Of a stretch of DNA of 64,000 bases, positions 1 to 64,000 are shown piece by piece. The stretch is from a virus. The stretch is taken from positions 195 through 64,194 of the IMG/VR virus record IMGVR_UViG_3300009415_000002. One strand, 5' to 3'. Below the pieces are notes generated by a model, which saw only the letters and a program-made list of their open reading frames with translations, made no database searches and was not told where the DNA came from. The translations under genes and the position numbers were made by a program. The first letter of the stretch is position 1. Each line of letters begins with the position of its first letter.

Positions 1-182
1 TCTTTTAAAAGGTTTACTTTTATTCCTGCATGATAAAAAGGATAATACAACACTTTCTTGTTATTATTTATATCGGGTCTAAGAGCAAATAATCTGGTTT
101 TTATATTTCGACTTTGGCCTTGCCTATAATAATCTTTCTCTACATATAGTGAAGACTGAAATTCTTCTAGCCATAAATACAT
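1..182 (-). CDS. Small hypothetical protein, member 4 of LY.PF.Y tandem family (runs off window edge)
   Basis: Hand translation: MYLWLEEFQSS...NNKKVLYYPFYHAGIKVNLLK; ATG at 182 overlaps the end of the upstream paralog; not in ORF track. Confidence 0.6.
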   Translation of the reverse strand, partial: MYLWLEEFQSSLYVEKDYYRQGQSRNIKTRLFALRPDINNNKKVLYYPFYHAGIKVNLLK

Positions 183-346
183 TGTATAGGTCGTCCATCT
201 TTATAGTAAAAAGGTAAGTATAAGTTTTTTTTTCTATGACTAAATAAATATATATGATAAAGATCTCTATCGTTTCTTTTATAAGCTGATATATTACAAC
301 CTAGTATATTTAAACACGCATAAGTTGATATTAATTTTATATTCAT
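167..346 (-). CDS. Small hypothetical protein (59 aa), LY.PF.Y tandem family
   Basis: Hand translation: MNIKLISTYACLNILG...FSHRKKNLYLPFYYKDGRPIQCIYG; ATG overlaps upstream TGA (ATGA coupling). Confidence 0.7.
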   Translation of the reverse strand: MNIKLISTYACLNILGCNISAYKRNDRDLYHIYLFSHRKKNLYLPFYYKDGRPIQCIYG

Positions 347-522
347 AAATACGTAGCCTTTATTTCTAAACCATCATTATATTTAAAAGGTAAATATAAA
401 TTCTTTTTGAATTCAGAAAATATATGTACTTCATATATTTTTAAATCTTTTATGTAAAAAGAATTTACTTCTTTGCCAAATATATTTAGTAAAGCAAAAT
501 CTACTTTTGGGTGAGGGCTCAT
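343..522 (-). CDS. Small hypothetical protein (59 aa), LY.PF.Y tandem family
   Basis: Hand translation: MSPHPKVDFALLNIFG...FSEFKKNLYLPFKYNDGLEIKATYL. Confidence 0.7.
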   Translation of the reverse strand: MSPHPKVDFALLNIFGKEVNSFYIKDLKIYEVHIFSEFKKNLYLPFKYNDGLEIKATYL

Positions 523-523
523 A

Positions 524-688
524 TTAATATATTGCGCTAACTATTATTCTCTTTCTATCTCTATATCTAAAAGGCATGTATAAAACATGTTTATGTCTTT
601 TATACATTCCTATTTCATATTCATTACCTGTTGCTGAAAGATAACCACAAGGTCTTTCATCTATTGTTTCTATAGTTAATATTTTCAC
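524..688 (-). CDS. Small hypothetical protein (54 aa, GTG start), LY.PF.Y tandem family
   Basis: Hand translation ends KRHKHVLYMPFRYRDRKRIIVSAIY; stop 1 nt before next ATG. Confidence 0.6.
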   Translation of the reverse strand: MKILTIETIDERPCGYLSATGNEYEIGMYKRHKHVLYMPFRYRDRKRIIVSAIY

Positions 689-845
689 TCTAAAACTTAG
701 TTATGTTTATTTTTGTAGGAACGTTGCTGTCTTTATTATATTTAAAAATATAAAGGGAAAGATGCTGTCAAACAATAGTTTACATTTAGTAAAAATAAGA
801 AAATATAGACACTGCAGATGTCTATATTTAAAATTTTATACAGTT

Positions 846-1877
846 TTAACCTAGGAATACACCACTTAATAAAAGGGCGGGGACTGCAGCAGCTCTTAAA
901 GCTTGCTTATCTTTAACTATTATATTTGCTATTAATCCACCAATGCTCATCACTAGAACAATTGGTAGTGATAGATTAATTACACCTATAGTTAAACTTA
1001 GAATACTAATTAAAAGAGATATACCTCTTTTTTCTTTTTTATTCTTTTTGTGATTATTTACTGCCTTTAATATGTCTTTGCTAAAAAACATATAGTTATA
1101 TATTAATGCGAATATTATAACTATGAAAGCAATAGCAATACGATTGGGATCTAATATTATTGAAGCATCTCCATTAATAATAGTACCAAGTGCGTCTTTA
1201 CCAGAACCCATAAGGATTGTTTGGTTAAGAATAATTGGTGCTACTAATAGATTACTTCCTGCACCATACAAAAAAGCACTTTTAAGATTTAATCTTTCTA
1301 GTACTCCATTATTTGATGTCTTAGTTTTATTTTTAATGAACATTGATGGAATTGATATTACACTAAGGAAATATGTGAATACACCACCGCTTGTTGGTTG
1401 TTTTACTGCTATTACTGCTAGTACACTTATTATTAATACTGCAATGGTATTTCTAATTACTCCTTTTTCACTCTTTGAATTGAAAAGATATGATATTGTA
1501 TTTAATAATATTACAATAATAGAAGTTGGCATTAGAAAGGTATGCAAACCTGTTAGTTGGCTTAATAAACCTATACAAAATCCACTACCGATTAATAGTA
1601 GTATGAATTGTTTGTATTTGTCACTAACTTTGTTAATAACTTTTACATACTCTTGATCTGTTGAAGCTTTTATTTTATTTGCTTCTTCATTTACTGCTGT
1701 TTTTGTATAGTTTTTTAAGAAAGCACTAACGCCTAGACCTAAGATGGCTACTGCGTATACTGCTGTTAAATGTGGATTTATGATTGAAGAAATCATTCCC
1801 ACTGCTATGATATGCTCAAATGAAATTGGTAGGATTAGACCTGCTGCTAATCCTATTAATAGTGCTACTATAACCAT
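846..1877 (-). CDS. Multi-pass integral membrane protein, possible transporter/permease
   Basis: 343 aa with about 9-10 hydrophobic segments separated by Lys/Asn-rich loops; family not recognised. Confidence 0.6.
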   Translation of the reverse strand: MVIVALLIGLAAGLILPISFEHIIAVGMISSIINPHLTAVYAVAILGLGVSAFLKNYTKTAVNEEANKIKASTDQEYVKVINKVSDKYKQFILLLIGSGFCIGLLSQLTGLHTFLMPTSIIVILLNTISYLFNSKSEKGVIRNTIAVLIISVLAVIAVKQPTSGGVFTYFLSVISIPSMFIKNKTKTSNNGVLERLNLKSAFLYGAGSNLLVAPIILNQTILMGSGKDALGTIINGDASIILDPNRIAIAFIVIIFALIYNYMFFSKDILKAVNNHKKNKKEKRGISLLISILSLTIGVINLSLPIVLVMSIGGLIANIIVKDKQALRAAAVPALLLSGVFLG

Positions 1878-1901
1878 AATAAATAATAGTAGCTTTGCTA
1901 C

Positions 1902-2540
1902 TTACCAGATTTTGTTAATAATAATATGTCTTATTGTTGTAATACTTACATTGTATTTTTCTGCAAGCATTTTTTGTGTAATAACATATGGCACATATTC
2001 TGATTTTATCTGATCTGCTAGTGCTTGTGTTAATTTGTTATTGCGCTTATTAGCGTGTTGTTTTTTATGTGATAACCATTTACAGTTAGACGGTTCATAA
2101 TTACCATTAACATTTATACGCTCTAATTCTGCTTCTTGATTAGGTTTACTACCTAAATCATTTATAAATTCTGTATACGAGTTTAACCATTTATTGCATA
2201 CAGTAATACCTCGCCCACCATAATTTTTATATGATGTATGTGTTGGGTTGTAGCATCTTTGTTTCATGCTTACCCATGTTCTATATTCTGGTATATCTTC
2301 AGCTTTTACATCACCATATTTTTTACGATAGGGACATTGTCTAGAACATACTACACTACTTTCTTTATTATTTGGATTAAGTTTATCTCCTATTTTATTA
2401 ACTATATTTCCACATTTGCATTTACACTGCCACTGTGATTTTTTAGTTTTACCAGAAGGACTTATATATGATTCTAACTGAGACACTACGGTTAGATAAC
2501 CAATAGTATCTCCTACGTTTACTTTTGTTTTATTAGTCAT
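1902..2540 (-). CDS. Free-standing HNH-family homing endonuclease
   Basis: WQCKCKCG N-terminal module, EYRTWVSMKQRCYNP, YGGRGITVCNKW, LERINVNGNYEPSNCKW, C-terminal HTH. Confidence 0.85.
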   Translation of the reverse strand: MTNKTKVNVGDTIGYLTVVSQLESYISPSGKTKKSQWQCKCKCGNIVNKIGDKLNPNNKESSVVCSRQCPYRKKYGDVKAEDIPEYRTWVSMKQRCYNPTHTSYKNYGGRGITVCNKWLNSYTEFINDLGSKPNQEAELERINVNGNYEPSNCKWLSHKKQHANKRNNKLTQALADQIKSEYVPYVITQKMLAEKYNVSITTIRHIIINKIW

Positions 2541-2582
2541 TTATGATGTTATTTAAGCTTTACAACTAATATAAGATAACGT

Positions 2583-2903
2583 TTATAGAAAATGCCAGTT
2601 TAAATTTAGTCTTGCTTTGACAATCTTATTTTTAAGACGGTCTACTGTATTCATCTTTTCTGCAATTTGACTTACTAGAGGTGAATTGGGATTATGGGTA
2701 CGTTGATGTTCCCAAAGTTTATGCAATGTGCCATCAATAGTTGTTAATTCTTTCTCAATTTTTACTAGAATAACTACTAATCTTGCAATTTTTACTGATT
2801 TATCTTCTTGAGTATTATTACTAGCTTGTATTTGACGAGAGTTTTGAATAGCACTCTGGATCTCTTTTGCTAATTCATCGCCGTTGTTGAATGGAGTTGT
2901 CAT
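2583..2903 (-). CDS. Hypothetical helical protein
   Basis: 106-aa ORF co-oriented with neighbours. Confidence 0.6.
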   Translation of the reverse strand: MTTPFNNGDELAKEIQSAIQNSRQIQASNNTQEDKSVKIARLVVILVKIEKELTTIDGTLHKLWEHQRTHNPNSPLVSQIAEKMNTVDRLKNKIVKARLNLNWHFL

Positions 2904-2934
2904 GTTTATTTTTACTGTGTTTATACAAATAATA

Positions 2935-2966
2935 TAAGAGTACCTAAATTGGTACTCTTATTTTTT
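2935..2966 (-). terminator. Intrinsic terminator-like hairpin after 2987..3532
   Basis: Perfect 10-bp stem TAAGAGTACC/GGTACTCTTA, 6-nt loop, T-rich flanks on both strands. Confidence 0.6.
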
Positions 2967-2986
2967 AACCTAGACTAATTTATTGT

Positions 2987-3532
2987 TTAGAATTCAGTTT
3001 TTACAAATTCACGTGCCATAGCAATACTACGTTTAAATACGTTAGCGCTTTCACGAGCAATACTTGTTTGAGCACTTGGCTTTTTGGCAGCATTAGCTTT
3101 TAGTTTAGCAATGTTATCTAACACTGTTGCAGAGTTATCTACAACTTGAGTGTCAGCATCAACGTGAACTGATTTAACATTAACTATAAGAATGTTAGTT
3201 TCACGAGGGCGCACTGATTTACATTCAAACAGAACATCAACAGCAGGATTTAAATCTCCTTTAGCTGCACGTTGTTCAAAGATTTCAGCACATTTAGATA
3301 CTAAGGCATCGCCCATTGCATCATTGAATAATAACATTGTTGTTGGGCAATCGATACTAACTAGTTCTTGTGATAAGTCTTGTCCATCACGAGTGACGAA
3401 TCCTTCTAGTTCTACAAGATTACCTGTGATGTTATAAGAGCGGAAAGAACCGTCATCATTGTGGCTAATAGTTCCAGTGATGTTAGATTTAGCTTGAGCT
3501 TTAGTTAATTTTAGAGTTCCTGTGATTGACAT
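2987..3532 (-). CDS. Hypothetical protein (beta-rich N-terminus, helical C-terminus)
   Basis: 181-aa ORF, higher GC and biased codons like the RNAP region. Confidence 0.7.
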   Translation of the reverse strand: MSITGTLKLTKAQAKSNITGTISHNDDGSFRSYNITGNLVELEGFVTRDGQDLSQELVSIDCPTTMLLFNDAMGDALVSKCAEIFEQRAAKGDLNPAVDVLFECKSVRPRETNILIVNVKSVHVDADTQVVDNSATVLDNIAKLKANAAKKPSAQTSIARESANVFKRSIAMAREFVKTEF

Positions 3533-4188
3533 AGTTTTATTTCTTTTAGATTGTTATATATTTTATTGGCAAACGCAATGCTTGCGACAAGACTTGTGCT
3601 AATAGATAATTCTGAAGCTATTTCTTTATATGTTAAAGAGTTGGCTTCTAATTTTTCTATTGCTAGTCTTAATAGCTCATTGTCTATTTGATTATTCATA
3701 GAGTTTCTGGTATTTCTACCTTGCTCTATTGTTGTTGCCCACTTGCAATTTTCTTTGCAGTAGTTTTTATTATTATTTATACGTTCTAAGGTTAGGTTGT
3801 TTGAATCTCCCATATCATTATAGAAGTTTATAAACAATTCCCAAGATGGGTGATATGTTATAGCTCTACCACCGTAATTTTTATATTGATTATAGTTTTT
3901 ATTGTTGCATCTATCTTTCATTGCATTCCAACATTGGTATGTATGTGATTTATACATTCCATGCGTTTTGGATGATGCTGCTATTTCTTTTTGCAGACAT
4001 CCGCACGACTTTGATTCATTATTAGTTAGGCTAGTTTCTCTAACACTTTTAGTTTTGCCACATTCACATTGGCAATCTACATAGTATTTTAGTCTTTGAT
4101 TTTTACCTTTAGGAATAGCAATAGGGTCTGATATTACAGTCCATCTATTGTATTTATCACCGATTGATGTTAATTTAGTTTTCTTCAT
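3511..4188 (-). CDS. Free-standing HNH-family homing endonuclease
   Basis: CQCECG...SKSCGC, YQCWNAMKDRC, YGGRAIT, LERINNNKNYCKENCKWAT, C-terminal HTH; 3' end overlaps start of next gene by 22 nt. Confidence 0.85.
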   Translation of the reverse strand: MKKTKLTSIGDKYNRWTVISDPIAIPKGKNQRLKYYVDCQCECGKTKSVRETSLTNNESKSCGCLQKEIAASSKTHGMYKSHTYQCWNAMKDRCNNKNYNQYKNYGGRAITYHPSWELFINFYNDMGDSNNLTLERINNNKNYCKENCKWATTIEQGRNTRNSMNNQIDNELLRLAIEKLEANSLTYKEIASELSISTSLVASIAFANKIYNNLKEIKLCQSQEL

Positions 4189-4198
4189 AGTTATAGTA

Positions 4199-4246
4199 TA
4201 TTGTCCAATAACTACATTGTATCATAATTATAGTTATTGGACAATA
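4199..4246 (-). promoter_or_regulatory. 16-bp perfect inverted repeat containing a sigma70-type promoter for the HNH gene
   Basis: TATTGTCCAATAACTA / TAGTTATTGGACAATA; minus strand reads TTGTCC-17 nt-TACAAT with TG at the extended -10 position. Confidence 0.6.
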
Positions 4247-4415
4247 AGATGCCTGACTCAGAGTTTTAAGACATACAGAACGTTATATTGGTCTATTGAT
4301 TAAGATTGATTATTTTTAATATTTGATACCAGAACTTTATTTAGATATTCATAATACTCATTTAGAAGAGCTGAATATGTTGGCTCACTAAGAACTGCTT
4401 TGCTGTCTATACTGT

Positions 4416-4673
4416 TTAGTGTTGAGCTGTTGCTCCTATCTGATAGCGATTTACTAGGCGTTGATTGTTGCATTCCCATATTATATTGTGAAGACTACTT
4501 TGAGCTATTAATTGGAGTTCCATGAACTGTGAAGGACTTACAATTTTAAACCTTGGCGGATCTTTTTGGAAACTGTAGAATGTTTGATTTTGATGGCAGG
4601 CATACATTAGATACATTGGACGACCAAGTTCTTTGTGGATACCTTTTATTCTGTATAGATTTCTCATAATCAA
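4416..4673 (-). CDS. Hypothetical protein
   Basis: 85-aa ORF in dense minus-strand run. Confidence 0.5.
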   Translation of the reverse strand: MIMRNLYRIKGIHKELGRPMYLMYACHQNQTFYSFQKDPPRFKIVSPSQFMELQLIAQSSLHNIIWECNNQRLVNRYQIGATAQH

Positions 4674-4770
4674 ATCTGCTTTCTTTACTTGTGGCTACTG
4701 TTCCGTTGTTAACTGTTGTTGTGATAGCAGTATTATTTCTGTCATCAAATACTGTGAAAGTTCTAGTCAT
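4546..4770 (-). CDS. Hypothetical protein (likely start MTRTF at 4770, not 4833); overlaps 4416..4673 so one may be truncated
   Basis: A terminator at 4787-4822 lies inside the longer ORF call. Confidence 0.4.
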   Translation of the reverse strand: MTRTFTVFDDRNNTAITTTVNNGTVATSKESRFDYEKSIQNKRYPQRTWSSNVSNVCLPSKSNILQFPKRSAKV

Positions 4771-4786
4771 TGTTTTATTTAATATT

Positions 4787-4822
4787 AAAAAAAGAGGGTA
4801 GGTCACAACTCTACCCTTTGTA
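4787..4822 (-). terminator. Intrinsic terminator
   Basis: AGGGTAG/CTACCCT stem followed on the minus strand by a run of T. Confidence 0.6.
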
Positions 4823-4935
4823 TACACTAACAAAGGAATATATCTTTACGACATATTCAAACACACTCTCTTTATACTTTTGGATGAGTTTATAGACAAT
4901 CCCGCCCAGAGAGAGGGCTTTGGTTGGTCTTATTA

Positions 4936-5301
4936 TTATCTATAGATTGAATGGGTACTAAAGTTATTCCAGTCATCTCTAGAACCATGAAAGTTATCTA
5001 AATGGTTTACATGTGTTTTATACATATTTTCAATACGCATTGCTTCTACAGTTTTGCGATATACATACTCGTTATACAAGCAATTGGCGTAATTACTATA
5101 TGCAATCCCGTTATACTTTTGAAATTCTTGGACTAAAGGATATTTTTCTGCTACTTGTGCTTTGCCTGCTACAATACGTAGCACATTAACAAGATAGTCA
5201 TCTTCCATATCTATAATACGTGTGGCAATACCGCTACTGCTTAACCATGCTACATTTGCATAGGCTACACGTTTTGATTCTAGGCTACTTAGTGCTGACA
5301 T
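4936..5301 (-). CDS. Hypothetical protein
   Basis: 121-aa ORF, translationally coupled to upstream ORF. Confidence 0.6.
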   Translation of the reverse strand: MSALSSLESKRVAYANVAWLSSSGIATRIIDMEDDYLVNVLRIVAGKAQVAEKYPLVQEFQKYNGIAYSNYANCLYNEYVYRKTVEAMRIENMYKTHVNHLDNFHGSRDDWNNFSTHSIYR

Positions 5302-5507
5302 ATGAATGTTTCCTTAGCGTTAATTAGGTTACTTGTTGATGAATTACGCACATATTGATAATGTGCATTATATTTATTTTCTACTTCTATAGCTTTATCT
5401 ATATAAGTATTGGCTGTGTCCCAATCTCCATTTTCTATCCAGTATCTTGAGATACTAGTGAGATAGTCTATTTCATTTTTAAGATTGTTTAAATTGTTTG
5501 TTGTCAT
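5289..5507 (-). CDS. Hypothetical protein
   Basis: 72-aa ORF. Confidence 0.55.
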   Translation of the reverse strand: MTTNNLNNLKNEIDYLTSISRYWIENGDWDTANTYIDKAIEVENKYNAHYQYVRNSSTSNLINAKETFICQH

Positions 5508-5528
5508 ATTGTTTGTTGAATAGTTTTA

Positions 5529-6161
5529 CTACATTTTTACCCAAGCTTTATTATTTTTTATGTTATTTATTGTTTTACGATCAACATTATATTCTAGCGC
5601 TAAATCTGATTCAGATTTATAGGATATTTCTTTTTTTATTTGGATTGCTTTTTCTAACGTTAATTTTGTGGATCTTCTATTTCTTGCTTGCGTTTTGCTT
5701 ACTGCCCATATACAATTAGACGGTTTATAATTACCATTATTATCAATTCTTTCAATAGAGTGTTTACTACTAGGAGCTTTTCCCATATCTTTATAGAATT
5801 TATTGAAAGAGTTAAGCCATTTAGGACACACTGTAATACCTCTTTCTCCATAGTATTTATAACTATCTCTTGACTTTTCATAGCATCTTCTTTTAATATC
5901 AATCCAACATTGATATTCTTTTGAAGAGCTTAGCCCATGCTTTTTATTATTATTACTTCTGTTTTTACTTGTAAGGCATCCGCAATGGGTTTTATTTTTA
6001 GTTTTTCTTGTTAGTTCTGAGCTTACAACACTTATTATGTTTCCACAGCTACATTTACATATATGCTTGCTTCTTTCCTTTCCATTTTTATTTACATGGT
6101 TTTCTGGATCTATTTTTATTACTGTTAATTCTCTAAACTTTTGGTTTATTAGATTTTTCAT
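5529..6161 (-). CDS. Free-standing HNH-family homing endonuclease
   Basis: CKCSCG...THCGC, EYQCWIDIKRRC, YGERGITVCPKWLNSF, SIERIDNNGNYKPSNCIWA, C-terminal HTH. Confidence 0.85.
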   Translation of the reverse strand: MKNLINQKFRELTVIKIDPENHVNKNGKERSKHICKCSCGNIISVVSSELTRKTKNKTHCGCLTSKNRSNNNKKHGLSSSKEYQCWIDIKRRCYEKSRDSYKYYGERGITVCPKWLNSFNKFYKDMGKAPSSKHSIERIDNNGNYKPSNCIWAVSKTQARNRRSTKLTLEKAIQIKKEISYKSESDLALEYNVDRKTINNIKNNKAWVKM

Positions 6162-6429
6162 TTAGTTTTTCTAGTGCTATTTCATGCATTTGGTCGCAGT
6201 ATCTTTCAAATGTGGAAAGGTATTCTGCTGCTACTATTATAACACTCCAATGATTAAATCCACAATCTTCTTGTTTAACAATTACACCATCTTTGTTAAT
6301 AATTGTTGCTTTTGCATTTAATCCATCTGATACAACAATTGCTGCATTTTTTGTCTCTGGATTATAGAATGTGTCTATATTTTTGCTGTTTATATTTATC
6401 ATTATTTTTATTTGAATTATACGGTACAA
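6133..6429 (-). CDS. Hypothetical protein
   Basis: 98-aa ORF overlapping HNH start. Confidence 0.55.
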   Translation of the reverse strand: MYRIIQIKIMININSKNIDTFYNPETKNAAIVVSDGLNAKATIINKDGVIVKQEDCGFNHWSVIIVAAEYLSTFERYCDQMHEIALEKLNEKSNKPKV

Positions 6430-6546
6430 TTGAGTACTTTTAACTTAGTATAACTGTTTAATTGCATCTTTTTTACTTTAAAAGTTATACAATCTGACAC
6501 AGTAATACTATGCAATACTAATAGTATATCTGTACTAGTTTAAATG

Positions 6547-6590
6547 TGGTGGTCGTCCTAGGATTTGCACCTAGATTGCACGTAGGCGCC
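6547..6590 (-). ncRNA. tRNA-like 3' half (T-arm + acceptor strand + encoded CCA) without recognisable 5' half
   Basis: CTAGG-TGCAAAT-CCTAG-GACGACC-A-CCA; no complementary GGTCGTC, D-arm or anticodon arm found upstream. Confidence 0.5.
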
Positions 6591-6671
6591 GAGTTATTTA
6601 TTATTTATAACGCTGTTCTTTAAAACTCTTACAGCTTATTTATCTTTTGAGTCTGTTTTATATCAAGACTA

Positions 6672-6745
6672 TAGTGCGTACGGGGTACGATCCCGCAATC
6701 TCTCGGGTGAAAGCCGAGTGTGTTATCCAGTTCCACTAACGCACC
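6672..6745 (-). tRNA. trnE: tRNA-Glu (anticodon TTC), CCA not encoded
   Basis: Cloverleaf by hand: GGTGCGT/ACGCACT acceptor, CTCGG-CTTTCAC-CCGAG anticodon arm, GCGGG-ATCGTAC-CCCGT T arm. Confidence 0.9.
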
Positions 6746-6750
6746 AAGTT

Positions 6751-6945
6751 TTATTTGTTTATATATAAAACAGCACTAATTCTATAATTGCTATCTATAT
6801 AATCAATCAATTCATATTTATTATTGAAAAATTCGTTATTTATTTTAAGTGCTACTTCTGAGGCAGCATAATTACTTAAACACGCATGCTTCTGTGCGTT
6901 ATTAACTATTTTATAATAATTTTCTTTATTACTTATTTCATACAT
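6751..6945 (-). CDS. Hypothetical protein between tRNAs
   Basis: 64-aa ORF. Confidence 0.5.
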   Translation of the reverse strand: MYEISNKENYYKIVNNAQKHACLSNYAASEVALKINNEFFNNKYELIDYIDSNYRISAVLYINK

Positions 6946-6968
6946 TGGTTTATTTAGGTTTATATATT

Positions 6969-7000
6969 AAAAAGACTATAACGTATACACGCTATAGTCT
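6969..7000 (-). terminator. Terminator downstream of tRNA-Pro
   Basis: AGACTATAGCGT-GTAT-ACGTTATAGTCT followed by TTTT on the minus strand. Confidence 0.7.
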
Positions 7001-7005
7001 ATAAG

Positions 7006-7078
7006 TCTGAGTGCTCGGGGTCGAACCAAGAACCTCCAGCTTCCAAAGCCGGCCGTCTACCATTGACAATACACCCAG
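7006..7078 (-). tRNA. trnP: tRNA-Pro (anticodon TGG), CCA not encoded
   Basis: C1-G72 and A73 Pro identity; CCGGC-TTTGGAA-GCTGG anticodon arm; CTTGG-TTCGACC-CCGAG T arm. Confidence 0.85.
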
Positions 7079-7102
7079 TTATTACTGCTTACAATACATA
7101 AC

Positions 7103-7131
7103 ATTATATTACAATGTAAACAGTGTGTCAA
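7103..7131 (-). promoter_or_regulatory. Perfect sigma70 consensus promoter for tRNA-Pro
   Basis: TTGACA-17 nt-TATAAT, 25 nt upstream of the tRNA. Confidence 0.85.
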
Positions 7132-7133
7132 TA

Positions 7134-7226
7134 TTATTGTTTTTGCTCTAGATGGCTATCTACTAATTCAAAGATGATAGTTAGGAAGAATGCCCATACG
7201 ATTGCGAACATAATTAGACTTGTCAT
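7134..7226 (-). CDS. 30-aa single-transmembrane peptide
   Basis: Hand translation MTSLIMFAIVWAFFLTIIFELVDSHLEQKQ. Confidence 0.45.
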   Translation of the reverse strand: MTSLIMFAIVWAFFLTIIFELVDSHLEQKQ

Positions 7227-7227
7227 G

Positions 7228-7407
7228 TTATTTAATTGTTAAGGTTATTTTGTTTAGATATAGACTATGATTGTTTTCTATATAGTCTAATGCTTCCTCA
7301 AATGAATAGCCTACTGTTTCTATTACATTAATAGTTTCCAGTGCTTTTTCTAAAGGAAGCGCTTCTTTTATACTTTCAGATAATTGTGCTAGCAATTCTT
7401 TATACAT
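7228..7407 (-). CDS. Hypothetical acidic protein (59 aa)
   Basis: Hand translation MYKELLAQLSESIKEALP...; ATG overlaps upstream stop. Confidence 0.55.
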   Translation of the reverse strand: MYKELLAQLSESIKEALPLEKALETINVIETVGYSFEEALDYIENNHSLYLNKITLTIK

Positions 7408-7679
7408 TATTCATCATCTGGTGCATTTTTAGGTTTAAGTTGAGCTACGTGTGCTGCTAAATTATTTCCTAGGTTTACTGATGTCTCCATGATTGTTGCC
7501 CACTTATAATTTGTGGATTCACCAACTCTCTGGATTTTTATATGATAGGCATCTGCTAACGTGATTAATGCTCTTGTACTACGGTTATAGTCATAGGACA
7601 CAACCATATTACCTTCTTCAATTTTTAGTCCTGCACAAAACTTTTGCAGAAAGATGAAATTAAGCTCTGTATTTAACAT
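7407..7679 (-). CDS. Hypothetical protein
   Basis: 90-aa ORF. Confidence 0.6.
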   Translation of the reverse strand: MLNTELNFIFLQKFCAGLKIEEGNMVVSYDYNRSTRALITLADAYHIKIQRVGESTNYKWATIMETSVNLGNNLAAHVAQLKPKNAPDDE

Positions 7680-8253
7680 ATATATACCTTGCTGTGTTTT
7701 TACTTAGGTTTAATTCTTTCTCTATTTCTTTGTATATGTAGCCTGCATTACGTAGTTTAATAACTTCTTCTATTAAATCTTTTGGAATATTATTTCTACG
7801 ATTATTGGCTTGTTCATCCCAGGTAGCCCATTTACAGTTAGATGGCTCATAATTGCCATTAACGTTTATACGGTCTATTGTATGGTCTTTAGTAGGTCTT
7901 TTTCCCATATTATTAAGGAATGTCTCTACGTTATTTAACCACTCTGGGCAAACACTAATACCTCTTTCTCCATAATTTTTATATGCTGGATTATTAGGAT
8001 TAGTACATCTATCTATCATATTAATCCATGCATTGTATTCTGATGTATGGCTTAGTTTATGAGTTCCTTGATTACAGCCACAGGATAGGCTTGTACCGCT
8101 TTTTAATGAGCAGCTTTGTATAACTTTTTCAGTTCCACATTTACATTTGCATAACCATGCAGTGTGCTTTCTTGAGGGGCTAATAATAGGCTCTGATTCA
8201 CTTATTACTAGCCAGTCTCCAAACTTTTGATTTAATAGATTTTGCTTTCTCAT
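7660..8253 (-). CDS. Free-standing HNH-family homing endonuclease
   Basis: WLCKCKCG...SLSCGC, EYNAWINMIDRC, YGERGISVCPEW, TIDRINVNGNYEPSNCKWAT, C-terminal HTH. Confidence 0.85.
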   Translation of the reverse strand: MRKQNLLNQKFGDWLVISESEPIISPSRKHTAWLCKCKCGTEKVIQSCSLKSGTSLSCGCNQGTHKLSHTSEYNAWINMIDRCTNPNNPAYKNYGERGISVCPEWLNNVETFLNNMGKRPTKDHTIDRINVNGNYEPSNCKWATWDEQANNRRNNIPKDLIEEVIKLRNAGYIYKEIEKELNLSKNTARYIYVKYRA

Positions 8254-8310
8254 ATGTTTTTAATTGATTCTTATACAATAATAACACATAAGTAAAGAAT
8301 TAGTCATCTA

Positions 8311-8493
8311 TTAGTCACTATCACTAACCTCTACATTATTAATTACATTTGCACTTTCGATAGCAATTCTAGTCTGAGCAACAATTGGGCGCTCTAGTCT
8401 AATCATACTACCATCTCTATCTACTACCCATTCATTATTCTTATCAGAATAACTACCTTGGAACATTTCTAATACTCTTCCGTTATTAACCAT
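8311..8493 (-). CDS. Hypothetical protein
   Basis: 60-aa ORF coupled to upstream ORF. Confidence 0.5.
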   Translation of the reverse strand: MVNNGRVLEMFQGSYSDKNNEWVVDRDGSMIRLERPIVAQTRIAIESANVINNVEVSDSD

Positions 8494-8695
8494 TGTTTGA
8501 ATCCTCTAATTGTTTTATTGATATTTGGTTTAATGGGACACAATAGTCATACTCTAATGTACCAGCTAACGCATAGTAATCTGTGTATGTTCTATCTGCT
8601 AATTTTATATAGTCTTCTTTATCTATTAGTCCCATTAATAATAGATTGTTTAGCATTGACTCTACATTGGCTTTTTTAAGCATTATTAACACCAT
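8486..8695 (-). CDS. Hypothetical protein
   Basis: 69-aa ORF. Confidence 0.5.
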   Translation of the reverse strand: MVLIMLKKANVESMLNNLLLMGLIDKEDYIKLADRTYTDYYALAGTLEYDYCVPLNQISIKQLEDSNNG

Positions 8696-8738
8696 AACGA
8701 TGTGTGAGTCCTAATTTATATTAAGACACGTATATGGA

Positions 8739-9146
8739 CTATTTATTATTGGTTGGGGCTTTCTTAAGAGACTCTATCTCTTTGGTTTTTTGCTTAAGCA
8801 ATATTTCTAATACATCTACACGGCGCTTATGCTTTGCTGATTCTTGTTCTAGGGCTTCTACTATGCATTCTAAAATTACGTCATTAGTGCGGTTTGAAAC
8901 ACTGTGGATTATTTCTTGGGCTAGTCCATGTGATTCAGGTGTTAGCCATCTTTTTTGGATTTCTCCTACTACTTTATCGTACGAGTTGAAGCGATCTCCG
9001 TGGCGAAAGCGTCCTAGTTCTATTCTTTTTTCTTCTAAGAATACTTTTTTAATTTCCTCTCTGTCTGTTTTAAGCATTGCTCTATACTTTTTAGCTTGAG
9101 TCTTAACGCATCTCAAGAAGGCTTTATTACGAATCTGGCATACCAT
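8739..9146 (-). CDS. Hypothetical coiled-coil protein
   Basis: 135 aa, charged helical pattern. Confidence 0.6.
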   Translation of the reverse strand: MVCQIRNKAFLRCVKTQAKKYRAMLKTDREEIKKVFLEEKRIELGRFRHGDRFNSYDKVVGEIQKRWLTPESHGLAQEIIHSVSNRTNDVILECIVEALEQESAKHKRRVDVLEILLKQKTKEIESLKKAPTNNK

Positions 9147-9249
9147 AGTATAATTTCTAATACAATTTCCAATATAATAAAATACTAGGTAGCAATTCCA
9201 AAACTACCTAGTACTACTTGCAAACTTTTATGTCATTTAACTACAAATA

Positions 9250-9576
9250 TTATTTGCGGGGCAATCTTTTACCTTTCTTGGTAAGTCCATGCTTCCTTAA
9301 ATGATATCTGATTGTGCTACCACTAACTCTAAATTGAAACGCTAATGCATTAATACCAGAACTTGTTCCGTCGAACATCTCTAATATATATTCTACATTT
9401 CCAGGCGTTAATTTATAATTTGATGGCGCAACTTTTAATTGGTTGTCTCTCTGCTCTCTATATACACAACCTAATTCTAACGCGCGCGTTTTCTTTAATA
9501 CTTTCATGAAGTTAGTAAACCCCTTAAAATATTCTTTACGTGCTTTCTCTAATTCTCTCTCAATTACTTCACTCAT
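9250..9576 (-). CDS. Putative HTH DNA-binding protein
   Basis: C-terminal GINALAFQFRVSGSTIRYHLRKHG fits a helix-turn-helix. Confidence 0.55.
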   Translation of the reverse strand: MSEVIERELEKARKEYFKGFTNFMKVLKKTRALELGCVYREQRDNQLKVAPSNYKLTPGNVEYILEMFDGTSSGINALAFQFRVSGSTIRYHLRKHGLTKKGKRLPRK

Positions 9577-9989
9577 ACTATCTCTCCTTATTTGGTTATT
9601 AAGTTATTAGGTTATTCTAATTCTTAGTCTATACGCTTTCTATACCCTATTACATACGCATACCCTAGGTGACTATTGAAACTGTTGTTTCTATCACACT
9701 CTGCTTGTGCACTTTCTTTACTATTGAAAGGTCTTACGTTTATACTTATTTGACCATTAGGTGTCTGAATTGCTGTCTTATATACTGCCATAATGCTTAT
9801 CTTATTTCTATTATTTTAGTATCTGTATTAGAATGTACTTCTGAAATTGGCTTTTATGTATTAATGTATAAGTATATATTATGGTATATACATTAATATG
9901 AGCTGTATTTATTGATTTAATATACTATTATAAGTTAAAATACAGCTTTTTACTCTAGGGTTTATACTTTAATTAATAAGCTATACTTA

Positions 9990-10238
9990 TTACAACATAG
10001 GAACATTGCTGGACTTATCATAAGTCTGGAGTCTTTGGTTAAGACGGTGCATTGTTTTGTTATTAAAGTTAGGATCTGAAATAATAGCCTTAGCATCCAA
10101 GAATTCATGATGAGAAATACAATAATGCCTTTGCATAAGGATTAATTGCTCTACAAGATACTCTTTGAAGATTTGAGAGACACCTTCACTAGTGTCTAGG
10201 ATGTTGTTTAGTTTGTGTCTAGTGTGATAGTTGTTCAT
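9990..10238 (-). CDS. Hypothetical protein
   Basis: 82-aa ORF. Confidence 0.5.
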   Translation of the reverse strand: MNNYHTRHKLNNILDTSEGVSQIFKEYLVEQLILMQRHYCISHHEFLDAKAIISDPNFNNKTMHRLNQRLQTYDKSSNVPML

Positions 10239-10246
10239 AGTTAGGG

Positions 10247-10453
10247 TTATACCTTGTGAATGTTTTTTAAAGACCAGAGATTTCTAGTTAGAAAGCAATT
10301 TACTATATGACTAGCATCATAAACATCTACATGATATAAGGACTTACCGACCCTATCAATTGTGAAGTCATGTGTGGGCCCGTCATACAAATAACTATCA
10401 CTGTTGTTAACAGCTTTAGTGCATCTAGACGATAGAAATAAATTGTTTAACAT
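10247..10453 (-). CDS. Hypothetical protein
   Basis: 68-aa ORF. Confidence 0.5.
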   Translation of the reverse strand: MLNNLFLSSRCTKAVNNSDSYLYDGPTHDFTIDRVGKSLYHVDVYDASHIVNCFLTRNLWSLKNIHKV

Positions 10454-10804
10454 GTGGTTGTTGATTGTTTAGGGCGTTTAACTTTACTTTTAGTGATATT
10501 AGCAGGCACTTTAAATGATTTATACCTGTCATTAAAGAATATACAGTTGATATTCTTAATATCTATGCCGATTAGTTTTTGTTGCATTGTTAAATAAGGT
10601 GTTTCTAACTACTAAACCCTTTAGATTTACTTAGTTTAATCTTAGGGGATTTTTTGTGTTTAGGTTGGTTATTAGGGTTAGGTTGAGGATAGTTATTTTT
10701 CTTACGTGTTGTTTTAACTCTATACATATGAATGTGGCTGTCCTTGTTTAAATTTAGGCTATGCACAATAGCCGACCCAATTAAGGGCCGACTAACTTAT
10801 ATCA

Positions 10805-11377
10805 TTACATGATATCAGCAGTTACAGAACTATTAGCAGCATTAGCTGATTCTTTAGTGGCTCTAGTGCTAATAGCATCCTGACGTTGTTGCTCTTGACG
10901 CTCACGAGCTTCTTGAGCTAACTGAAGGATTTCTTCCATATCTAAAATTTGACCTACACGTTGAACTTTCATAGGTTCAACTTCAATCATTGCACCTGGA
11001 TAGATAGCAAAGCTGATAACCACACCATCTTTCTTAGTGGTTAGCTTACTGATAGCAATAGGAGAGTCTAGCTCAAATACTATTTCAGCACCGATACCTT
11101 CAACTTCATGAAGTTCAGAGTTAAGCATTTCAAACTGCTCTTGGCTTAAACGCAAGTTAGCAGTTTGACCAATTACTACGTTAGTCATTTCACTAACTCC
11201 ATGTTGCTTAGATTGTCCTTGAATATTTAGACCGTCAATGATAGTGCATACAACACTATATTCTGGTCCATACATTCTATAGGAAGCCTTGGAACCTAAC
11301 TTTTGAATCATGTCTGGATTCTTTTGAAAGTTAATGCGAATTTGGATTTTGGAAGAAGTCTCTTGTTGAATAGCCAT
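10805..11377 (-). CDS. Hypothetical protein, probably highly expressed early gene
   Basis: 190 aa, biased codons, AGGA Shine-Dalgarno upstream. Confidence 0.7.
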   Translation of the reverse strand: MAIQQETSSKIQIRINFQKNPDMIQKLGSKASYRMYGPEYSVVCTIIDGLNIQGQSKQHGVSEMTNVVIGQTANLRLSQEQFEMLNSELHEVEGIGAEIVFELDSPIAISKLTTKKDGVVISFAIYPGAMIEVEPMKVQRVGQILDMEEILQLAQEARERQEQQRQDAISTRATKESANAANSSVTADIM

Positions 11378-11415
11378 GATATTTTAGTCCTAATTTGTTA
11401 ATTGTTTGATTATTG

Positions 11416-11570
11416 CCAAGCACTATCGTGCCACTTTAAAAATTATTAAAGATAACATCCAAGTACTATCGGGCCCTTTGAAACCTTTTAGGATACTCAA
11501 AGAGTAACGCTAAGACCCATCGGGATATCTTATAAGAAATTTATAAGACCATTGCCAAGACCCATCGGGA
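11416..11570. repeat. Four degenerate ~15-bp direct repeats separated by AT-rich hairpin spacers
   Basis: ccaagcactatcgtg (11416), ccaagtactatcggg (11459), ctaagacccatcggg (11510), ccaagacccatcggg (11555). Confidence 0.65.
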
Positions 11571-11629
11571 ATTTTATTAAGAATCTAACGGGGAATCTTA
11601 GGCGAATTTTAGGGAATCACTACCGTCAA

Positions 11630-11965
11630 CCTCCAGCCGTTATTCGCTAACACCTACCTTTCTCTGCATCTCTTTCGAGACCGTTATTCAGTAGCTGCGC
11701 TTTCTCTGCACTGGGACGGAGTTCACATAATTTATTTAGCGGAATCAAAGCACGATTATTGTTTCACGACAGTGCCGTGATAGTTTAACGTCTTATCAAG
11801 GACGGAGTAAGTTAACATCATACTCATGATGGATAGTTTGTTTTAGCACTTAACTATCAACAGTGCGGTTTGTTTATTAGACTGAATAACCAGTTCAGTA
11901 GGGCAGGCTCACACCCCATTTATGCTTATCTTCGTCAGACGAAGATAGACAAGCCTGATCAGAAG
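11630..11965 (-). ncRNA. Candidate structured non-coding RNA / leader
   Basis: No ORF; serial hairpins (TATCTTCGTC/GACGAAGATA, GCACT/AGTGC, CATCAT/ATGATG, TCACGGC/GTCGTGA, TCTC-GAAA-GAGA) joined by A-rich linkers. Confidence 0.45.
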
Positions 11966-11969
11966 AAAA

Positions 11970-13061
11970 TTATTCTTCGTCCATGTCAATAATTGCAGTT
12001 ACAGCATTAGCACGAGCAGATGCCTGCTTAGCTTCTTGCGCTCTAAGGTGCTTCATTAAAGGACTATCTTCACTAACTATATTAGTGGCTTCACCGTTGT
12101 TATCATTAGCGACTTCAGCACTTTCTACAGCAACAGAAGTTTGAGCAGCTGGCTCTTCATCAAAGCAAGGTGCATCATCTACGTCATCAAAGCAAGGAGC
12201 TTCTTCAACAATAGGTTCTACAATAGGCTCAGCGATTGGAGCAACAGAAGCTACAACAGCAGCAACGTGGCGTGCTTTGCGACCAGGACGACGAACACTA
12301 GATTTAGAAACAGACTCTAAGCCTACTACATTACTAGCGACAACATCCTCATCGACTAGAACTTTAGGAAGTTTAATACCTAATAGATTAGCAGAGGATT
12401 CTAGAGGAGTTTCGGCAATGGTGATAGAATGAAACCCACGAGCAGGATAGAATCTTAGTTCTTCTACAGACTCAAGAGCACCACTACCTTGAGTGAATGC
12501 ATTCTTACCCTGCACAAAGCAGCTATTAATGTCATTAAACTCAAAGACTAAAGCGCCTACGCTACCGTCTACTAGAAATTCCTTAAACTCAGCACCACTG
12601 CCGTCTAGTTTATATTGAATACGGAAGAGAGGGATATCGTCTTCAGCATCTAAACCTAGCATACTAGCCCAGAACTCAATAGTCTCAGCTTGAGATAGTT
12701 TACGAGTTTGACCGTTAGGGAATAGAAGCTCAATGATTGCGTGATAGCCAGGTTGACTACTCATTTTCTCAGGCAAAGGACGAAGATAACCAAAAGCTTC
12801 ATCAGCCTTGGTGTCTAAGGAGATCATACCGTGATAAGTGGAAGTCAACTTACCAAATCTTGCACTAGCATTGATTTCAGAGCTTGATCTAGAACGCTTG
12901 AAAGAAGTTACGTTCTCATACATACGGAAGCCAGTGGCTAAAGAGAAGTCTTGAGTCATATCTACAGATGTGGAATGATTGATAGGCATAGTGTTAGTGT
13001 TGTTAGTGTTTACAGAATTGTTAGCAGCTCGTTGTTGTCTTTCTTGATCAAACTTACCCAT
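11970..13061 (-). CDS. Hypothetical protein with acidic low-complexity C-terminus, directly downstream of the RNA polymerase
   Basis: 363 aa, ends IIDMDEE, duplicated APCFD motif; acidic tail is SSB-like but fold not recognised. Confidence 0.7.
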   Translation of the reverse strand: MGKFDQERQQRAANNSVNTNNTNTMPINHSTSVDMTQDFSLATGFRMYENVTSFKRSRSSSEINASARFGKLTSTYHGMISLDTKADEAFGYLRPLPEKMSSQPGYHAIIELLFPNGQTRKLSQAETIEFWASMLGLDAEDDIPLFRIQYKLDGSGAEFKEFLVDGSVGALVFEFNDINSCFVQGKNAFTQGSGALESVEELRFYPARGFHSITIAETPLESSANLLGIKLPKVLVDEDVVASNVVGLESVSKSSVRRPGRKARHVAAVVASVAPIAEPIVEPIVEEAPCFDDVDDAPCFDEEPAAQTSVAVESAEVANDNNGEATNIVSEDSPLMKHLRAQEAKQASARANAVTAIIDMDEE

Positions 13062-13101
13062 TTTAATAACCTCTAAGTTGCTAGTGTGTGTTTACGTGTG
13101 G

Positions 13102-13135
13102 ATACTTATTTTATGTCGACATCCACAGTCGACAG
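13102..13135 (-). promoter_or_regulatory. Hairpin + AAATAAGT element (class 2), upstream of 363-aa gene
   Basis: TGTCGAC/GTCGACA stem followed by TAAAATAAGTAT and a CA-rich leader; similar elements near 17560, 18125, 23795, 25172. Confidence 0.5.
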
Positions 13136-13171
13136 TGCTTAGATTAGAAGCTCTAAGCCTGCTTAGTGTTA

Positions 13172-16100
13172 TTACACACCATAGTTAGCTCTATCAATGT
13201 TGGCTTGCTTAGCATCACGAATCAATCCGTGAAATTCACAAACTGCAGTTGATAGTTCACCTAACAAGGCGTTATCAAACATATGACTATAACCACCCTC
13301 GTTAAAGAGGATAGCTAAAGGCTTAGCCACATACTGACCGCTAGAAGCATACTCAGCTTCTTCAATGAAGCCCATTTCATATGCAGCACGTTGAGAACCT
13401 TGTGAGATTCTACGAAGAGCACCGAACTTAACAGCTCCAGTTACTCCACCTTGCCACCACTTCTTAACTTCACCAAATCCTTCAAGCTTAGGCATAACAC
13501 GAGTTACGATGCGTGAGCGGATAAGTTGAGTGAAGACTTCTTCAGGAAGGTTAACACCTACAATCTCTTTGATAGCAGCTTGAAGAAGAATAGCTCCATC
13601 ACACCACTCCTCTTTAGGAGTGTTGAAACGAACATCAACTTGCTTCCAGTTGCCCATAGGAGACCAAACCATTTCAGATTCAGTGTCAGTGGATGCAGCG
13701 TTTACTAAGTTGAAGAACAACTCAGCATTTTTGGAATATCCAGATAGGCCTAGACCTTCATAGATAGCACGCCAAGCAATAAGGCTAGCATCAACAACGG
13801 TGTTGAAGCGAGCTTCATCAGGACCAACAGCACGGTCAGCAGCATCAAAGATAAGCTTAGAGCACATACCATAAGATACACCTACAGCAGACTTATAGTG
13901 CTTAGCTACACGAGCAGCGAAATCACCAAGATAAGCAGAAGTGATATAGACTTTCTCGTTAGTCTCAGGGTCTTTTAACTGAGAGTTAAGAAGACAAGCA
14001 TTACCACGAAGGGATTTCTTACCTTGCTTGTCTTTTTCAGAGATGAAGTCAATATAAGGAACGTTAGCACCATATAGATATTCATAACCAGCGATGCCCA
14101 TTTTAGAAGCATTGATTGCGATTACTTTATCAGTGGTGATTTCATAACCAGCAACAGTCTCAAGGTTAATGACAGCAATACCATCGCCATCAGAATCACC
14201 TTCATTAAGAGCATGCCATACTAGTGGGTCAACAACTACGTGAGCGATTCCGCAGATTTGCTCATCATCAGTCAACACAAGACGACCAGCGCCTAGGAAA
14301 GGCATTGGAGTGCGAGTGAAGCCAATATAATAGTTAACGAATGAATCCCAATCTTTAACGCCTAGAAGACGAACGATAGGACAGTTACGGTTAAGAATAA
14401 CTGTTGGGATTCCATCAGCACTGTGAAGCATAGGGTGGAAAGAAGTGCGGACTTTTCCATAGACTAAGTCACCAGAGCGAGTTGCTTTCTTAAGAACGTT
14501 ATTTGATTCAACTGCAGTGTTGATGATTTTGCTATAAGCACTGTTAAGCTTACCGACGATATCACCATCAAACTGGTTGACTCTATTGATGAATAAGTCA
14601 ACAATAAAGTTAACGATAGTCGCAGTCTCACGAGCAGCAGCACCACTAGCAGCACTGAAGCTACCATAGATAGCGACTACGTTAAGGTCAAGTTTGATAG
14701 ACTTAACATTAGCACTTTTGCCAATGAAGAACTTATATTCATTTTGACCAGCGAAGAAGTTAGCAATAGAAACTAGAAGCTTACGGTGTTTGATTCCGAT
14801 AGTTCCGTTAGGGAAGATAGTGCTACTAACTGCAGACATGTCTTCAGTGGTTGCATCAATAACACAAGGAGCTGTGCTAGTGTTACCAGCAAATTCATTA
14901 GCTAAGGTTAAGAAAGACTTAGTTTTATCAATAGACTCAGTGAATAGAGCATCACCAAGTTCTTTGTCTTGAATAGAGACTGCTGCAGCACTTTCAAGAG
15001 TGAAGCTGGACTTGGAAACAGACTCAAGAGCAGTGGAGATTTCCACGTCAAATACGAGCTGACCAAAGATTACGTCAATAGTCTCTTCGACTAGGACATA
15101 CTCATATCCATCAAAAGTTGTGCCTTCGCTAATAACTTTAACGCTATCAAAGAAGGAGTGGCCTTCTTCTGCATTACCAGCTTTAGCTTGCTTTTCAAAC
15201 ACAGACTTAGCCATAGTCATACGAATCTTAACATCATTAAAACGCTTGGATTCTTTCCATTCTTGAACAGCGTTATTTTCATCATAGAGATTAATAACAG
15301 AACCGTCAGCACCAACTAATTCACCGTTAGCGGTGTGAAGGTTGAACTCACCTTGGTCATTAGCGAACATCTCTAGGAGAGCGCCATGGCCTTTAGTGCA
15401 TTCGTTGTTAAGCATGATATCCCAGTGGTTGTTTTGACCAACGAACTCAACTTCATAAGGAAGAGTTGTGAACTTAGTGGCGAAACGACGAGTCTTAACC
15501 CACTGAGTTGTTTCAACAATTTCAACATTGATAGAGATTTCAATGGAGTTCTCATCATTAACAATATTACCAACAGTTCCACTAACAACACGAATATTAG
15601 CAGCATCAGAGCTATTACGAACAAGTTTGTGCTTAACACCATCAACAGAGACTTCAACAATAGTTGCTTTAGGAGCAAAGGTTTGACCTTTAGCAGCATC
15701 AATCTTCTCTTGGATTTTGTTAACAAGAGCAAGTTTGTTGTTAGCATGGTTCATGAATTTATTACCAAAGATGGAAAGAGTGAAAGACTCAGATTCTTTC
15801 TTACCAACATAATAAGTGATATAAGTTTCAGGATTGATAATACCAACACCGGAACCAAAACCTAACTTAGAGTTAGTGAATGCAACATCCATCATTTTGC
15901 CTTTAGTTTTAGCGACTTCACCAGATTGAAGAGCGAATCCAAAGTTAGATGCTACACGGTCATCAAGGTCAGCACAATCATAGTTATTAGCAGCACCACG
16001 GTTGATGAGCTTAGCAACTTTGTTTACATCATTAGGAGTGATGATGCGGTCTAGTTCACGGTTCCAACCAAGACCTGTGGCCTCAGCACCGTCATTAATA

Positions 16101-17512
16101 GTGACAAACTTGATATTAGTTTTATCAGATGCAGCGACTATACCTTGAGCTAGACACCAGCCTAAGAAGCTAGGAGCTTGCTTACCACCAATAAACTCAA
16201 GACCAAAGTGGTCATCACTTACTAAGTTAATACCATTTGCATAGATTAAGTTAGTGCGAACGAAGTGTGCAATGTCATCAGCATCAGGCTTATGACCATA
16301 GTTATGCTCAGGCATAAATAGTTTTACAGCCAAGTTAATACGAGTCTCCAATTGCTTGGAAGTTCCAGCGAAAGCTGAAAGAGCAAATAGAAATACTGCA
16401 TGATTACCATCCAGAACCACAAATTCACTACCAACTTGACCAAAGCAAGAAGCTTTATTAGCTTTAAGAACACGACTGCCTGTGGATACAGTTGCATTAA
16501 GCATATCAATCTCTACACGGTCGCGTTTAACGACGGTGCCGGAGACTGACGCACAGTTGTTGAAAAGAAATCCAGTGAATTGAGCACGTTCTTCAGCACT
16601 TAAGTTATAAGTGGCAGCAGCAATAAGAGCAACCCAGAATCCGCCTGCGTTGACAGGAAGTTTATACTCAGGGTTAGAAGCATTGAATGCTACTCCAACA
16701 CATTCACGGTCACCGTTAGCTTTGATTTTAACAATAGTGAATGCAGCTTTAACAAACTTAAGAACGTTATGTGGGAAAGCAGTTAGGTTTGCGAAACCAG
16801 TTTGCTCATAAGCAAGAGAGCAAGGTGCTAGATTACCAAGTTTATTACCAAACAAAGCAAGGAAAGCATCACGAGATTCAATAGCACGAGCATTGACTTT
16901 GGACTGAGTGGCCCACTTCTTAGCAATCATTTCATCACTAGGGTCTTTGAAGTTACGTTTTAGCTTAGCAACATAAGCTTCTTCAGTTGTGACGTTAAAT
17001 AAAACATCAGCAATAATATCAGCAAATCTCACACCATAACCATTGTGATTAACAATGTTAGATACAATAGTGCTAAAACTAACTAAAGAAGAAACTTCAG
17101 AATAGTCAGCGTTGAATGCAGTGTTGAACATAGTGGATTGAACAGTTGTGTTTGTCATAGTGATTTTGTCCTCAGAAGGGTTAGTGTTAATGTCATTAGA
17201 AGGGTGTTTATCGAGCTTACCCTCAGCTCCATCAGTTTCTTCTTGCTCTACTGACTTAGCAACACAATTAGTGTTAGCCATATAGAATATAGCGTCTTCT
17301 AACTCATCAGTTAGTTGAATACCTAATTGTTCTAATACTTCTTCATAACAGTTAAGAACTGCATCTAAATAAGATAGATCAACATCAAGTTTAGAACTAA
17401 TATCTGCTTCTGCAGCGTTATGGATTTGGATCAAAATGTCTTTCTGAGTCATGTTATTACCTTCGTTAGTGTTGTTAGCAGAGTTGTTGGAAGCAGTGTT
17501 TGAGTTAGTCAT
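13172..17512 (-). CDS. Single-chain two-barrel (beta/beta-prime-like) DNA-dependent RNA polymerase, probable non-virion RNAP
   Basis: Ordered motifs GKMMDVAFTNSKLGFG (cf. beta GQNMRVAF), KTRRFATKF (cf. K..GRHGNKG), DIMLNNECTKG (cf. DIVLNP), GFTRTPMP (cf. NRQP), catalytic ALNEGDSDGDG (cf. NADFDGD). Confidence 0.85.
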   Translation of the reverse strand: MTNSNTASNNSANNTNEGNNMTQKDILIQIHNAAEADISSKLDVDLSYLDAVLNCYEEVLEQLGIQLTDELEDAIFYMANTNCVAKSVEQEETDGAEGKLDKHPSNDINTNPSEDKITMTNTTVQSTMFNTAFNADYSEVSSLVSFSTIVSNIVNHNGYGVRFADIIADVLFNVTTEEAYVAKLKRNFKDPSDEMIAKKWATQSKVNARAIESRDAFLALFGNKLGNLAPCSLAYEQTGFANLTAFPHNVLKFVKAAFTIVKIKANGDRECVGVAFNASNPEYKLPVNAGGFWVALIAAATYNLSAEERAQFTGFLFNNCASVSGTVVKRDRVEIDMLNATVSTGSRVLKANKASCFGQVGSEFVVLDGNHAVFLFALSAFAGTSKQLETRINLAVKLFMPEHNYGHKPDADDIAHFVRTNLIYANGINLVSDDHFGLEFIGGKQAPSFLGWCLAQGIVAASDKTNIKFVTINDGAEATGLGWNRELDRIITPNDVNKVAKLINRGAANNYDCADLDDRVASNFGFALQSGEVAKTKGKMMDVAFTNSKLGFGSGVGIINPETYITYYVGKKESESFTLSIFGNKFMNHANNKLALVNKIQEKIDAAKGQTFAPKATIVEVSVDGVKHKLVRNSSDAANIRVVSGTVGNIVNDENSIEISINVEIVETTQWVKTRRFATKFTTLPYEVEFVGQNNHWDIMLNNECTKGHGALLEMFANDQGEFNLHTANGELVGADGSVINLYDENNAVQEWKESKRFNDVKIRMTMAKSVFEKQAKAGNAEEGHSFFDSVKVISEGTTFDGYEYVLVEETIDVIFGQLVFDVEISTALESVSKSSFTLESAAAVSIQDKELGDALFTESIDKTKSFLTLANEFAGNTSTAPCVIDATTEDMSAVSSTIFPNGTIGIKHRKLLVSIANFFAGQNEYKFFIGKSANVKSIKLDLNVVAIYGSFSAASGAAARETATIVNFIVDLFINRVNQFDGDIVGKLNSAYSKIINTAVESNNVLKKATRSGDLVYGKVRTSFHPMLHSADGIPTVILNRNCPIVRLLGVKDWDSFVNYYIGFTRTPMPFLGAGRLVLTDDEQICGIAHVVVDPLVWHALNEGDSDGDGIAVINLETVAGYEITTDKVIAINASKMGIAGYEYLYGANVPYIDFISEKDKQGKKSLRGNACLLNSQLKDPETNEKVYITSAYLGDFAARVAKHYKSAVGVSYGMCSKLIFDAADRAVGPDEARFNTVVDASLIAWRAIYEGLGLSGYSKNAELFFNLVNAASTDTESEMVWSPMGNWKQVDVRFNTPKEEWCDGAILLQAAIKEIVGVNLPEEVFTQLIRSRIVTRVMPKLEGFGEVKKWWQGGVTGAVKFGALRRISQGSQRAAYEMGFIEEAEYASSGQYVAKPLAILFNEGGYSHMFDNALLGELSTAVCEFHGLIRDAKQANIDRANYGV

Positions 17513-17597
17513 GTTATTAGTCTCCTAAGTGTTAGTGTGTTTATAGAAAATAGATAGCACTTATTTAAAGACACCGCTATCTAGATGTCTAGGTTAA

Positions 17598-18092
17598 TTA
17601 AATAAAAATGACAGGCTTTTTTCTATTTACCATTTTTATTCTTTTGCTTGGTTTATAAAATATAGACCTTAATATTTTAGAGCCATAACCAAACTTAGGC
17701 TTACCTACGCAAGTGAATAGATATGGATCTAATTTATTTTCTATAGCCTTTTTATTTACTTCTTTATTACATTTTCTTGAAGCATAGTCAAAGAAAAAAG
17801 ATCCAATTAACTGATTTTTATAATCACCTTTATTTATAACAGCAATCTGCTGATCTTCCTTTTCCCAGCCAGGACCTTCTTTAGAAAATCTTATATTACC
17901 TAACTCAATAGTCCATCTCTCATTCATAAAGTTAAATCTTATATAAAGAGATCTATCAGTCCTAAATAATACTGCATTACTTATTTCTAACTCTTTATTA
18001 TAGAAACAAAGATATAAAGTTTCTAAATTTAATAACGTGTCATTGCTACTATAGTTAGAAATATCAGCCGAAAACAAAATCTCATAAATCAT
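17598..18092 (-). CDS. Hypothetical protein upstream of RNAP
   Basis: 164 aa, GGAG Shine-Dalgarno. Confidence 0.65.
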   Translation of the reverse strand: MIYEILFSADISNYSSNDTLLNLETLYLCFYNKELEISNAVLFRTDRSLYIRFNFMNERWTIELGNIRFSKEGPGWEKEDQQIAVINKGDYKNQLIGSFFFDYASRKCNKEVNKKAIENKLDPYLFTCVGKPKFGYGSKILRSIFYKPSKRIKMVNRKKPVIFI

Positions 18093-18167
18093 AATAAATC
18101 TCCAGTGTTAATGTGTTTATGTAAATACTTATTTTACATCGTGATTTACACACACGATAGATCAGTC

Positions 18168-18293
18168 CTACCAGTTATGCGTTACAAATACAACACGTGC
18201 TTTACGCACCTCTAATCCTTTACGACGTGCTCTACCTAAGATAGATAGACGCAGTTGTGTTTGGATAGATTGTTTGATTTGTGCAATAGTCAT
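18168..18293 (-). CDS. 41-aa basic peptide, cassette 1
   Basis: Hand translation MTIAQIKQSIQTQLRLSILGRARRKGLEVRKARVVFVTHNW; follows a repeat element like the other cassettes. Confidence 0.6.
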   Translation of the reverse strand: MTIAQIKQSIQTQLRLSILGRARRKGLEVRKARVVFVTHNW

Positions 18294-18355
18294 GGTTATT
18301 ACCTATAGATATACAAAATAAGGGTCCTAATTAGGACCCTTACGTGTTTATTTAA

Positions 18356-18562
18356 TTAATCATCTAACTTTTCCAAAATAGCTTTAAGAGCATTAAGTTG
18401 TCCTGAATATGACTTGACCATATCTTGATATAAAACTTTACGTTGGATTTTGTCGGCCTCCGAACCGTCCATAAAGTCAGTTTCCAAAAGCTTTTTAGTC
18501 TTATCAAGTTTAAGCAATTCCAAAGCAGCAATTCTAAGTTTGATTTCATTCTTATTTGACAT
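18356..18562 (-). CDS. Hypothetical coiled-coil protein, cassette 2
   Basis: 68-aa ORF. Confidence 0.65.
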   Translation of the reverse strand: MSNKNEIKLRIAALELLKLDKTKKLLETDFMDGSEADKIQRKVLYQDMVKSYSGQLNALKAILEKLDD

Positions 18563-18624
18563 AATGAGTTATACCTTATTATATATTACAAAATAAGGGC
18601 CCGAAGGCCTTATCTTGCTGAATG

Positions 18625-19062
18625 TTATACCCACTCATTACGTTCAGACCACACAGGACAATCAGAAGGCTTAACGCCAAGACCTGATGTGTCAATATGT
18701 CTGCTTTTTCTGCTGAACTTATAGATCTTACAGTTAGATGCTATAAAGCATCCACTGTCATAATCCATATCAGCAATGTCGATAACCTCGTCATAGACAT
18801 GAAGATGTTCAACCTTCACTCCATTAACAAAAGCAGGCGAGATTAGGTTGAGATTTCTCTCTTCACCATCACCACGACGTTGTAGTACACCTGTTAGTGT
18901 GACAGGCTTGTCCAACGCATTCTCAAGGACTCTGCGCTTGTGCGCATTAAGTTTAACTTCGTGTTGTCTGTAGATGGATTGAAACTGAGAAGAACGAGAA
19001 CCGTAACATAAGAATGCTGTAATTGCTTGATCGATGATTGTGTTGATTGTAGTCATGGTCAT
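18625..19062 (-). CDS. Hypothetical protein, cassette 3
   Basis: 145-aa ORF. Confidence 0.7.
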   Translation of the reverse strand: MTMTTINTIIDQAITAFLCYGSRSSQFQSIYRQHEVKLNAHKRRVLENALDKPVTLTGVLQRRGDGEERNLNLISPAFVNGVKVEHLHVYDEVIDIADMDYDSGCFIASNCKIYKFSRKSRHIDTSGLGVKPSDCPVWSERNEWV

Positions 19063-19133
19063 AGTTGTTAAAGGGAACTACCCTAAATAAATTACAAAAT
19101 AAGGGCCCTTATGGACCCCTACGTGTTTAATAT

Positions 19134-19352
19134 TTATTTAAAAGGAAAGAAGCAAATTTCATCACTGCCTTCTGAATCAAAGATATTAGTTTTACATAAT
19201 GGTTTACTAATACCGATTTCTTCACAGGCTGATTCATAATTCGCAAGTGCTGAGTTAAATATAAACCTATCCTGTGAAGCATTACTACGCTTAACAGCAA
19301 AATGCGCTTTGGCAAAAGCTCTACATATTTCATAATAGTCTAGTTTGTCCAT
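19134..19352 (-). CDS. Hypothetical protein, cassette 4
   Basis: 72-aa ORF; its upstream 32 nt are identical to those of cassette 2. Confidence 0.65.
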   Translation of the reverse strand: MDKLDYYEICRAFAKAHFAVKRSNASQDRFIFNSALANYESACEEIGISKPLCKTNIFDSEGSDEICFFPFK

Positions 19353-19419
19353 AAGGTATACCTTATTATATATTACAAAATAAGGGCCCCGTGGCCCTTA
19401 CAAAGATTAATATAAAGAT

Positions 19420-19722
19420 CTATCTAGATCCTGCACCAACACTACTAATAGGAGCATTACACTTAAAAGTGCGCCCTCCTCTACGTCGCCCTAAAGCACC
19501 ATAGTTAACAGTGATAATGTCTCCATCACGTTGCATGTCAATATCCTTCATTTTCACAAAGGAACCACCACACTCATACTTAACTTTAAGATCAGGACCA
19601 TTCCACTCAGGAACAATCTCAACACCTACAAGGTTAGGATGAGCAAAGGAAGCAAACCAACAAGTGGATGCAACAGCAATAGCAGATACGGACACGGAAG
19701 CAATTGATTTAAAGTTACGCAT
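19420..19722 (-). CDS. Putative exported protein, cassette 5
   Basis: N-terminal basic + hydrophobic signal-like sequence ending ASFA. Confidence 0.6.
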   Translation of the reverse strand: MRNFKSIASVSVSAIAVASTCWFASFAHPNLVGVEIVPEWNGPDLKVKYECGGSFVKMKDIDMQRDGDIITVNYGALGRRRGGRTFKCNAPISSVGAGSR

Positions 19723-19802
19723 AGTTTTACCTAATGTGTTTACAAAATAAGGGCCCGAAGGCCCTTGTTAGGTTTAAGATGATAGGGATTAGGGATTAGG
19801 GA

Positions 19803-20072
19803 TTACTTATTAACAATATGATTTGTTACATAGCACATTATTACTGAGGACCATAACTGAGATGCAACTGCATCATCTCCTTCCCAAACCATTTCTACTC
19901 CTTTACTTTTGTTAACTAACTTGATCTGACCTTTATAAGTTTCCACATTATTAGTGAACTTAGCAAAGGAATAACCTTCATATGTGAAGCTCATTAATAT
20001 ATCATTTTCATACTGAAGAGTCCATACTTGAGGTTGAGTTTTGATTGAACGAAGAACTTGTGAAACTTTCAT
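19803..20072 (-). CDS. Hypothetical protein, cassette 6
   Basis: 89-aa ORF. Confidence 0.65.
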   Translation of the reverse strand: MKVSQVLRSIKTQPQVWTLQYENDILMSFTYEGYSFAKFTNNVETYKGQIKLVNKSKGVEMVWEGDDAVASQLWSSVIMCYVTNHIVNK

Positions 20073-20141
20073 GTGATTTACCTTTGTGTGTTTATATTAC
20101 AAAATAAGGGCCCTGTTAAGACCCCTTACATAAGTTATTAA

Positions 20142-20402
20142 TTAAAGTTTTGATAAGTCTATAATACTAAATGGCAGATATATGACCATACCTGTGCTTG
20201 CTTTTCTAAACTCTTTAGCCTCACTAATTGGGAAGTTGTGGGAATAAATCCATATACCCATTTCGTCTCTTTCTGCAAGGAAGATATATTGTTCATACAA
20301 TCCCTGCGTCGCCGAGAGGCGAGAGACCCAATTTTGCTTTTTAATAAGAATATTTTCTGCTTCAAACTTAAAGTCTTCCAGTCTTTCATTAAATAAATCC
20401 AT
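20142..20402 (-). CDS. Hypothetical protein, cassette 7
   Basis: 86-aa ORF. Confidence 0.65.
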   Translation of the reverse strand: MDLFNERLEDFKFEAENILIKKQNWVSRLSATQGLYEQYIFLAERDEMGIWIYSHNFPISEAKEFRKASTGMVIYLPFSIIDLSKL

Positions 20403-20456
20403 AACTTGTTTTAACTATTATATACTACAAAATAAGGGTCCGAAGACCCTTAATTA

Positions 20457-20990
20457 TTAAGTTAATGTTTGAGCATCTATAGTTAGATAACCTGCAAAGT
20501 CTTTTTTACTAACAGCTTTATCTATCTTCTTTAACATTTTATAGATAGCTTTAGCTAGTTCAGCACTAGATAGTTCATCTAATACTTCTTCATACTCTAC
20601 ATATACTACACAAGTAATATCTACTACTTGTAAGATGGCCTCTTTTAATCTTTTATGCTTATCAACTTTACTAAGCATTTCATTAGGATTAACTGTCCAG
20701 TCTATGCCTATCGCTATGTTAGCCTCATCATTATACAGAATGTCATCTATAGTTAGAAAATGATCTAACCTACTTACTGTGGTTTTATTACTATATCTAC
20801 GAGCACTTCTATACCTATCAAAGTCAATACTTTTTATAGTATCACAAGCACTATTTACTCTATCTTTCATAGAGTTTATATCTCTTTCTTGAAGAAGAGA
20901 TAAGTTAAATGTTTTATATTTCTTTATACTGTTCATAGCTTTCTTAGCATTAATTACTATTCCTTCTAAGTAATCTCCATTGTATCCCAT
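20457..20990 (-). CDS. Hypothetical protein, paralog of 21051..21581, possible PD-(D/E)xK-like fold, cassette 8
   Basis: Shared D..L.(I/V)DD...IDWT...GYLT motifs. Confidence 0.6.
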   Translation of the reverse strand: MGYNGDYLEGIVINAKKAMNSIKKYKTFNLSLLQERDINSMKDRVNSACDTIKSIDFDRYRSARRYSNKTTVSRLDHFLTIDDILYNDEANIAIGIDWTVNPNEMLSKVDKHKRLKEAILQVVDITCVVYVEYEEVLDELSSAELAKAIYKMLKKIDKAVSKKDFAGYLTIDAQTLT

Positions 20991-21050
20991 TGTAGTTTCC
21001 CCTATTTTGTAATTAAATACAAAATAAGGGCCCGAAAGCCCTTATATAAT

Positions 21051-21581
21051 TTAAACTAGTTTTTCCATATTAAGAGTAAGATAGCCTGCATATTTTTGCT
21101 TACTAACCATATCTTCTACTTTTAAAAGAATTTCAAATAAAGCAGCCATAGCAAAGCGAGCTTTATCTATTTTCCTTTCTAATAAAACATGATTAGTAAT
21201 ACATACTGACAAACATACATCTACCTGTAGTTTGTCCATCACAGACTTACGTGATGTAAATCTATCTCTTTTTTGTTCTAACTTCATAGGATCATCAGTC
21301 CAGTCTATGGCAGCAAATAAAAGATTTCCATCTTCTAATTCACATTCCATAATATCGTCAACACCTAGTATGTAGTCCATACGTGTTTTAATACTATTAC
21401 CATCTTTCTTAGCATATTTATTAGCAGTACAATAATGAACACTATCATACTGTTTCATTTCTTCAATAGCTAATTTAATCTCATCTTCAAATATAGAAGC
21501 ATCTACTAATAAGCAGTTGTTTTCTAATAAAGAGCAAGTTGTTTGCATTAGGTTTTCTGTATCGTACAATGACATAATCAA
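21051..21581 (-). CDS. Hypothetical protein, paralog of 20457..20990, possible PD-(D/E)xK-like fold, cassette 9
   Basis: MDYILGVDD...AAIDWT...YAGYLT. Confidence 0.6.
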   Translation of the reverse strand: MIMSLYDTENLMQTTCSLLENNCLLVDASIFEDEIKLAIEEMKQYDSVHYCTANKYAKKDGNSIKTRMDYILGVDDIMECELEDGNLLFAAIDWTDDPMKLEQKRDRFTSRKSVMDKLQVDVCLSVCITNHVLLERKIDKARFAMAALFEILLKVEDMVSKQKYAGYLTLNMEKLV

Positions 21582-21633
21582 TTACCAGTATATTACAAAA
21601 TAAGGGCCCGAAGACCCCTACTTTGTAATGATT

Positions 21634-21680
21634 AATTGGCTAGAGGAGTTGCACCCCCATTAAACCGTCATGTGCCAATT
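21634..21680 (-). ncRNA. tRNA-like minihelix (7-bp stem stacked on a T-arm)
   Basis: AATTGGC ... GGGGG-TGCAACT-CCTCT-A-GCCAATT. Confidence 0.45.
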
Positions 21681-21682
21681 TA

Positions 21683-22201
21683 TTAAATTGAAAGGTAAGT
21701 AGCATATAATTCTACTTCCCATCTAGCTTCTTTAACTACAGACTCAGAATAATAAGAGTTGATGTATTTAACAAAATAATCATCAACTGCATTATCAAAC
21801 AATTCTTTAGAGAAATCACTAGTGAACTCATACTTATCTCCTACTTGAACACGGTCAAAAGAAGATAGATAAGAACGGACTTCATTTATTACTTCAAAGC
21901 ATAAAACACCATATCCTGTTAAAGAACGGTGTATAGCTTCTACTTCTTCTGCAGATACTTTAGAAGAACCTTCTTGTGTATCAACTTCAGATAAATAAAC
22001 TAATCCAGTTAAGATTACTTCTTCATTTACAGGATTAAAATCTAATCTTGTATCAGAAGTAAGTTTAACTTTATATGTTTTTGTATAAGTCTCATCCTCT
22101 ACAATAGTGTAGTGGCGAGAAGCAGATACAGTGCAATACAAGTTGTTAGCTTGTAGTTCACCCTCAGAAAGAACTTCTTTGGAGGAATGATATAAAAACA
22201 T
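21683..22201 (-). CDS. Hypothetical protein, cassette 10 (likely start MFLYH at 22201)
   Basis: The track start (22225) lies within the repeat element. Confidence 0.65.
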   Translation of the reverse strand: MFLYHSSKEVLSEGELQANNLYCTVSASRHYTIVEDETYTKTYKVKLTSDTRLDFNPVNEEVILTGLVYLSEVDTQEGSSKVSAEEVEAIHRSLTGYGVLCFEVINEVRSYLSSFDRVQVGDKYEFTSDFSKELFDNAVDDYFVKYINSYYSESVVKEARWEVELYATYLSI

Positions 22202-22252
22202 AATTTTACCTAGTTTGATGTACAAAATAAGGGCCCGATGGCCCCTACATTG

Positions 22253-22399
22253 TTATTCATCGTCATCATCAAGCAATGCTAGCTGATCTAGCATTACCTT
22301 CTGAGACTGAAACTGTTTATCCCATTGCTCCTGTGTGCTACCCTCTGGAAGAGAGCATTGTTCACCGGTTAGTGGGTTAGTTTTAGTTTCGTATTTCAT
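22253..22399 (-). CDS. 48-aa acidic peptide, cassette 11
   Basis: Hand translation MKYETKTNPLTGEQCSLPEG...LLDDDDE. Confidence 0.6.
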   Translation of the reverse strand: MKYETKTNPLTGEQCSLPEGSTQEQWDKQFQSQKVMLDQLALLDDDDE

Positions 22400-22459
22400 G
22401 ATTACACCTATATTATTGATCATAATAAGGGTCCGAAGACCCCTATTATGTTTAAATGT

Positions 22460-22786
22460 CTATTCTCCTTTAAGATTAAAGAAGTAAGACATAACCTCAA
22501 CGTGTAGCTCAGTTAAGTTCACGACACCAGGAGTAAAGTCTTTAACTTCACTCTGGATACGCTCTAAAGAATAACCGTTCTTGATAAGATTTTGTACTAT
22601 GAGTACATCATCTTCAATCCCGTCGTTATCCCACTCGTCATCTGTTAGGTCAAGACCTAAGATGTCGTGTAGAGCATCGTGACAGATCATCTTTCCTATG
22701 AGCCATGATGGTCCTTCCTCACGGAGAGTTAGGTCATTACGGTCACAGAAAGCTGCTGCACGTTGGTTTAATTTAGCGAAAATCAT
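22460..22786 (-). CDS. Acidic hypothetical protein, cassette 12
   Basis: 108 aa, Asp/Glu-rich. Confidence 0.7.
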   Translation of the reverse strand: MIFAKLNQRAAAFCDRNDLTLREEGPSWLIGKMICHDALHDILGLDLTDDEWDNDGIEDDVLIVQNLIKNGYSLERIQSEVKDFTPGVVNLTELHVEVMSYFFNLKGE

Positions 22787-22839
22787 ATCATTAAAAGGTA
22801 TAGGACAAAATAAGGGCCCGAAGGCCCAAACAATGTTAT

Positions 22840-23076
22840 TTATACAGTTTCAAAATTAACTAATAACTCACTTAAGTTACAGCTGTGTTGGATGCCTAGA
22901 TCATAAAGACCTGTTAAAGCTTCTCTTACAGTTGCATACTTTTTGTCAAGTTGGATCTTAGCAGATCTTTCTTCATAAGCACCAAGACCAGAAGTCTTAA
23001 TAGTGTTTAGTTCAATAGCATAACGGTTGTTTAGAAGTCTGTTGTCGATGTTGATAGAAGCAGTTAAGTTAGTCAT
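22840..23076 (-). CDS. Hypothetical protein, cassette 13
   Basis: 78-aa ORF. Confidence 0.65.
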   Translation of the reverse strand: MTNLTASINIDNRLLNNRYAIELNTIKTSGLGAYEERSAKIQLDKKYATVREALTGLYDLGIQHSCNLSELLVNFETV

Positions 23077-23142
23077 AATATACCTTTGTGTTTGTTAGTG
23101 TTTAATGAACAAAATAAGGGCCCGAAGACCCTTACATATTTA

Positions 23143-23745
23143 TTAACAAGTGAATGTTCCTTTATTCTTTTGAGCTTTTTTATGTGCTGATATGTTATTA
23201 GTGATAACAACAGTGGCAATACTACCTATAGCAGCATGACCAAATCTCTCTTCCCAATCATTTAAGAAGATGAATCCACCAAAGATTACATATAGAAGAG
23301 GCAATAAAGCTATAAGACCTAATAAGATATAACCTTTATTATCATTATCTTTTCCTTTATTAAGATTATCTATCTTCTCTTGTTTTTGAACTTCTTTTTC
23401 TTCTTTCCATATTTCAAGTTCCCAAAGTTCTAAATGAACACGAGCTGAATCATTATAAAAGTTTAAAGTTCCATCAAGATCAATAGTTAATGGTTCATTT
23501 TTATAGGTTATAAATTCTACTCTAGTTGCTCTTTCTGAATTCCACTTAGGAGTGCAATCTCTTCCTGTGGGAGCAATACCGTCATCATAACTTCCTGCAT
23601 CGTAGATATAACTTCTTTTTAACTTTGAACTAAAGGTTTCAGGATTAGTTATGGGAAATTTAATATTCATTAAATTATTTACAAAATCATAAAGATCTCC
23701 AAGAGAGTTAAAGTTAATAGTGTTTCCGATGTGTGTATAGTTCAT
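23143..23745 (-). CDS. Hypothetical protein with C-terminal membrane anchor
   Basis: GYILLGLIALLPLLYVIFGGFIFL and a second hydrophobic stretch. Confidence 0.65.
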   Translation of the reverse strand: MNYTHIGNTINFNSLGDLYDFVNNLMNIKFPITNPETFSSKLKRSYIYDAGSYDDGIAPTGRDCTPKWNSERATRVEFITYKNEPLTIDLDGTLNFYNDSARVHLELWELEIWKEEKEVQKQEKIDNLNKGKDNDNKGYILLGLIALLPLLYVIFGGFIFLNDWEERFGHAAIGSIATVVITNNISAHKKAQKNKGTFTC

Positions 23746-23830
23746 AATTTTACCTTTTGTGTTTAATGTTTATTAGTGTTTTTTTGTAAAGTACTTATTT
23801 AAGGACCCCACTTTACAGAGGTCCAGTTAA

Positions 23831-24139
23831 TTACCAGTTTTGTGAAACTAAGATAACGCCTTTAGCTTTAGCAATACGGTACTTACTAGAAGCACGCATT
23901 TCTTTATTAAAGTTTTGATCAGCAGTGAAAGTATGCCCTTCACGTTTATTAACTTCAAACAAACTATTACTTCTTCTGTACTTAGCTAGTTCACGGAAGT
24001 AAACAGCTTTGAATAAAGGAGAAGATGTAGCACAGTCTATGAACTGTTGTACTATTGAGAATGTGTTATTAGGTTGTGCTGTAGCAGTGTAGTCCATATC
24101 AGTGTTATCAGAGGAGATGTTTAATGTAGTGTTAGTCAT
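23831..24139 (-). CDS. Hypothetical protein
   Basis: 102-aa ORF with CA-rich leader. Confidence 0.65.
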   Translation of the reverse strand: MTNTTLNISSDNTDMDYTATAQPNNTFSIVQQFIDCATSSPLFKAVYFRELAKYRRSNSLFEVNKREGHTFTADQNFNKEMRASSKYRIAKAKGVILVSQNW

Positions 24140-24231
24140 GATTGTTATATGTAGTAGTGTATGTGTATATAGGTGTGTATGTGTATGTGTATCTACCGTC
24201 GTCTATGGATAGATACACATGTGTGTGGTTA

Positions 24232-24777
24232 TTACTTAACTAGTGCACGACAGTTAGCCATGCTAGTTAGTAGTGCTGCTTGATCAGCCTTGATACCTTC
24301 TTTGATATCAGCACTGTAGTCATCTTCACCGAACGTATCTACCATGACACTAGCATTCCAAGAGGAAGCCATGTCAATGATGTATACAGTACCATTGCTG
24401 ATCATGATGTTGTTGCAGTGCAAGTCACCATGTACAATGCCACTCTTCCACATGACTAGTAGTGCAGCCTTGACAGCAGCTAGTAGTTCAGTAGTTACTC
24501 TACCGTGCTGGTAGTAGTCCCATAGTGTCTCTCCATGTGGAAGGAACTGTAGGCTGAGTGTGTTGTCATCAATCTGTGTAGCATGAGGTACACTAACACC
24601 ACACTCACGTGCAGTAGTTAACATCTCTAGTTCACGCTCAGTCTGACCTACCTTAGCTCTCTTGATAACACGGTTACCTGATAGTACTAGTTTGCTGTTG
24701 CGTGCACGGTCGAAGCGTGCTTGTGTGTGAGTAGATGTGATGCCTTGATCAACGAAAGAATAAAGTGTGTTAGTCAT
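24232..24777 (-). CDS. Atypical protein kinase-like enzyme (Bud32/RIO/APH-like fold)
   Basis: VIKR (beta3 Lys), ERELEML (alphaC Glu), IVHGDLHCNNIM catalytic loop, YIIDM metal-binding motif. Confidence 0.8.
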   Translation of the reverse strand: MTNTLYSFVDQGITSTHTQARFDRARNSKLVLSGNRVIKRAKVGQTERELEMLTTARECGVSVPHATQIDDNTLSLQFLPHGETLWDYYQHGRVTTELLAAVKAALLVMWKSGIVHGDLHCNNIMISNGTVYIIDMASSWNASVMVDTFGEDDYSADIKEGIKADQAALLTSMANCRALVK

Positions 24778-24815
24778 GTCAGTAGTCTCCTATGTATATA
24801 TGTGTGTGTATGTAA

Positions 24816-25124
24816 TTAAGCGTAGTAGTGAGAGCAAGCAATGGATAGTTCTACTAGTGTGTCAGCAGGTAGAAGAGAGATAATAAAAGCACATCTCTCA
24901 GTTAAGTATGCTGAAGTATCTAGTCCAGCTAACATATTAGCTATGTTAGATACTACCTCTTCATCAGCTAGTGTAGTAGAGAGACCACACCATGCATGAA
25001 TAGCATCATGCACCATAGCAATCTCAGTAGTAACAGGATCTAGATCGGGAGAAGAAGCATGCCATTCATTGATAAGAGTAATAGTGTCAGAAGAAAGAAG
25101 TGAAGTGTTGATGTTAGTAGTCAT
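24816..25124 (-). CDS. Hypothetical protein
   Basis: 102 aa; shares a 25-nt leader/start sequence with the kinase gene. Confidence 0.65.
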   Translation of the reverse strand: MTTNINTSLLSSDTITLINEWHASSPDLDPVTTEIAMVHDAIHAWCGLSTTLADEEVVSNIANMLAGLDTSAYLTERCAFIISLLPADTLVELSIACSHYYA

Positions 25125-25209
25125 GTCAGTAGTCTCCTATGTGTGTATATATGTGTGATGATGTGTAGTACTCTTATTTATAGTTGTAGTACTACATACA
25201 ACTGTGTAG

Positions 25210-25416
25210 TTAAGACCAGAAGGAAGCTTCCATGTCCTCATATGATGTCTCTACATCAACAGCTTGATCCCAACTAGTAGTTGAGACACTTGCTGATGTA
25301 TTGTATCTCTTAGCTTGAACACGTGATCTGTTGTATCTCTTTGATGGGATGGATGCAGTGCGAGATCCTTTGTTGACGTTTCTTGCTTCGTTCATTAATT
25401 GGTAATGATTATTCAT
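25210..25416 (-). CDS. Hypothetical protein, first gene of the leftward block
   Basis: 68 aa, basic middle and acidic end. Confidence 0.55.
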   Translation of the reverse strand: MNNHYQLMNEARNVNKGSRTASIPSKRYNRSRVQAKRYNTSASVSTTSWDQAVDVETSYEDMEASFWS

Positions 25417-25525
25417 AGTAATCCTAATTTTATTTTGTAATTTTGCAAATCGCGGGGTGCCAGGGGGGTCCTAACTACCTACATAACAGCCTTATTTACC
25501 TCCGTGATATATTTTTAGGCTCTTT

Positions 25526-25554
25526 TTGGAAATCCTTAAACAGGGTGTTATAAT
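25526..25554 (+). promoter_or_regulatory. Sigma70-type promoter for the HNH/GIY-YIG gene
   Basis: TTGGAA-17 nt-TATAAT with extended -10 TG. Confidence 0.6.
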
Positions 25555-25581
25555 ATAAAAAATGACTACAAATATAAGATA

Positions 25582-26451
25582 ATGCCGAAAAAGCAAATAA
25601 GCAAAGAAAAACAAGACGAGATTGTAAAACTATATAAAGAAGGTTTAGGTAAAAAGAAAATAGCGTCAATATTAAAGACTTCTACAAGAACAATAACGTT
25701 AGTATTACAAGAACAAAAAATAGAGACACATAAAAGTGGAGACAATGGAAAAGGGGGCAGACCTTATACAGGAGGAAGAAAACCAAGACATTGGTTATAT
25801 CAAACTTGGAGCGGGATAAAACAAAGGTGTTATAACATTAACAATAATTCTTATAATAATTACGGAGCAAAAGGAATAGGTATATATAGTGAATGGAAAA
25901 ATGATTTTAATAAATTCAAAAAATACGTAGAAAAAAATTTAGGTGAAAAAGATGCAAATTTATCTTTAGATAGAATAAATCCAAAAGGAGATTATGAACC
26001 TGGTAATATTAGATGGGCGAACAAAATAACACAAGCATATAATAAAACTAATTGTTTTAATAGAAATTTAGAAACTGTAGATACTTCTTTAATAATAAAA
26101 AATTACAATTTAGATATTAAATACTATTCCGTAAAAGAATTACAAATTAATAAAGAAATAGAAGACTTAGAAAATACAGGAGTATATATAATAAAATGTG
26201 AATCAAATAATAATTATTATATAGGTAGTACATCTCGTAGTTTTAGAGAAAGATGGAAAGAGATAAGAAAACAATGTAAAAATAACAAAAATAAAATTTC
26301 TAAATACCTAAGAAAATTTTGGCAAGAATGTGACGGAGAAACTAACTTCAAGTTTGGTATTTTAGAAATTACAGACAATATAAAAGAACGAGAGCAATAC
26401 TGGATATCTAAATTAGAGCCTAGTTTAAATATTGTAAAAATAGTGTATTAA
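25582..26451 (+). CDS. Homing-endonuclease fusion: HTH + HNH-family domain + GIY-YIG domain
   Basis: LYQTWSGIKQRCYN...YGAKGIG...SLDRINPKGDYEPGNIRWA, then TGVYIIKC...YYIGSTSRSFRERW...EREQYWI. Confidence 0.8.
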   Translation: MPKKQISKEKQDEIVKLYKEGLGKKKIASILKTSTRTITLVLQEQKIETHKSGDNGKGGRPYTGGRKPRHWLYQTWSGIKQRCYNINNNSYNNYGAKGIGIYSEWKNDFNKFKKYVEKNLGEKDANLSLDRINPKGDYEPGNIRWANKITQAYNKTNCFNRNLETVDTSLIIKNYNLDIKYYSVKELQINKEIEDLENTGVYIIKCESNNNYYIGSTSRSFRERWKEIRKQCKNNKNKISKYLRKFWQECDGETNFKFGILEITDNIKEREQYWISKLEPSLNIVKIVY

Positions 26452-26462
26452 TATACAAAACA

Positions 26463-26484
26463 AAAAGGCCACCGAAGTGACCTT
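26463..26484. terminator. Hairpin between convergent genes, distant variant of the repeat element
   Basis: aaggccac-cgaa-gtgacctt with upstream A-run (UUCG loop on minus strand). Confidence 0.5.
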
Positions 26485-26516
26485 AAAATATACGTAGAAT
26501 AATTTTTACATTTCTA

Positions 26517-26780
26517 TTAGAACAAATCGCCTAGTAATAAAATCCAGGGTTCCCATAAATCTTTATTACCTAACAAAATCCCGTAAGTAATTATTTGAGA
26601 GTTATAAAGATACATAGAAGGATAACCTAACCATAGTACTAATTTCATTGGAGGTTTAAATCTAACTATTTGTATTAATAACAACATGTGGCCAGGTATT
26701 AAAATATAGTCTACACATTTGCAATATAACCATAATGCAAAAAAGATAGGAAAAGTAACTATTGAGAGCAATGTATTCAT
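26517..26780 (-). CDS. Small membrane protein
   Basis: 87 aa, mostly hydrophobic, coupled to pyrG stop. Confidence 0.55.
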   Translation of the reverse strand: MNTLLSIVTFPIFFALWLYCKCVDYILIPGHMLLLIQIVRFKPPMKLVLWLGYPSMYLYNSQIITYGILLGNKDLWEPWILLLGDLF

Positions 26781-28387
26781 ATTTGATTTAAAGTATGTTG
26801 TAATAAACTAATAAATAAAGGATGAGGGTTAAGTAACGTAGATTTAAACTCTGGGTGATATTGAACACCTATAAAGAAAGGATGGGTAAAGTAATCCACT
26901 TCTATACTTTCTACAAGTTTATTATCAGGAGATAAACCACTAATAAATACTTTATCGCTTTTACTAAATAGTCCTCTATAACTATTATTAAACTCATACC
27001 TATGACGATGCCTTTCGTATATAAGAGAACTTCCGTATATTCTTTTTAATAGAGTATCTTCTCTAAGTATAGTAGGGTAAGAACCTAAACGTAATGTACC
27101 ACCAATAGGTAAATCTTTCTTTTCAGGCAGTATATCAATAATAGGATTTTGACAACAAGGGTTAATTTCTGTAGAAGAACAATCTTGTAAACCTAATAAT
27201 TGTTCTGCTAAGAAAATACACATTAATTGCATACCATAGCAAATACCTAAAACAGGTACCTTTTCATAAAATGCTTGTTCTAATAATTCTAAAATACCTG
27301 CAGTGCCAGATTCACCAAAACCACCTGGTATAACTATTGCGTCATAGCTTTTAACATCACAGTCAAAGTACTCACTAGTAGTATCTACAAACACAATGTC
27401 TAAGACACACTCAGTAGGCACTGAAGCGTGTAAAAGAGATTCTTTGATAGATAGATAAGAATCTTCTAAAGAAGCGTATTTACCTACAATAGCAATGCGT
27501 AAAACGGGATAGTTATCTCTATTATTATTTATATAAGAGAACTCGTGAGATTTAGAGTTAAAAGAATCGTCATAATTAGTTCTAGTAATAGAGAGCTTAT
27601 CTTTTAAAGCATTTAATAAACCATTATTAATAAGATAGTAAGGAATTCTATATAAAGAGTCTGCATTAGGACAAGGTATGACATAATCTTCTTGAAAGTA
27701 GCAGTACTTAGATAGTTTACGAATAACCTCATTATCAAGACAATCTTTTGAACGAGCAACTAAGATATCAGGATTAATACCTAGACTACGAAGTTCTTTA
27801 CAAGAGTGTTGAGTAGGTTTAGTTTTTAGTTCACCAGTATTATCAAGATAAGGAATATAACTAACATGAATATAGCAAGTATCATTTTCATCTTGCTCTA
27901 CTTGTATTTGGTGAAGAGATTCCATAAAGGGTTGGGATTCTAAATCACCTATAGTACCACCTACTTCTACAATTAAGTAATCGCAGTTAGATTGGTCAGC
28001 ACAAGAATAAATCCGCCTCTTAATTTCATCAGTTATATGAGGAATAATTTGAACAGTACTTCCTTTATAATAACCATCTCTTTCACGCAGCATAACAGAG
28101 TTATAAGCTTGACCAGTGGTAATATTATTAATTTTTGAAACAGGAGTATTAATAAATCTTTCATAATGACCTAAATCTAAGTCTGTCTCTCCACCATCAT
28201 CAGTAACAAAGACTTCCCCATGTTGTTTAGGATTCATAGTACCAGGGTCCATATTAAGATATGGATCACATTTCATAATAGAAACTGAGTACCCTAAATT
28301 AGTAAGGATATTACCTACGCTAGCAGCTATAATACCCTTACCTATTCCTGAAACAACCCCTCCTGTAACAAATATATATTTAGACAT
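26777..28387 (-). CDS. pyrG: CTP synthase
   Basis: GGVVSGIGKG, KCDPYLNMDPGTM, QHGEVFVTDDGGETDLDLGHYERF, KTKPTQHS, GICYGMQ, ERHRHRYE, QYHPE. Confidence 0.97.
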   Translation of the reverse strand: MSKYIFVTGGVVSGIGKGIIAASVGNILTNLGYSVSIMKCDPYLNMDPGTMNPKQHGEVFVTDDGGETDLDLGHYERFINTPVSKINNITTGQAYNSVMLRERDGYYKGSTVQIIPHITDEIKRRIYSCADQSNCDYLIVEVGGTIGDLESQPFMESLHQIQVEQDENDTCYIHVSYIPYLDNTGELKTKPTQHSCKELRSLGINPDILVARSKDCLDNEVIRKLSKYCYFQEDYVIPCPNADSLYRIPYYLINNGLLNALKDKLSITRTNYDDSFNSKSHEFSYINNNRDNYPVLRIAIVGKYASLEDSYLSIKESLLHASVPTECVLDIVFVDTTSEYFDCDVKSYDAIVIPGGFGESGTAGILELLEQAFYEKVPVLGICYGMQLMCIFLAEQLLGLQDCSSTEINPCCQNPIIDILPEKKDLPIGGTLRLGSYPTILREDTLLKRIYGSSLIYERHRHRYEFNNSYRGLFSKSDKVFISGLSPDNKLVESIEVDYFTHPFFIGVQYHPEFKSTLLNPHPLFISLLQHTLNQI

Positions 28388-28566
28388 ATTTTATTTATAT
28401 AGTATTAAATTTATTATAATCAATTGTGAATAGTAATTACTTATAAAACTTTGAAATACATAGTTAAAAAATCCGCGAGTATCTATGACTACCACTTACA
28501 TATAATAGTTTATACACTAAAAAAGTAAGGATTTAAAGGTAATAATTTATTTAAGATAGGTGTAAG

Positions 28567-29625
28567 ATGAAAGGTACTGAAACAGTATTAATAGCAAGCT
28601 TGATAATATCAATTTATTTGTATACAAATAAAGTTAGTAAAACTATAAACTTGCCAAATAATATAATAACTCTTCAAGAGAGTACAAAGATAATAGAGTC
28701 AAGAGGAGAAGATATTGTAGTAGTATTTACTAGTGGGCCTAAATTTAACAGTTCAAATCAGTTTGCTAGATTTATAGACGAGACTTTATTTGGTAAATTA
28801 AATACAGAGTTAGGCAAAAGAGATATAACTTTTGTGGTGTTAAATACTACATGTTTAGCTAGAACAGAAGTTAGATGTACTGCTAAGTTTACTGATATAG
28901 CTTTATCTATAGCAAAGTTAAAACCTATCGCTGTAGTATACGCTGGTATAGATTCAGGTATCGCTGCTAATTCTTTTGAATCTATAATAAAATCTGAGTC
29001 CATACCTATATATATCATAGGTACTAGAGTAGCTATAGCTAATAATGTATATATAGGTCCTGATAATGTCAAGTTAGGTAAAAGTGCTTATGAAGGGTTA
29101 AAGAAGTATATAGAACCTAATCAAGAAGCTTTGTATGTAGAGACAGTAAGAATAGTAGCTCCGCATGATAAGTTAGATAATGGATATCCTCGTATAAATA
29201 GTGCAAGGCAATTATTTGAGAAAGCAGGAGTAAAAACTAGAGAAACGTTATTTACTGTATGGAATAATGAACAAACTTATTTACAAGTAAGAGTACAGTT
29301 GTTAAGAGAAGGCCCTGTTGAATACATTATTGTTCCTTCAGGAGAAACAGCAATAGGTGCATCAAAAGCTGTCACAGAATTAGGATATAAAGGTAAGGTA
29401 AAAATAGTGGCTTTAGATTTTACAGAAGAAACTTTAGATCTCTTAAAAAGAAAAGAAATATATGGAATTGTTTCACAAGAGCTAAATAAACAAAGTGTAG
29501 CTTTATCAGATATTATAACTACAAAAAGAAAGCCTAATACAAAAGAGATACTCTTTGCATCAGACTTAATTACATTAGAAAATGTCTATAAATTTTATGA
29601 TGATGAAGGCAACGTTATATATTGA
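28567..29625 (+). CDS. Membrane-anchored periplasmic-binding-protein type I (RbsB/sugar-binding-like)
   Basis: N-terminal hydrophobic anchor; YIGPDNVKLGKSA; KIVALDFTEETLDLLKRKEIYGIVSQ. Confidence 0.7.
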   Translation: MKGTETVLIASLIISIYLYTNKVSKTINLPNNIITLQESTKIIESRGEDIVVVFTSGPKFNSSNQFARFIDETLFGKLNTELGKRDITFVVLNTTCLARTEVRCTAKFTDIALSIAKLKPIAVVYAGIDSGIAANSFESIIKSESIPIYIIGTRVAIANNVYIGPDNVKLGKSAYEGLKKYIEPNQEALYVETVRIVAPHDKLDNGYPRINSARQLFEKAGVKTRETLFTVWNNEQTYLQVRVQLLREGPVEYIIVPSGETAIGASKAVTELGYKGKVKIVALDFTEETLDLLKRKEIYGIVSQELNKQSVALSDIITTKRKPNTKEILFASDLITLENVYKFYDDEGNVIY

Positions 29626-29626
29626 T

Positions 29627-30064
29627 CTATTCTGATAGTTCTAATAGTTTTTCTATTCTATCATTTAACTCGCCGTCATTAGATATATTATCAGTGATGA
29701 CATTATCAAGTACACCAACTGAAGTAAGAACTGATACAACTATACCTGCAATTGTGATCCACTTTTTAAGATCCATAGTTTTAGTAAAGATCAAGAAACT
29801 GTTATGAATAAGTGGGTCCATAGAGTTTTCCATAGACTCTAACTTATTTTCTAACTTAGTTATTTTCTCGTCAATCTTTCTTTCTATATCCCTTACATCA
29901 TTGTAAAGTTTGTTTTCTAGTTGCTGAACCCTATCTCTGAGCTTAGTAACATTCTCACCAGTTAATACGTCTTGTTCTTTGAAGTTAGTAATAAAAAAGT
30001 CTATTACTGTTAATTTACTTTTAAGTTCATTTATTTCTTTAAAAAGATTGTAGTCGTCCTGCAT
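29627..30064 (-). CDS. Coiled-coil protein with C-terminal transmembrane helix
   Basis: Heptad-like N-terminus; WITIAGIVVSVLTSVGVL. Confidence 0.6.
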   Translation of the reverse strand: MQDDYNLFKEINELKSKLTVIDFFITNFKEQDVLTGENVTKLRDRVQQLENKLYNDVRDIERKIDEKITKLENKLESMENSMDPLIHNSFLIFTKTMDLKKWITIAGIVVSVLTSVGVLDNVITDNISNDGELNDRIEKLLELSE

Positions 30065-30665
30065 TTTTCTTAGTTTCCAATATGTTTGTTACAAAGGCAG
30101 CGGCATTTCTTACTGCTGCTGTTTCAACAGAGATTGACCCATCCTTCTTATTATTTAACCCACCTATATATCCAACTAGAGTATCGTTAACAAATATAGG
30201 GCAGCTTAAGTAAAATATGTCAGGACTTATTTCGTTATTAGATTCTAAGTTTTTGTATACTACTGAGGATTTAGATATATCAGTAGTGTTCTTTAGAAAG
30301 CAAATGTTGTTAGTATGATAAGTTAACATATCAACATAAAATGGATCATTGTCAGTCGGTTGATTAGGATTAGATAATGCTACATCAGATTTAGATATAA
30401 ATACTTCTCTTTCTGTATAGTTATCTAAGTAAAAGAAAACAAAATATCTATATAAAGATCTTTCTATAGAATCTTTATCTAGAGTTTCACTTATTCTTTT
30501 TTGTATTAATTCCGCTTTTTCTTCTGTTAAGTTTTCAAGAGCTCCTAGTTCATTTGAATTTAGTGCAGTGTATATATTGCCAAGGTGTCTAAATAAAAGA
30601 ACATAAAACAATACAGTAGCACCTGTAATTAGTTGTGATGCAATAAATGCTTTATTTAGTTTCAT
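30039..30665 (-). CDS. N-terminal TM + GAF-like domain protein, T4 holin T-like architecture
   Basis: TM AFIASQLITGATVLFYVLLF; C-terminal PDIFYLSCPIFVNDTLVGYIG resembles the T4 T GAF C-terminus as recalled. Confidence 0.45.
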   Translation of the reverse strand: MKLNKAFIASQLITGATVLFYVLLFRHLGNIYTALNSNELGALENLTEEKAELIQKRISETLDKDSIERSLYRYFVFFYLDNYTEREVFISKSDVALSNPNQPTDNDPFYVDMLTYHTNNICFLKNTTDISKSSVVYKNLESNNEISPDIFYLSCPIFVNDTLVGYIGGLNNKKDGSISVETAAVRNAAAFVTNILETKKNAGRLQSF

Positions 30666-30667
30666 TA

Positions 30668-31126
30668 TTAATTTGATTTGTCAGTTAGAATACATTGTTT
30701 ATAGTTTTTAAGCAATGTGTAAAAGTTAGGATCTAAGACCCCCTCTTTTATAAAAGAAGGACAAGTCTTAAATTGAAAAGATAAGATTCCCCATACATAG
30801 TTTTCTTGTATTAGTAATTGATTAACAATAACTTGTATACCAATTCTTTTTAAATGACTCGTACATTTAAGTTTATTCTCTAAGTTTGAATCACCTACAA
30901 CAATTGAATCTAAATCATCTCCAAATTCAGTTGCTATAACAGAAGTAGGAACATTTTGTACTATAGGTTTAATACTAAATATGTCTTCACAATGCTCAAA
31001 TATAATAGAGAAGGCACTGTCTAAAGATAGCGCGCCTTTTGAATCTTTTACTCCATGGATTTTTGCTATTACAGCTCTATCACATTTTAATTCTCTACAT
31101 ATAGTCTTTAAGTAGTTAGTGATCAT
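30668..31126 (-). CDS. Stand-alone GAF-like domain protein
   Basis: ELKCDRAVIAKIH...HLKRIGIQVIVNQLLIQENYVWGILSFQF GAF pattern. Confidence 0.6.
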   Translation of the reverse strand: MITNYLKTICRELKCDRAVIAKIHGVKDSKGALSLDSAFSIIFEHCEDIFSIKPIVQNVPTSVIATEFGDDLDSIVVGDSNLENKLKCTSHLKRIGIQVIVNQLLIQENYVWGILSFQFKTCPSFIKEGVLDPNFYTLLKNYKQCILTDKSN

Positions 31127-31308
31127 TTTGTATTCTCAGTATTTTCAATTTGCTTAATATTTTTATAAGGATGGTCATCTCCAAATACAGCAAACAAAAG
31201 AGTACCTAGTAATAGTACTATTAATAAACAGCTTGTAGCTAGGCCAAAAACAGAATCATTACTCTTTTTATTTGTACCTGGAGTAGTATACTTTGCAGGA
31301 TCTTTCAT
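31123..31308 (-). CDS. Single-pass small membrane protein
   Basis: 61 aa with one TM helix. Confidence 0.55.
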   Translation of the reverse strand: MKDPAKYTTPGTNKKSNDSVFGLATSCLLIVLLLGTLLFAVFGDDHPYKNIKQIENTENTK

Positions 31309-31557
31309 TTTTCTTATTTATATAATATTAAAGGCGGTTATTAACCGCCTTTAAACTTTTACAAAAGTACTATTAGTAATAAAATAACTAGTACAGAACC
31401 AAGGCTAATATTTAAGTACATTGTTTTAGTTACAGTAATTTGGTGAATTGAGTAAACAGTTATGGTTGTGACAATAAGTTCCTATAGTACTAACTAGTAT
31501 GCAGATAGATAATAAAGCTCCTACTCTAATTAGATGATGTTTAAGTATAGGATTCAC

Positions 31558-31836
31558 TTATACGCGTCCTTTCTTTTTGTGCTTAACAGTCTTAGGTTTT
31601 TTAGCAGTGATAGACATTTTCTGTCCTTTCTTTTTTGATCCGTAGCTAAGCTTTGTTTTTTTACTAGAAGCCTTCTTAGATTTCTTAGCAGTAACAGAAG
31701 CTTTTTGTTTACTTCCTGATTTCTTCTTTTTAGCTTCCATCATCATTTTGAATCTGTCTTTAGGAGACATCTTCTTCATATCGGTTTTTTTACTTGACGG
31801 AGCAGCTTTCTTTTTAGAAGCCATTTTCTTTTTCAT
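31558..31836 (-). CDS. Lys/Ser-rich highly basic protein (histone H1-like composition)
   Basis: 92 aa, about one third Lys. Confidence 0.65.
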   Translation of the reverse strand: MKKKMASKKKAAPSSKKTDMKKMSPKDRFKMMMEAKKKKSGSKQKASVTAKKSKKASSKKTKLSYGSKKKGQKMSITAKKPKTVKHKKKGRV

Positions 31837-32010
31837 AACAAATATATAGTTAGTTTTATACTTTTATATAGTATAGTTAATGTCAAATCATAAAGTAAGC
31901 AATTTTAATACTGGATTCTTTATTTGAGTCTACTTCCATATAAGTAATTACCCAAGCAATAACAGACAATATTAAAAGCATAGAGCAAAGTCTAGTAATA
32001 GTAGCCTTGT

Positions 32011-32166
32011 TCATTTTTTCTTCTTTGCTGTTCTATAAGCTTTTTTAAATTGTTTTTTAGTAGGTGCTTTTTTAGATCCTTTTTTACGCATGGTCTCACC
32101 ACTTCCTTTTTTTATGCGTTTGCGTTTTCTATGAATATTGGCATAGAGACCTTTCTTTTTAGCCAT
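32011..32166 (-). CDS. 51-aa basic protein of the GLYANIH phage family
   Basis: Hand translation MAKKKGLYANIHRKRKRIKKGSGETMRKKGSKKAPTKKQFKKAYRTAKKKK. Confidence 0.7.
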   Translation of the reverse strand: MAKKKGLYANIHRKRKRIKKGSGETMRKKGSKKAPTKKQFKKAYRTAKKKK

Positions 32167-32182
32167 TATTTTTTATTTGAGA

Positions 32183-32623
32183 TTAAGCTCCTATGCTATA
32201 AATAGCTATATTAGAACTACCTGTAGCAGTTATTGCGTGGATTTCTGCTTGTGCAAATTGAGGAATTTCAGAACTCCAACTAGCATCTGAACTAAGTTTT
32301 AACCCACCGTTTACAGCAGAAGGAGCACCAAAGTTAATGTAGATTGCTTCTGATTCTAGGTTCTGAATCATAATATAATCTCTGTTAGTATCCTGTGTAA
32401 GAATAACAGAATCTGTATCACTTACTGAAGTAAAAGTACTAGATATATCTCCTTCAGGATAATTATCTGATTTACCCTTTTCTACAGTTTCAGAGTCAAT
32501 AGTGCCTGATAGTAAATTAGTATAGTGAGAGAGAACATCTCTAGGGACCTTTTGACCATTATTAACATAACGGTTCATTTGACGTTCAGTGGTTTTTATA
32601 TCTTGTGAAAAATCTACAGCCAT
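32183..32623 (-). CDS. Hypothetical protein with C-terminal beta-sandwich, possibly virion-associated (likely start MAVDF at 32623)
   Basis: Longer track start overlaps the divergent ORF. Confidence 0.55.
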   Translation of the reverse strand: MAVDFSQDIKTTERQMNRYVNNGQKVPRDVLSHYTNLLSGTIDSETVEKGKSDNYPEGDISSTFTSVSDTDSVILTQDTNRDYIMIQNLESEAIYINFGAPSAVNGGLKLSSDASWSSEIPQFAQAEIHAITATGSSNIAIYSIGA

Positions 32624-32705
32624 AGTTATAATTGTATATAATGTAATTAAGATTAATAAAGAGCTTATGCGTAATTTTATACTAAAGATAATTCGGCTGT
32701 ACAAG

Positions 32706-32972
32706 ATGTTCAATTTTACTAAAAGCGGTGACTTGATAATCTCTTTCGCTGGTAGCAAAATTGCTATGACAAAGAAAGGAGACATTATAGTTAACTCAAA
32801 GAGACATACTATTCATCATAGAATATTATTTTTAGATGGTTGTGATCAAACTTTCATTGATGAAATGGTTCATGAAAGAGAAAAAGGGAAAGAACATTTT
32901 GAAGATTATGTAACAAGAAAGAATATGGCGACCCATGCTAATGTAGCTTGTAAAGCAAAGGAGTTAGTTTAA
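32706..32972 (+). CDS. Putative short baseplate spike-like protein
   Basis: TKSGDLII / TKKGDIIV beta-repeat; directly upstream of PAAR-like gene. Confidence 0.45.
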   Translation: MFNFTKSGDLIISFAGSKIAMTKKGDIIVNSKRHTIHHRILFLDGCDQTFIDEMVHEREKGKEHFEDYVTRKNMATHANVACKAKELV

Positions 32973-33238
32973 TGGTAATGGCAACTAGAGTAGGAGATTT
33001 TGTAGCTTACACATGTCCACCGCCACCACCTCCTACACCAGGTCCTTTCTTTAAAGGCAGTATGGATACTTTTACAAATAATAGACCCCAAGTAAGAATG
33101 TCAGACCCTTCTTTACCAGGTATTGCTATAGGAGGATCTTTTAAAAGATTTACTAATAACTTGCCCACTGTTAGATTAATTGATCCAGTAGTATGCGGTG
33201 TAATAACAAGAAGTAGTACAGATACCTTTATATTTTAA
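32972..33238 (+). CDS. PAAR-like spike-tip protein
   Basis: ATRVGD...GSMDTFTNNRPQVRMSD...GSFKRFTNNLPTVRLID repeats. Confidence 0.75.
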   Translation: MVMATRVGDFVAYTCPPPPPPTPGPFFKGSMDTFTNNRPQVRMSDPSLPGIAIGGSFKRFTNNLPTVRLIDPVVCGVITRSSTDTFIF

Positions 33239-34413
33239 TGTTTCCTTTATTTGATAAATTTGATGATAGTAACTTTGATATAGATAATCAAGAGTTACAA
33301 ATAGGAGCTAGAACTTTAGCTACTATTAATAGAGAGTACTCAGAGTTAGGCACTCTCAAAACTTGGGTACATGGAGAACAAGAAGCTGATCAAGACTTAA
33401 ACATACTCAGCAGAAAGTATGCTGAATTAATATTTGATGACGTAGCGTGCGATTTTGACTTTAATGATGCTGGTTTTAATGATGATTCTTTTGGGGGTAG
33501 ATACTATTGGAGAGTCGTACATAAATTTACAGAACATGAATTCTATTCTGAGGATACTCCTGAATTTAAAAACTTCTTGATATGGGAAGAAGCTGATCAT
33601 AGATTTCAAATGGATATTATATATAAACACCAAATTGGGGAAACTATAGAGTGGTTAAGACCTCGTACAGAAACTACTGGAGTTTCTACAGGAGCTCCAG
33701 GAACTTCCCCATGCCCTCTATTTGGAGGTACCTCAGCTACTAATGATAAAACAGGTGATAGTAGCTGGATAACAATTCCTAGCCTAATTCCTTTGAATCC
33801 CCCTACTTGTAGACAGTATAAATCTGTATCTATTCCTTACTATAAAGTATTTGATGCAGGTGGTTTTTTAGGGGCTGTAGTAAGTGGAGATACTCCAGAT
33901 AATGTTTATATATTTGATGTAAATCCTACGTTGCTAGAACAAGATCCTAATTTAGATATAGGAGCTTTATTAAAGACTTCTTTAGATAGCGTTAACTATG
34001 GTTCAGGAACTAAAGTAACTTTAACAGAAGCTTTAGCATCAGTTACATCTTCTAGAGGTATAAGTTCAGTAGGTACAGGTAGTGTGTCAGATCCTATTAG
34101 ACTAAGACAAAGATATATTTTAGTAGAATATCTTTCTCCAACAAGCACTACTCCTAAAGAAGGAAAGATAGATTTTTATGGTGTTGAATTTTACAGATCA
34201 TTTGTACCTGTATCAAGAGATCAAGAACCTTTATTAAGAGAACACCCTCCTGCTACACTTGAAAATCCTCACACAAATGATACAATTACATTAACTAGAT
34301 TTAAACCACCTAGTAGAATGGATTTTCCAGATAACTTCTGGAATGATAATAATGTAGATACTATAGAAGCTTATGGTTCTAGAGTAGGAGCAACAGGAGG
34401 AGAATTACTTTGA
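33238..34413 (+). CDS. Hypothetical protein, probable baseplate/tail component
   Basis: 391 aa, coupled to PAAR gene. Confidence 0.55.
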   Translation: MFPLFDKFDDSNFDIDNQELQIGARTLATINREYSELGTLKTWVHGEQEADQDLNILSRKYAELIFDDVACDFDFNDAGFNDDSFGGRYYWRVVHKFTEHEFYSEDTPEFKNFLIWEEADHRFQMDIIYKHQIGETIEWLRPRTETTGVSTGAPGTSPCPLFGGTSATNDKTGDSSWITIPSLIPLNPPTCRQYKSVSIPYYKVFDAGGFLGAVVSGDTPDNVYIFDVNPTLLEQDPNLDIGALLKTSLDSVNYGSGTKVTLTEALASVTSSRGISSVGTGSVSDPIRLRQRYILVEYLSPTSTTPKEGKIDFYGVEFYRSFVPVSRDQEPLLREHPPATLENPHTNDTITLTRFKPPSRMDFPDNFWNDNNVDTIEAYGSRVGATGGELL

Positions 34414-34685
34414 ATAAACAACTAGTAACTAAAGATGGTCGAGTTGTAGTAAGATTACCAATTGGATATAAACTTAAATATATCGACGGTATGAAAGATA
34501 AAAAACTAAATCAAAGTGAGTACTTAATGTACTTATTAGATAATTATGAAGGAGATAACTTAGAAGTGCTAAAACAGTTTAGACATAATTTAGCAAAAAG
34601 GATAAAGAAAGGAATTAACTTTTTATATATTAACGAACTAAAGAAAATAAAGGACTTAATTGATCCAGTCCTAGAAAGACTATGA
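34410..34685 (+). CDS. Hypothetical protein
   Basis: 91 aa, coupled. Confidence 0.55.
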   Translation: MNKQLVTKDGRVVVRLPIGYKLKYIDGMKDKKLNQSEYLMYLLDNYEGDNLEVLKQFRHNLAKRIKKGINFLYINELKKIKDLIDPVLERL

Positions 34686-34933
34686 TAAAAAAACCAGCAT
34701 TCATAACTGTACAAGAAGGTAGTGGTGTATCCCTAAGAGGAATTGTATCTCTAATCCTAGATGATTTTCCTAATACAGACATGTTTATAATGGAAGATAC
34801 CGAATACTACTTTGTGATAAAGTTTATATACGATGACTTTGTTGAAGTGCAAGAAATTGCAGCTGCAATCAGTTATTTATTAATACAAGAAGGAATCTGT
34901 GAATTTACAACTACATTAAACTGCGATGAATAA
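34682..34933 (+). CDS. Hypothetical acidic protein
   Basis: 83 aa, coupled. Confidence 0.55.
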   Translation: MIKKPAFITVQEGSGVSLRGIVSLILDDFPNTDMFIMEDTEYYFVIKFIYDDFVEVQEIAAAISYLLIQEGICEFTTTLNCDE

Positions 34934-35219
34934 TATTTCAAAATACATGCTCGTATATAACATAACAGCATTGCCTGCTATTCTATATGCTTCAATGACA
35001 CCCGCTGACGAACCTTTAACATTTGATTCAGATAAATTAGAAATACCACCAGATCTAAATGGTATTCCTATAGAGTTAAGAATTAGTATATATAATCCAG
35101 AAGGTAAGTTAATAGAGTTAGCAAGTAATATGTTACCAGCCAACTCTGTAGTAATTGCTCAAACTGCACAACTCACTGGACTAAAGTTAGTAAAGAAGTT
35201 AATTGACAACTTAAGCTAA
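34926..35219 (+). CDS. Hypothetical protein
   Basis: 97 aa; converges on the giant gene with overlapping ends. Confidence 0.55.
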   Translation: MNNISKYMLVYNITALPAILYASMTPADEPLTFDSDKLEIPPDLNGIPIELRISIYNPEGKLIELASNMLPANSVVIAQTAQLTGLKLVKKLIDNLS

Positions 35220-38200
35220 CACATCAGTATAAATTGTCCCATCCATACTGGGTTCTACGTCTTGAGCTTCTTGTAAGTCAGCTAGATGAGCAAAGTTATC
35301 TGGATTGTAAGTAGAATCAGTCATAACCCAGTAATCACTTATTTCACTATTAGTACCGTCAGTCTCAGCAGCAATCTCTTCATAAGCTGCTTGTTGATTT
35401 CTTTGACGAGATATTCTCTCTGCTACACTAGCACTTAAGTTAGCTACAGGAGCAAAAGAGTCTAGTATATTCTTAACTCCTCCGTTTTGCATTCTAGCTG
35501 CCGTTTTCATAAACACTCCACTAATTAAAGTAGAACTAACAGCAGATATAATAGAGGCCCCTATATTACCAGCAAGCTGTTTACCTGCAGCGTATTTCTC
35601 CATGCCCATAGCACTTAAAGATGGATGAGCTTTCATACCCAAAACATTTCTTTCTATTTTCTGATTAATCCAAGGAGTAGCTACAGCATTAAAACTAGTA
35701 GATACTACTTCTTGAACAGCCATCTCCGCCACAGCCATGCCTATATTATCATCACCATGCCTAGCTAAAGCATTTTTAAATTTGAATACTCCTGTTAGAG
35801 CTTTAGCACCTGATACTTTTCTCTTATAAGCATTGGGATTAGGATCATCAATTGAACCTGCTCTAGCGTATTGAAAAGCTGTTACAGTAGCTCCACCTAA
35901 AGCTTGAAGCTGGTTATCATCAACATTACCTTCTGATATCATTCCACCAACACCAGTTAAAAGAATAGGAACTAAAACATCTAGTCCAGTAGAAACCTTG
36001 TTTTTAGACATAGCTCTAAGACCTGCATCTCCTACTTTATTTAGTACAGATCCTTTCTTAGTAACATCACTCATGTCCATATACATCTCTCTTGCCATCT
36101 TTTGTTGTCTGATGACCTGTTGATTTCTACGAGCAGCCTGATACTGAATATTGTCCTTAACCATCTTTTTACCTTCCATAGTGATTTGTTCATCACCAGG
36201 TAAAAAGTCTCTAAGAATTTTATCTACTTCCTCATCGTTATTAAATGCATACTCATATAAAGCTTCTCTACCCATCATCTCAGCACTAGCAGCTTGTTGA
36301 CCAGTAAGACTTCGTTCATTCATTTCTACAAAAGCATCTAATATATCATTCTCTACTCTTATTAATTTACCACTACCTTTGTACTCACTAGAATCCTTAA
36401 CTACTGTAAGAGACTCATCAGCTTCTTGATAAACAAATCTTTCATCAGCCTCGTCTATCATACGAGCATTAAACCCTTTCCAATCTTTAGTCTCATCAGA
36501 AGTAGCCCTACTCCATAGTTGACCTTTATCTTCTGTACCAACTAAGTTTTTATAAACTACTTTTTTAAGAATATAGTCTTGTTCTACTTTATCAGCAGTA
36601 GTAAAATCTTTACCGTCTACGCTAAGAACTTCTTTATTAGCATTAACAAGCTCACTAAGAACACCTCTGTACATTGCACTAAAGATTCCCATACCTTGTG
36701 CACCTAACTTCTGCTGAGAAGCAAGTTGAGCCATTGTAGTCATTAACTCAGAACCAGCCATGTCTCTAATATTATGAGACCCTTCTTCTCCTGGCATATT
36801 ACCAGTCTCTTGTGCATTAGCTACATTCTTCCTCATAAGTTCAGTAAGAGTAAAGTTTTCCATTCTTTCTCCATCTTTACCAAACAAAGGATCAATTTGT
36901 TGTCTTGTAGTTTCGTATACAGAATCAAACTGTAGTAAGTAGGTTTCAACACTTACTCCTTGCTTTCTTGCAACGTCAGTCAATTCTTTTTGATACTCAG
37001 AAGTTAATACTCCTTTGTCATCATAAGCACTATCTAAATCTAGCTTCAAATGCTGAGCTAAGGCTGATTTCTGATCTAAGTGAATATCAAATTTATCCCC
37101 TTCTATATTAAGATTAGACAAGTATTTTTTATTTAAATACTCTAACATCTCATGATCTTCAGACATAGGTTGCCCATTCTCAAATCTGTTAACTAAAGCA
37201 ACTTTAGAAACTTTGTGAATCTGTTTGTTCTGACTAGCAAGTTTTAGTTTTTGAGAAGCAGCAAAACTAGTCATAATTTCAGAACTTTGTTTATTAGAGT
37301 TATCCATATGATATGAAGTAACCATTGAAGCTACGTTTCTAGCAGTTTGATATCTAGCCACTGCCATTAGAGAATGACTATCAGCCGATATATCATCACG
37401 ACTACCAATAGATTTATAGTTAGGATCTCTAGCAGCTAACTTAGCATTAATCTGTCTAAACTCATAACTATTACCAACCTCTTTTCCTCCCAGGAATCTA
37501 GATTCATAATCCATTAAGTTCATGCCTTTGTTAGTAGATTGATTAATTAAATAATCCATATCCATAAGAGACTTAAGACCAGGTCCTGGACCTAGTTGAG
37601 AAGCCATACCATCAATAACGCTATCTCTTTGACGTTTAAGATCTTCATACTCAGCTCTATCTTTTTTACTTAAGTCAGCTATATCCCCAGATTCAAAAGC
37701 AGCAATCTGAGAAGACTTCTCGTTATATACTTTTGAGTTTTCCTGTAGAGAGCTCATCATATCTCCATCAGTTTTTAATTTGATGCTATCTCTTAATAAC
37801 TGGTGGATATTCTTCATAAAGCTTTGGGTACCTTCAGCATTACTAACAGCTTGTCTAGTGGTTTCTTGATATTGATTAAACTGTTCAGCATATATTTCTT
37901 TTGCTGCTTGAGCTTGAGTCACACCAGTTTTATTAGCATAATCTACAACTTCATTTCTACGATCTTCAGATAATCTACTTATATCAAAAGAATCTTCATC
38001 TTGGAAATAATGTTTTCTTACTGCTTGATGTAGTTCACTATCAGTGTCCATCATTGCTCTACCACTACTAATAGTAGGAGCATCTTGAAATGTACTACCA
38101 ATAATAGTGTTATAAGTTTTACCTAGGATTTCCCCACCAGCTTTACCCAACGTTTTAAGTACAATATCAAACACTGGCTCAGTCATATCCATACCCACGG

Positions 38201-41200
38201 CTTGACTAGTAAACTTAGATAAAGTATCAGCTTCTTGAGTTTTATTAAATATTTCTCCACCAATCCATTGACCTAAGAAAGCTCTTTGACCTGCTTTACG
38301 TTTCTCATCATCAGAAGCAACATTCTTAAGCATGTCTACATATCTAAGCATGTTATCTTGATCGTTAGCAAAGTTAGATAGTGTTCCAGCGTAAGCTTTA
38401 AGAGTAACAGAGTCTTCTCCTTCTGCTTGTAATGCTCTTAGAAAATCTACTTGGCCCTGTTTTTCAGATCCACTAGATACTTCTGCCTCTAATATTTCTA
38501 ATCTCTTAGATATTTGCTCTCTAACTAAAGCAACATTAGGTTGGGCAGTCTCTCCTTTAGCAGTATTAGTATTAGGATCTAACTTAAGTTTGTGTAAGAA
38601 CTCTATTCCTTCAGCAGGATCAGTGCCTTGGTATCCTAGTAAGGCATCCATAGCAGTATTTACAGCCATCATTTTTCCTGCTTGACCGTATAAGCCTTCT
38701 ATAATATCAGTACCTTGGCCCATTAGAGCATTAAGTTCATCAGCACCCATAGTACGACCACCAAAGCCAGTTATAGCTTTATCTTGATCATCAAATCTTT
38801 CTTCACCAGTAATAGCATCTCTTAACTGTTCTCCTTGTTCAACAAAGAATCTTTCATCCATTCCAAGATAACCAGCAACTTGCTTACGCATTCTTTCTGT
38901 CAAAAGTCTACTACCAGCTGCAGACTGTTCTTGTAGTTTTTGTTGAGCATATTTAAACTTAGCTTCTGCTTGCACTTTCTTTCTTCTAGACTTAGCATAC
39001 TCTTGTTGAAGAGTCTTACCTTCGTCTTCATTAGAAGCCCCCTCTGCAATTTGTTTACTATATGAATTAGATAAAGCGGTTTGTTTATCAACTTCTAATC
39101 TAGCTTCACTCATATACTTTTGGTAATCAGATGCTCGATTCATAACAGTGGTATAAGGGTCACCATCCCAGTCACCACCACCAAAGGTAACAATACCTAG
39201 AGAAGCCATCCAAGACCCTGTTTGACCTCTAGAAATATCGCTAGTCATCTTTGTAGTTTCTATACCTGTTTGACCTACTTGTATCTCACCAGAAAGTTGA
39301 GCCACCCTATTTAAAGCGTGAACTCCTTCCATCAATCTATAAGTATGTAAACGAGGATCTGTACCACCTGGAGTAGGAGAACGAAATACCTCTGCAAGCT
39401 CTAAATTACTTCTATCTAAATCTTCCATCTCCATACGAACATAACTAAAGAGATCTTCGTAATCTCCTATATTCATATGCTTTTCATTAAGATCCAATTT
39501 AAGACTTTCTAGCCTTTGAATAATAGTTTTAGTTCTTGTTTCATATTCACTATGAGCTGCTGTAATACGAGACTCTTGCTCTGAATCTGTTTTGACTTGA
39601 GTAGTGCCATCTTTGTTCTTGAGTTTAGATTGAGACTCTCTAGTCATAGAGAACTTTTTCATATCCTCCATTCTATTCTTATACATTTGAATAGTTTCGT
39701 TAATTTGCTTTTCCGCAAACTTCTTCTGGACTGCATCTCGACTACCTGAAGAACCAGACTTATTAAATGCTTCCCCTATTTCTTTAATAGCATTAACAAC
39801 ACTCTTTGTAGGATCTTCATAATCTGAAGTACCAGCAGCTTTAGTCTTACCTGTAAATAATGTATGTTCAGCTAACTGAGTACTTGTTTTACCAAGACCT
39901 TCAAAGATAGTTCCATCATTCATTATCATTCCTACTTCCTTAAAGCGAGCAACTTTTCTATTAAGATATCCTACTTGCTCACTACTTAAATGTTGTCTAG
40001 CAGGATTAATACTAGATAGCTCAATACGAGCCAACATAGCATCGTAGTTCATTACAGTAGCATGATATATAAATGCATTAGCAGGATCTAATCTGTTCTT
40101 TATACCTTCTTTATCAAAGTAGTTTATTCTCTCTGCTGCTTCGTTTCTAAGTTTTAGTATAGAGCTTTTTAAAGTATCATAACCTTTACGTCTATCATCT
40201 TGAGACAGTCCTTTAGCACTTTCATAAGCAACTACTCTCTCAGTAATATTAAGAGATTGTCTCTTTATCTGTTTAAACTCATCTCTATGTGCAGCATCAA
40301 TACCTTCTCTAAGAGCAGAAGCTTGTCTTCTGTAGAACTGACGAATCTTTCTAACATCGGTTAAATCATCATCTCTAATAACTTCACCATTTAAAAACTC
40401 TGTTTTATCTCTAGTGCGACGATTATCATATACAGTTTGAGCCATTTGAGAACCATCTACTTCCATAGCTACTTCTCTAGTGACTACTTTATATGTATCA
40501 GAATACTCAGTAGCTTCAGATATTGTATTAGTTTTTATTACAGTTCTATTAATTTCTCTTTCTCGACCTACAGTAGCTATATAAGCCTTAGTAGTATCTT
40601 CAACAATATCATCTGTGATAATACTTTTTATCTTAGCTGTCTCACCTGGTTTTCTAGTAGCCTTAGTAGTATCATCTTCTTCATAAAAGAATTCTCTTCT
40701 AGTTTGTTCTTCCTGATATTCAAAGACATCAAAAGCCTCAACTCTGTAATTAAGCTTATGTATTTGTGCCTCTACTTCTCTTATAGTAGAAGTTCTTTCA
40801 CCATCATGTACAACACTCTGTACTCTACGAGTTTTACCTTTAACCTTATTAAGAAGTTGAGACTCTTGATCTTCTGTTATAGCTCCCCTTTCTACAAGAG
40901 CACTTAAAGTTAGATTAGATTTAACATCATTTCTAGCCCAAAAATCAGGAGTATTCTTAGAGATATCTAGTTCTGCATCAGCATACTGTCTTAGTTCTGC
41001 AGAACTATCTACTAAGTATTTCTGCATATTTCTAATGTCTTCTTTATTAGCTGCCATCTCAGGTAAACTAACAAGACTTTCTAATTGATCATAAGCTCTT
41101 TGTAAAGTTGTAACTGTAGTAAATACATTATCACGTTGTACATCTTTACTCATACCAGAAGCACCCGCTACGTAACCTAACTTTCTTAAGTCATGTAACT

Positions 41201-44200
41201 GATAAATAGTATCTTTAACTTCTTTAAGATGCTTACTATTACTATTAGTTTCTACTGCTTTACTTAAAGATGAGAAGCTATTGTATAAACCTGAACCCAT
41301 TTCTATATAGACTCTTTCAACAGCACTGCCGGCATACTTGCGACTGCTTCTCATTGACCTCATATTCTGAGTTGTTTCTTTTAGAAGTGCAGTACGCTCT
41401 TCATAAACTTCTAATCCTAACTCCTGTTGTTTTGATACAGCCATAGCAGCAGAACCAAATGGCATTAAGTTGCTACCAATACCTGTACTTGTAAAACCTT
41501 GATATTTAACTTTACCAGCGTTGGCCTCTTGCATACGAGCACCAGCTACTGCTTTCTCAATTTCTACTTCCATAGTAGCTGCTGCCTCCATTACAGATTG
41601 TAAAGCTTTAGTCTCATCTGTAGTAAGAACAATACTTATACCTGTTTGAGCTCCTGCTCTTACTTTTTCAAAGGCTACGTTAGCTATATTACCTGGAGTA
41701 AAGATTGCAGTTAAAGCTTTATAGTTTTGTACTACGGGATCTACAAAGTCAGCATGCTGTGCACCTAAGTTTCTCATTATCTGAGCACTAGGAATAATAG
41801 TAGACATGCCTTTAGATTTATCTATATGTGCAACTACCTGACCATACTGTTGATCAAAAGAAATACCAGGTAATGTAATATACATACTTTCATTACTCAT
41901 ATTAGCTAAGTATTCTTTTGTATTAGTTTTACCTATTACTTTACTAGCATTTTGTTGATGAGAATCATTCATAGCCATAAGTCCTCTTTCAACATCATCT
42001 AGTTGTTGCATAGCAAACTCACGACCACCTTTTTCAATGATTCTTTGTACATGTCTTTCTCTATCAGTAGAAGTTAAGTACCCATACTTAGCCTTTACAA
42101 AGTTTTCAACCTTAGTACGACCATCATCTGTAATAGAGTTAGCTTTCCACTCATAAGCACCCTCAGTTATATCTTTGTTAATATTTGTGTACATATCAAC
42201 AAAATCCTGGGTATAAACCCCTGTTGTTCCACCTTGGTAAAAACCTAAGAACTTTCTCTTCTCAAAAGAACTAAATAAGTAATTAGATTCTGCTTCTACT
42301 AAGTTGCGGGCTTTTCTTGAACCAAATTGATTAGCGTTTTGAGTTCCATACATAGTTAAACCAGACTTCATATTAGAAGTCATAGCAGCTAAGCTAGCAA
42401 CAGTATGTTTAATCTTACCTAACTGACCTGTCTCTTTATATTGTTTAATATCACCTAGATAAGGAGTTATTAAATGCTGCCCTTCATGTCTAGCTACAGA
42501 TTGAGTACCAGTTGGATCCTTACTATAAGAGAATGTAATATCACTAAAGATAGAAACAGCAGTTATCTGAGTAGAGAGACCTTCAATCATCTGCATTAGC
42601 ATTTCTCTATTTTCATCATCTATATCAGTAGGAGCTCCTAATACATTTAACATTACAGCTCTGTAATCTGGGTTAGATATGTCTATATCTCCAGGTACTC
42701 TCATACTAGAACCACTAGCTGATAATTGATGCATAAAGTCAACAGCAGTAGTAATGATAGTCGCCTGTCTATCCATTTGACTATCAAAGTTAATAGATCC
42801 ATAAGCTGCTGCATTTTTAGCAGTAGGGTCTACCAAGCTTCTAACTGCATGTAGTAATTCATTAGATTGAGAACCATCACCTGCTAATACATTAGACAGC
42901 ATAGTACTAGTAATACCTCTAAGACCACCTACTGATATATCAGAGAATGCTGACTTAGAAGTTAAGCTTTCAAATAACAAATCAGAACTAATTTCAGATC
43001 TTGATCTACCGTACTTATCTTTAGCCATTGCTTTGTCAATACTACCATCCATACCTATTTGTACAGCAAGAGCAGCAGTAAGCTTTTGATAATGTTTTCC
43101 ATACTCACCTTTAGCCAAGCCTTCTATTAAAGCTTGTTGTAATTTACGGGCTTCTGCAGGTTCAGAGTTATAACCAGATATATCTTTTCCTTTTTTTCTA
43201 TCTTCAAAATAACCTTTCATATTCAAAGCTTCACCAGAAGCACTTGTAGTTATAAAACTACCTCCGAACTGAATAAGTAAAGCTCCTGCTACCTTTTTAG
43301 CTGCAGCAATATCCGCTTCACCTTTAGCTCCAAATAACTCATCTAACATAAAGTGAGATTTAGTTCCATCTTCACCAGTTCTTAGTGAGCGCATTATAGT
43401 AGCACCGTGACTCCAGAAGAAAGACTTGAAGTTATTAGAGTTATATAGTCCATGTACTGTAGATGATAAAGGAGTATAACCATAAGTACCGTCTTGGAGT
43501 TTAGTATAATCACTAGCCTCGTTTACAGTAGCTCCTAGTACACCGTCTTTTCTCATATCTAAGTAAGCTTTTAAAGAACCACCAACTTCATTAGCATACA
43601 TTTGCTGCTCTAAGTGCTGGAAAGTATTCATTTCTACTTCTCGTCTTTCACCATCTATGTGAGTCATAAATTTATTACGACCTGCAAAGTTAGCTACACC
43701 TTTAATTAATGCACCACTATCTGTACCTTCAACTCTTCGACCACTTCCTGGCATAACAGAACGTAATCTGTGGAACATTCCTACATATTCGTTGTTATCA
43801 AAATTACCACCTCTATGATAAGCATCCATTAAGTAGTCAATACTTTGTTCTCCACTACGTCTGTAAGTAGCCATTTCTGAAGTACCGAGAGTAGGAGAAC
43901 CAACTGGACTAAATGAGGTATTGTCAACAACATTTTTTATAGTAGACATATTACCTTTATGGTCAGCAACACCTACTATCTTCCAGTCTCCATCAATCTT
44001 TCTCTTTAGAACAGTAGAATTAGTATTAGGATCTTGAACAATTATGTCTCCTCTCTTTTGGAGAACCTCATAACCACCTTCACCAATCATTGAGCCTTTT
44101 ATACTCTGTTGTTGAGTTTCTATATAACCTTCTCTCATTCCTCTTGCCAAGACTCCTTCACCAGGTTCTAACTGCCCAGGTCTTTCTAACACTAAGTCAG

Positions 44201-47200
44201 GGTCATCTATATGCCATTCATTAGCAAGACGTCTATTGTAAGCACCTTTACTTGTGTATACAGAGCCGTATAAAGGGTTAGCAAGGAAAGTATCAGTATA
44301 CGTACCTCCAAGCTGTATAAGAGCCATAGAGTAGCGCATATGATCACTACCAGCTAACATCTTACCTAAGTTTAGATCTAAACTAGCTTTAAGAACTTCT
44401 ACTCTTAACAATTCCTCCTTCATTTCATCAGTAACAGAGTCACCAACAGTATCTTCTATATCTTTTCTAGTACGCATTAAGAAATTCATCTGTTGTTGAT
44501 TCATAACAGATTTAGTATTACCAGAGAACACAGCTCCTAAAGAAGAATGTGAATCAGCAAAAGCGTTTCTAGAGACAGTACCTATATTAGTAACTTGTCT
44601 AGCTAATCTTATAACTTCTATATGATCATCACCTAATATTTTTCTTTTAGCCTCAAGCTCTTTCATAAGAGCTTCTCCACGAGCTTGAAGACCCATTTTT
44701 CCATCACTACCTTTAAGTAGCTTTTCTCTATTTCTCTTAAGGTAATTATCAGTTAGCTGAGACATACTGTCACCAGTAGAATACTCACCATCTAAACTTC
44801 TTTCTGATACAGCTTGTGCAGCTACCCCAAATTGATAAAGAGGTCTAGCACCTAAAGCATTTTTTATACGCTGAGGCAACTGTGATACTTTCTTAGCGTC
44901 TCCAGTGTAAAACTGTAAAGCAGTATCTTGACCTTGGAATGTATTTTTTAATCCCTCTCTATAATGTTGAATTGCAATTTCAGCAGCATCTTTGTTAGTG
45001 ATATTACCTTGGGAATCTCTTCTAAAGAACATTTCCATTTGCTCGTCCTTAAGAAGCATTTGGCCTTCAGCATCTCTTGCAAACTCCCCATTACCATCTT
45101 GAGAGAAATAAGCATTGGCATGTACCATATTACCTATACCAACAGAAGACAGTACACGAAGATTATCTGCTGTACCCATTTGTCTAGCTTCTTGAGCAAA
45201 GAATACAGAGTCTAATGCATCATCATACTTATTCATAGAAGTAGACTTACTAGCGATACTTCTATATAAGACTGCATTAATATCTGTAGTAGGTCTATAA
45301 GCTAAAGGAGTAATACGAGCAAACATTCCTACATTCTTTATAGAACTAATAACTTGCCCATTTTCATCTCGTGGTTGTTCTCCAAATAAATACTGAACAC
45401 TATCTTTATCATTTCTATTACCAGCAAACCCCATCATTACTGTACGGTAGACAGCCTGTTGTCCACCATAAGTTCTTCCCTCTCTACCCTGTAAGAAAGA
45501 ATCAAATAGACTAGCTTGAAACTGTTTAAACCTATTAACTTCTAATGCTTCTCCAGCATTTCCTCTGACGCTATTCATCATGTCTGAAGCTAAAGAAGGA
45601 GATAGTAAAGCTAAGGTTTCTAAATGCTTAGCAACAGAACCATCCATGATTCTTTGTCTTTCTTCATAATCTCCACTAGCAGCCACTCTTCTTAAAGCAC
45701 CTACTAAACCTTCCTGACCTTCTTGACTACCAGAGGCAGCTAGACCAAAGAATGCTTTATGTAATCCTAAAGTAGTATCTATCTCTGAACTACCCAGTTT
45801 CTTCTGACCAAATAGAGACACACTAATATCACCTATTAACTTTTCTGTCTCTAAGTTAAAGGCTTCTTTACCATCTTCTGTTCTACTTACACTGATATTA
45901 GATATGAAGTTTTGCATAGAGCTTACTTTAGCACCAGTTTCAGTGTTCATAGTATCACCATAACCAGTAAGCATCTTGGACATATAACTAGTAGCTATAT
46001 TTCTTCTATCTGTTTGACTAGTAATTGATGCGTACTTAGCTTGTTGAGATTCTACTCCAAAACGACTATCTGCTTCACCTAATATAGTTGCAAATAGTTG
46101 AGGAACTATATCTAGAGCACTCATGTAAGCACTTTGTCCAGACTGAAGATCTACTCTTCCATCTTCCAACCCTGACTTAAAATCATCATCATAATTATTT
46201 CTACCTAGAACACTAATAGCACTTCCACTATTATTAGCAAATATACCATTACCTACTATTTGACTTTTATCTACAAAGTAAACAAATGCACCTGCATCAC
46301 CATCATCAGTACGAGCGTTAAATAGGTTACTACCTCTATTAGGTCCATTAAGTACAGACAACTCAAATTGTAGTTTAGGTAATCTTGAAGTAGATGCTAA
46401 ATATCCTTTTGCTCCTAATGCCTGAGTTAGATCTAAACTTACATTAATAGAAGTAAGACCACTACCACTTGTGTCGCCGTATCTATCAACAATCTTAAAG
46501 GCCGATTCAGACACACCTAAAGTCTTGCGCATTTGCTCTAGTCTATTTTTAAGAATAACTAGTCCACCTGTATTAATATTACGCTGCCATAGAGGTTCAG
46601 TTCTAATAGCATTGTAGTTAGGATTAGTAATCTCGTTATTACCTAGTTGATTCCAAGTAGTGCTTAAATGCTGCATTGCTAGATTTAATTCATACCTTTC
46701 CTCTTCTTGGTCTAAACTAAAATCATTATTAAGAGGAGTAAACTCTGGATCGTTATCCATATAATAAGCATCATATCTTTGAGCCACTCTAGCTTGATGA
46801 GCTGATGCTCTACTTAGACTAGTAGATACATTTCTGTCTCCAAGCATCAATCCTATTTCAGTATTAGTTCTATCACCATCTCCAGGAATATACATAGGCG
46901 TACCCTGTTTTGATGTACCACCTTCTATACCCATAGAATATTGACCCATGTTAGAAGACCCCATGTAGTAAGATACTAATTTAGGATCTACGCCCTTATT
47001 GTTATATTCCATTAATCCAAAGCTCTTAACGTGCTGTCTAGGAGCTTTAGCCATAGTAATATTATCTGAAGCCATACCAATAATTTGCTTCAAATCAGAC
47101 TCACTAAATCCAGCTTCTTTTGTGAAACCTTGTACTCTAAGTAAAGTCATCATCTTACCCATTTGAGTAGAGTAAGAACTATCACTTGTAGAAGTAGACG

Positions 47201-49337
47201 GGTTAAACAAAGAGTACCCAGCCATTAGACCTAGATTTCTACCATACTTATTATAGTTAGATTTAAGTCTTTCACTCCCACTCTTTTCTATCTTTTGAAC
47301 AAGAGGATTAATAATTTGTTCTCTATAGTTTTTAGCATCAACAGTAACAGATGCTTTTCCGGTTATTAATAAGTCAAATAATTTATCTTGAGCTTGATAA
47401 TATCTTTGAGTTTGGAAGTTTTCTTTTCCGTAAGCACTAGAAACTTCTTTACCCATTTCTCCAGCTAAAGCAATGTTTTTAGAAGTATCACCTAACTGAA
47501 GCATAAAAGCCTGATCAAGCACCATAAACATATGAGTACTTGTACCAGTGGTAGTTTCTTTTGCGTACCCACCTCTAGTATTACCACCAACTACATCAAA
47601 TCTTTTCTCATGAGCATAGTTCAGAGTGTTCTTTAAGTGCTGCCAAATATCTCCAGCGAATCCTACCTGCATACCTCTAGATTGAGAAAGAATAGGAGTA
47701 GCGGTACTACCTCCTTTTCTACCTACATCATTTCGGCTATAAGTTAATTCCTCGTTAGAGATACTTTCTATTTGTCTATATAGTAAAGACTGAGTTACAT
47801 CTCCAGTTTTAAGAGCTACATCTCTTTGTTCAGTCCAAGTATCTCCTCTACCTTGTCTAGTATTAAGACGAGCAGCATTTAAACTTCTATCATCTTTATA
47901 TTTATTAACAACAAACCGCATAGTTTCAAAGTTGCTACCAGCTTGGTTAACACTATTACCTACAGGTCCTGTTAAGTTTTGAGTACCTATCCCTGCTACA
48001 TTATCTGTTAAGTAAAGTTTGGGGTGGAACTTCTTATCTCTAAACTGTATATTTAATTTAAAGTAATCCTTAATATCAACTCCAGTAATACCCATTTGTT
48101 GTAAAGTACCTTGAAGTTGTTCTTGTATAGCCTGTAGCTTTAAAGCTTCAATTAAGTTAGGACCTAGTATATTGTAATTAGTTGAACCTACACCGTACCT
48201 TCCTTCTTCAGTGGAAGTACCATCTAAGTCTCTTTGACGAGGATAAGCTAAAACAAAATCTACTTCAAATGCTTTGTTATTACCTGATGCTACGTTTTCT
48301 AATACTCTACGTTGAATTTTATCTATTAAAGCAGCACTGATAGCCTCGTTCTGAAACTGGAAGGATTGTATACTAATTTTATTTTCTGCTGTATTCACTA
48401 AATCCACAAAATTAGCAATACCAGCTTTATCTACATAACCACCTTGAGTAGCTGCACTACTTCTATTACCTAAATTATTATTAATGAGTTCAAGAGCGCT
48501 AACTAAATCTTTTGGATCAGTTTTTTGTTGAAGAGCACTAGCATGTATATCTGCAGAGTTAGCTAGTCTATTACGTTCACCTACTGTACCATTAACTAAA
48601 GTATTTCTTATAGTTCTACGAGCACTTGATAAACCACTACCTGTCATAGATAATTGATTTATCATTGACTCTCCATGGAATCTTTGAAATTCAACATCTA
48701 ATCTATCTACAATATTTTGACTATCGTATAAAGATCTATTCACATTATCTTTAAGAACTCTAGCTGCAGCAGTAGCAGCCATGTCATCTGGATTAGTGTT
48801 AGCCAATTGAGTTGATAAAGCAGAAGTACCATCTTCTAAGTTTTCATAGGGTGCAAATACATTATCGTATAATGCTCTTGAACCAAAAAAATCTTCATCA
48901 TCTCCTCCACCAAAACCACCTCCACTTAATATTTCACCAGTAAATCTATTAAAGGCATTACTAGTACCAAATCTAAAAGGAGATGAATTTACTTCAGCAA
49001 ACTTACTAGCGTTCATTACAGTTTCATCTGCAATAGTTGCTCCTAGTCTACTATTAAAAGCTCTATTGTGTCTTGCTTGCTGAACTGTACGATTATCACT
49101 ATCAGAATCTATACCTAATTCATTATTCCAATCTCTTTCAAGTTCTCTAACAGAGTTTTCCATTTGAGGAAGGAACTCATCTCTATCAGCAAATGCACGG
49201 CCATCTATGCCTTCATTTAACACATTAATCATTGTGTGAAATCTGACAGCATTACCTAAAGCAGTACGTTGATACTGATTAGTTCCCAAGGTACTTTTAA
49301 GGGAATCTATTCTATGTTGTGATCCTTCTCTTGACAT
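35211..49337 (-). CDS. Giant multidomain protein: PLD (two HKD) domain + two-barrel RNA polymerase + helical C-terminus; putative virion RNAP / tape-measure or ejection protein
   Basis: HPKLYLTD..GTQN (aa ~438), HVK..GSSN (aa ~769); MALIQLGGTYTDTFLANP (~1670), GRRVEG..IKGV (~1865), GLYNSNNFKS (~1960), GKVKYQG (~2607), FRSP (~3317), GGGDWDGD (~3388); hydrophobic segments near C-terminus. Confidence 0.8.
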   Translation of the reverse strand: MSREGSQHRIDSLKSTLGTNQYQRTALGNAVRFHTMINVLNEGIDGRAFADRDEFLPQMENSVRELERDWNNELGIDSDSDNRTVQQARHNRAFNSRLGATIADETVMNASKFAEVNSSPFRFGTSNAFNRFTGEILSGGGFGGGDDEDFFGSRALYDNVFAPYENLEDGTSALSTQLANTNPDDMAATAAARVLKDNVNRSLYDSQNIVDRLDVEFQRFHGESMINQLSMTGSGLSSARRTIRNTLVNGTVGERNRLANSADIHASALQQKTDPKDLVSALELINNNLGNRSSAATQGGYVDKAGIANFVDLVNTAENKISIQSFQFQNEAISAALIDKIQRRVLENVASGNNKAFEVDFVLAYPRQRDLDGTSTEEGRYGVGSTNYNILGPNLIEALKLQAIQEQLQGTLQQMGITGVDIKDYFKLNIQFRDKKFHPKLYLTDNVAGIGTQNLTGPVGNSVNQAGSNFETMRFVVNKYKDDRSLNAARLNTRQGRGDTWTEQRDVALKTGDVTQSLLYRQIESISNEELTYSRNDVGRKGGSTATPILSQSRGMQVGFAGDIWQHLKNTLNYAHEKRFDVVGGNTRGGYAKETTTGTSTHMFMVLDQAFMLQLGDTSKNIALAGEMGKEVSSAYGKENFQTQRYYQAQDKLFDLLITGKASVTVDAKNYREQIINPLVQKIEKSGSERLKSNYNKYGRNLGLMAGYSLFNPSTSTSDSSYSTQMGKMMTLLRVQGFTKEAGFSESDLKQIIGMASDNITMAKAPRQHVKSFGLMEYNNKGVDPKLVSYYMGSSNMGQYSMGIEGGTSKQGTPMYIPGDGDRTNTEIGLMLGDRNVSTSLSRASAHQARVAQRYDAYYMDNDPEFTPLNNDFSLDQEEERYELNLAMQHLSTTWNQLGNNEITNPNYNAIRTEPLWQRNINTGGLVILKNRLEQMRKTLGVSESAFKIVDRYGDTSGSGLTSINVSLDLTQALGAKGYLASTSRLPKLQFELSVLNGPNRGSNLFNARTDDGDAGAFVYFVDKSQIVGNGIFANNSGSAISVLGRNNYDDDFKSGLEDGRVDLQSGQSAYMSALDIVPQLFATILGEADSRFGVESQQAKYASITSQTDRRNIATSYMSKMLTGYGDTMNTETGAKVSSMQNFISNISVSRTEDGKEAFNLETEKLIGDISVSLFGQKKLGSSEIDTTLGLHKAFFGLAASGSQEGQEGLVGALRRVAASGDYEERQRIMDGSVAKHLETLALLSPSLASDMMNSVRGNAGEALEVNRFKQFQASLFDSFLQGREGRTYGGQQAVYRTVMMGFAGNRNDKDSVQYLFGEQPRDENGQVISSIKNVGMFARITPLAYRPTTDINAVLYRSIASKSTSMNKYDDALDSVFFAQEARQMGTADNLRVLSSVGIGNMVHANAYFSQDGNGEFARDAEGQMLLKDEQMEMFFRRDSQGNITNKDAAEIAIQHYREGLKNTFQGQDTALQFYTGDAKKVSQLPQRIKNALGARPLYQFGVAAQAVSERSLDGEYSTGDSMSQLTDNYLKRNREKLLKGSDGKMGLQARGEALMKELEAKRKILGDDHIEVIRLARQVTNIGTVSRNAFADSHSSLGAVFSGNTKSVMNQQQMNFLMRTRKDIEDTVGDSVTDEMKEELLRVEVLKASLDLNLGKMLAGSDHMRYSMALIQLGGTYTDTFLANPLYGSVYTSKGAYNRRLANEWHIDDPDLVLERPGQLEPGEGVLARGMREGYIETQQQSIKGSMIGEGGYEVLQKRGDIIVQDPNTNSTVLKRKIDGDWKIVGVADHKGNMSTIKNVVDNTSFSPVGSPTLGTSEMATYRRSGEQSIDYLMDAYHRGGNFDNNEYVGMFHRLRSVMPGSGRRVEGTDSGALIKGVANFAGRNKFMTHIDGERREVEMNTFQHLEQQMYANEVGGSLKAYLDMRKDGVLGATVNEASDYTKLQDGTYGYTPLSSTVHGLYNSNNFKSFFWSHGATIMRSLRTGEDGTKSHFMLDELFGAKGEADIAAAKKVAGALLIQFGGSFITTSASGEALNMKGYFEDRKKGKDISGYNSEPAEARKLQQALIEGLAKGEYGKHYQKLTAALAVQIGMDGSIDKAMAKDKYGRSRSEISSDLLFESLTSKSAFSDISVGGLRGITSTMLSNVLAGDGSQSNELLHAVRSLVDPTAKNAAAYGSINFDSQMDRQATIITTAVDFMHQLSASGSSMRVPGDIDISNPDYRAVMLNVLGAPTDIDDENREMLMQMIEGLSTQITAVSIFSDITFSYSKDPTGTQSVARHEGQHLITPYLGDIKQYKETGQLGKIKHTVASLAAMTSNMKSGLTMYGTQNANQFGSRKARNLVEAESNYLFSSFEKRKFLGFYQGGTTGVYTQDFVDMYTNINKDITEGAYEWKANSITDDGRTKVENFVKAKYGYLTSTDRERHVQRIIEKGGREFAMQQLDDVERGLMAMNDSHQQNASKVIGKTNTKEYLANMSNESMYITLPGISFDQQYGQVVAHIDKSKGMSTIIPSAQIMRNLGAQHADFVDPVVQNYKALTAIFTPGNIANVAFEKVRAGAQTGISIVLTTDETKALQSVMEAAATMEVEIEKAVAGARMQEANAGKVKYQGFTSTGIGSNLMPFGSAAMAVSKQQELGLEVYEERTALLKETTQNMRSMRSSRKYAGSAVERVYIEMGSGLYNSFSSLSKAVETNSNSKHLKEVKDTIYQLHDLRKLGYVAGASGMSKDVQRDNVFTTVTTLQRAYDQLESLVSLPEMAANKEDIRNMQKYLVDSSAELRQYADAELDISKNTPDFWARNDVKSNLTLSALVERGAITEDQESQLLNKVKGKTRRVQSVVHDGERTSTIREVEAQIHKLNYRVEAFDVFEYQEEQTRREFFYEEDDTTKATRKPGETAKIKSIITDDIVEDTTKAYIATVGREREINRTVIKTNTISEATEYSDTYKVVTREVAMEVDGSQMAQTVYDNRRTRDKTEFLNGEVIRDDDLTDVRKIRQFYRRQASALREGIDAAHRDEFKQIKRQSLNITERVVAYESAKGLSQDDRRKGYDTLKSSILKLRNEAAERINYFDKEGIKNRLDPANAFIYHATVMNYDAMLARIELSSINPARQHLSSEQVGYLNRKVARFKEVGMIMNDGTIFEGLGKTSTQLAEHTLFTGKTKAAGTSDYEDPTKSVVNAIKEIGEAFNKSGSSGSRDAVQKKFAEKQINETIQMYKNRMEDMKKFSMTRESQSKLKNKDGTTQVKTDSEQESRITAAHSEYETRTKTIIQRLESLKLDLNEKHMNIGDYEDLFSYVRMEMEDLDRSNLELAEVFRSPTPGGTDPRLHTYRLMEGVHALNRVAQLSGEIQVGQTGIETTKMTSDISRGQTGSWMASLGIVTFGGGDWDGDPYTTVMNRASDYQKYMSEARLEVDKQTALSNSYSKQIAEGASNEDEGKTLQQEYAKSRRKKVQAEAKFKYAQQKLQEQSAAGSRLLTERMRKQVAGYLGMDERFFVEQGEQLRDAITGEERFDDQDKAITGFGGRTMGADELNALMGQGTDIIEGLYGQAGKMMAVNTAMDALLGYQGTDPAEGIEFLHKLKLDPNTNTAKGETAQPNVALVREQISKRLEILEAEVSSGSEKQGQVDFLRALQAEGEDSVTLKAYAGTLSNFANDQDNMLRYVDMLKNVASDDEKRKAGQRAFLGQWIGGEIFNKTQEADTLSKFTSQAVGMDMTEPVFDIVLKTLGKAGGEILGKTYNTIIGSTFQDAPTISSGRAMMDTDSELHQAVRKHYFQDEDSFDISRLSEDRRNEVVDYANKTGVTQAQAAKEIYAEQFNQYQETTRQAVSNAEGTQSFMKNIHQLLRDSIKLKTDGDMMSSLQENSKVYNEKSSQIAAFESGDIADLSKKDRAEYEDLKRQRDSVIDGMASQLGPGPGLKSLMDMDYLINQSTNKGMNLMDYESRFLGGKEVGNSYEFRQINAKLAARDPNYKSIGSRDDISADSHSLMAVARYQTARNVASMVTSYHMDNSNKQSSEIMTSFAASQKLKLASQNKQIHKVSKVALVNRFENGQPMSEDHEMLEYLNKKYLSNLNIEGDKFDIHLDQKSALAQHLKLDLDSAYDDKGVLTSEYQKELTDVARKQGVSVETYLLQFDSVYETTRQQIDPLFGKDGERMENFTLTELMRKNVANAQETGNMPGEEGSHNIRDMAGSELMTTMAQLASQQKLGAQGMGIFSAMYRGVLSELVNANKEVLSVDGKDFTTADKVEQDYILKKVVYKNLVGTEDKGQLWSRATSDETKDWKGFNARMIDEADERFVYQEADESLTVVKDSSEYKGSGKLIRVENDILDAFVEMNERSLTGQQAASAEMMGREALYEYAFNNDEEVDKILRDFLPGDEQITMEGKKMVKDNIQYQAARRNQQVIRQQKMAREMYMDMSDVTKKGSVLNKVGDAGLRAMSKNKVSTGLDVLVPILLTGVGGMISEGNVDDNQLQALGGATVTAFQYARAGSIDDPNPNAYKRKVSGAKALTGVFKFKNALARHGDDNIGMAVAEMAVQEVVSTSFNAVATPWINQKIERNVLGMKAHPSLSAMGMEKYAAGKQLAGNIGASIISAVSSTLISGVFMKTAARMQNGGVKNILDSFAPVANLSASVAERISRQRNQQAAYEEIAAETDGTNSEISDYWVMTDSTYNPDNFAHLADLQEAQDVEPSMDGTIYTDVLA

Positions 49338-49442
49338 ATTAGTATGTACTTAGTGTAATATGTATATATAGTCTACTATTATTCTAATATACAAAACTAA
49401 TAGACTATAAGCAAAAAAACTTTTAAATTAGAGATTAAGCAT

Positions 49443-49799
49443 ATGTTTGAAGTAAAATTACCTAGCGGCATCAAAGTTTCAGTAAAAGCACCTTCGTTCA
49501 ATGATCGTATGGAAGCAGTTAAAGAATTCCGTTCAGTCAAAGATGAAGCTGGTTATTCAGTAGAAGAACTAATGGCTGCTAAAGCTATTGGTTCAGTTAA
49601 CGGTAACGTAGTAGATACTGGCATGATGTTAGACCCAATCTTCTTAATGGCAGACTGGCCTAACCAAGACGTTCAATATTACATTGAATTCTTTATGACT
49701 GCTTTCTTCCTTGATGATAAGATTCGTGAACGTGCAGCTACTGAAGCAAAAAAGCTGATGACTGGCCAGCCTTCCACAGAAACACCCTCCAAGAAGTAA
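49443..49799 (+). CDS. Tail assembly chaperone-like protein (gpG-like, non-frameshifted product)
   Basis: 118 aa; A AAA AAG slippery heptamer at 49748-49754. Confidence 0.65.
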   Translation: MFEVKLPSGIKVSVKAPSFNDRMEAVKEFRSVKDEAGYSVEELMAAKAIGSVNGNVVDTGMMLDPIFLMADWPNQDVQYYIEFFMTAFFLDDKIRERAATEAKKLMTGQPSTETPSKK

Positions 49800-50272
49800 G
49801 TCATTTTAATGATGACTTTAATCATTGCCGTGCCTTAAGCTATTTAATACACGGCGATACACAATTTATCGCACATAATGTCTCCATCTTACCTGTCTAT
49901 AATAAAATATACTCAGATAAGATAGCGCATTTTGTGCCACTTGGGTTCAAAGGATACAATTGTTCTATAGACCCTGACTTACCAATCTACTACCAAAACT
50001 GGGTAGAGCATCTTGCTAAATCATTCGTAAAAGAATTTAGACTAATAGACTTTATTCGTATTAACGGTGGTAGTTTAAGTATGAGTGTTGATGAATGGAT
50101 GAATCTAGATTTGTTTATGAGAGAAGCTGTAATTATGGCTAGCAATACTGTAGCTAAAGAACAGCAGAAACATGAATCACAATTAAAGTCTGACCTAGAA
50201 TCAAAACTCGAAGCTCAGAAAGAATATAAGAGTCCATTTGAAGGAGCACCAAAGCCATCATTTATACCTTAA
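49754..50272 (+). CDS. -1 frame extension of chaperone (gpGT-like); includes track ORF 49934..50272
   Basis: The -1 frame is stop-free from 49745 to 50269; MSVDEWMNLDLFMRE resembles chaperone C-terminal motifs. Confidence 0.6.
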   Translation, partial: ADDWPAFHRNTLQEVSHFNDDFNHCRALSYLIHGDTQFIAHNVSILPVYNKIYSDKIAHFVPLGFKGYNCSIDPDLPIYYQNWVEHLAKSFVKEFRLIDFIRINGGSLSMSVDEWMNLDLFMREAVIMASNTVAKEQQKHESQLKSDLESKLEAQKEYKSPFEGAPKPSFIP

Positions 50273-50278
50273 AGAAAT

Positions 50279-51868
50279 ATGACTGATACAAACTTTCTTG
50301 ATGAAGGTAAGACTTCAGTAAAGACAAACCCTAAAGAAAAACTAAAGTTAGAAGATAAGCCTCTGTCTGCGTCAGCAATAAGACAGAGGCCTGCTAACTA
50401 TGGGCAAACAGGTTTAGCTACATCTTATATAAGTACAGGTGATAACTTTACACCTATACGAAAGCCTCATCATTATCAATTGGCTGCATGGGATAACGCA
50501 AGATTAAAAGAACCTATTATTAATAATGGATTAGAAAAGCTAGTACTTTATATATGTAGTAAAGTAGGAGAATATCATCATCCTAATTCTATGATAGAAG
50601 ACTTTGTTAATGCCAATATAAAAGGCAAAGTTAAGAAGTGGATACAAGAAATTGCTACTACTGCTTACTGGTCAGGTTTTGGGGTATCAGAAGTTCTTTG
50701 GGAAAAGAAGATGGGCCCTGATAAGATTAGACAAGTTTGGATTGATGATGTAGTTAACTACCATCCAACACAAATCCAATTTAGATTAAATGATTATAGT
50801 AGGCTTACTCATGGAGAAAAGACTAGCTATGGTCAGTTGTACAGTGGTATTTGGGTTCCTGCTCCTAATGCTATTAAAACAAAACGTAAAAAGTTAAGCA
50901 GGAGCTACACTGGTGGAATGGTTAGACTAGAAAAGTCTAAAGTTTTTCATGTTGCTTTTGGTGGAAGTTCTAATAATCCTTGGGGTATTTCAAAACTACA
51001 CCCTGTATTAGACTATCACTTATTCAAAGAAGCTTTCCGTGACATGATGGCAGTTGCACTAGATAGATACGGCACACCTCTTTTATACGCTATTGTTCCT
51101 CCTCAAATTACTAATGAAGTAGTAGAGGAGGCCGATGGCACTTCTAGACCAAAACAATATAGAGAATCTGTTACAGAAGCTCTTGAAAATGTCAGAGGCA
51201 ATCAAGGTATTGTACTAGAACAATTGAGTAAAGAATATCCAGTAACTATAGGTTCACTAACTACAGGAAACAACTTTGCTGATGCGTTTGCACAAGCTAT
51301 AGATCTTTGTGATTCAAACATGATGGTAGGAATGGGAATTCCTAATTTAATCATGCGTGATGAATCAAGTGGACTTGGAAACGGACAGAGTTCTGAAAAC
51401 CAAGTAGAAATGTTCAATATGTTAATTGGGCATTATTTTGAGTTAGTAACATCTGCTTTTGTTAATCAGGTTGTACGTCAACTTATAGCTTATAACTTTA
51501 ATCCTGACACGGTTAAAGATATTAGTGATCCAGGTTATATATCTGAGATTCCTTTAAGACCTACAGAGATTGAAACGTTAATGAAGGCCTTTAGTGAATT
51601 AACTACACTAGGTTATATGAATCCAGGTAATCAAGAAGATTACAATCATGTACGTACTATGGTTCAATTACCTCAACGTGATGTTGATAAGTTTGCTAAA
51701 GATATGATCAAAGTACATACTGAACAAACTGACCAAGAAGTAGCTAAAGAAAGTATTACAGTTAAAAGAGAAGACATAGCAGCTAAAGAGCGTATGAATA
51801 AACAAAAGACAAGTGCAGCTAAAGCTACTGCTAAAAGTAGACCAGCACCTACAACTACTAATAAATAA
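50279..51868 (+). CDS. Portal protein (Mu gp29/DUF935-like)
   Basis: AYWSGFGVSEVLWE, NPWGISKL, LDRYGTPLL, AIDLCDSNM, VRQLIAYNF. Confidence 0.8.
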   Translation: MTDTNFLDEGKTSVKTNPKEKLKLEDKPLSASAIRQRPANYGQTGLATSYISTGDNFTPIRKPHHYQLAAWDNARLKEPIINNGLEKLVLYICSKVGEYHHPNSMIEDFVNANIKGKVKKWIQEIATTAYWSGFGVSEVLWEKKMGPDKIRQVWIDDVVNYHPTQIQFRLNDYSRLTHGEKTSYGQLYSGIWVPAPNAIKTKRKKLSRSYTGGMVRLEKSKVFHVAFGGSSNNPWGISKLHPVLDYHLFKEAFRDMMAVALDRYGTPLLYAIVPPQITNEVVEEADGTSRPKQYRESVTEALENVRGNQGIVLEQLSKEYPVTIGSLTTGNNFADAFAQAIDLCDSNMMVGMGIPNLIMRDESSGLGNGQSSENQVEMFNMLIGHYFELVTSAFVNQVVRQLIAYNFNPDTVKDISDPGYISEIPLRPTEIETLMKAFSELTTLGYMNPGNQEDYNHVRTMVQLPQRDVDKFAKDMIKVHTEQTDQEVAKESITVKREDIAAKERMNKQKTSAAKATAKSRPAPTTTNK

Positions 51869-51870
51869 TC

Positions 51871-52746
51871 ATGGTTCAGCATAATAATATACCAGCAGGT
51901 GAAATTCATAGTCTTGTAAACTGGGTATTTGCTACACAAGCAGATAGAGATAATGAGCCAGTTACTTCCGATGACGTATTTAAATTAGCTTATCAGCAAA
52001 GTAATGGCCAATTCTATTACCTACTAAACACAACTCCTACTTGGGCCCAACAGTTAACAGAGGGATCTACGGCAGCACCTACAGGACTTGCCGGTGGAGA
52101 CTTAACAGGGACTTACCCTAATCCTTCTGTTAGTAATGACAGTCATAACCACACACCAGGCTTATCAATACCAGCTTATCCTACTACATTACCTCCATCA
52201 GGTCCTGTTACTGGAACTGATATAACAGGTACTTACCCTAGTCCTCAGTTATCTACAACAGGAGTTACTCCTGGACAATACAATAGAGCTACAGTAACAG
52301 TAGATAATAAAGGCCGTATAACTAATATTACATCTAATACAAATCCAACTACAGGAGGTACAGTATTTCCTGGGTTTAATGATGTAAATTTAACAGGAGA
52401 ACCTACGGCACCAACAACTGTATATCAAGACTCCTCAACAAAGATTGCTACTACAGCCTACGTTACTAAAGGACAAGTAAGACAAGAAGAGCTTCCCAAT
52501 GGAGAAGCTTTAACTATATTACCTGGTAGACAAAAAGTAGTACATAAAAGATATAAAGTTAGTGGTATCCTAACAGTAGGAGGTAGTCTTATTATAGATG
52601 ACTTACCTTATACAGAGATAGAACCTAACTTTAGACCTGCTAATGCTGATGTATTAGTTATACCTCCTGACTATTTTAAGATAGTATTAAGTGGTTATAG
52701 AATAGGATCCCCTATTCATATTTACGGAACATTAAAAATTATATAA
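51871..52746 (+). CDS. Fibre-like structural protein
   Basis: GGDLTGTYPNP / GTDITGTYPSP repeats, VTVDNKGRIT motif. Confidence 0.65.
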   Translation: MVQHNNIPAGEIHSLVNWVFATQADRDNEPVTSDDVFKLAYQQSNGQFYYLLNTTPTWAQQLTEGSTAAPTGLAGGDLTGTYPNPSVSNDSHNHTPGLSIPAYPTTLPPSGPVTGTDITGTYPSPQLSTTGVTPGQYNRATVTVDNKGRITNITSNTNPTTGGTVFPGFNDVNLTGEPTAPTTVYQDSSTKIATTAYVTKGQVRQEELPNGEALTILPGRQKVVHKRYKVSGILTVGGSLIIDDLPYTEIEPNFRPANADVLVIPPDYFKIVLSGYRIGSPIHIYGTLKII

Positions 52747-52755
52747 TAAAATATC

Positions 52756-54177
52756 ATGCCTGAAATAAGAATGCCTGTTGGAGGAACAACTCCACCTACC
52801 CCATCAATTAATGAAGTATCTCTATATGTCAAAGGTGACAAGAGATTTTACATGCAAGACGACTCTGGAGCAGAAGTTAAGCTACTAACAGATGAAGCTA
52901 CTCTTGCTGGACTTAATGCTCAATTACCTCTTACTAGTAGTGGAGGATCAACACCTACTTTAGCAGTTAACACAGTTAGCACTACTAGTAATGGTGTAAT
53001 GACTTTCCAAGACAAAGTAAAGTTAAATAATGCTACTGCACTTAATACAGTTAATACAATTGTATCAAGAGATGCTTTAGGAAACTTTACTGCTAATGAA
53101 ATTACTGCCAATTTAAAAGGGCAAGCTACAACTGTGGCTACTGCACCTGCTTTAATAGGAGAAGTTACTAGTAACGGAACTACTAATGCTACTGTTATCT
53201 CTAATGGTGTTATTAATAATGATAAGATTTCAGCTACGGCTAATATAGCATTAACTAAATTAGCAGTGGATCCAAGAGATAGAAGTACTCATACAGGTCT
53301 ACAGCTTGCTTCAACTATTAGTGACTTTGGTACATCAGTTAATGATCATCTATCTAATAACTCACCAGTTGTAGATGCAATGATTTCATCTGGAGCTAAT
53401 ATTTCATTAAGTAAGTTAGCTTCTGATCCTCTTGATAGATCTAACCATACAGGTACACAAACCTCAGCAAGTATATCTGATTTTACTACACAAGTAGATA
53501 TTGACGTAGCTAACTATATTGCTAGCAATCCTTTTACAAATAATGAAATTGATGCTTCTGCTAATATTGAATTAAGTAAGTTAGAGACAAATCCTCTAGA
53601 CAGAAGTAATCATACAGGTACTCAACTAGCTTCTACAATTTCTGACTTTAATGCTTCAGTACCACTAGCTTTAACTGAAGGTAATGGTGTTGATATTACA
53701 TTAGGAACTATTAGTGTAATTGGTACTAGTAATAAGATTGACGTAACTGGAGGTACTATTGATATTTCTTCTGGGTATGTTGGACAAACTTCTATTACTA
53801 CACTTGGTAACATTACAACAGGTACTTGGGGCTCTACTACAATTGGTATTGGAGTAGGAGGTACAGGTGCTACTAGTCCTGGTAGTGCTTCTAATAATCT
53901 TATTGCACTAAGAACTATTACTTCCTCAGATACTTTAGATGATGACGATACTTATGTAATTGCAGATGCAAGTACTTCTGTTATTACAATCGCTCTTCCT
54001 TCAGCATCTGAAATATATAAGTTTGTAATCAAGAAAATTGATGCTAGTAATAATGTAGTTATTAATGCAGATGCTGGAGACCTTATTGAAGGTAATGCCA
54101 GCACTACTTTAACAACTCAATACCAAGACATTACTTTAGTAAGTGATGGTGTTACTAGCTGGTATACTACGAGCTAA
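52756..54177 (+). CDS. Fibre-like structural protein with internal repeats
   Basis: Three DRS(T/N)HTGxQxx(S/T)ISDF repeats; Gly/Thr-rich C-terminus. Confidence 0.7.
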   Translation: MPEIRMPVGGTTPPTPSINEVSLYVKGDKRFYMQDDSGAEVKLLTDEATLAGLNAQLPLTSSGGSTPTLAVNTVSTTSNGVMTFQDKVKLNNATALNTVNTIVSRDALGNFTANEITANLKGQATTVATAPALIGEVTSNGTTNATVISNGVINNDKISATANIALTKLAVDPRDRSTHTGLQLASTISDFGTSVNDHLSNNSPVVDAMISSGANISLSKLASDPLDRSNHTGTQTSASISDFTTQVDIDVANYIASNPFTNNEIDASANIELSKLETNPLDRSNHTGTQLASTISDFNASVPLALTEGNGVDITLGTISVIGTSNKIDVTGGTIDISSGYVGQTSITTLGNITTGTWGSTTIGIGVGGTGATSPGSASNNLIALRTITSSDTLDDDDTYVIADASTSVITIALPSASEIYKFVIKKIDASNNVVINADAGDLIEGNASTTLTTQYQDITLVSDGVTSWYTTS

Positions 54178-54625
54178 GGTTTCTTTGTTTCCATTGATTC
54201 ATACGAGCCCTTTGTAGCAATATAGCATCTCTATATATAATATGTTTACAAGGCTCTTGTGAATTATTAAGAAAGGCAGGACAAGTACATTCATTTTCTT
54301 TTATGTTGTACAGCTCTTCTCCACCAGCACATATATAACCACCTTGAATAGGAATAATCATATAACCAGCAACTAGCATTTCCGCTGCTACTAATGTCTT
54401 AAATAGATTTTCAAGACCACCGTGATTATGTACGTACTTAGTTATATCATTCTTATATAATTTAACTAAGGCTTCCCCATCTTTTTTAGACTTACCTGTG
54501 TCAAACTTAAAGACAAAGTAAATCTTACCGCTATCTTCTTCAAGAAGAATATCTGGTTCTGAGACTTTGGGTAAATGTTTTTTAGCAAGAAGTTTACTTG
54601 CTAGTAAGTTTTCTAAATTGAACAT
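54167..54625 (-). CDS. SWIM zinc-finger protein
   Basis: ECTCPAFLNNSQEPCKH (CxC...CKH). Confidence 0.7.
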   Translation of the reverse strand: MFNLENLLASKLLAKKHLPKVSEPDILLEEDSGKIYFVFKFDTGKSKKDGEALVKLYKNDITKYVHNHGGLENLFKTLVAAEMLVAGYMIIPIQGGYICAGGEELYNIKENECTCPAFLNNSQEPCKHIIYRDAILLQRARMNQWKQRNLSS

Positions 54626-54672
54626 AATATGCCTACTATTTTTAACTAATAAAATTCTATAATAAATTCATT

Positions 54673-55101
54673 ATGGCAGAATTACCACTATCTAAATTTG
54701 CACCTTTTAATAAAGAAGAGTGTAAATTCCAATATGAAGTATCTAATAAACTAGATGAGATTGGAGTTAAGTGCTCTAACTGTATCTACTTTGGTAAAGA
54801 GCTTCCTAAAGAAGTTGATGAATATGCACTTAGACATCCTATGGAGGATAAAACTATGTATAGCTGCAGTATCTTAACCGATTATGACAACGGTGTTTGT
54901 GATACTAGCTTATGTAGATTCTTTACAAATCAAGAAGAGATTGAAGATGTAAAAGAGGATAACTCAGAATTAGAAGACTCTAATGATTCCTCAGATGAAG
55001 AACTAAGTATTCAAATTCAAAAGCTAGACTTCACTAATAGTGATATTAGTAAAACTATTAATAAATTAAGAGAAAGACTTATAAATGAACAATCAGAATA
55101 A
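54673..55101 (+). CDS. Cys-rich metal-binding hypothetical protein
   Basis: CSNCIYF...C...C..C.FF, acidic tail. Confidence 0.55.
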   Translation: MAELPLSKFAPFNKEECKFQYEVSNKLDEIGVKCSNCIYFGKELPKEVDEYALRHPMEDKTMYSCSILTDYDNGVCDTSLCRFFTNQEEIEDVKEDNSELEDSNDSSDEELSIQIQKLDFTNSDISKTINKLRERLINEQSE

Positions 55102-56680
55102 AGGTACCTTTCTTCAAGAGTTTTATGGAGTACAAGATATTCCAGAGCTTGTTGATGATCAAGGTAAACCAACCAAATTTGCAGAAGCTGCAAGATTCTG
55201 GGGTGAGAAGATACCAAAAACACTTAACGATGTTAAGATGTTAGTATCTAAAGGAGCAGCCCTTACTGCCACAGAAAACCTATCAGTGTCCCAGAAGTTT
55301 AGTCATAACTCCGTATATGGAGGAAGACAAGATCTATCTTTGCTAAGACCTAATCAAGTTAAAGTTCCTTTTGTTAAAACAGGTGCTTGGAAACATGATG
55401 TGTATGGTGAAGTAAAGTTTACAGACTCTGATATTGACCAATTAGTTGAAAACTTTAACAAGGGTGTTGTAGGATTTACTCCTTACTTAACTTTAGGTCA
55501 TCTAGATGAAGAACCAGGATCAACTGATTCTCATCGTAAAAGAGGAGACCTTACAGACATTGTTGTAGAAGGTGAGACAGCTTATGGTATATTTGAAGTT
55601 AATGATGAAATTTATTCTTCAATTCAAAAAGGTGAATACGAATATTCCTCTGGGGAATTTAATCGTAAGTTCACAGATAAAGAATCAGGACAAGATGTTG
55701 GTACAGCAGTTATTAGAGTAGCTCTTACTAACTCACCTTTCTTACCATTTGGAAACGCGAAAGTCCAGGCATTATCTGATAATGTAGAAAGTTGCCCAGA
55801 AACTAAAGAGAATTATGTGTTTCTATTGTCAATAGATACATCTAATACTAGCAATGTCTCTGACGAAGACAAGACAGTTGAGCCTGAAGTTTCAGAAGAA
55901 AAAGCTCAAGCTTTATCTGAAACAACAGAAGTAGAAGCTGCTCCTACTACTGAGTCTGACGATGTTAACAATACTGATACAAGTAAATTAAATAATAAAC
56001 AAAGTATTATGCCACAAGAAAAAACACAAGCAGCTTCTACAGAAGCTAACGTAGCTCCTGCTGTAGTTGAAAAAGTTGAAGACAAAGCTGTTGAACCTGC
56101 TAAGTTAGAAACTGAAGCTGTAGACGTAAAAGACAGTGATTCTTTAAAGACTGAAAAAGTAAAAGAATCAAATAAGACTGATGATGTAATTGCCAATTTA
56201 ACTAGTCAATTAGCAAAAGTTCAAGAATTGTATACTTCTCAATTAGAAGTAGCTAATAAAACTATCACTGATTTAGGAACTAAAGTTTCTGCATTGACAG
56301 ACAAGCTTGCTGGACAAGAGAAAGTAACTCAAGCATTTTCTACTTCTATGAGTAAGGCACAAGAATCTGCTCTTATTCAAGACTTGCAAGTTAATGGAGT
56401 TCAACCAGCAACTGTTCAGAAATTCCTTAGCTTTAAATCTTCTTTTGAAAATGCAGACAACAAAAACATTGTTAAGTTCTCTGTTACATCTGGAGATGAA
56501 ACTAAAGAAGTTGAACAAACTGTTATTGATAGCGTAGCTGATATGCTTAAAGCTGCTGCTGGACAAGCTCCTCTTATTGAGCAACAACTTGGATACAGTG
56601 CTGGACGTAAGAGTGGAGCCTTTGATTTTAGCTCTATTATCGAGCGTAACGCTGAAGCTGCTTCTAAATTAAAAGCCTAA
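55085..56680 (+). CDS. Prohead protease/scaffold (Mu gpI-like)
   Basis: LGHLD, YEYSSGEF, VALTNSPFL, followed by acidic linker and coiled-coil scaffold. Confidence 0.8.
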   Translation: MNNQNKGTFLQEFYGVQDIPELVDDQGKPTKFAEAARFWGEKIPKTLNDVKMLVSKGAALTATENLSVSQKFSHNSVYGGRQDLSLLRPNQVKVPFVKTGAWKHDVYGEVKFTDSDIDQLVENFNKGVVGFTPYLTLGHLDEEPGSTDSHRKRGDLTDIVVEGETAYGIFEVNDEIYSSIQKGEYEYSSGEFNRKFTDKESGQDVGTAVIRVALTNSPFLPFGNAKVQALSDNVESCPETKENYVFLLSIDTSNTSNVSDEDKTVEPEVSEEKAQALSETTEVEAAPTTESDDVNNTDTSKLNNKQSIMPQEKTQAASTEANVAPAVVEKVEDKAVEPAKLETEAVDVKDSDSLKTEKVKESNKTDDVIANLTSQLAKVQELYTSQLEVANKTITDLGTKVSALTDKLAGQEKVTQAFSTSMSKAQESALIQDLQVNGVQPATVQKFLSFKSSFENADNKNIVKFSVTSGDETKEVEQTVIDSVADMLKAAAGQAPLIEQQLGYSAGRKSGAFDFSSIIERNAEAASKLKA

Positions 56681-56714
56681 TTGTAAAAAGTATTACTAAA
56701 TAAATAAAACTCTT

Positions 56715-58013
56715 ATGAACGGAATATCATACCCACCTCTAAATTTTGATGGTAACGTAACTCCTTACGCTATCACTGGCAATACAGAGAATCCAGGTGA
56801 GCCTTCTTTGACCGAACTTGCCAAGTCTTTTCAACCTATTGTAGGTCGTACTCCTCTATCGGAAGTTTTCCCAGATGAAAACATCGGTGAACGACATGTG
56901 TACATTCAACAAGAAATGAGTACTGTTGACACAATCTTTCCTCTAGTTAAGTTTGGTCAGCCAGATGTTATCTTGGGCCATAATTATGGAACCATGAGAG
57001 CATTCACAGTACAACCTCTATATATTAGACGTTCTTCATTCGTTTCATACGGTGAAATTAACTCTAAGATTAAGCCTGGTTCTACTAATGACAAATGGTC
57101 TCCAGAAGAACAGATTTCCAATGTTATCCAAGGGATGGTGCGTGAGCATAATCTTACTTGGGATGTATGGCGTGCTTCTATGCTATTGGGTGGTATTAAT
57201 TATACTGACCCACGTTCTGGTGTAGGTGCTTCTGTTAATGCACAAATTCCTGCTCGTAACTTCTTCCATTATGGAGTAACTGCTGGATACCGTGGTCGTC
57301 CTGAAGCTCAATTATTCAAAACTCTTTCAGACTTCAATGACACCGAGCCTAATAACGCTGGTGTACCTTGGACTCATCCTGATGCTGACATTGTAAACAG
57401 TGTTGCTCGTTTTGTCCGTTGGTTCCGTGAAACTAACAAAGGTATTGTAACTCGTATGTATATGCATCCAGAACTTAAGGAAGTTCTTATGATGTCTAAT
57501 CAAGTTCGTCTTGTTACTGGTGGTTTACTAGGTAATCCTGGTAAAACTGAAACAGTTACAGACCCTACTAAAGATATTGTTGGACGTGACCATATGGGTC
57601 TAAGCGGATTCCAATTAGGTTTATCTGCTGACGGTCTTACTTCTATTGCTGGGGTACCTATCTACACTGTAGAGACTACTTATAAAGATCCAGTCGATGG
57701 TATTAATAAACGTGTATGGCCTAAGAATAAGGTTGTATTTGTTGCTGATCGTACTACTAATGGTGAATCTATCCAAGTTGGTCGTACTCAGTTCTGTGTA
57801 TCTGAAGAAAGTGGTGGAGCTCCTGGTCTATGGACTCGCCGTCAGACTGAAACTCAAATCCCTGCTGCTCCTGGTATGCATGTACAAATGGGCAACGCCG
57901 GGATGCCTTACTTAAGATATCCGTACATGGTTGCGCACATGACTGTGTGTGACGTTGAGGATATCAACAACAGACTTGGTGTATTAGGTGACCTACACTT
58001 CGGTCAATTCTAA
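56715..58013 (+). CDS. Major capsid protein
   Basis: 432 aa directly after protease/scaffold; strong codon bias; followed by terminator. Confidence 0.75.
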   Translation: MNGISYPPLNFDGNVTPYAITGNTENPGEPSLTELAKSFQPIVGRTPLSEVFPDENIGERHVYIQQEMSTVDTIFPLVKFGQPDVILGHNYGTMRAFTVQPLYIRRSSFVSYGEINSKIKPGSTNDKWSPEEQISNVIQGMVREHNLTWDVWRASMLLGGINYTDPRSGVGASVNAQIPARNFFHYGVTAGYRGRPEAQLFKTLSDFNDTEPNNAGVPWTHPDADIVNSVARFVRWFRETNKGIVTRMYMHPELKEVLMMSNQVRLVTGGLLGNPGKTETVTDPTKDIVGRDHMGLSGFQLGLSADGLTSIAGVPIYTVETTYKDPVDGINKRVWPKNKVVFVADRTTNGESIQVGRTQFCVSEESGGAPGLWTRRQTETQIPAAPGMHVQMGNAGMPYLRYPYMVAHMTVCDVEDINNRLGVLGDLHFGQF

Positions 58014-58034
58014 ATAACCCTTTCTGATTAATAT

Positions 58035-58062
58035 AATGTAGCCTAGTATTAGGCTACATTAT
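58035..58062 (+). terminator. Hairpin after major capsid gene
   Basis: TAATGTAGCCTA-GTAT-TAGGCTACATTA perfect 12-bp stem. Confidence 0.65.
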
Positions 58063-58103
58063 TAGACTAGAATTTTACTATTGGTAATTTAAAAAATAAA
58101 ACT

Positions 58104-59255
58104 ATGCTTAATTCACATCAAATCCTTGCTGGTGCTCGCACTAAAGGTGGTATCAAAACTTATGTTGATGCCGATTATGTTGTACGCCCCGAAGTTACAT
58201 TAGCCTCAGACGCCCTTTCTTTTGATGGTGCAATTGAACTTGATGGCGAAGTCTTTGACCTTAACACTTACGGCTTAGATCTATCTACTATTAGTTCTCT
58301 ATTAGTTGATGGTGATTATATTGTTGGAGCTGTTCCTTCTTATGATGAACCAGCTGACCGAGCTGAGGCTGAAGGTGCAGGTAAAAACTACTATGTAAGT
58401 GCAACTGCTACTGGAGACACTATTCTTCATTACTTCCTACCTTCAGCATTGGAAGCTGAAATGGCTGCTGCAGGTGGTTACGATCAACTTTATAAGTTGA
58501 GAGCAATGGGTGCTGCATCTCCTCTTGAGATTCAGTTAATTAACCGTTACTCTGATGAACTAGAAAGATTGTCGGACCCTCGTTATGTAGGTCAATTATT
58601 AATTCCTACTGGCGTTGAGTATGTACTAAGACGTGTATTCCCTCAAGATAATAAATCCAAACGCGATGCATTAGTTGGTCTTACTAATCAACAAATTGAA
58701 TTGTTTATTGCTACTCAAGGTTATATTGCAGCTCAACGTGCTATTTATGCTATTGGTGATGCTTATATTACTAGCGATAACGACGGTGTTCTAGCTAAAG
58801 TTAAACGTGCTTTTGCATATGATTCTGAAGCTGATGCTGCTGCTGACGTAAATGGTACAGAGATTCGTCTAGACTACAAAACTGGAGACACTCTTTCCAG
58901 CCCTGTAGATTTAGATGGAGATGCTATTACTGGTCATAGCCACATTGCTCTATTTGAATACTACCAACCTACTTATATGTCTAAAGGACATGAAGGAACT
59001 AACCCTGGTATTCTAGATACTTATACTAAGCAAGATAGCTTACTATTAGGTCGTTTGAATCCTATTTACTTAGCACGTGACTTTGAAGTTGCTCGTGTAA
59101 GTGCAGGACGTGGTAAACCTTTAAGTGCGTTGACTAAGTACGGACATCCTCTAGCTGTAGCCAAGTTTAATCTTGATGGTGGTACATTTAGTGCTTCAAG
59201 CAAGTATACTCCAGGTGCGTTCATTCCTTCTGGTGGTCCAACTCCTACTCCATAG
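58104..59255 (+). CDS. Abundant head-associated protein (second head/decoration protein)
   Basis: 383 aa, capsid-like codon bias, position after MCP. Confidence 0.5.
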   Translation: MLNSHQILAGARTKGGIKTYVDADYVVRPEVTLASDALSFDGAIELDGEVFDLNTYGLDLSTISSLLVDGDYIVGAVPSYDEPADRAEAEGAGKNYYVSATATGDTILHYFLPSALEAEMAAAGGYDQLYKLRAMGAASPLEIQLINRYSDELERLSDPRYVGQLLIPTGVEYVLRRVFPQDNKSKRDALVGLTNQQIELFIATQGYIAAQRAIYAIGDAYITSDNDGVLAKVKRAFAYDSEADAAADVNGTEIRLDYKTGDTLSSPVDLDGDAITGHSHIALFEYYQPTYMSKGHEGTNPGILDTYTKQDSLLLGRLNPIYLARDFEVARVSAGRGKPLSALTKYGHPLAVAKFNLDGGTFSASSKYTPGAFIPSGGPTPTP

Positions 59256-59287
59256 AGTATAATAAGAAAAATACACAGAGAGAATAA

Positions 59288-60058
59288 ATGATTAGAATTC
59301 AAATTACAAGCCCATTCAGACATCAGTTTCGTACAAGCGACTATGATGATAAGACTGTGGCTGATAAGATGATTAAAGACTGTTTCTTAACTGCTGGTAG
59401 TTATTACCACTTAGATCTCAAAAAAGATCGTGAAGAAATTAAGTTTATTCTCTCTCCTAACTTTGTTTTTAAAAGCTATATTCATGTAGACCTTGAATCC
59501 ATCCCAGCTGACCTAGCTAAAGAGCTAGAGTTAGAGGGTGGATTTACTAATACGTTTACACTACCAAGAGATGAAGAGTATATTCCTACTCTTATTCAAG
59601 ACAATAAGTTTGTACATAGTCCTGATGACTATTACCCAACTTTAATTGAGGCTAAAGACGAACAAGATTATACTGTTCGAGAACCTAAGCCAAACATCTT
59701 TGATAAGACTACTTCTGTTGCTCCAGAACCTGAAGTTGAAGAAGTCGTTGATACAGTAGAAGAAGAAAAGAATCAAGGTGCTTTAAATACACCAGACCTC
59801 GAACCAGTTGAGGAACCTTCTGAAGAAGTAGAAAACGTAGAAACTAAAGACGTTAGTAGAGAGACTCGTAAAGACGAACTAGATGGACTTCATTATATGA
59901 AGATCAAAGAGATATGTGAACTCTATGATATTGATTATACTAATAAGAAAGAAGTCGTCAGCCAGATTCTAGATTTAGAATTTGGTAATCCTGACTCAGA
60001 AATCAGTACTAATATTGATGTAAAAGAAACTGAGAAAGGAAGCCCAACCAATATTTAA
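59288..60058 (+). CDS. Acidic protein with C-terminal HeH/Rho-N-like helical motif
   Basis: ELDGLHYMKIKEICELYDIDYTNKKEVVSQIL. Confidence 0.5.
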   Translation: MIRIQITSPFRHQFRTSDYDDKTVADKMIKDCFLTAGSYYHLDLKKDREEIKFILSPNFVFKSYIHVDLESIPADLAKELELEGGFTNTFTLPRDEEYIPTLIQDNKFVHSPDDYYPTLIEAKDEQDYTVREPKPNIFDKTTSVAPEPEVEEVVDTVEEEKNQGALNTPDLEPVEEPSEEVENVETKDVSRETRKDELDGLHYMKIKEICELYDIDYTNKKEVVSQILDLEFGNPDSEISTNIDVKETEKGSPTNI

Positions 60059-60071
60059 ACCAGGATAGATA

Positions 60072-62219
60072 ATGGCTAACATTTCTCAAGTACAACTCAT
60101 AGCAAATACACTGGCTCCAGCCGGCACTTTTACAACCGTTGATGTTGAACCAGACTTTGCTAAGTTAGTACGCTCAGCAAGTGTTTTGCTTAAAGACAAT
60201 GGAGCTTTATCTTATGAAGATATAAGAAGAGCAACTCCTGGTGAAATTCACACAATCTTTCTACGTATCGCTACAGGTCGTAATGCTAATAATGATTTTC
60301 TTTATACAGCAGACGATATTGTAGAAATGATGCAGCCTACAGGTGGTACTGGGGCTACTAAAGAAAGATACAATATGTACGGACAAGCTTTAACATGGGC
60401 AGCTGCTAAACTAGTAGCTTCCCATCTTTTAGCAACTATACCTCTTCAATCTAATCTTAAGTTTTACGACGTTGCTAAAGACTTAAAAGAGACAGCTATT
60501 GAAGATGTTGAAAGAATTATAAAACTCCTTGATAACGATGTAGCTCAACCTACAGACATTTCTACAGACGAACAAGGACAGATAAGTTTATATATAGCAC
60601 ATGATTTAAACTTAGCGACTATACCTGAGTCATCATTTAATATACCAGATACTAGCTCTAGTTCTGTGCCTTTATCACAGCAGAACGGCCCTACATACGA
60701 TGCACCAGTAGAATTAAAAGATAGCGTATTCACCCATAGAGGAGTAGAAATACCTACTGGACAAGTAGGCTTTTGTTATTTCTATATGACAGGCCAAGCT
60801 ATTGATGCAGATAAAGATGCAATACTAGCTGCCAACGAAGTCAATAACAGTTCCTCAGTATCCTATAAAATAGAAGATGTATTTAGAGTTCCTGATAATG
60901 CTGATATAGATACCATTATTACATTAGTATCAGATGCTATAAATATAAAAACATTAGAAGTAATCCCTAACACTGCAATAGGAAACATTCTAGTAGGTCC
61001 TGAAAGAGGACAGACTATTGCAAGACCTCAATTTGCTGTTAAAGGAGAGTTATATCCTGAAACAACAAGTTTAAAAACAAGGCCTGCCACTTTTGATTTA
61101 GTATATAGAGTTAACAGACTTAACTTTGAAGTTAGAAGATCGTCAAGTAAAGTGACCGCTGAGCTTCTAACTATTATGTTTTATACTGTAGATGAAGCTA
61201 GTTGGAATACTTATCAGTTTGATAATAATGTTAGCAACTTAAGAAACTCTGGAAGTTTTGGAATAAAAGGTTTGATCTTTGGTCAGACTCAAAACTATAG
61301 TTCTCTTAGCACAACATCTCCTTTTTCAGTCTTACTTAAAGTAGATAAAGGAAGCGTAATACCAGTATCTATACAATCTGATCAACTAGGTAATGGAGAT
61401 GATCCTGATCTTAGTGCAGATGGAAATCTTTTACCTATAGATTCTTTTTACTTCCATGCTCCTAATAGTCATGCAGGCTTTTCTAAGAACTTAGTTTTGA
61501 GAGTATCTTCAACAGCTTATGGTGCTAAATCACCTGATCTAATAGAAGTAGATTTAGTTAATCCTCCAATATTACCTAGACCCATTATTCCTGGAGAAGT
61601 AAGAGAAAATGAATGGACACCTCCTAATTGTATAGGAGAAGAAGTAGCTAAGAGAGTAACAGAAGCTATCTATAAATATACTAGAGTTACTAATACAAAT
61701 GAAGATGATAGCGACAACACTAATATTCTAGCTGTTCATTTAGGAGAGTATAGTCTTAAGACTCGTAGAATTAATGAATCTGAAGAAGAAGTCTATGAAA
61801 TTAATCTTCGTAATTTGCGAACAGATAATGCAGATACTAATGAAGTAGAATACAAAATGGACTTTGATGCAGGTCGAGTTCAGATAGTAGGATTTAAATA
61901 TAAGAGTCGTGAATTTAAAATTGTAGTAGATATTATACAGATACCTTCTGAGCTATACGTTGCTACAGGTAACTATAAAAACAGAAGAACTATCTGGGTA
62001 AAAGGTAAACCTAGGTCTATTACAATAGAAACAAAAGTACTTAATCCAGCGAGTGAAACAGTGGCAGAAACTATATCTCAACAACTAAATTCAGTAAAGG
62101 CTAGTGTAGGAAAAGCTAGTGCTTCTAATTCACCTTTACTGCAGTCAGTATATGACAAACGTAAATTATTAAGAGAATCACTAAGAGGATTTCCTAACAG
62201 ATGGCACGACAAGTATTAG
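60072..62219 (+). CDS. Putative head-tail adaptor with long C-terminal extension
   Basis: N-terminal helical ALTWAAAKLVASHLL...AIEDVERII pattern typical of adaptors; position in neck cluster. Confidence 0.4.
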   Translation: MANISQVQLIANTLAPAGTFTTVDVEPDFAKLVRSASVLLKDNGALSYEDIRRATPGEIHTIFLRIATGRNANNDFLYTADDIVEMMQPTGGTGATKERYNMYGQALTWAAAKLVASHLLATIPLQSNLKFYDVAKDLKETAIEDVERIIKLLDNDVAQPTDISTDEQGQISLYIAHDLNLATIPESSFNIPDTSSSSVPLSQQNGPTYDAPVELKDSVFTHRGVEIPTGQVGFCYFYMTGQAIDADKDAILAANEVNNSSSVSYKIEDVFRVPDNADIDTIITLVSDAINIKTLEVIPNTAIGNILVGPERGQTIARPQFAVKGELYPETTSLKTRPATFDLVYRVNRLNFEVRRSSSKVTAELLTIMFYTVDEASWNTYQFDNNVSNLRNSGSFGIKGLIFGQTQNYSSLSTTSPFSVLLKVDKGSVIPVSIQSDQLGNGDDPDLSADGNLLPIDSFYFHAPNSHAGFSKNLVLRVSSTAYGAKSPDLIEVDLVNPPILPRPIIPGEVRENEWTPPNCIGEEVAKRVTEAIYKYTRVTNTNEDDSDNTNILAVHLGEYSLKTRRINESEEEVYEINLRNLRTDNADTNEVEYKMDFDAGRVQIVGFKYKSREFKIVVDIIQIPSELYVATGNYKNRRTIWVKGKPRSITIETKVLNPASETVAETISQQLNSVKASVGKASASNSPLLQSVYDKRKLLRESLRGFPNRWHDKY

Positions 62220-62932
62220 CACCCCCTGCACCTGGGTTAACCAATTTAGTAAGATGCTTATTTATCTATCTATCAAATCATCCTTTATTTATTAATCCTA
62301 TTGTTAGACATCCATTAACAAAAGATTTAATAGGGATAAGCAGATATAGGCTGCATGATGGACAAGAAGTAAGAAACGGATTAACTTGTAGTATTTTTGC
62401 ATATGCAGGATCACAAGGAGGTATCCCCACCCCTTCCAGTAGAAATGTATCGTCTATGTTTGAACCTTATAGTTTAGGTTCTGAAGGAACTGATATGGCA
62501 CAATTCCATATCGTTATAAAGTTCTCTTTTAATGAAGTTTCTTTAAATAGAAAACTTAATGATGAGAATGTAGTAGAGGTACCAGCCTGGAGTTCATTTG
62601 GTGTTGGGCAAAGATTGCTCACATCCAACACAAAAAAGAATGTATCATTAGAAATAAATCCGGGTATAGATATTATCCAAGATTATCTAATGATAACTAA
62701 ATATATTTTAGATGATAGTATCCATAGAAAAGATTTTCCTCTAGAAGGAGTCAGCTCATTCGAGATGTTGTCACAAAATGTAAAATCGATAAGATGGGAA
62801 GAACAAGATGCAATCTACTTCCAAGAAGGTGTAGCTATGACAAGATTCAATGCTTACATCTCTAGAGGATGGAGAGATAGTTTAAATCCCCTATATCTTT
62901 CACAATCAAATATTAACAATACTATTAATTAA
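62201..62932 (+). CDS. Putative neck/tail-completion protein
   Basis: 243 aa immediately before the sheath gene. Confidence 0.45.
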   Translation: MARQVLAPPAPGLTNLVRCLFIYLSNHPLFINPIVRHPLTKDLIGISRYRLHDGQEVRNGLTCSIFAYAGSQGGIPTPSSRNVSSMFEPYSLGSEGTDMAQFHIVIKFSFNEVSLNRKLNDENVVEVPAWSSFGVGQRLLTSNTKKNVSLEINPGIDIIQDYLMITKYILDDSIHRKDFPLEGVSSFEMLSQNVKSIRWEEQDAIYFQEGVAMTRFNAYISRGWRDSLNPLYLSQSNINNTIN

Positions 62933-62941
62933 TAAATAGAT

Positions 62942-64000
62942 ATGCTCATACCTCAAATTACTTTTAATGAAGCTAATGTAGGTGTTCAACCTATTCAACC
63001 TAATGTTCGTAACAGAATTGGCATCGTTGGTCAATTTAGTCGTGGACCTGCAAACGTTTTTGCATACGTAAATGGATTTAGCGAATTCGCTTCTATTTAT
63101 GGATCTGACTCATCTACTGGTTCAGTTGGTTATCAAGCTGCATACGATCAAGGAGCGAGAAACTTTGGTCTTGTCCGTGTATTAGGACGTAGTCAGCCTG
63201 CCTTTGGTGAAATCATCGTAGGCGGTGTCTCAACTAAAGAGAACAATATTGACTTTAGAATTACAGGTGTTCAAGAACCTTTTTCAGAACTTCAGTCTAC
63301 TTTTAAAATGGACATTGAGACCAATGGTACATTCACTGGTCAAAGCTCAGGACGTTATGTATTTGTAGTAACAGATGCTACTCCAAATGCTACCGTAGTT
63401 AAATATAAATTTTACACAAACTCCGAAGCAACTAGCCGACTAGATGCTCTTGCTAAATTCACTAGTGCTGAACAAGCATTAGTAACTACTGCTGCTGGAG
63501 TTACTCCATCAGAAGGTGTTCTTACCTTTGATGCTAGTACAGTTACAGTACCTCACTCAGAACCTATTGAAAATGGGTTTAACGTAATCTTTGGAGATGT
63601 AGGAGATACACTTTTCTTTTCATTAGACCAAAAGTTTACAGTTGATGTATTTTCTAAGAGCTATAACATTCCAGTTAACATTGGAGACGGTGCTGTTGAA
63701 ATAGCTAACAGCTTTGTTAATGCAACTCAAGGAGCTGACCCACTAGGAACAGTTACTAACTCAGTTAACTATGTAACTACTGGTTCAAGTAACTACACAG
63801 CTAATGTCAAGTTTGAATTTGACAATGATACTATTACTGGAGCAGAAGGTAATAATTATCATTACAACATTAATTTAGATGAGCCAGACGGTTTCTTTAA
63901 TGTTGGAGATATCACTTGGGATGAAAACACACCTCTTGATTTAGTAACTACAGATGCTGAGGCAGCTTTACTTGCTAATGGAGATGAAATTACTTTCCCT
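62942..64000 (+). CDS. Contractile tail sheath protein (N-terminal part; runs off window)
   Basis: Hand translation MLIPQITFNEANVG...RIGIVGQFSRGP...FSEFASIYG...GARNFGLVRVLG; missing from ORF track because truncated. Confidence 0.85.
   Translation, partial: MLIPQITFNEANVGVQPIQPNVRNRIGIVGQFSRGPANVFAYVNGFSEFASIYGSDSSTGSVGYQAAYDQGARNFGLVRVLGRSQPAFGEIIVGGVSTKENNIDFRITGVQEPFSELQSTFKMDIETNGTFTGQSSGRYVFVVTDATPNATVVKYKFYTNSEATSRLDALAKFTSAEQALVTTAAGVTPSEGVLTFDASTVTVPHSEPIENGFNVIFGDVGDTLFFSLDQKFTVDVFSKSYNIPVNIGDGAVEIANSFVNATQGADPLGTVTNSVNYVTTGSSNYTANVKFEFDNDTITGAEGNNYHYNINLDEPDGFFNVGDITWDENTPLDLVTTDAEAALLANGDEITFP

What the first reader, a model, noticed from the sequence alone, without database searches (positions are those of the whole stretch)
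35211..49337. 4708-aa protein hides a complete two-barrel RNA polymerase: putative virion RNAP
Seen: the motifs of a double-psi-beta-barrel RNAP occur in the correct order in one chain: beta-like MALIQLGGTYTDTFLANP (~44280-44330), GRRVEG..IKGV (~43695-43745), GLYNSNNFKS (~43420-43455); beta-prime-like GKVKYQG (~41497-41517), FRSP (~39375-39389) and the metal-binding GDWDGD (39159-39176). Established: Thermus phage P23-45 fuses a virion RNAP to its ~5000-aa tape measure, and crAss-like phages carry single-chain virion RNAPs. Inference: this is a packaged RNAP, here in a contractile-tailed phage and with a large (~700 aa) insertion between the beta-prime motifs. The ~1300-aa helical C-terminus with hydrophobic segments could be the tape-measure or membrane-channel part (about 200 nm at ~0.15 nm per residue).
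Basis: partly seen in the sequence, partly recalled or inferred. Interest (0 to 1): 0.95.

Follow-up and report, generated by a model that had tools for sequence, protein, structure and literature searches.

The report
Giant phage protein hiding RNA polymerase
A 4708-residue, cysteine-free protein of a contractile-tailed phage very probably contains a fused two-barrel RNA polymerase that is carried in the virus particle. The cultured Microcystis phage Ma-LMM01, so far thought to depend on the host polymerase, has the same protein.

Summary
It belongs to a rare family: 39 representatives among 1.84 billion proteins, all 1,869-5,372 aa.

- **Catalytic residues.** The eight residues universal to two-barrel RNA polymerases are present in the canonical order and conserved family-wide: D1682; R1868, K1879; R3319, P3321; D3389, D3391, D3393.
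- **Beta-prime-like half.** It has six strands in the right order around RxP and DxDGD. Fold searches were swamped by helices, so this fold is unconfirmed.
- **Insertion.** The roughly 700-aa insertion is a variable cargo site; relatives carry ADP-ribosyltransferases or a metallopeptidase there.
- **Packaging is inferred.** The family has 2 cysteines in about 224,000 residues, the gene abuts the portal, and Ma-LMM01 gp080 is not transcribed at 1 h.
- **Context.** Ma-LMM01 gp080 and gp064 are homologues of this protein and of the window's second RNAP candidate.
- **Open.** A tape-measure role is unresolved.

Verdict: a new family of single-chain virion RNAP candidates.

The parts
35211..49337 (-). 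Giant ORF of 4708 aa (P0001) with no cysteine. Member of a rare family of 1,869-6,490-aa phage proteins that includes Microcystis phage Ma-LMM01 gp080.
46818..48470 (-). N-terminal conserved module (residues about 290-840) with two HKD-type motifs of the phospholipase D superfamily. HKD1 is H438-x-K440-x4-D445...GTQN454 (47976-48026). HKD2 is H769-x-K771...GSSN796 (46950-47033).
   Evidence: H438, K440, H769 and K771 are invariant family-wide, apart from one misaligned fragment. A profile search against PDB gave only PLD-superfamily proteins as top hits, via this motif, at E 0.004-0.03. UniProt names the Ma-LMM01 homologue 'PLD phosphodiesterase domain-containing protein'. Pfam PLDc was not hit.
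42504..44912 (-). Beta/Rpb2-like half of the polymerase (residues about 1476-2278), including double-psi barrel B with D1682, R1868, K1879, K1971 and H1977, and a beta-rich insert at about 1729-1904.
41445..41516 (-). First two strands of beta-prime-like barrel A (residues 2608-2631, GKVKYQGFTSTGIGS...), the counterpart of beta-prime GKRVDYSGRSVI (switch 2 region).
   Evidence: G2614 is invariant and K2609 mostly conserved. The AF2 model shows strands at 2614-2622 and 2629-2631. With the insertion removed, hhalign aligns this motif to GKRVDYSGRS.
39408..41420 (-). Lineage-variable insertion inside barrel A (residues about 2640-3310). It comprises a four-helix bundle at 2661-2795, a disordered stretch at about 2833-2980, and then a helical region.
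39141..39398 (-). Catalytic part of barrel A (residues 3314-3399): a strand ending in R3319-S-P3321, two further strands, then G-D3389-W-D3391-G-D3393 followed by the last strand.
   Evidence: R3319 and the three Asp are invariant in all members covering the region. Six strands lie in DPBB order in the AF2 model. hhalign aligns this segment to the bacterial beta-prime motif NADFDGDQ at E 0.004, or E 0.002 with the insertion removed, and to the P0055 family at E 0.006. Pfam RdRP PF05183 is the most recurrent weak hit: 4 of 49 members, best E 1e-3. Fold searches were inconclusive.
38073..38165 (-). Very conserved segment LKTLGKAGGEILGKTYNTIIGSTFQDAP (residues 3725-3755), about 335 residues after DxDGD. 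It is a candidate bridge-helix or funnel element; this is inference only.
   Evidence: The block L3730-T3744 is invariant (apart from I3737 and T3741) in the 17-sequence alignment and still recognisable in Ma-LMM01 gp080. It is modelled as helices at low pLDDT.
35496..35993 (-). C-terminal region with two hydrophobic segments (residues 4449-4472 and 4588-4614), which are candidate membrane-inserting helices.
   Evidence: Kyte-Doolittle 19-residue windows peak at 1.57 and 1.74, the only peaks above 1.3 in the protein. The region is conserved.
13172..17512 (-). Companion gene: a 1446-aa candidate non-virion single-chain two-barrel RNAP (P0055). Motifs: GKVRTSF 14438-14458, FTRTPMP 14300-14320, GDSDGDG 14180-14200.
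   Evidence: Its homologue in Ma-LMM01 is gp064, next to the early genes. It co-occurs with the giant gene in a complete 252-kb relative. Pfam and PDB sequence searches were negative.

Best explanation
The gene encodes a giant multi-domain protein of a Ma-LMM01-like myovirus. Its middle part (about residues 1476-3400, probably to about 3760) is a single-chain RNA polymerase of the two-double-psi-barrel type. A beta/Rpb2-like half is followed by a beta-prime/Rpb1-like half.

In that reading, barrel B supplies D1682, R1868 and K1879, and barrel A supplies R3319, P3321 and the Mg-binding D3389-x-D3391-G-D3393. A PLD-type HKD module (a nuclease or phospholipase) sits in front. A variable cargo-accepting insertion sits inside barrel A. 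A helical tail with two hydrophobic segments follows.

Most likely mechanism (inferred):
1. The protein is made at middle or late times and packed into the particle next to the portal.
2. It is pushed unfolded through the tail with the DNA; the absence of cysteine would suit passage through the periplasm.
3. It refolds and transcribes the first phage genes independently of the host polymerase.
4. Those genes include, or are followed by, the 1446-aa second polymerase (13172-17512), which takes over.

Shown here: the motifs, their family-wide conservation, the RNAP-like fold of the beta-like half, the variable cargo site, the absence of cysteine, the synteny and the homology to Ma-LMM01 gp080. 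Inferred: the barrel A fold, enzymatic activity, packaging, ejection and division of labour.
For: Family and residues:
- Only 39 representatives exist among 1.84e9 proteins, all giant.
- The eight residues defined as universal for two-barrel RNAPs (PMC2919709) are present in canonical order and conserved to about 15% identity.

Beta-like half:
- The AF2 model of 1455-2650 has pLDDT 82.4.
- About 37 of the top 50 Foldseek hits are Rpb2/beta chains.
- All 50 second-look rows are RNAP second-largest subunits with about 270 residues aligned.
- BFVD gives giant-virus RNAP beta subunits.

Barrel A:
- Six strands lie in DPBB order, with RxP ending strand 3 and DxDGD before strand 6.
- hhalign against beta-prime gives E 0.002-0.004, anchored on GK..Y.G and DxDGD.
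- There are weak Pfam RdRP hits.

Packaging and ejection:
- The family has 2 Cys in about 224,000 residues, against 0.7% in the other window ORFs. The proven virion RNAP family of crAss gp66 has 0.08%.
- ADP-ribosyltransferase and peptidase cargo is inserted in relatives.
- The gene is adjacent and divergent to the portal-capsid-sheath module, here and in relatives.
- Ma-LMM01 gp080 has no transcripts at 1 h, while the early genes gp054-063 are already on.

Companion polymerase: the candidate is conserved with the giant gene.
Against: - No sequence library recognises an RNAP at significance (Pfam, PHROGs, PDB).
- Barrel A was not recovered by any fold search, and its model is only moderately confident (pLDDT 64-87 locally).
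- P3321 is replaced by A or S in some distant members.
- No bridge helix or trigger loop was identified.
- There are no virion proteomics for any member.
- The published Ma-LMM01 transcriptome was interpreted as fully dependent on host sigma-70.
- The residue-level mapping of D1682, R1868 and K1879 onto Rpb2 D837, K979 and K987 comes from order and conservation, not from a superposition.
Confidence: 0.65

Rival explanations
1. It is a two-barrel polymerase but is not packaged. The giant protein would work inside the infected cell, for example as a middle or late transcriptase or an RNA-dependent polymerase, and its position near the portal would be incidental.
For: There are no proteomic data. 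Ma-LMM01 gp080 is transcribed with the bulk 'middle' class. The weak Pfam hits are to the RdRP family.
Against: A second, ordinary-sized polymerase candidate with 16 cysteines already exists for intracellular work. Near-total exclusion of cysteine over about 224,000 residues, hydrophobic C-terminal segments and inserted host-modifying enzymes are hard to explain for a purely cytoplasmic enzyme. The synteny with the head module is conserved.
Confidence: 0.13
2. It is a tape-measure fusion like P23-45 gp96. The helical C-terminal 1000-1300 residues would lie in the tail tube and set tail length, and the polymerase would be delivered as part of the tape measure.
For: The only tape-measure-like candidate in the tail module of relatives is 623-749 aa. 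That would span about 95-110 nm at 0.15 nm per residue (my estimate), whereas MaMV-DH01 has a 260-nm tail. No PF10145 tape-measure match was found in five related records. The C-terminal part (3500-end) is a nearly constant 1186-1285 aa across the close homologues. Hydrophobic segments lie near the C-terminus. An earlier scan note proposes a frameshifted chaperone-like pair next to the gene (untested).
Against: The gene is on the opposite strand beside the portal, not between tube and baseplate, in every genome seen. The C-terminus holds strongly conserved non-repetitive motifs rather than tape-like repeats. The polymerase is central rather than N-terminal, and the protein is not similar to gp96.
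Confidence: 0.15
3. There is no polymerase. The protein would be a structural, inner-body or ejection protein, its acidic motif would bind metal for another purpose, and the RNAP-like matches would be chance resemblances of a large beta-rich domain.
Against: Chance does not explain eight catalytic residues in the right order staying conserved at 15% identity. Nor does it explain why independent searches (Foldseek PDB, the Foldseek-free VIA search, BFVD) all put RNAP second-largest subunits on top out of 48,000-350,000 chains.
Confidence: 0.07

Closest known systems
Cellular and giant-virus multisubunit RNAP catalytic subunits (beta/Rpb2 and beta-prime/Rpb1; vaccinia Rpo132, ASFV RNAP chain B) and their fused derivatives
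   Same: Beta-then-beta-prime order. All eight universal active-site residues. Barrel B is interrupted by a large beta-rich insert, as with the wall/flap. A GK..Y.G switch-2-like motif sits before barrel A. An insert lies inside barrel A at the place where cellular enzymes also carry one. These are the best structural matches.
   Different: It is one chain embedded in a 4708-aa protein. No sequence similarity is detectable beyond the motifs. There are no zinc-binding cysteines at all. The insert in barrel A is about 700 aa and carries cargo in relatives. R-to-D spacing in barrel A is 70 residues rather than about 35.
Thermus phage P23-45 gp96, a tape-measure-fused virion RNAP (Chaban et al. 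2024, PMC10770324)
   Same: A giant (about 5000 aa) phage protein with a hidden single-chain two-barrel RNAP. FR[NS]P and G.D[FW]DGD motifs. No cysteine in the polymerase part. It is paired with a second, non-virion single-chain RNAP.
   Different: In gp96 the RNAP is N-terminal and the gene sits in the tape-measure position of a siphovirus. Here the RNAP is central, the gene is beside the portal of a myovirus, and an HKD module precedes it. hhalign found no relationship.
crAss-like phage phi14:2 gp66 virion RNAP (PDB 6VR4)
   Same: A large single-chain two-barrel RNAP that the phi14:2 record annotates from MS/MS proteomics. Strong cysteine depletion. Relatives carry extra fused enzymatic domains.
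   Different: gp66 is 2180 aa, from a podovirus, and related to QDE-1. Its motif is DFDID rather than DxDGD. A profile comparison with 70 gp66 homologues found nothing. Structural matches here favour Rpb2/beta rather than QDE-1/gp66.
Coliphage N4 giant virion RNAP (about 3500 aa)
   Same: The concept is the same: a giant polymerase packed in the capsid and ejected to start transcription, working with ejection proteins.
   Different: The N4 enzyme is a T7-like right-hand polymerase and is unrelated in fold.
Polyvalent proteins of phages and conjugative elements (Iyer et al. 2017, as cited in PMC7824862)
   Same: Very large injected proteins that string together variable enzymatic modules such as ADP-ribosyltransferases and peptidases.
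   Different: Here the variable modules are inserted inside the catalytic barrel of a conserved polymerase core rather than strung end to end.

Membership tests
Two-barrel (double-psi beta-barrel) RNA polymerase superfamily | DxDxD Mg-binding triad in barrel A (Rpb1 D481, D483, D485) | tested here: met
   D3389, D3391 and D3393 are invariant in every member covering the region. hhalign aligns them to NADFDGD at E 0.002-0.004.
Two-barrel (double-psi beta-barrel) RNA polymerase superfamily | R-x-P upstream in barrel A (Rpb1 R446 and P448) | tested here: met
   R3319-S-P3321 is present. R is invariant. P is P in the window protein and most members, and A or S in some distant ones.
Two-barrel (double-psi beta-barrel) RNA polymerase superfamily | One Asp and two basic residues in barrel B (Rpb2 D837, K979, K987), placed N-terminal to barrel A | tested here: met
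   D1682, R1868 and K1879 (also K1971) are invariant apart from one misaligned fragment. They lie in the segment that fold searches match to Rpb2/beta. Residue-by-residue equivalence is inferred from order, not from a superposition.
Two-barrel (double-psi beta-barrel) RNA polymerase superfamily | Barrel B has the double-psi fold within an Rpb2/beta-like hybrid-binding region | tested here: met
   [not shown]
Two-barrel (double-psi beta-barrel) RNA polymerase superfamily | Barrel A has the double-psi fold | tested here: inconclusive
   Six strands lie in the expected order around RxP and DxDGD. All fold searches of the 1196-residue model were dominated by helical bundles.
Two-barrel (double-psi beta-barrel) RNA polymerase superfamily | Bridge helix and trigger loop after barrel A | tested here: inconclusive
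   Only candidates were found: 3482-3500 and the highly conserved 3725-3755. There was no match.
Two-barrel (double-psi beta-barrel) RNA polymerase superfamily | Template-dependent RNA synthesis | not testable with these tools
   This needs a biochemical assay.
Virion-packaged (ejected) phage RNAP | Protein present in purified particles and active before phage protein synthesis | not testable with these tools
   Only indirect evidence is available: the absence of cysteine, cargo domains, synteny with the portal, and gp080 not transcribed at 1 h.
crAss-like gp66 vRNAP family | Detectable homology to gp66 and QDE-1-type barrels | tested here: not met
   hhalign of three family sub-profiles against 70 gp66 homologues gave E 0.3-0.95 and wrong regions. 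gp66 has DFDID.
P23-45 gp96-type tape-measure-fused vRNAP | Gene in the tape-measure position of the tail module, with the RNAP at the N-terminus | tested here: not met
   The gene is divergent from the portal and outside the tail module. The RNAP is central. There was no profile match to gp96.
Phospholipase D (HKD) superfamily (N-terminal module) | Two HxK(x)4D(x)6G[ST]xN motifs in one chain | tested here: met
   H438/K440/D445/GTQN454 is canonical. H769/K771...GSSN796 is the second copy, with a non-canonical Asp position. His and Lys are invariant family-wide, apart from one misaligned fragment. UniProt names gp080 a PLD phosphodiesterase domain protein.
Phospholipase D (HKD) superfamily (N-terminal module) | Significant profile or fold match to PLD domains | tested here: inconclusive
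   The PDB profile search has PLD-superfamily proteins on top, but only at E 0.004-0.03 over about 25 residues. Pfam PLDc was not hit. The region was not folded.
Phage tail tape measure protein | Recognisable tape-measure domain, or the position between tube/chaperones and baseplate | tested here: not met
   There was no Pfam tape-measure hit in the protein. PF10145 was absent from five related records. The gene position is wrong. Function was not tested.

The most novel reading that the evidence does not exclude
Ma-LMM01-type myoviruses (Fukuivirus and uncultured relatives up to about 280 kb) would run a host-independent, two-polymerase transcription cascade. It would be started by an ejected 3000-6500-aa combined protein made of an HKD nuclease or phospholipase, a fused beta/beta-prime polymerase structurally closer to cellular and giant-virus enzymes than to the YonO/QDE-1/crAss clade, a slot inside the catalytic barrel that accepts host-modifying enzymes, and a membrane-inserting tail. 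This would be a fourth, independent solution for a virion RNAP. It would overturn the published view that Ma-LMM01 relies on host sigma-70 throughout.
Probability: 0.4. Interest if true: 0.88.

Novelty: new variant of a known kind. Interest (0 to 1): 0.8.

Why it matters
Virion-delivered two-barrel RNA polymerases are known from only a few systems: the phiKZ-like multisubunit enzymes, crAss-like gp66 and P23-45 gp96. This would add a structurally distinct family in contractile-tailed phages, and it differs in three ways.
- The polymerase is buried in the middle of a 3000-6500-aa chain.
- Cysteine is almost completely excluded.
- Effector enzymes are inserted into the catalytic barrel itself.

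It is directly testable, because the family has cultured members (Ma-LMM01, MaMV-DC and MaMV-DH01, infecting bloom-forming Microcystis). In those phages the proteins are annotated only as hypothetical or 'PLD domain' proteins. The published transcriptome was puzzling: three temporal classes, no phage sigma factor, and no change in host transcription. It was explained by host sigma-70 alone (PMC5780444). A phage-borne polymerase pair would explain that pattern more simply.

The family also bears on how fused beta/beta-prime polymerases evolved.

Tried and rejected
Searches that found nothing useful:
- blastn and tblastn of the polymerase region against 50,697 phage records gave no match.
- Pfam on the whole protein gave nothing. 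PHROGs gave only the unknown family phrog_31006.
- phmmer and profile searches of both barrel regions against PDB sequences returned only coiled-coil noise.
- hhalign against single-sequence gp96 was negative, as was hhalign against 70 crAss gp66 homologues.
- hhalign of the barrel B profile against bacterial beta was negative.
- ESM Atlas feature search gave chance-level 'tape measure' hits at 0.79.
- Foldseek on PDB and AFDB Swiss-Prot, the ESM Atlas shape search and both VIA searches of the 2595-3790 model returned only helical bundles.
- A Pfam scan of ten distant members around DxDGD gave nothing beyond a 0.2 hit to vRNAP_dom.

Ideas rejected:
- An HExxH metalloprotease motif at 2284-2288 is not conserved in distant members.
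- GMREGY..K at 1733-1747 as a bridge helix is rejected because the model shows a strand there.

Not possible:
- The 282-kb contig of P0003 could not be searched because it is not held.

Full report
**Observation**

The window is most of a 65.4-kb IMG/VR viral contig that CheckV estimates as 39% complete. The minus-strand ORF 35211-49337 is open for 4708 codons. They are residues 1670-1687, 1866-1881, 1963-1972, 2608-2614, 3318-3321 and 3388-3393. The phage has a contractile tail. A Mu-type portal (50279-51868), a major head protein (56715-58013) and a tail sheath (62942-64000) lie on the plus strand, diverging from the giant gene.

**Family**

Standard libraries are silent. Pfam gives nothing. 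PHROGs gives only an unknown 3562-position family. PDB sequence and profile searches return only coiled-coil noise.

- A word-indexed search found 16 homologues of 4379-6490 aa at 29-69% identity.
- An exhaustive profile search of 1.84 billion cluster representatives found only 39 proteins. All are giant, at 1869-5372 aa.
- The whole length is conserved except residues about 2650-3000.
- In a 53-sequence alignment reaching about 15% identity, the following are invariant or nearly so: Q1675, G1678, Y/F1680, D1682; R1868, E1870, K1879; K1971, H1977; G2614; R3319; D3389, D3391, D3393. Two HxK motifs (H438/K440 and H769/K771) are conserved as well.

**Test against the definition of a two-barrel polymerase**

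Ruprich-Robert and Thuriaux (PMC2919709) define eight residues shared by every two-barrel RNAP. In Rpb2 these are D837, K979 and K987. In Rpb1 they are R446, P448, D481, D483 and D485.

The giant protein has a conserved counterpart for each, in the same order:
- D1682
- R1868 and K1879
- R3319-x-P3321
- D3389-x-D3391-x-D3393

GKVKYQGF resembles the beta-prime switch-2 strand GKRVDYSGRS. The Asp-to-basic distance in barrel B is 186 residues, and a beta-rich insert lies in between. That recalls cellular enzymes rather than QDE-1.

**Structure**

Two AlphaFold2 jobs were run on alignments of 49-52 family members.

*Model of 1455-2650 (pLDDT 82.4, pTM 0.74).*
- Foldseek against PDB gave no hit below E 0.04. 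Even so, about 37 of the top 50 hits are second-largest RNAP subunits: Pol II, III, IV and V chain B, archaeal RpoB, poxvirus Rpo132, and bacterial and plastid beta.
- BFVD returned the Ma-LMM01 homologue at E 4e-34, followed by giant-virus RNAP beta subunits.

*Model of 2595-3790 (pLDDT 69.6).*
- It shows six strands: 2614-2622, 2629-2631, 3314-3319 (ending at R3319), 3332-3336, 3374-3378 and 3394-3399 (just after DWDGD). This is the strand count and motif placement of barrel A.
- Every fold search was captured by the helical parts, above all a four-helix bundle at 2661-2795.
- The barrel A fold is therefore inferred, not confirmed.

*Profile comparisons.*
- The DxDGD segment aligns to bacterial beta-prime NADFDGDQ at E 0.004.
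- With the insertion columns removed, the alignment covers 143 columns at E 0.002, anchored on both GK..Y.G and DxDGD.
- The same segment aligns to the companion protein's NEGDSDGDG at E 0.006.
- Pfam RdRP is the most recurrent weak hit among 49 members.
- There is no link to P23-45 gp96 or to crAss gp66.

**The insertion**

The stretch between the two halves of barrel A is lineage-specific. The 2595-3790 segment is only 650-750 aa in distant members and about 2800-2950 aa in P0004 and P0005. In relatives it carries two ADP-ribosyltransferase domains, a DUF6782 metallopeptidase or a GrpE-like domain. Cellular and jumbo-phage beta-prime barrels also carry lineage-specific inserts at this position (PMC7824862). 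This is a familiar site used to an unusual degree.

**Other modules**

Residues about 290-840 carry a canonical HKD motif, HPKLYLTD..GTQN, and a second HxK...GSSN.
- A family profile against PDB put only PLD-superfamily proteins on top: the poxvirus virion nicking-joining enzyme and the PLD3 and PLD4 exonucleases. E-values were marginal.
- UniProt's automatic name for the Ma-LMM01 homologue is 'PLD phosphodiesterase domain-containing protein'.

The C-terminus has the only two strongly hydrophobic segments, 4449-4472 and 4588-4614.

**Evidence bearing on packaging**

- The protein has no cysteine. The 54 family members have 2 cysteines in about 224,000 residues, against 0.7% in 17 other ORFs of the window. 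The companion polymerase candidate alone has 16.
- The virion RNAP family of crAss gp66 is also depleted, at 0.08%. The gp96 polymerase part has none.
- The synteny is conserved: the giant gene is divergent from portal, capsid and sheath. This holds in a 282-kb metagenomic relative and in cultured Microcystis phages.

**Cultured relatives**

Ma-LMM01 gp080 (3562 aa, annotated 'hypothetical protein') is a family member with all the motifs. The window's 1446-aa ORF (13172-17512) carries GKVRTSF, FTRTPMP and NEGDSDGDG. Its homologue is Ma-LMM01 gp064, which lies immediately upstream of the early genes gp054-063. The pair also co-occurs in a complete 252-kb relative.

Morimoto et al. (PMC5780444) concluded that Ma-LMM01 has no transcription factors of its own and relies on host sigma-70 in all phases. 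They also found that host transcription barely changes. Their supplementary table lists, at the four successive sampling points (taken here as 0, 1, 3 and 6 h):
- gp080: 0, 0, 7.3 and 8.5
- gp064: 0, 1.6, 7.5 and 8.0
- early gene gp063: 1, 7.9, 11.9 and 12.6

So gp080 is not made early. This is what one expects of a protein that acts early only if it arrives with the particle. No held paper links Ma-LMM01 to two-barrel polymerases.

**Tape-measure question**

This is unresolved.
- Against: the gene is outside the tail module in every genome seen, and its C-terminus is motif-rich rather than repetitive.
- For: the only tape-measure-like candidate after the tube gene in relatives is 623-749 aa. 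MaMV-DH01 has a 260-nm tail. No Pfam tape-measure domain was found in five related records.

**Verdict**

The two-barrel polymerase reading is well supported for the beta-like half. For the catalytic half it is supported by motifs, strand order and weak profile matches. Packaging and ejection are plausible inferences from several independent indirect features. The closest structural relatives are cellular and giant-virus Rpb2/beta subunits, not the crAss/QDE-1 or gp96 lineages. I therefore file it as a new variant (a new family) within the known kind 'phage-encoded, probably virion-borne two-barrel RNAP'.

Noticed in passing
window 35211-49337; family P0001-P0056: Cysteine is almost completely excluded. 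The 4708-aa protein has none, and 54 family members total 2 in about 224,000 residues. Neighbouring ORFs have 0.7%. crAss gp66 homologues are also depleted, at 0.08%.
   Followed up: yes
window 13172-17512 (-): A 1446-aa ORF with beta-prime-like motifs (GKVRTSF, FTRTPMP, NEGDSDGDG) and 16 cysteines is a candidate non-virion single-chain RNAP. Its homologue is Ma-LMM01 gp064, next to that phage's early genes. Its family of 28 proteins has no Pfam annotation.
   Followed up: partly
P0005:2650-4600; P0009:2600-3450; P0012:2610-3150; P0004:2650-4750: Homologues carry host-modifying or other domains inside the polymerase's barrel A insertion. These are two ADP-ribosyltransferase domains, a DUF6782 metallopeptidase and a GrpE-like segment.
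   Followed up: partly
[not shown]
   Followed up: no
window 26777-28387 (-): A full-length CTP synthase (CTP_synth_N E 6e-115 plus a GATase domain) is encoded by the phage. It is an auxiliary nucleotide-metabolism gene.
   Followed up: no
window 25582-26451 (+): An HNH or homing-endonuclease-like gene lies on the opposite strand within the early region.
   Followed up: no
L025:7272-7552 (Ma-LMM01 43271-43551): Six and a half copies of a 42-bp tandem repeat are annotated between Ma-LMM01 gp064 (the RNAP candidate) and the early gene block gp063-gp054. This is a possible early promoter or regulatory array.
   Followed up: no
P0110-P0197 (crAss gp66 homologues): Many crAss-like virion RNAP homologues of 2600-3500 aa carry fused helicase (PF13604, PF13245, PF05970) or other domains. 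Accretion of extra enzymes on virion RNAPs may therefore be general.
   Followed up: no
L020:5120-7369 (G001); L026:27680-29551 (MaMV-DH01 ORF115): The only tape-measure-position gene after the tube in relatives encodes 623-749 aa (phrog_34291, unknown function). That looks short for the reported 260-nm tail of MaMV-DH01.
   Followed up: partly
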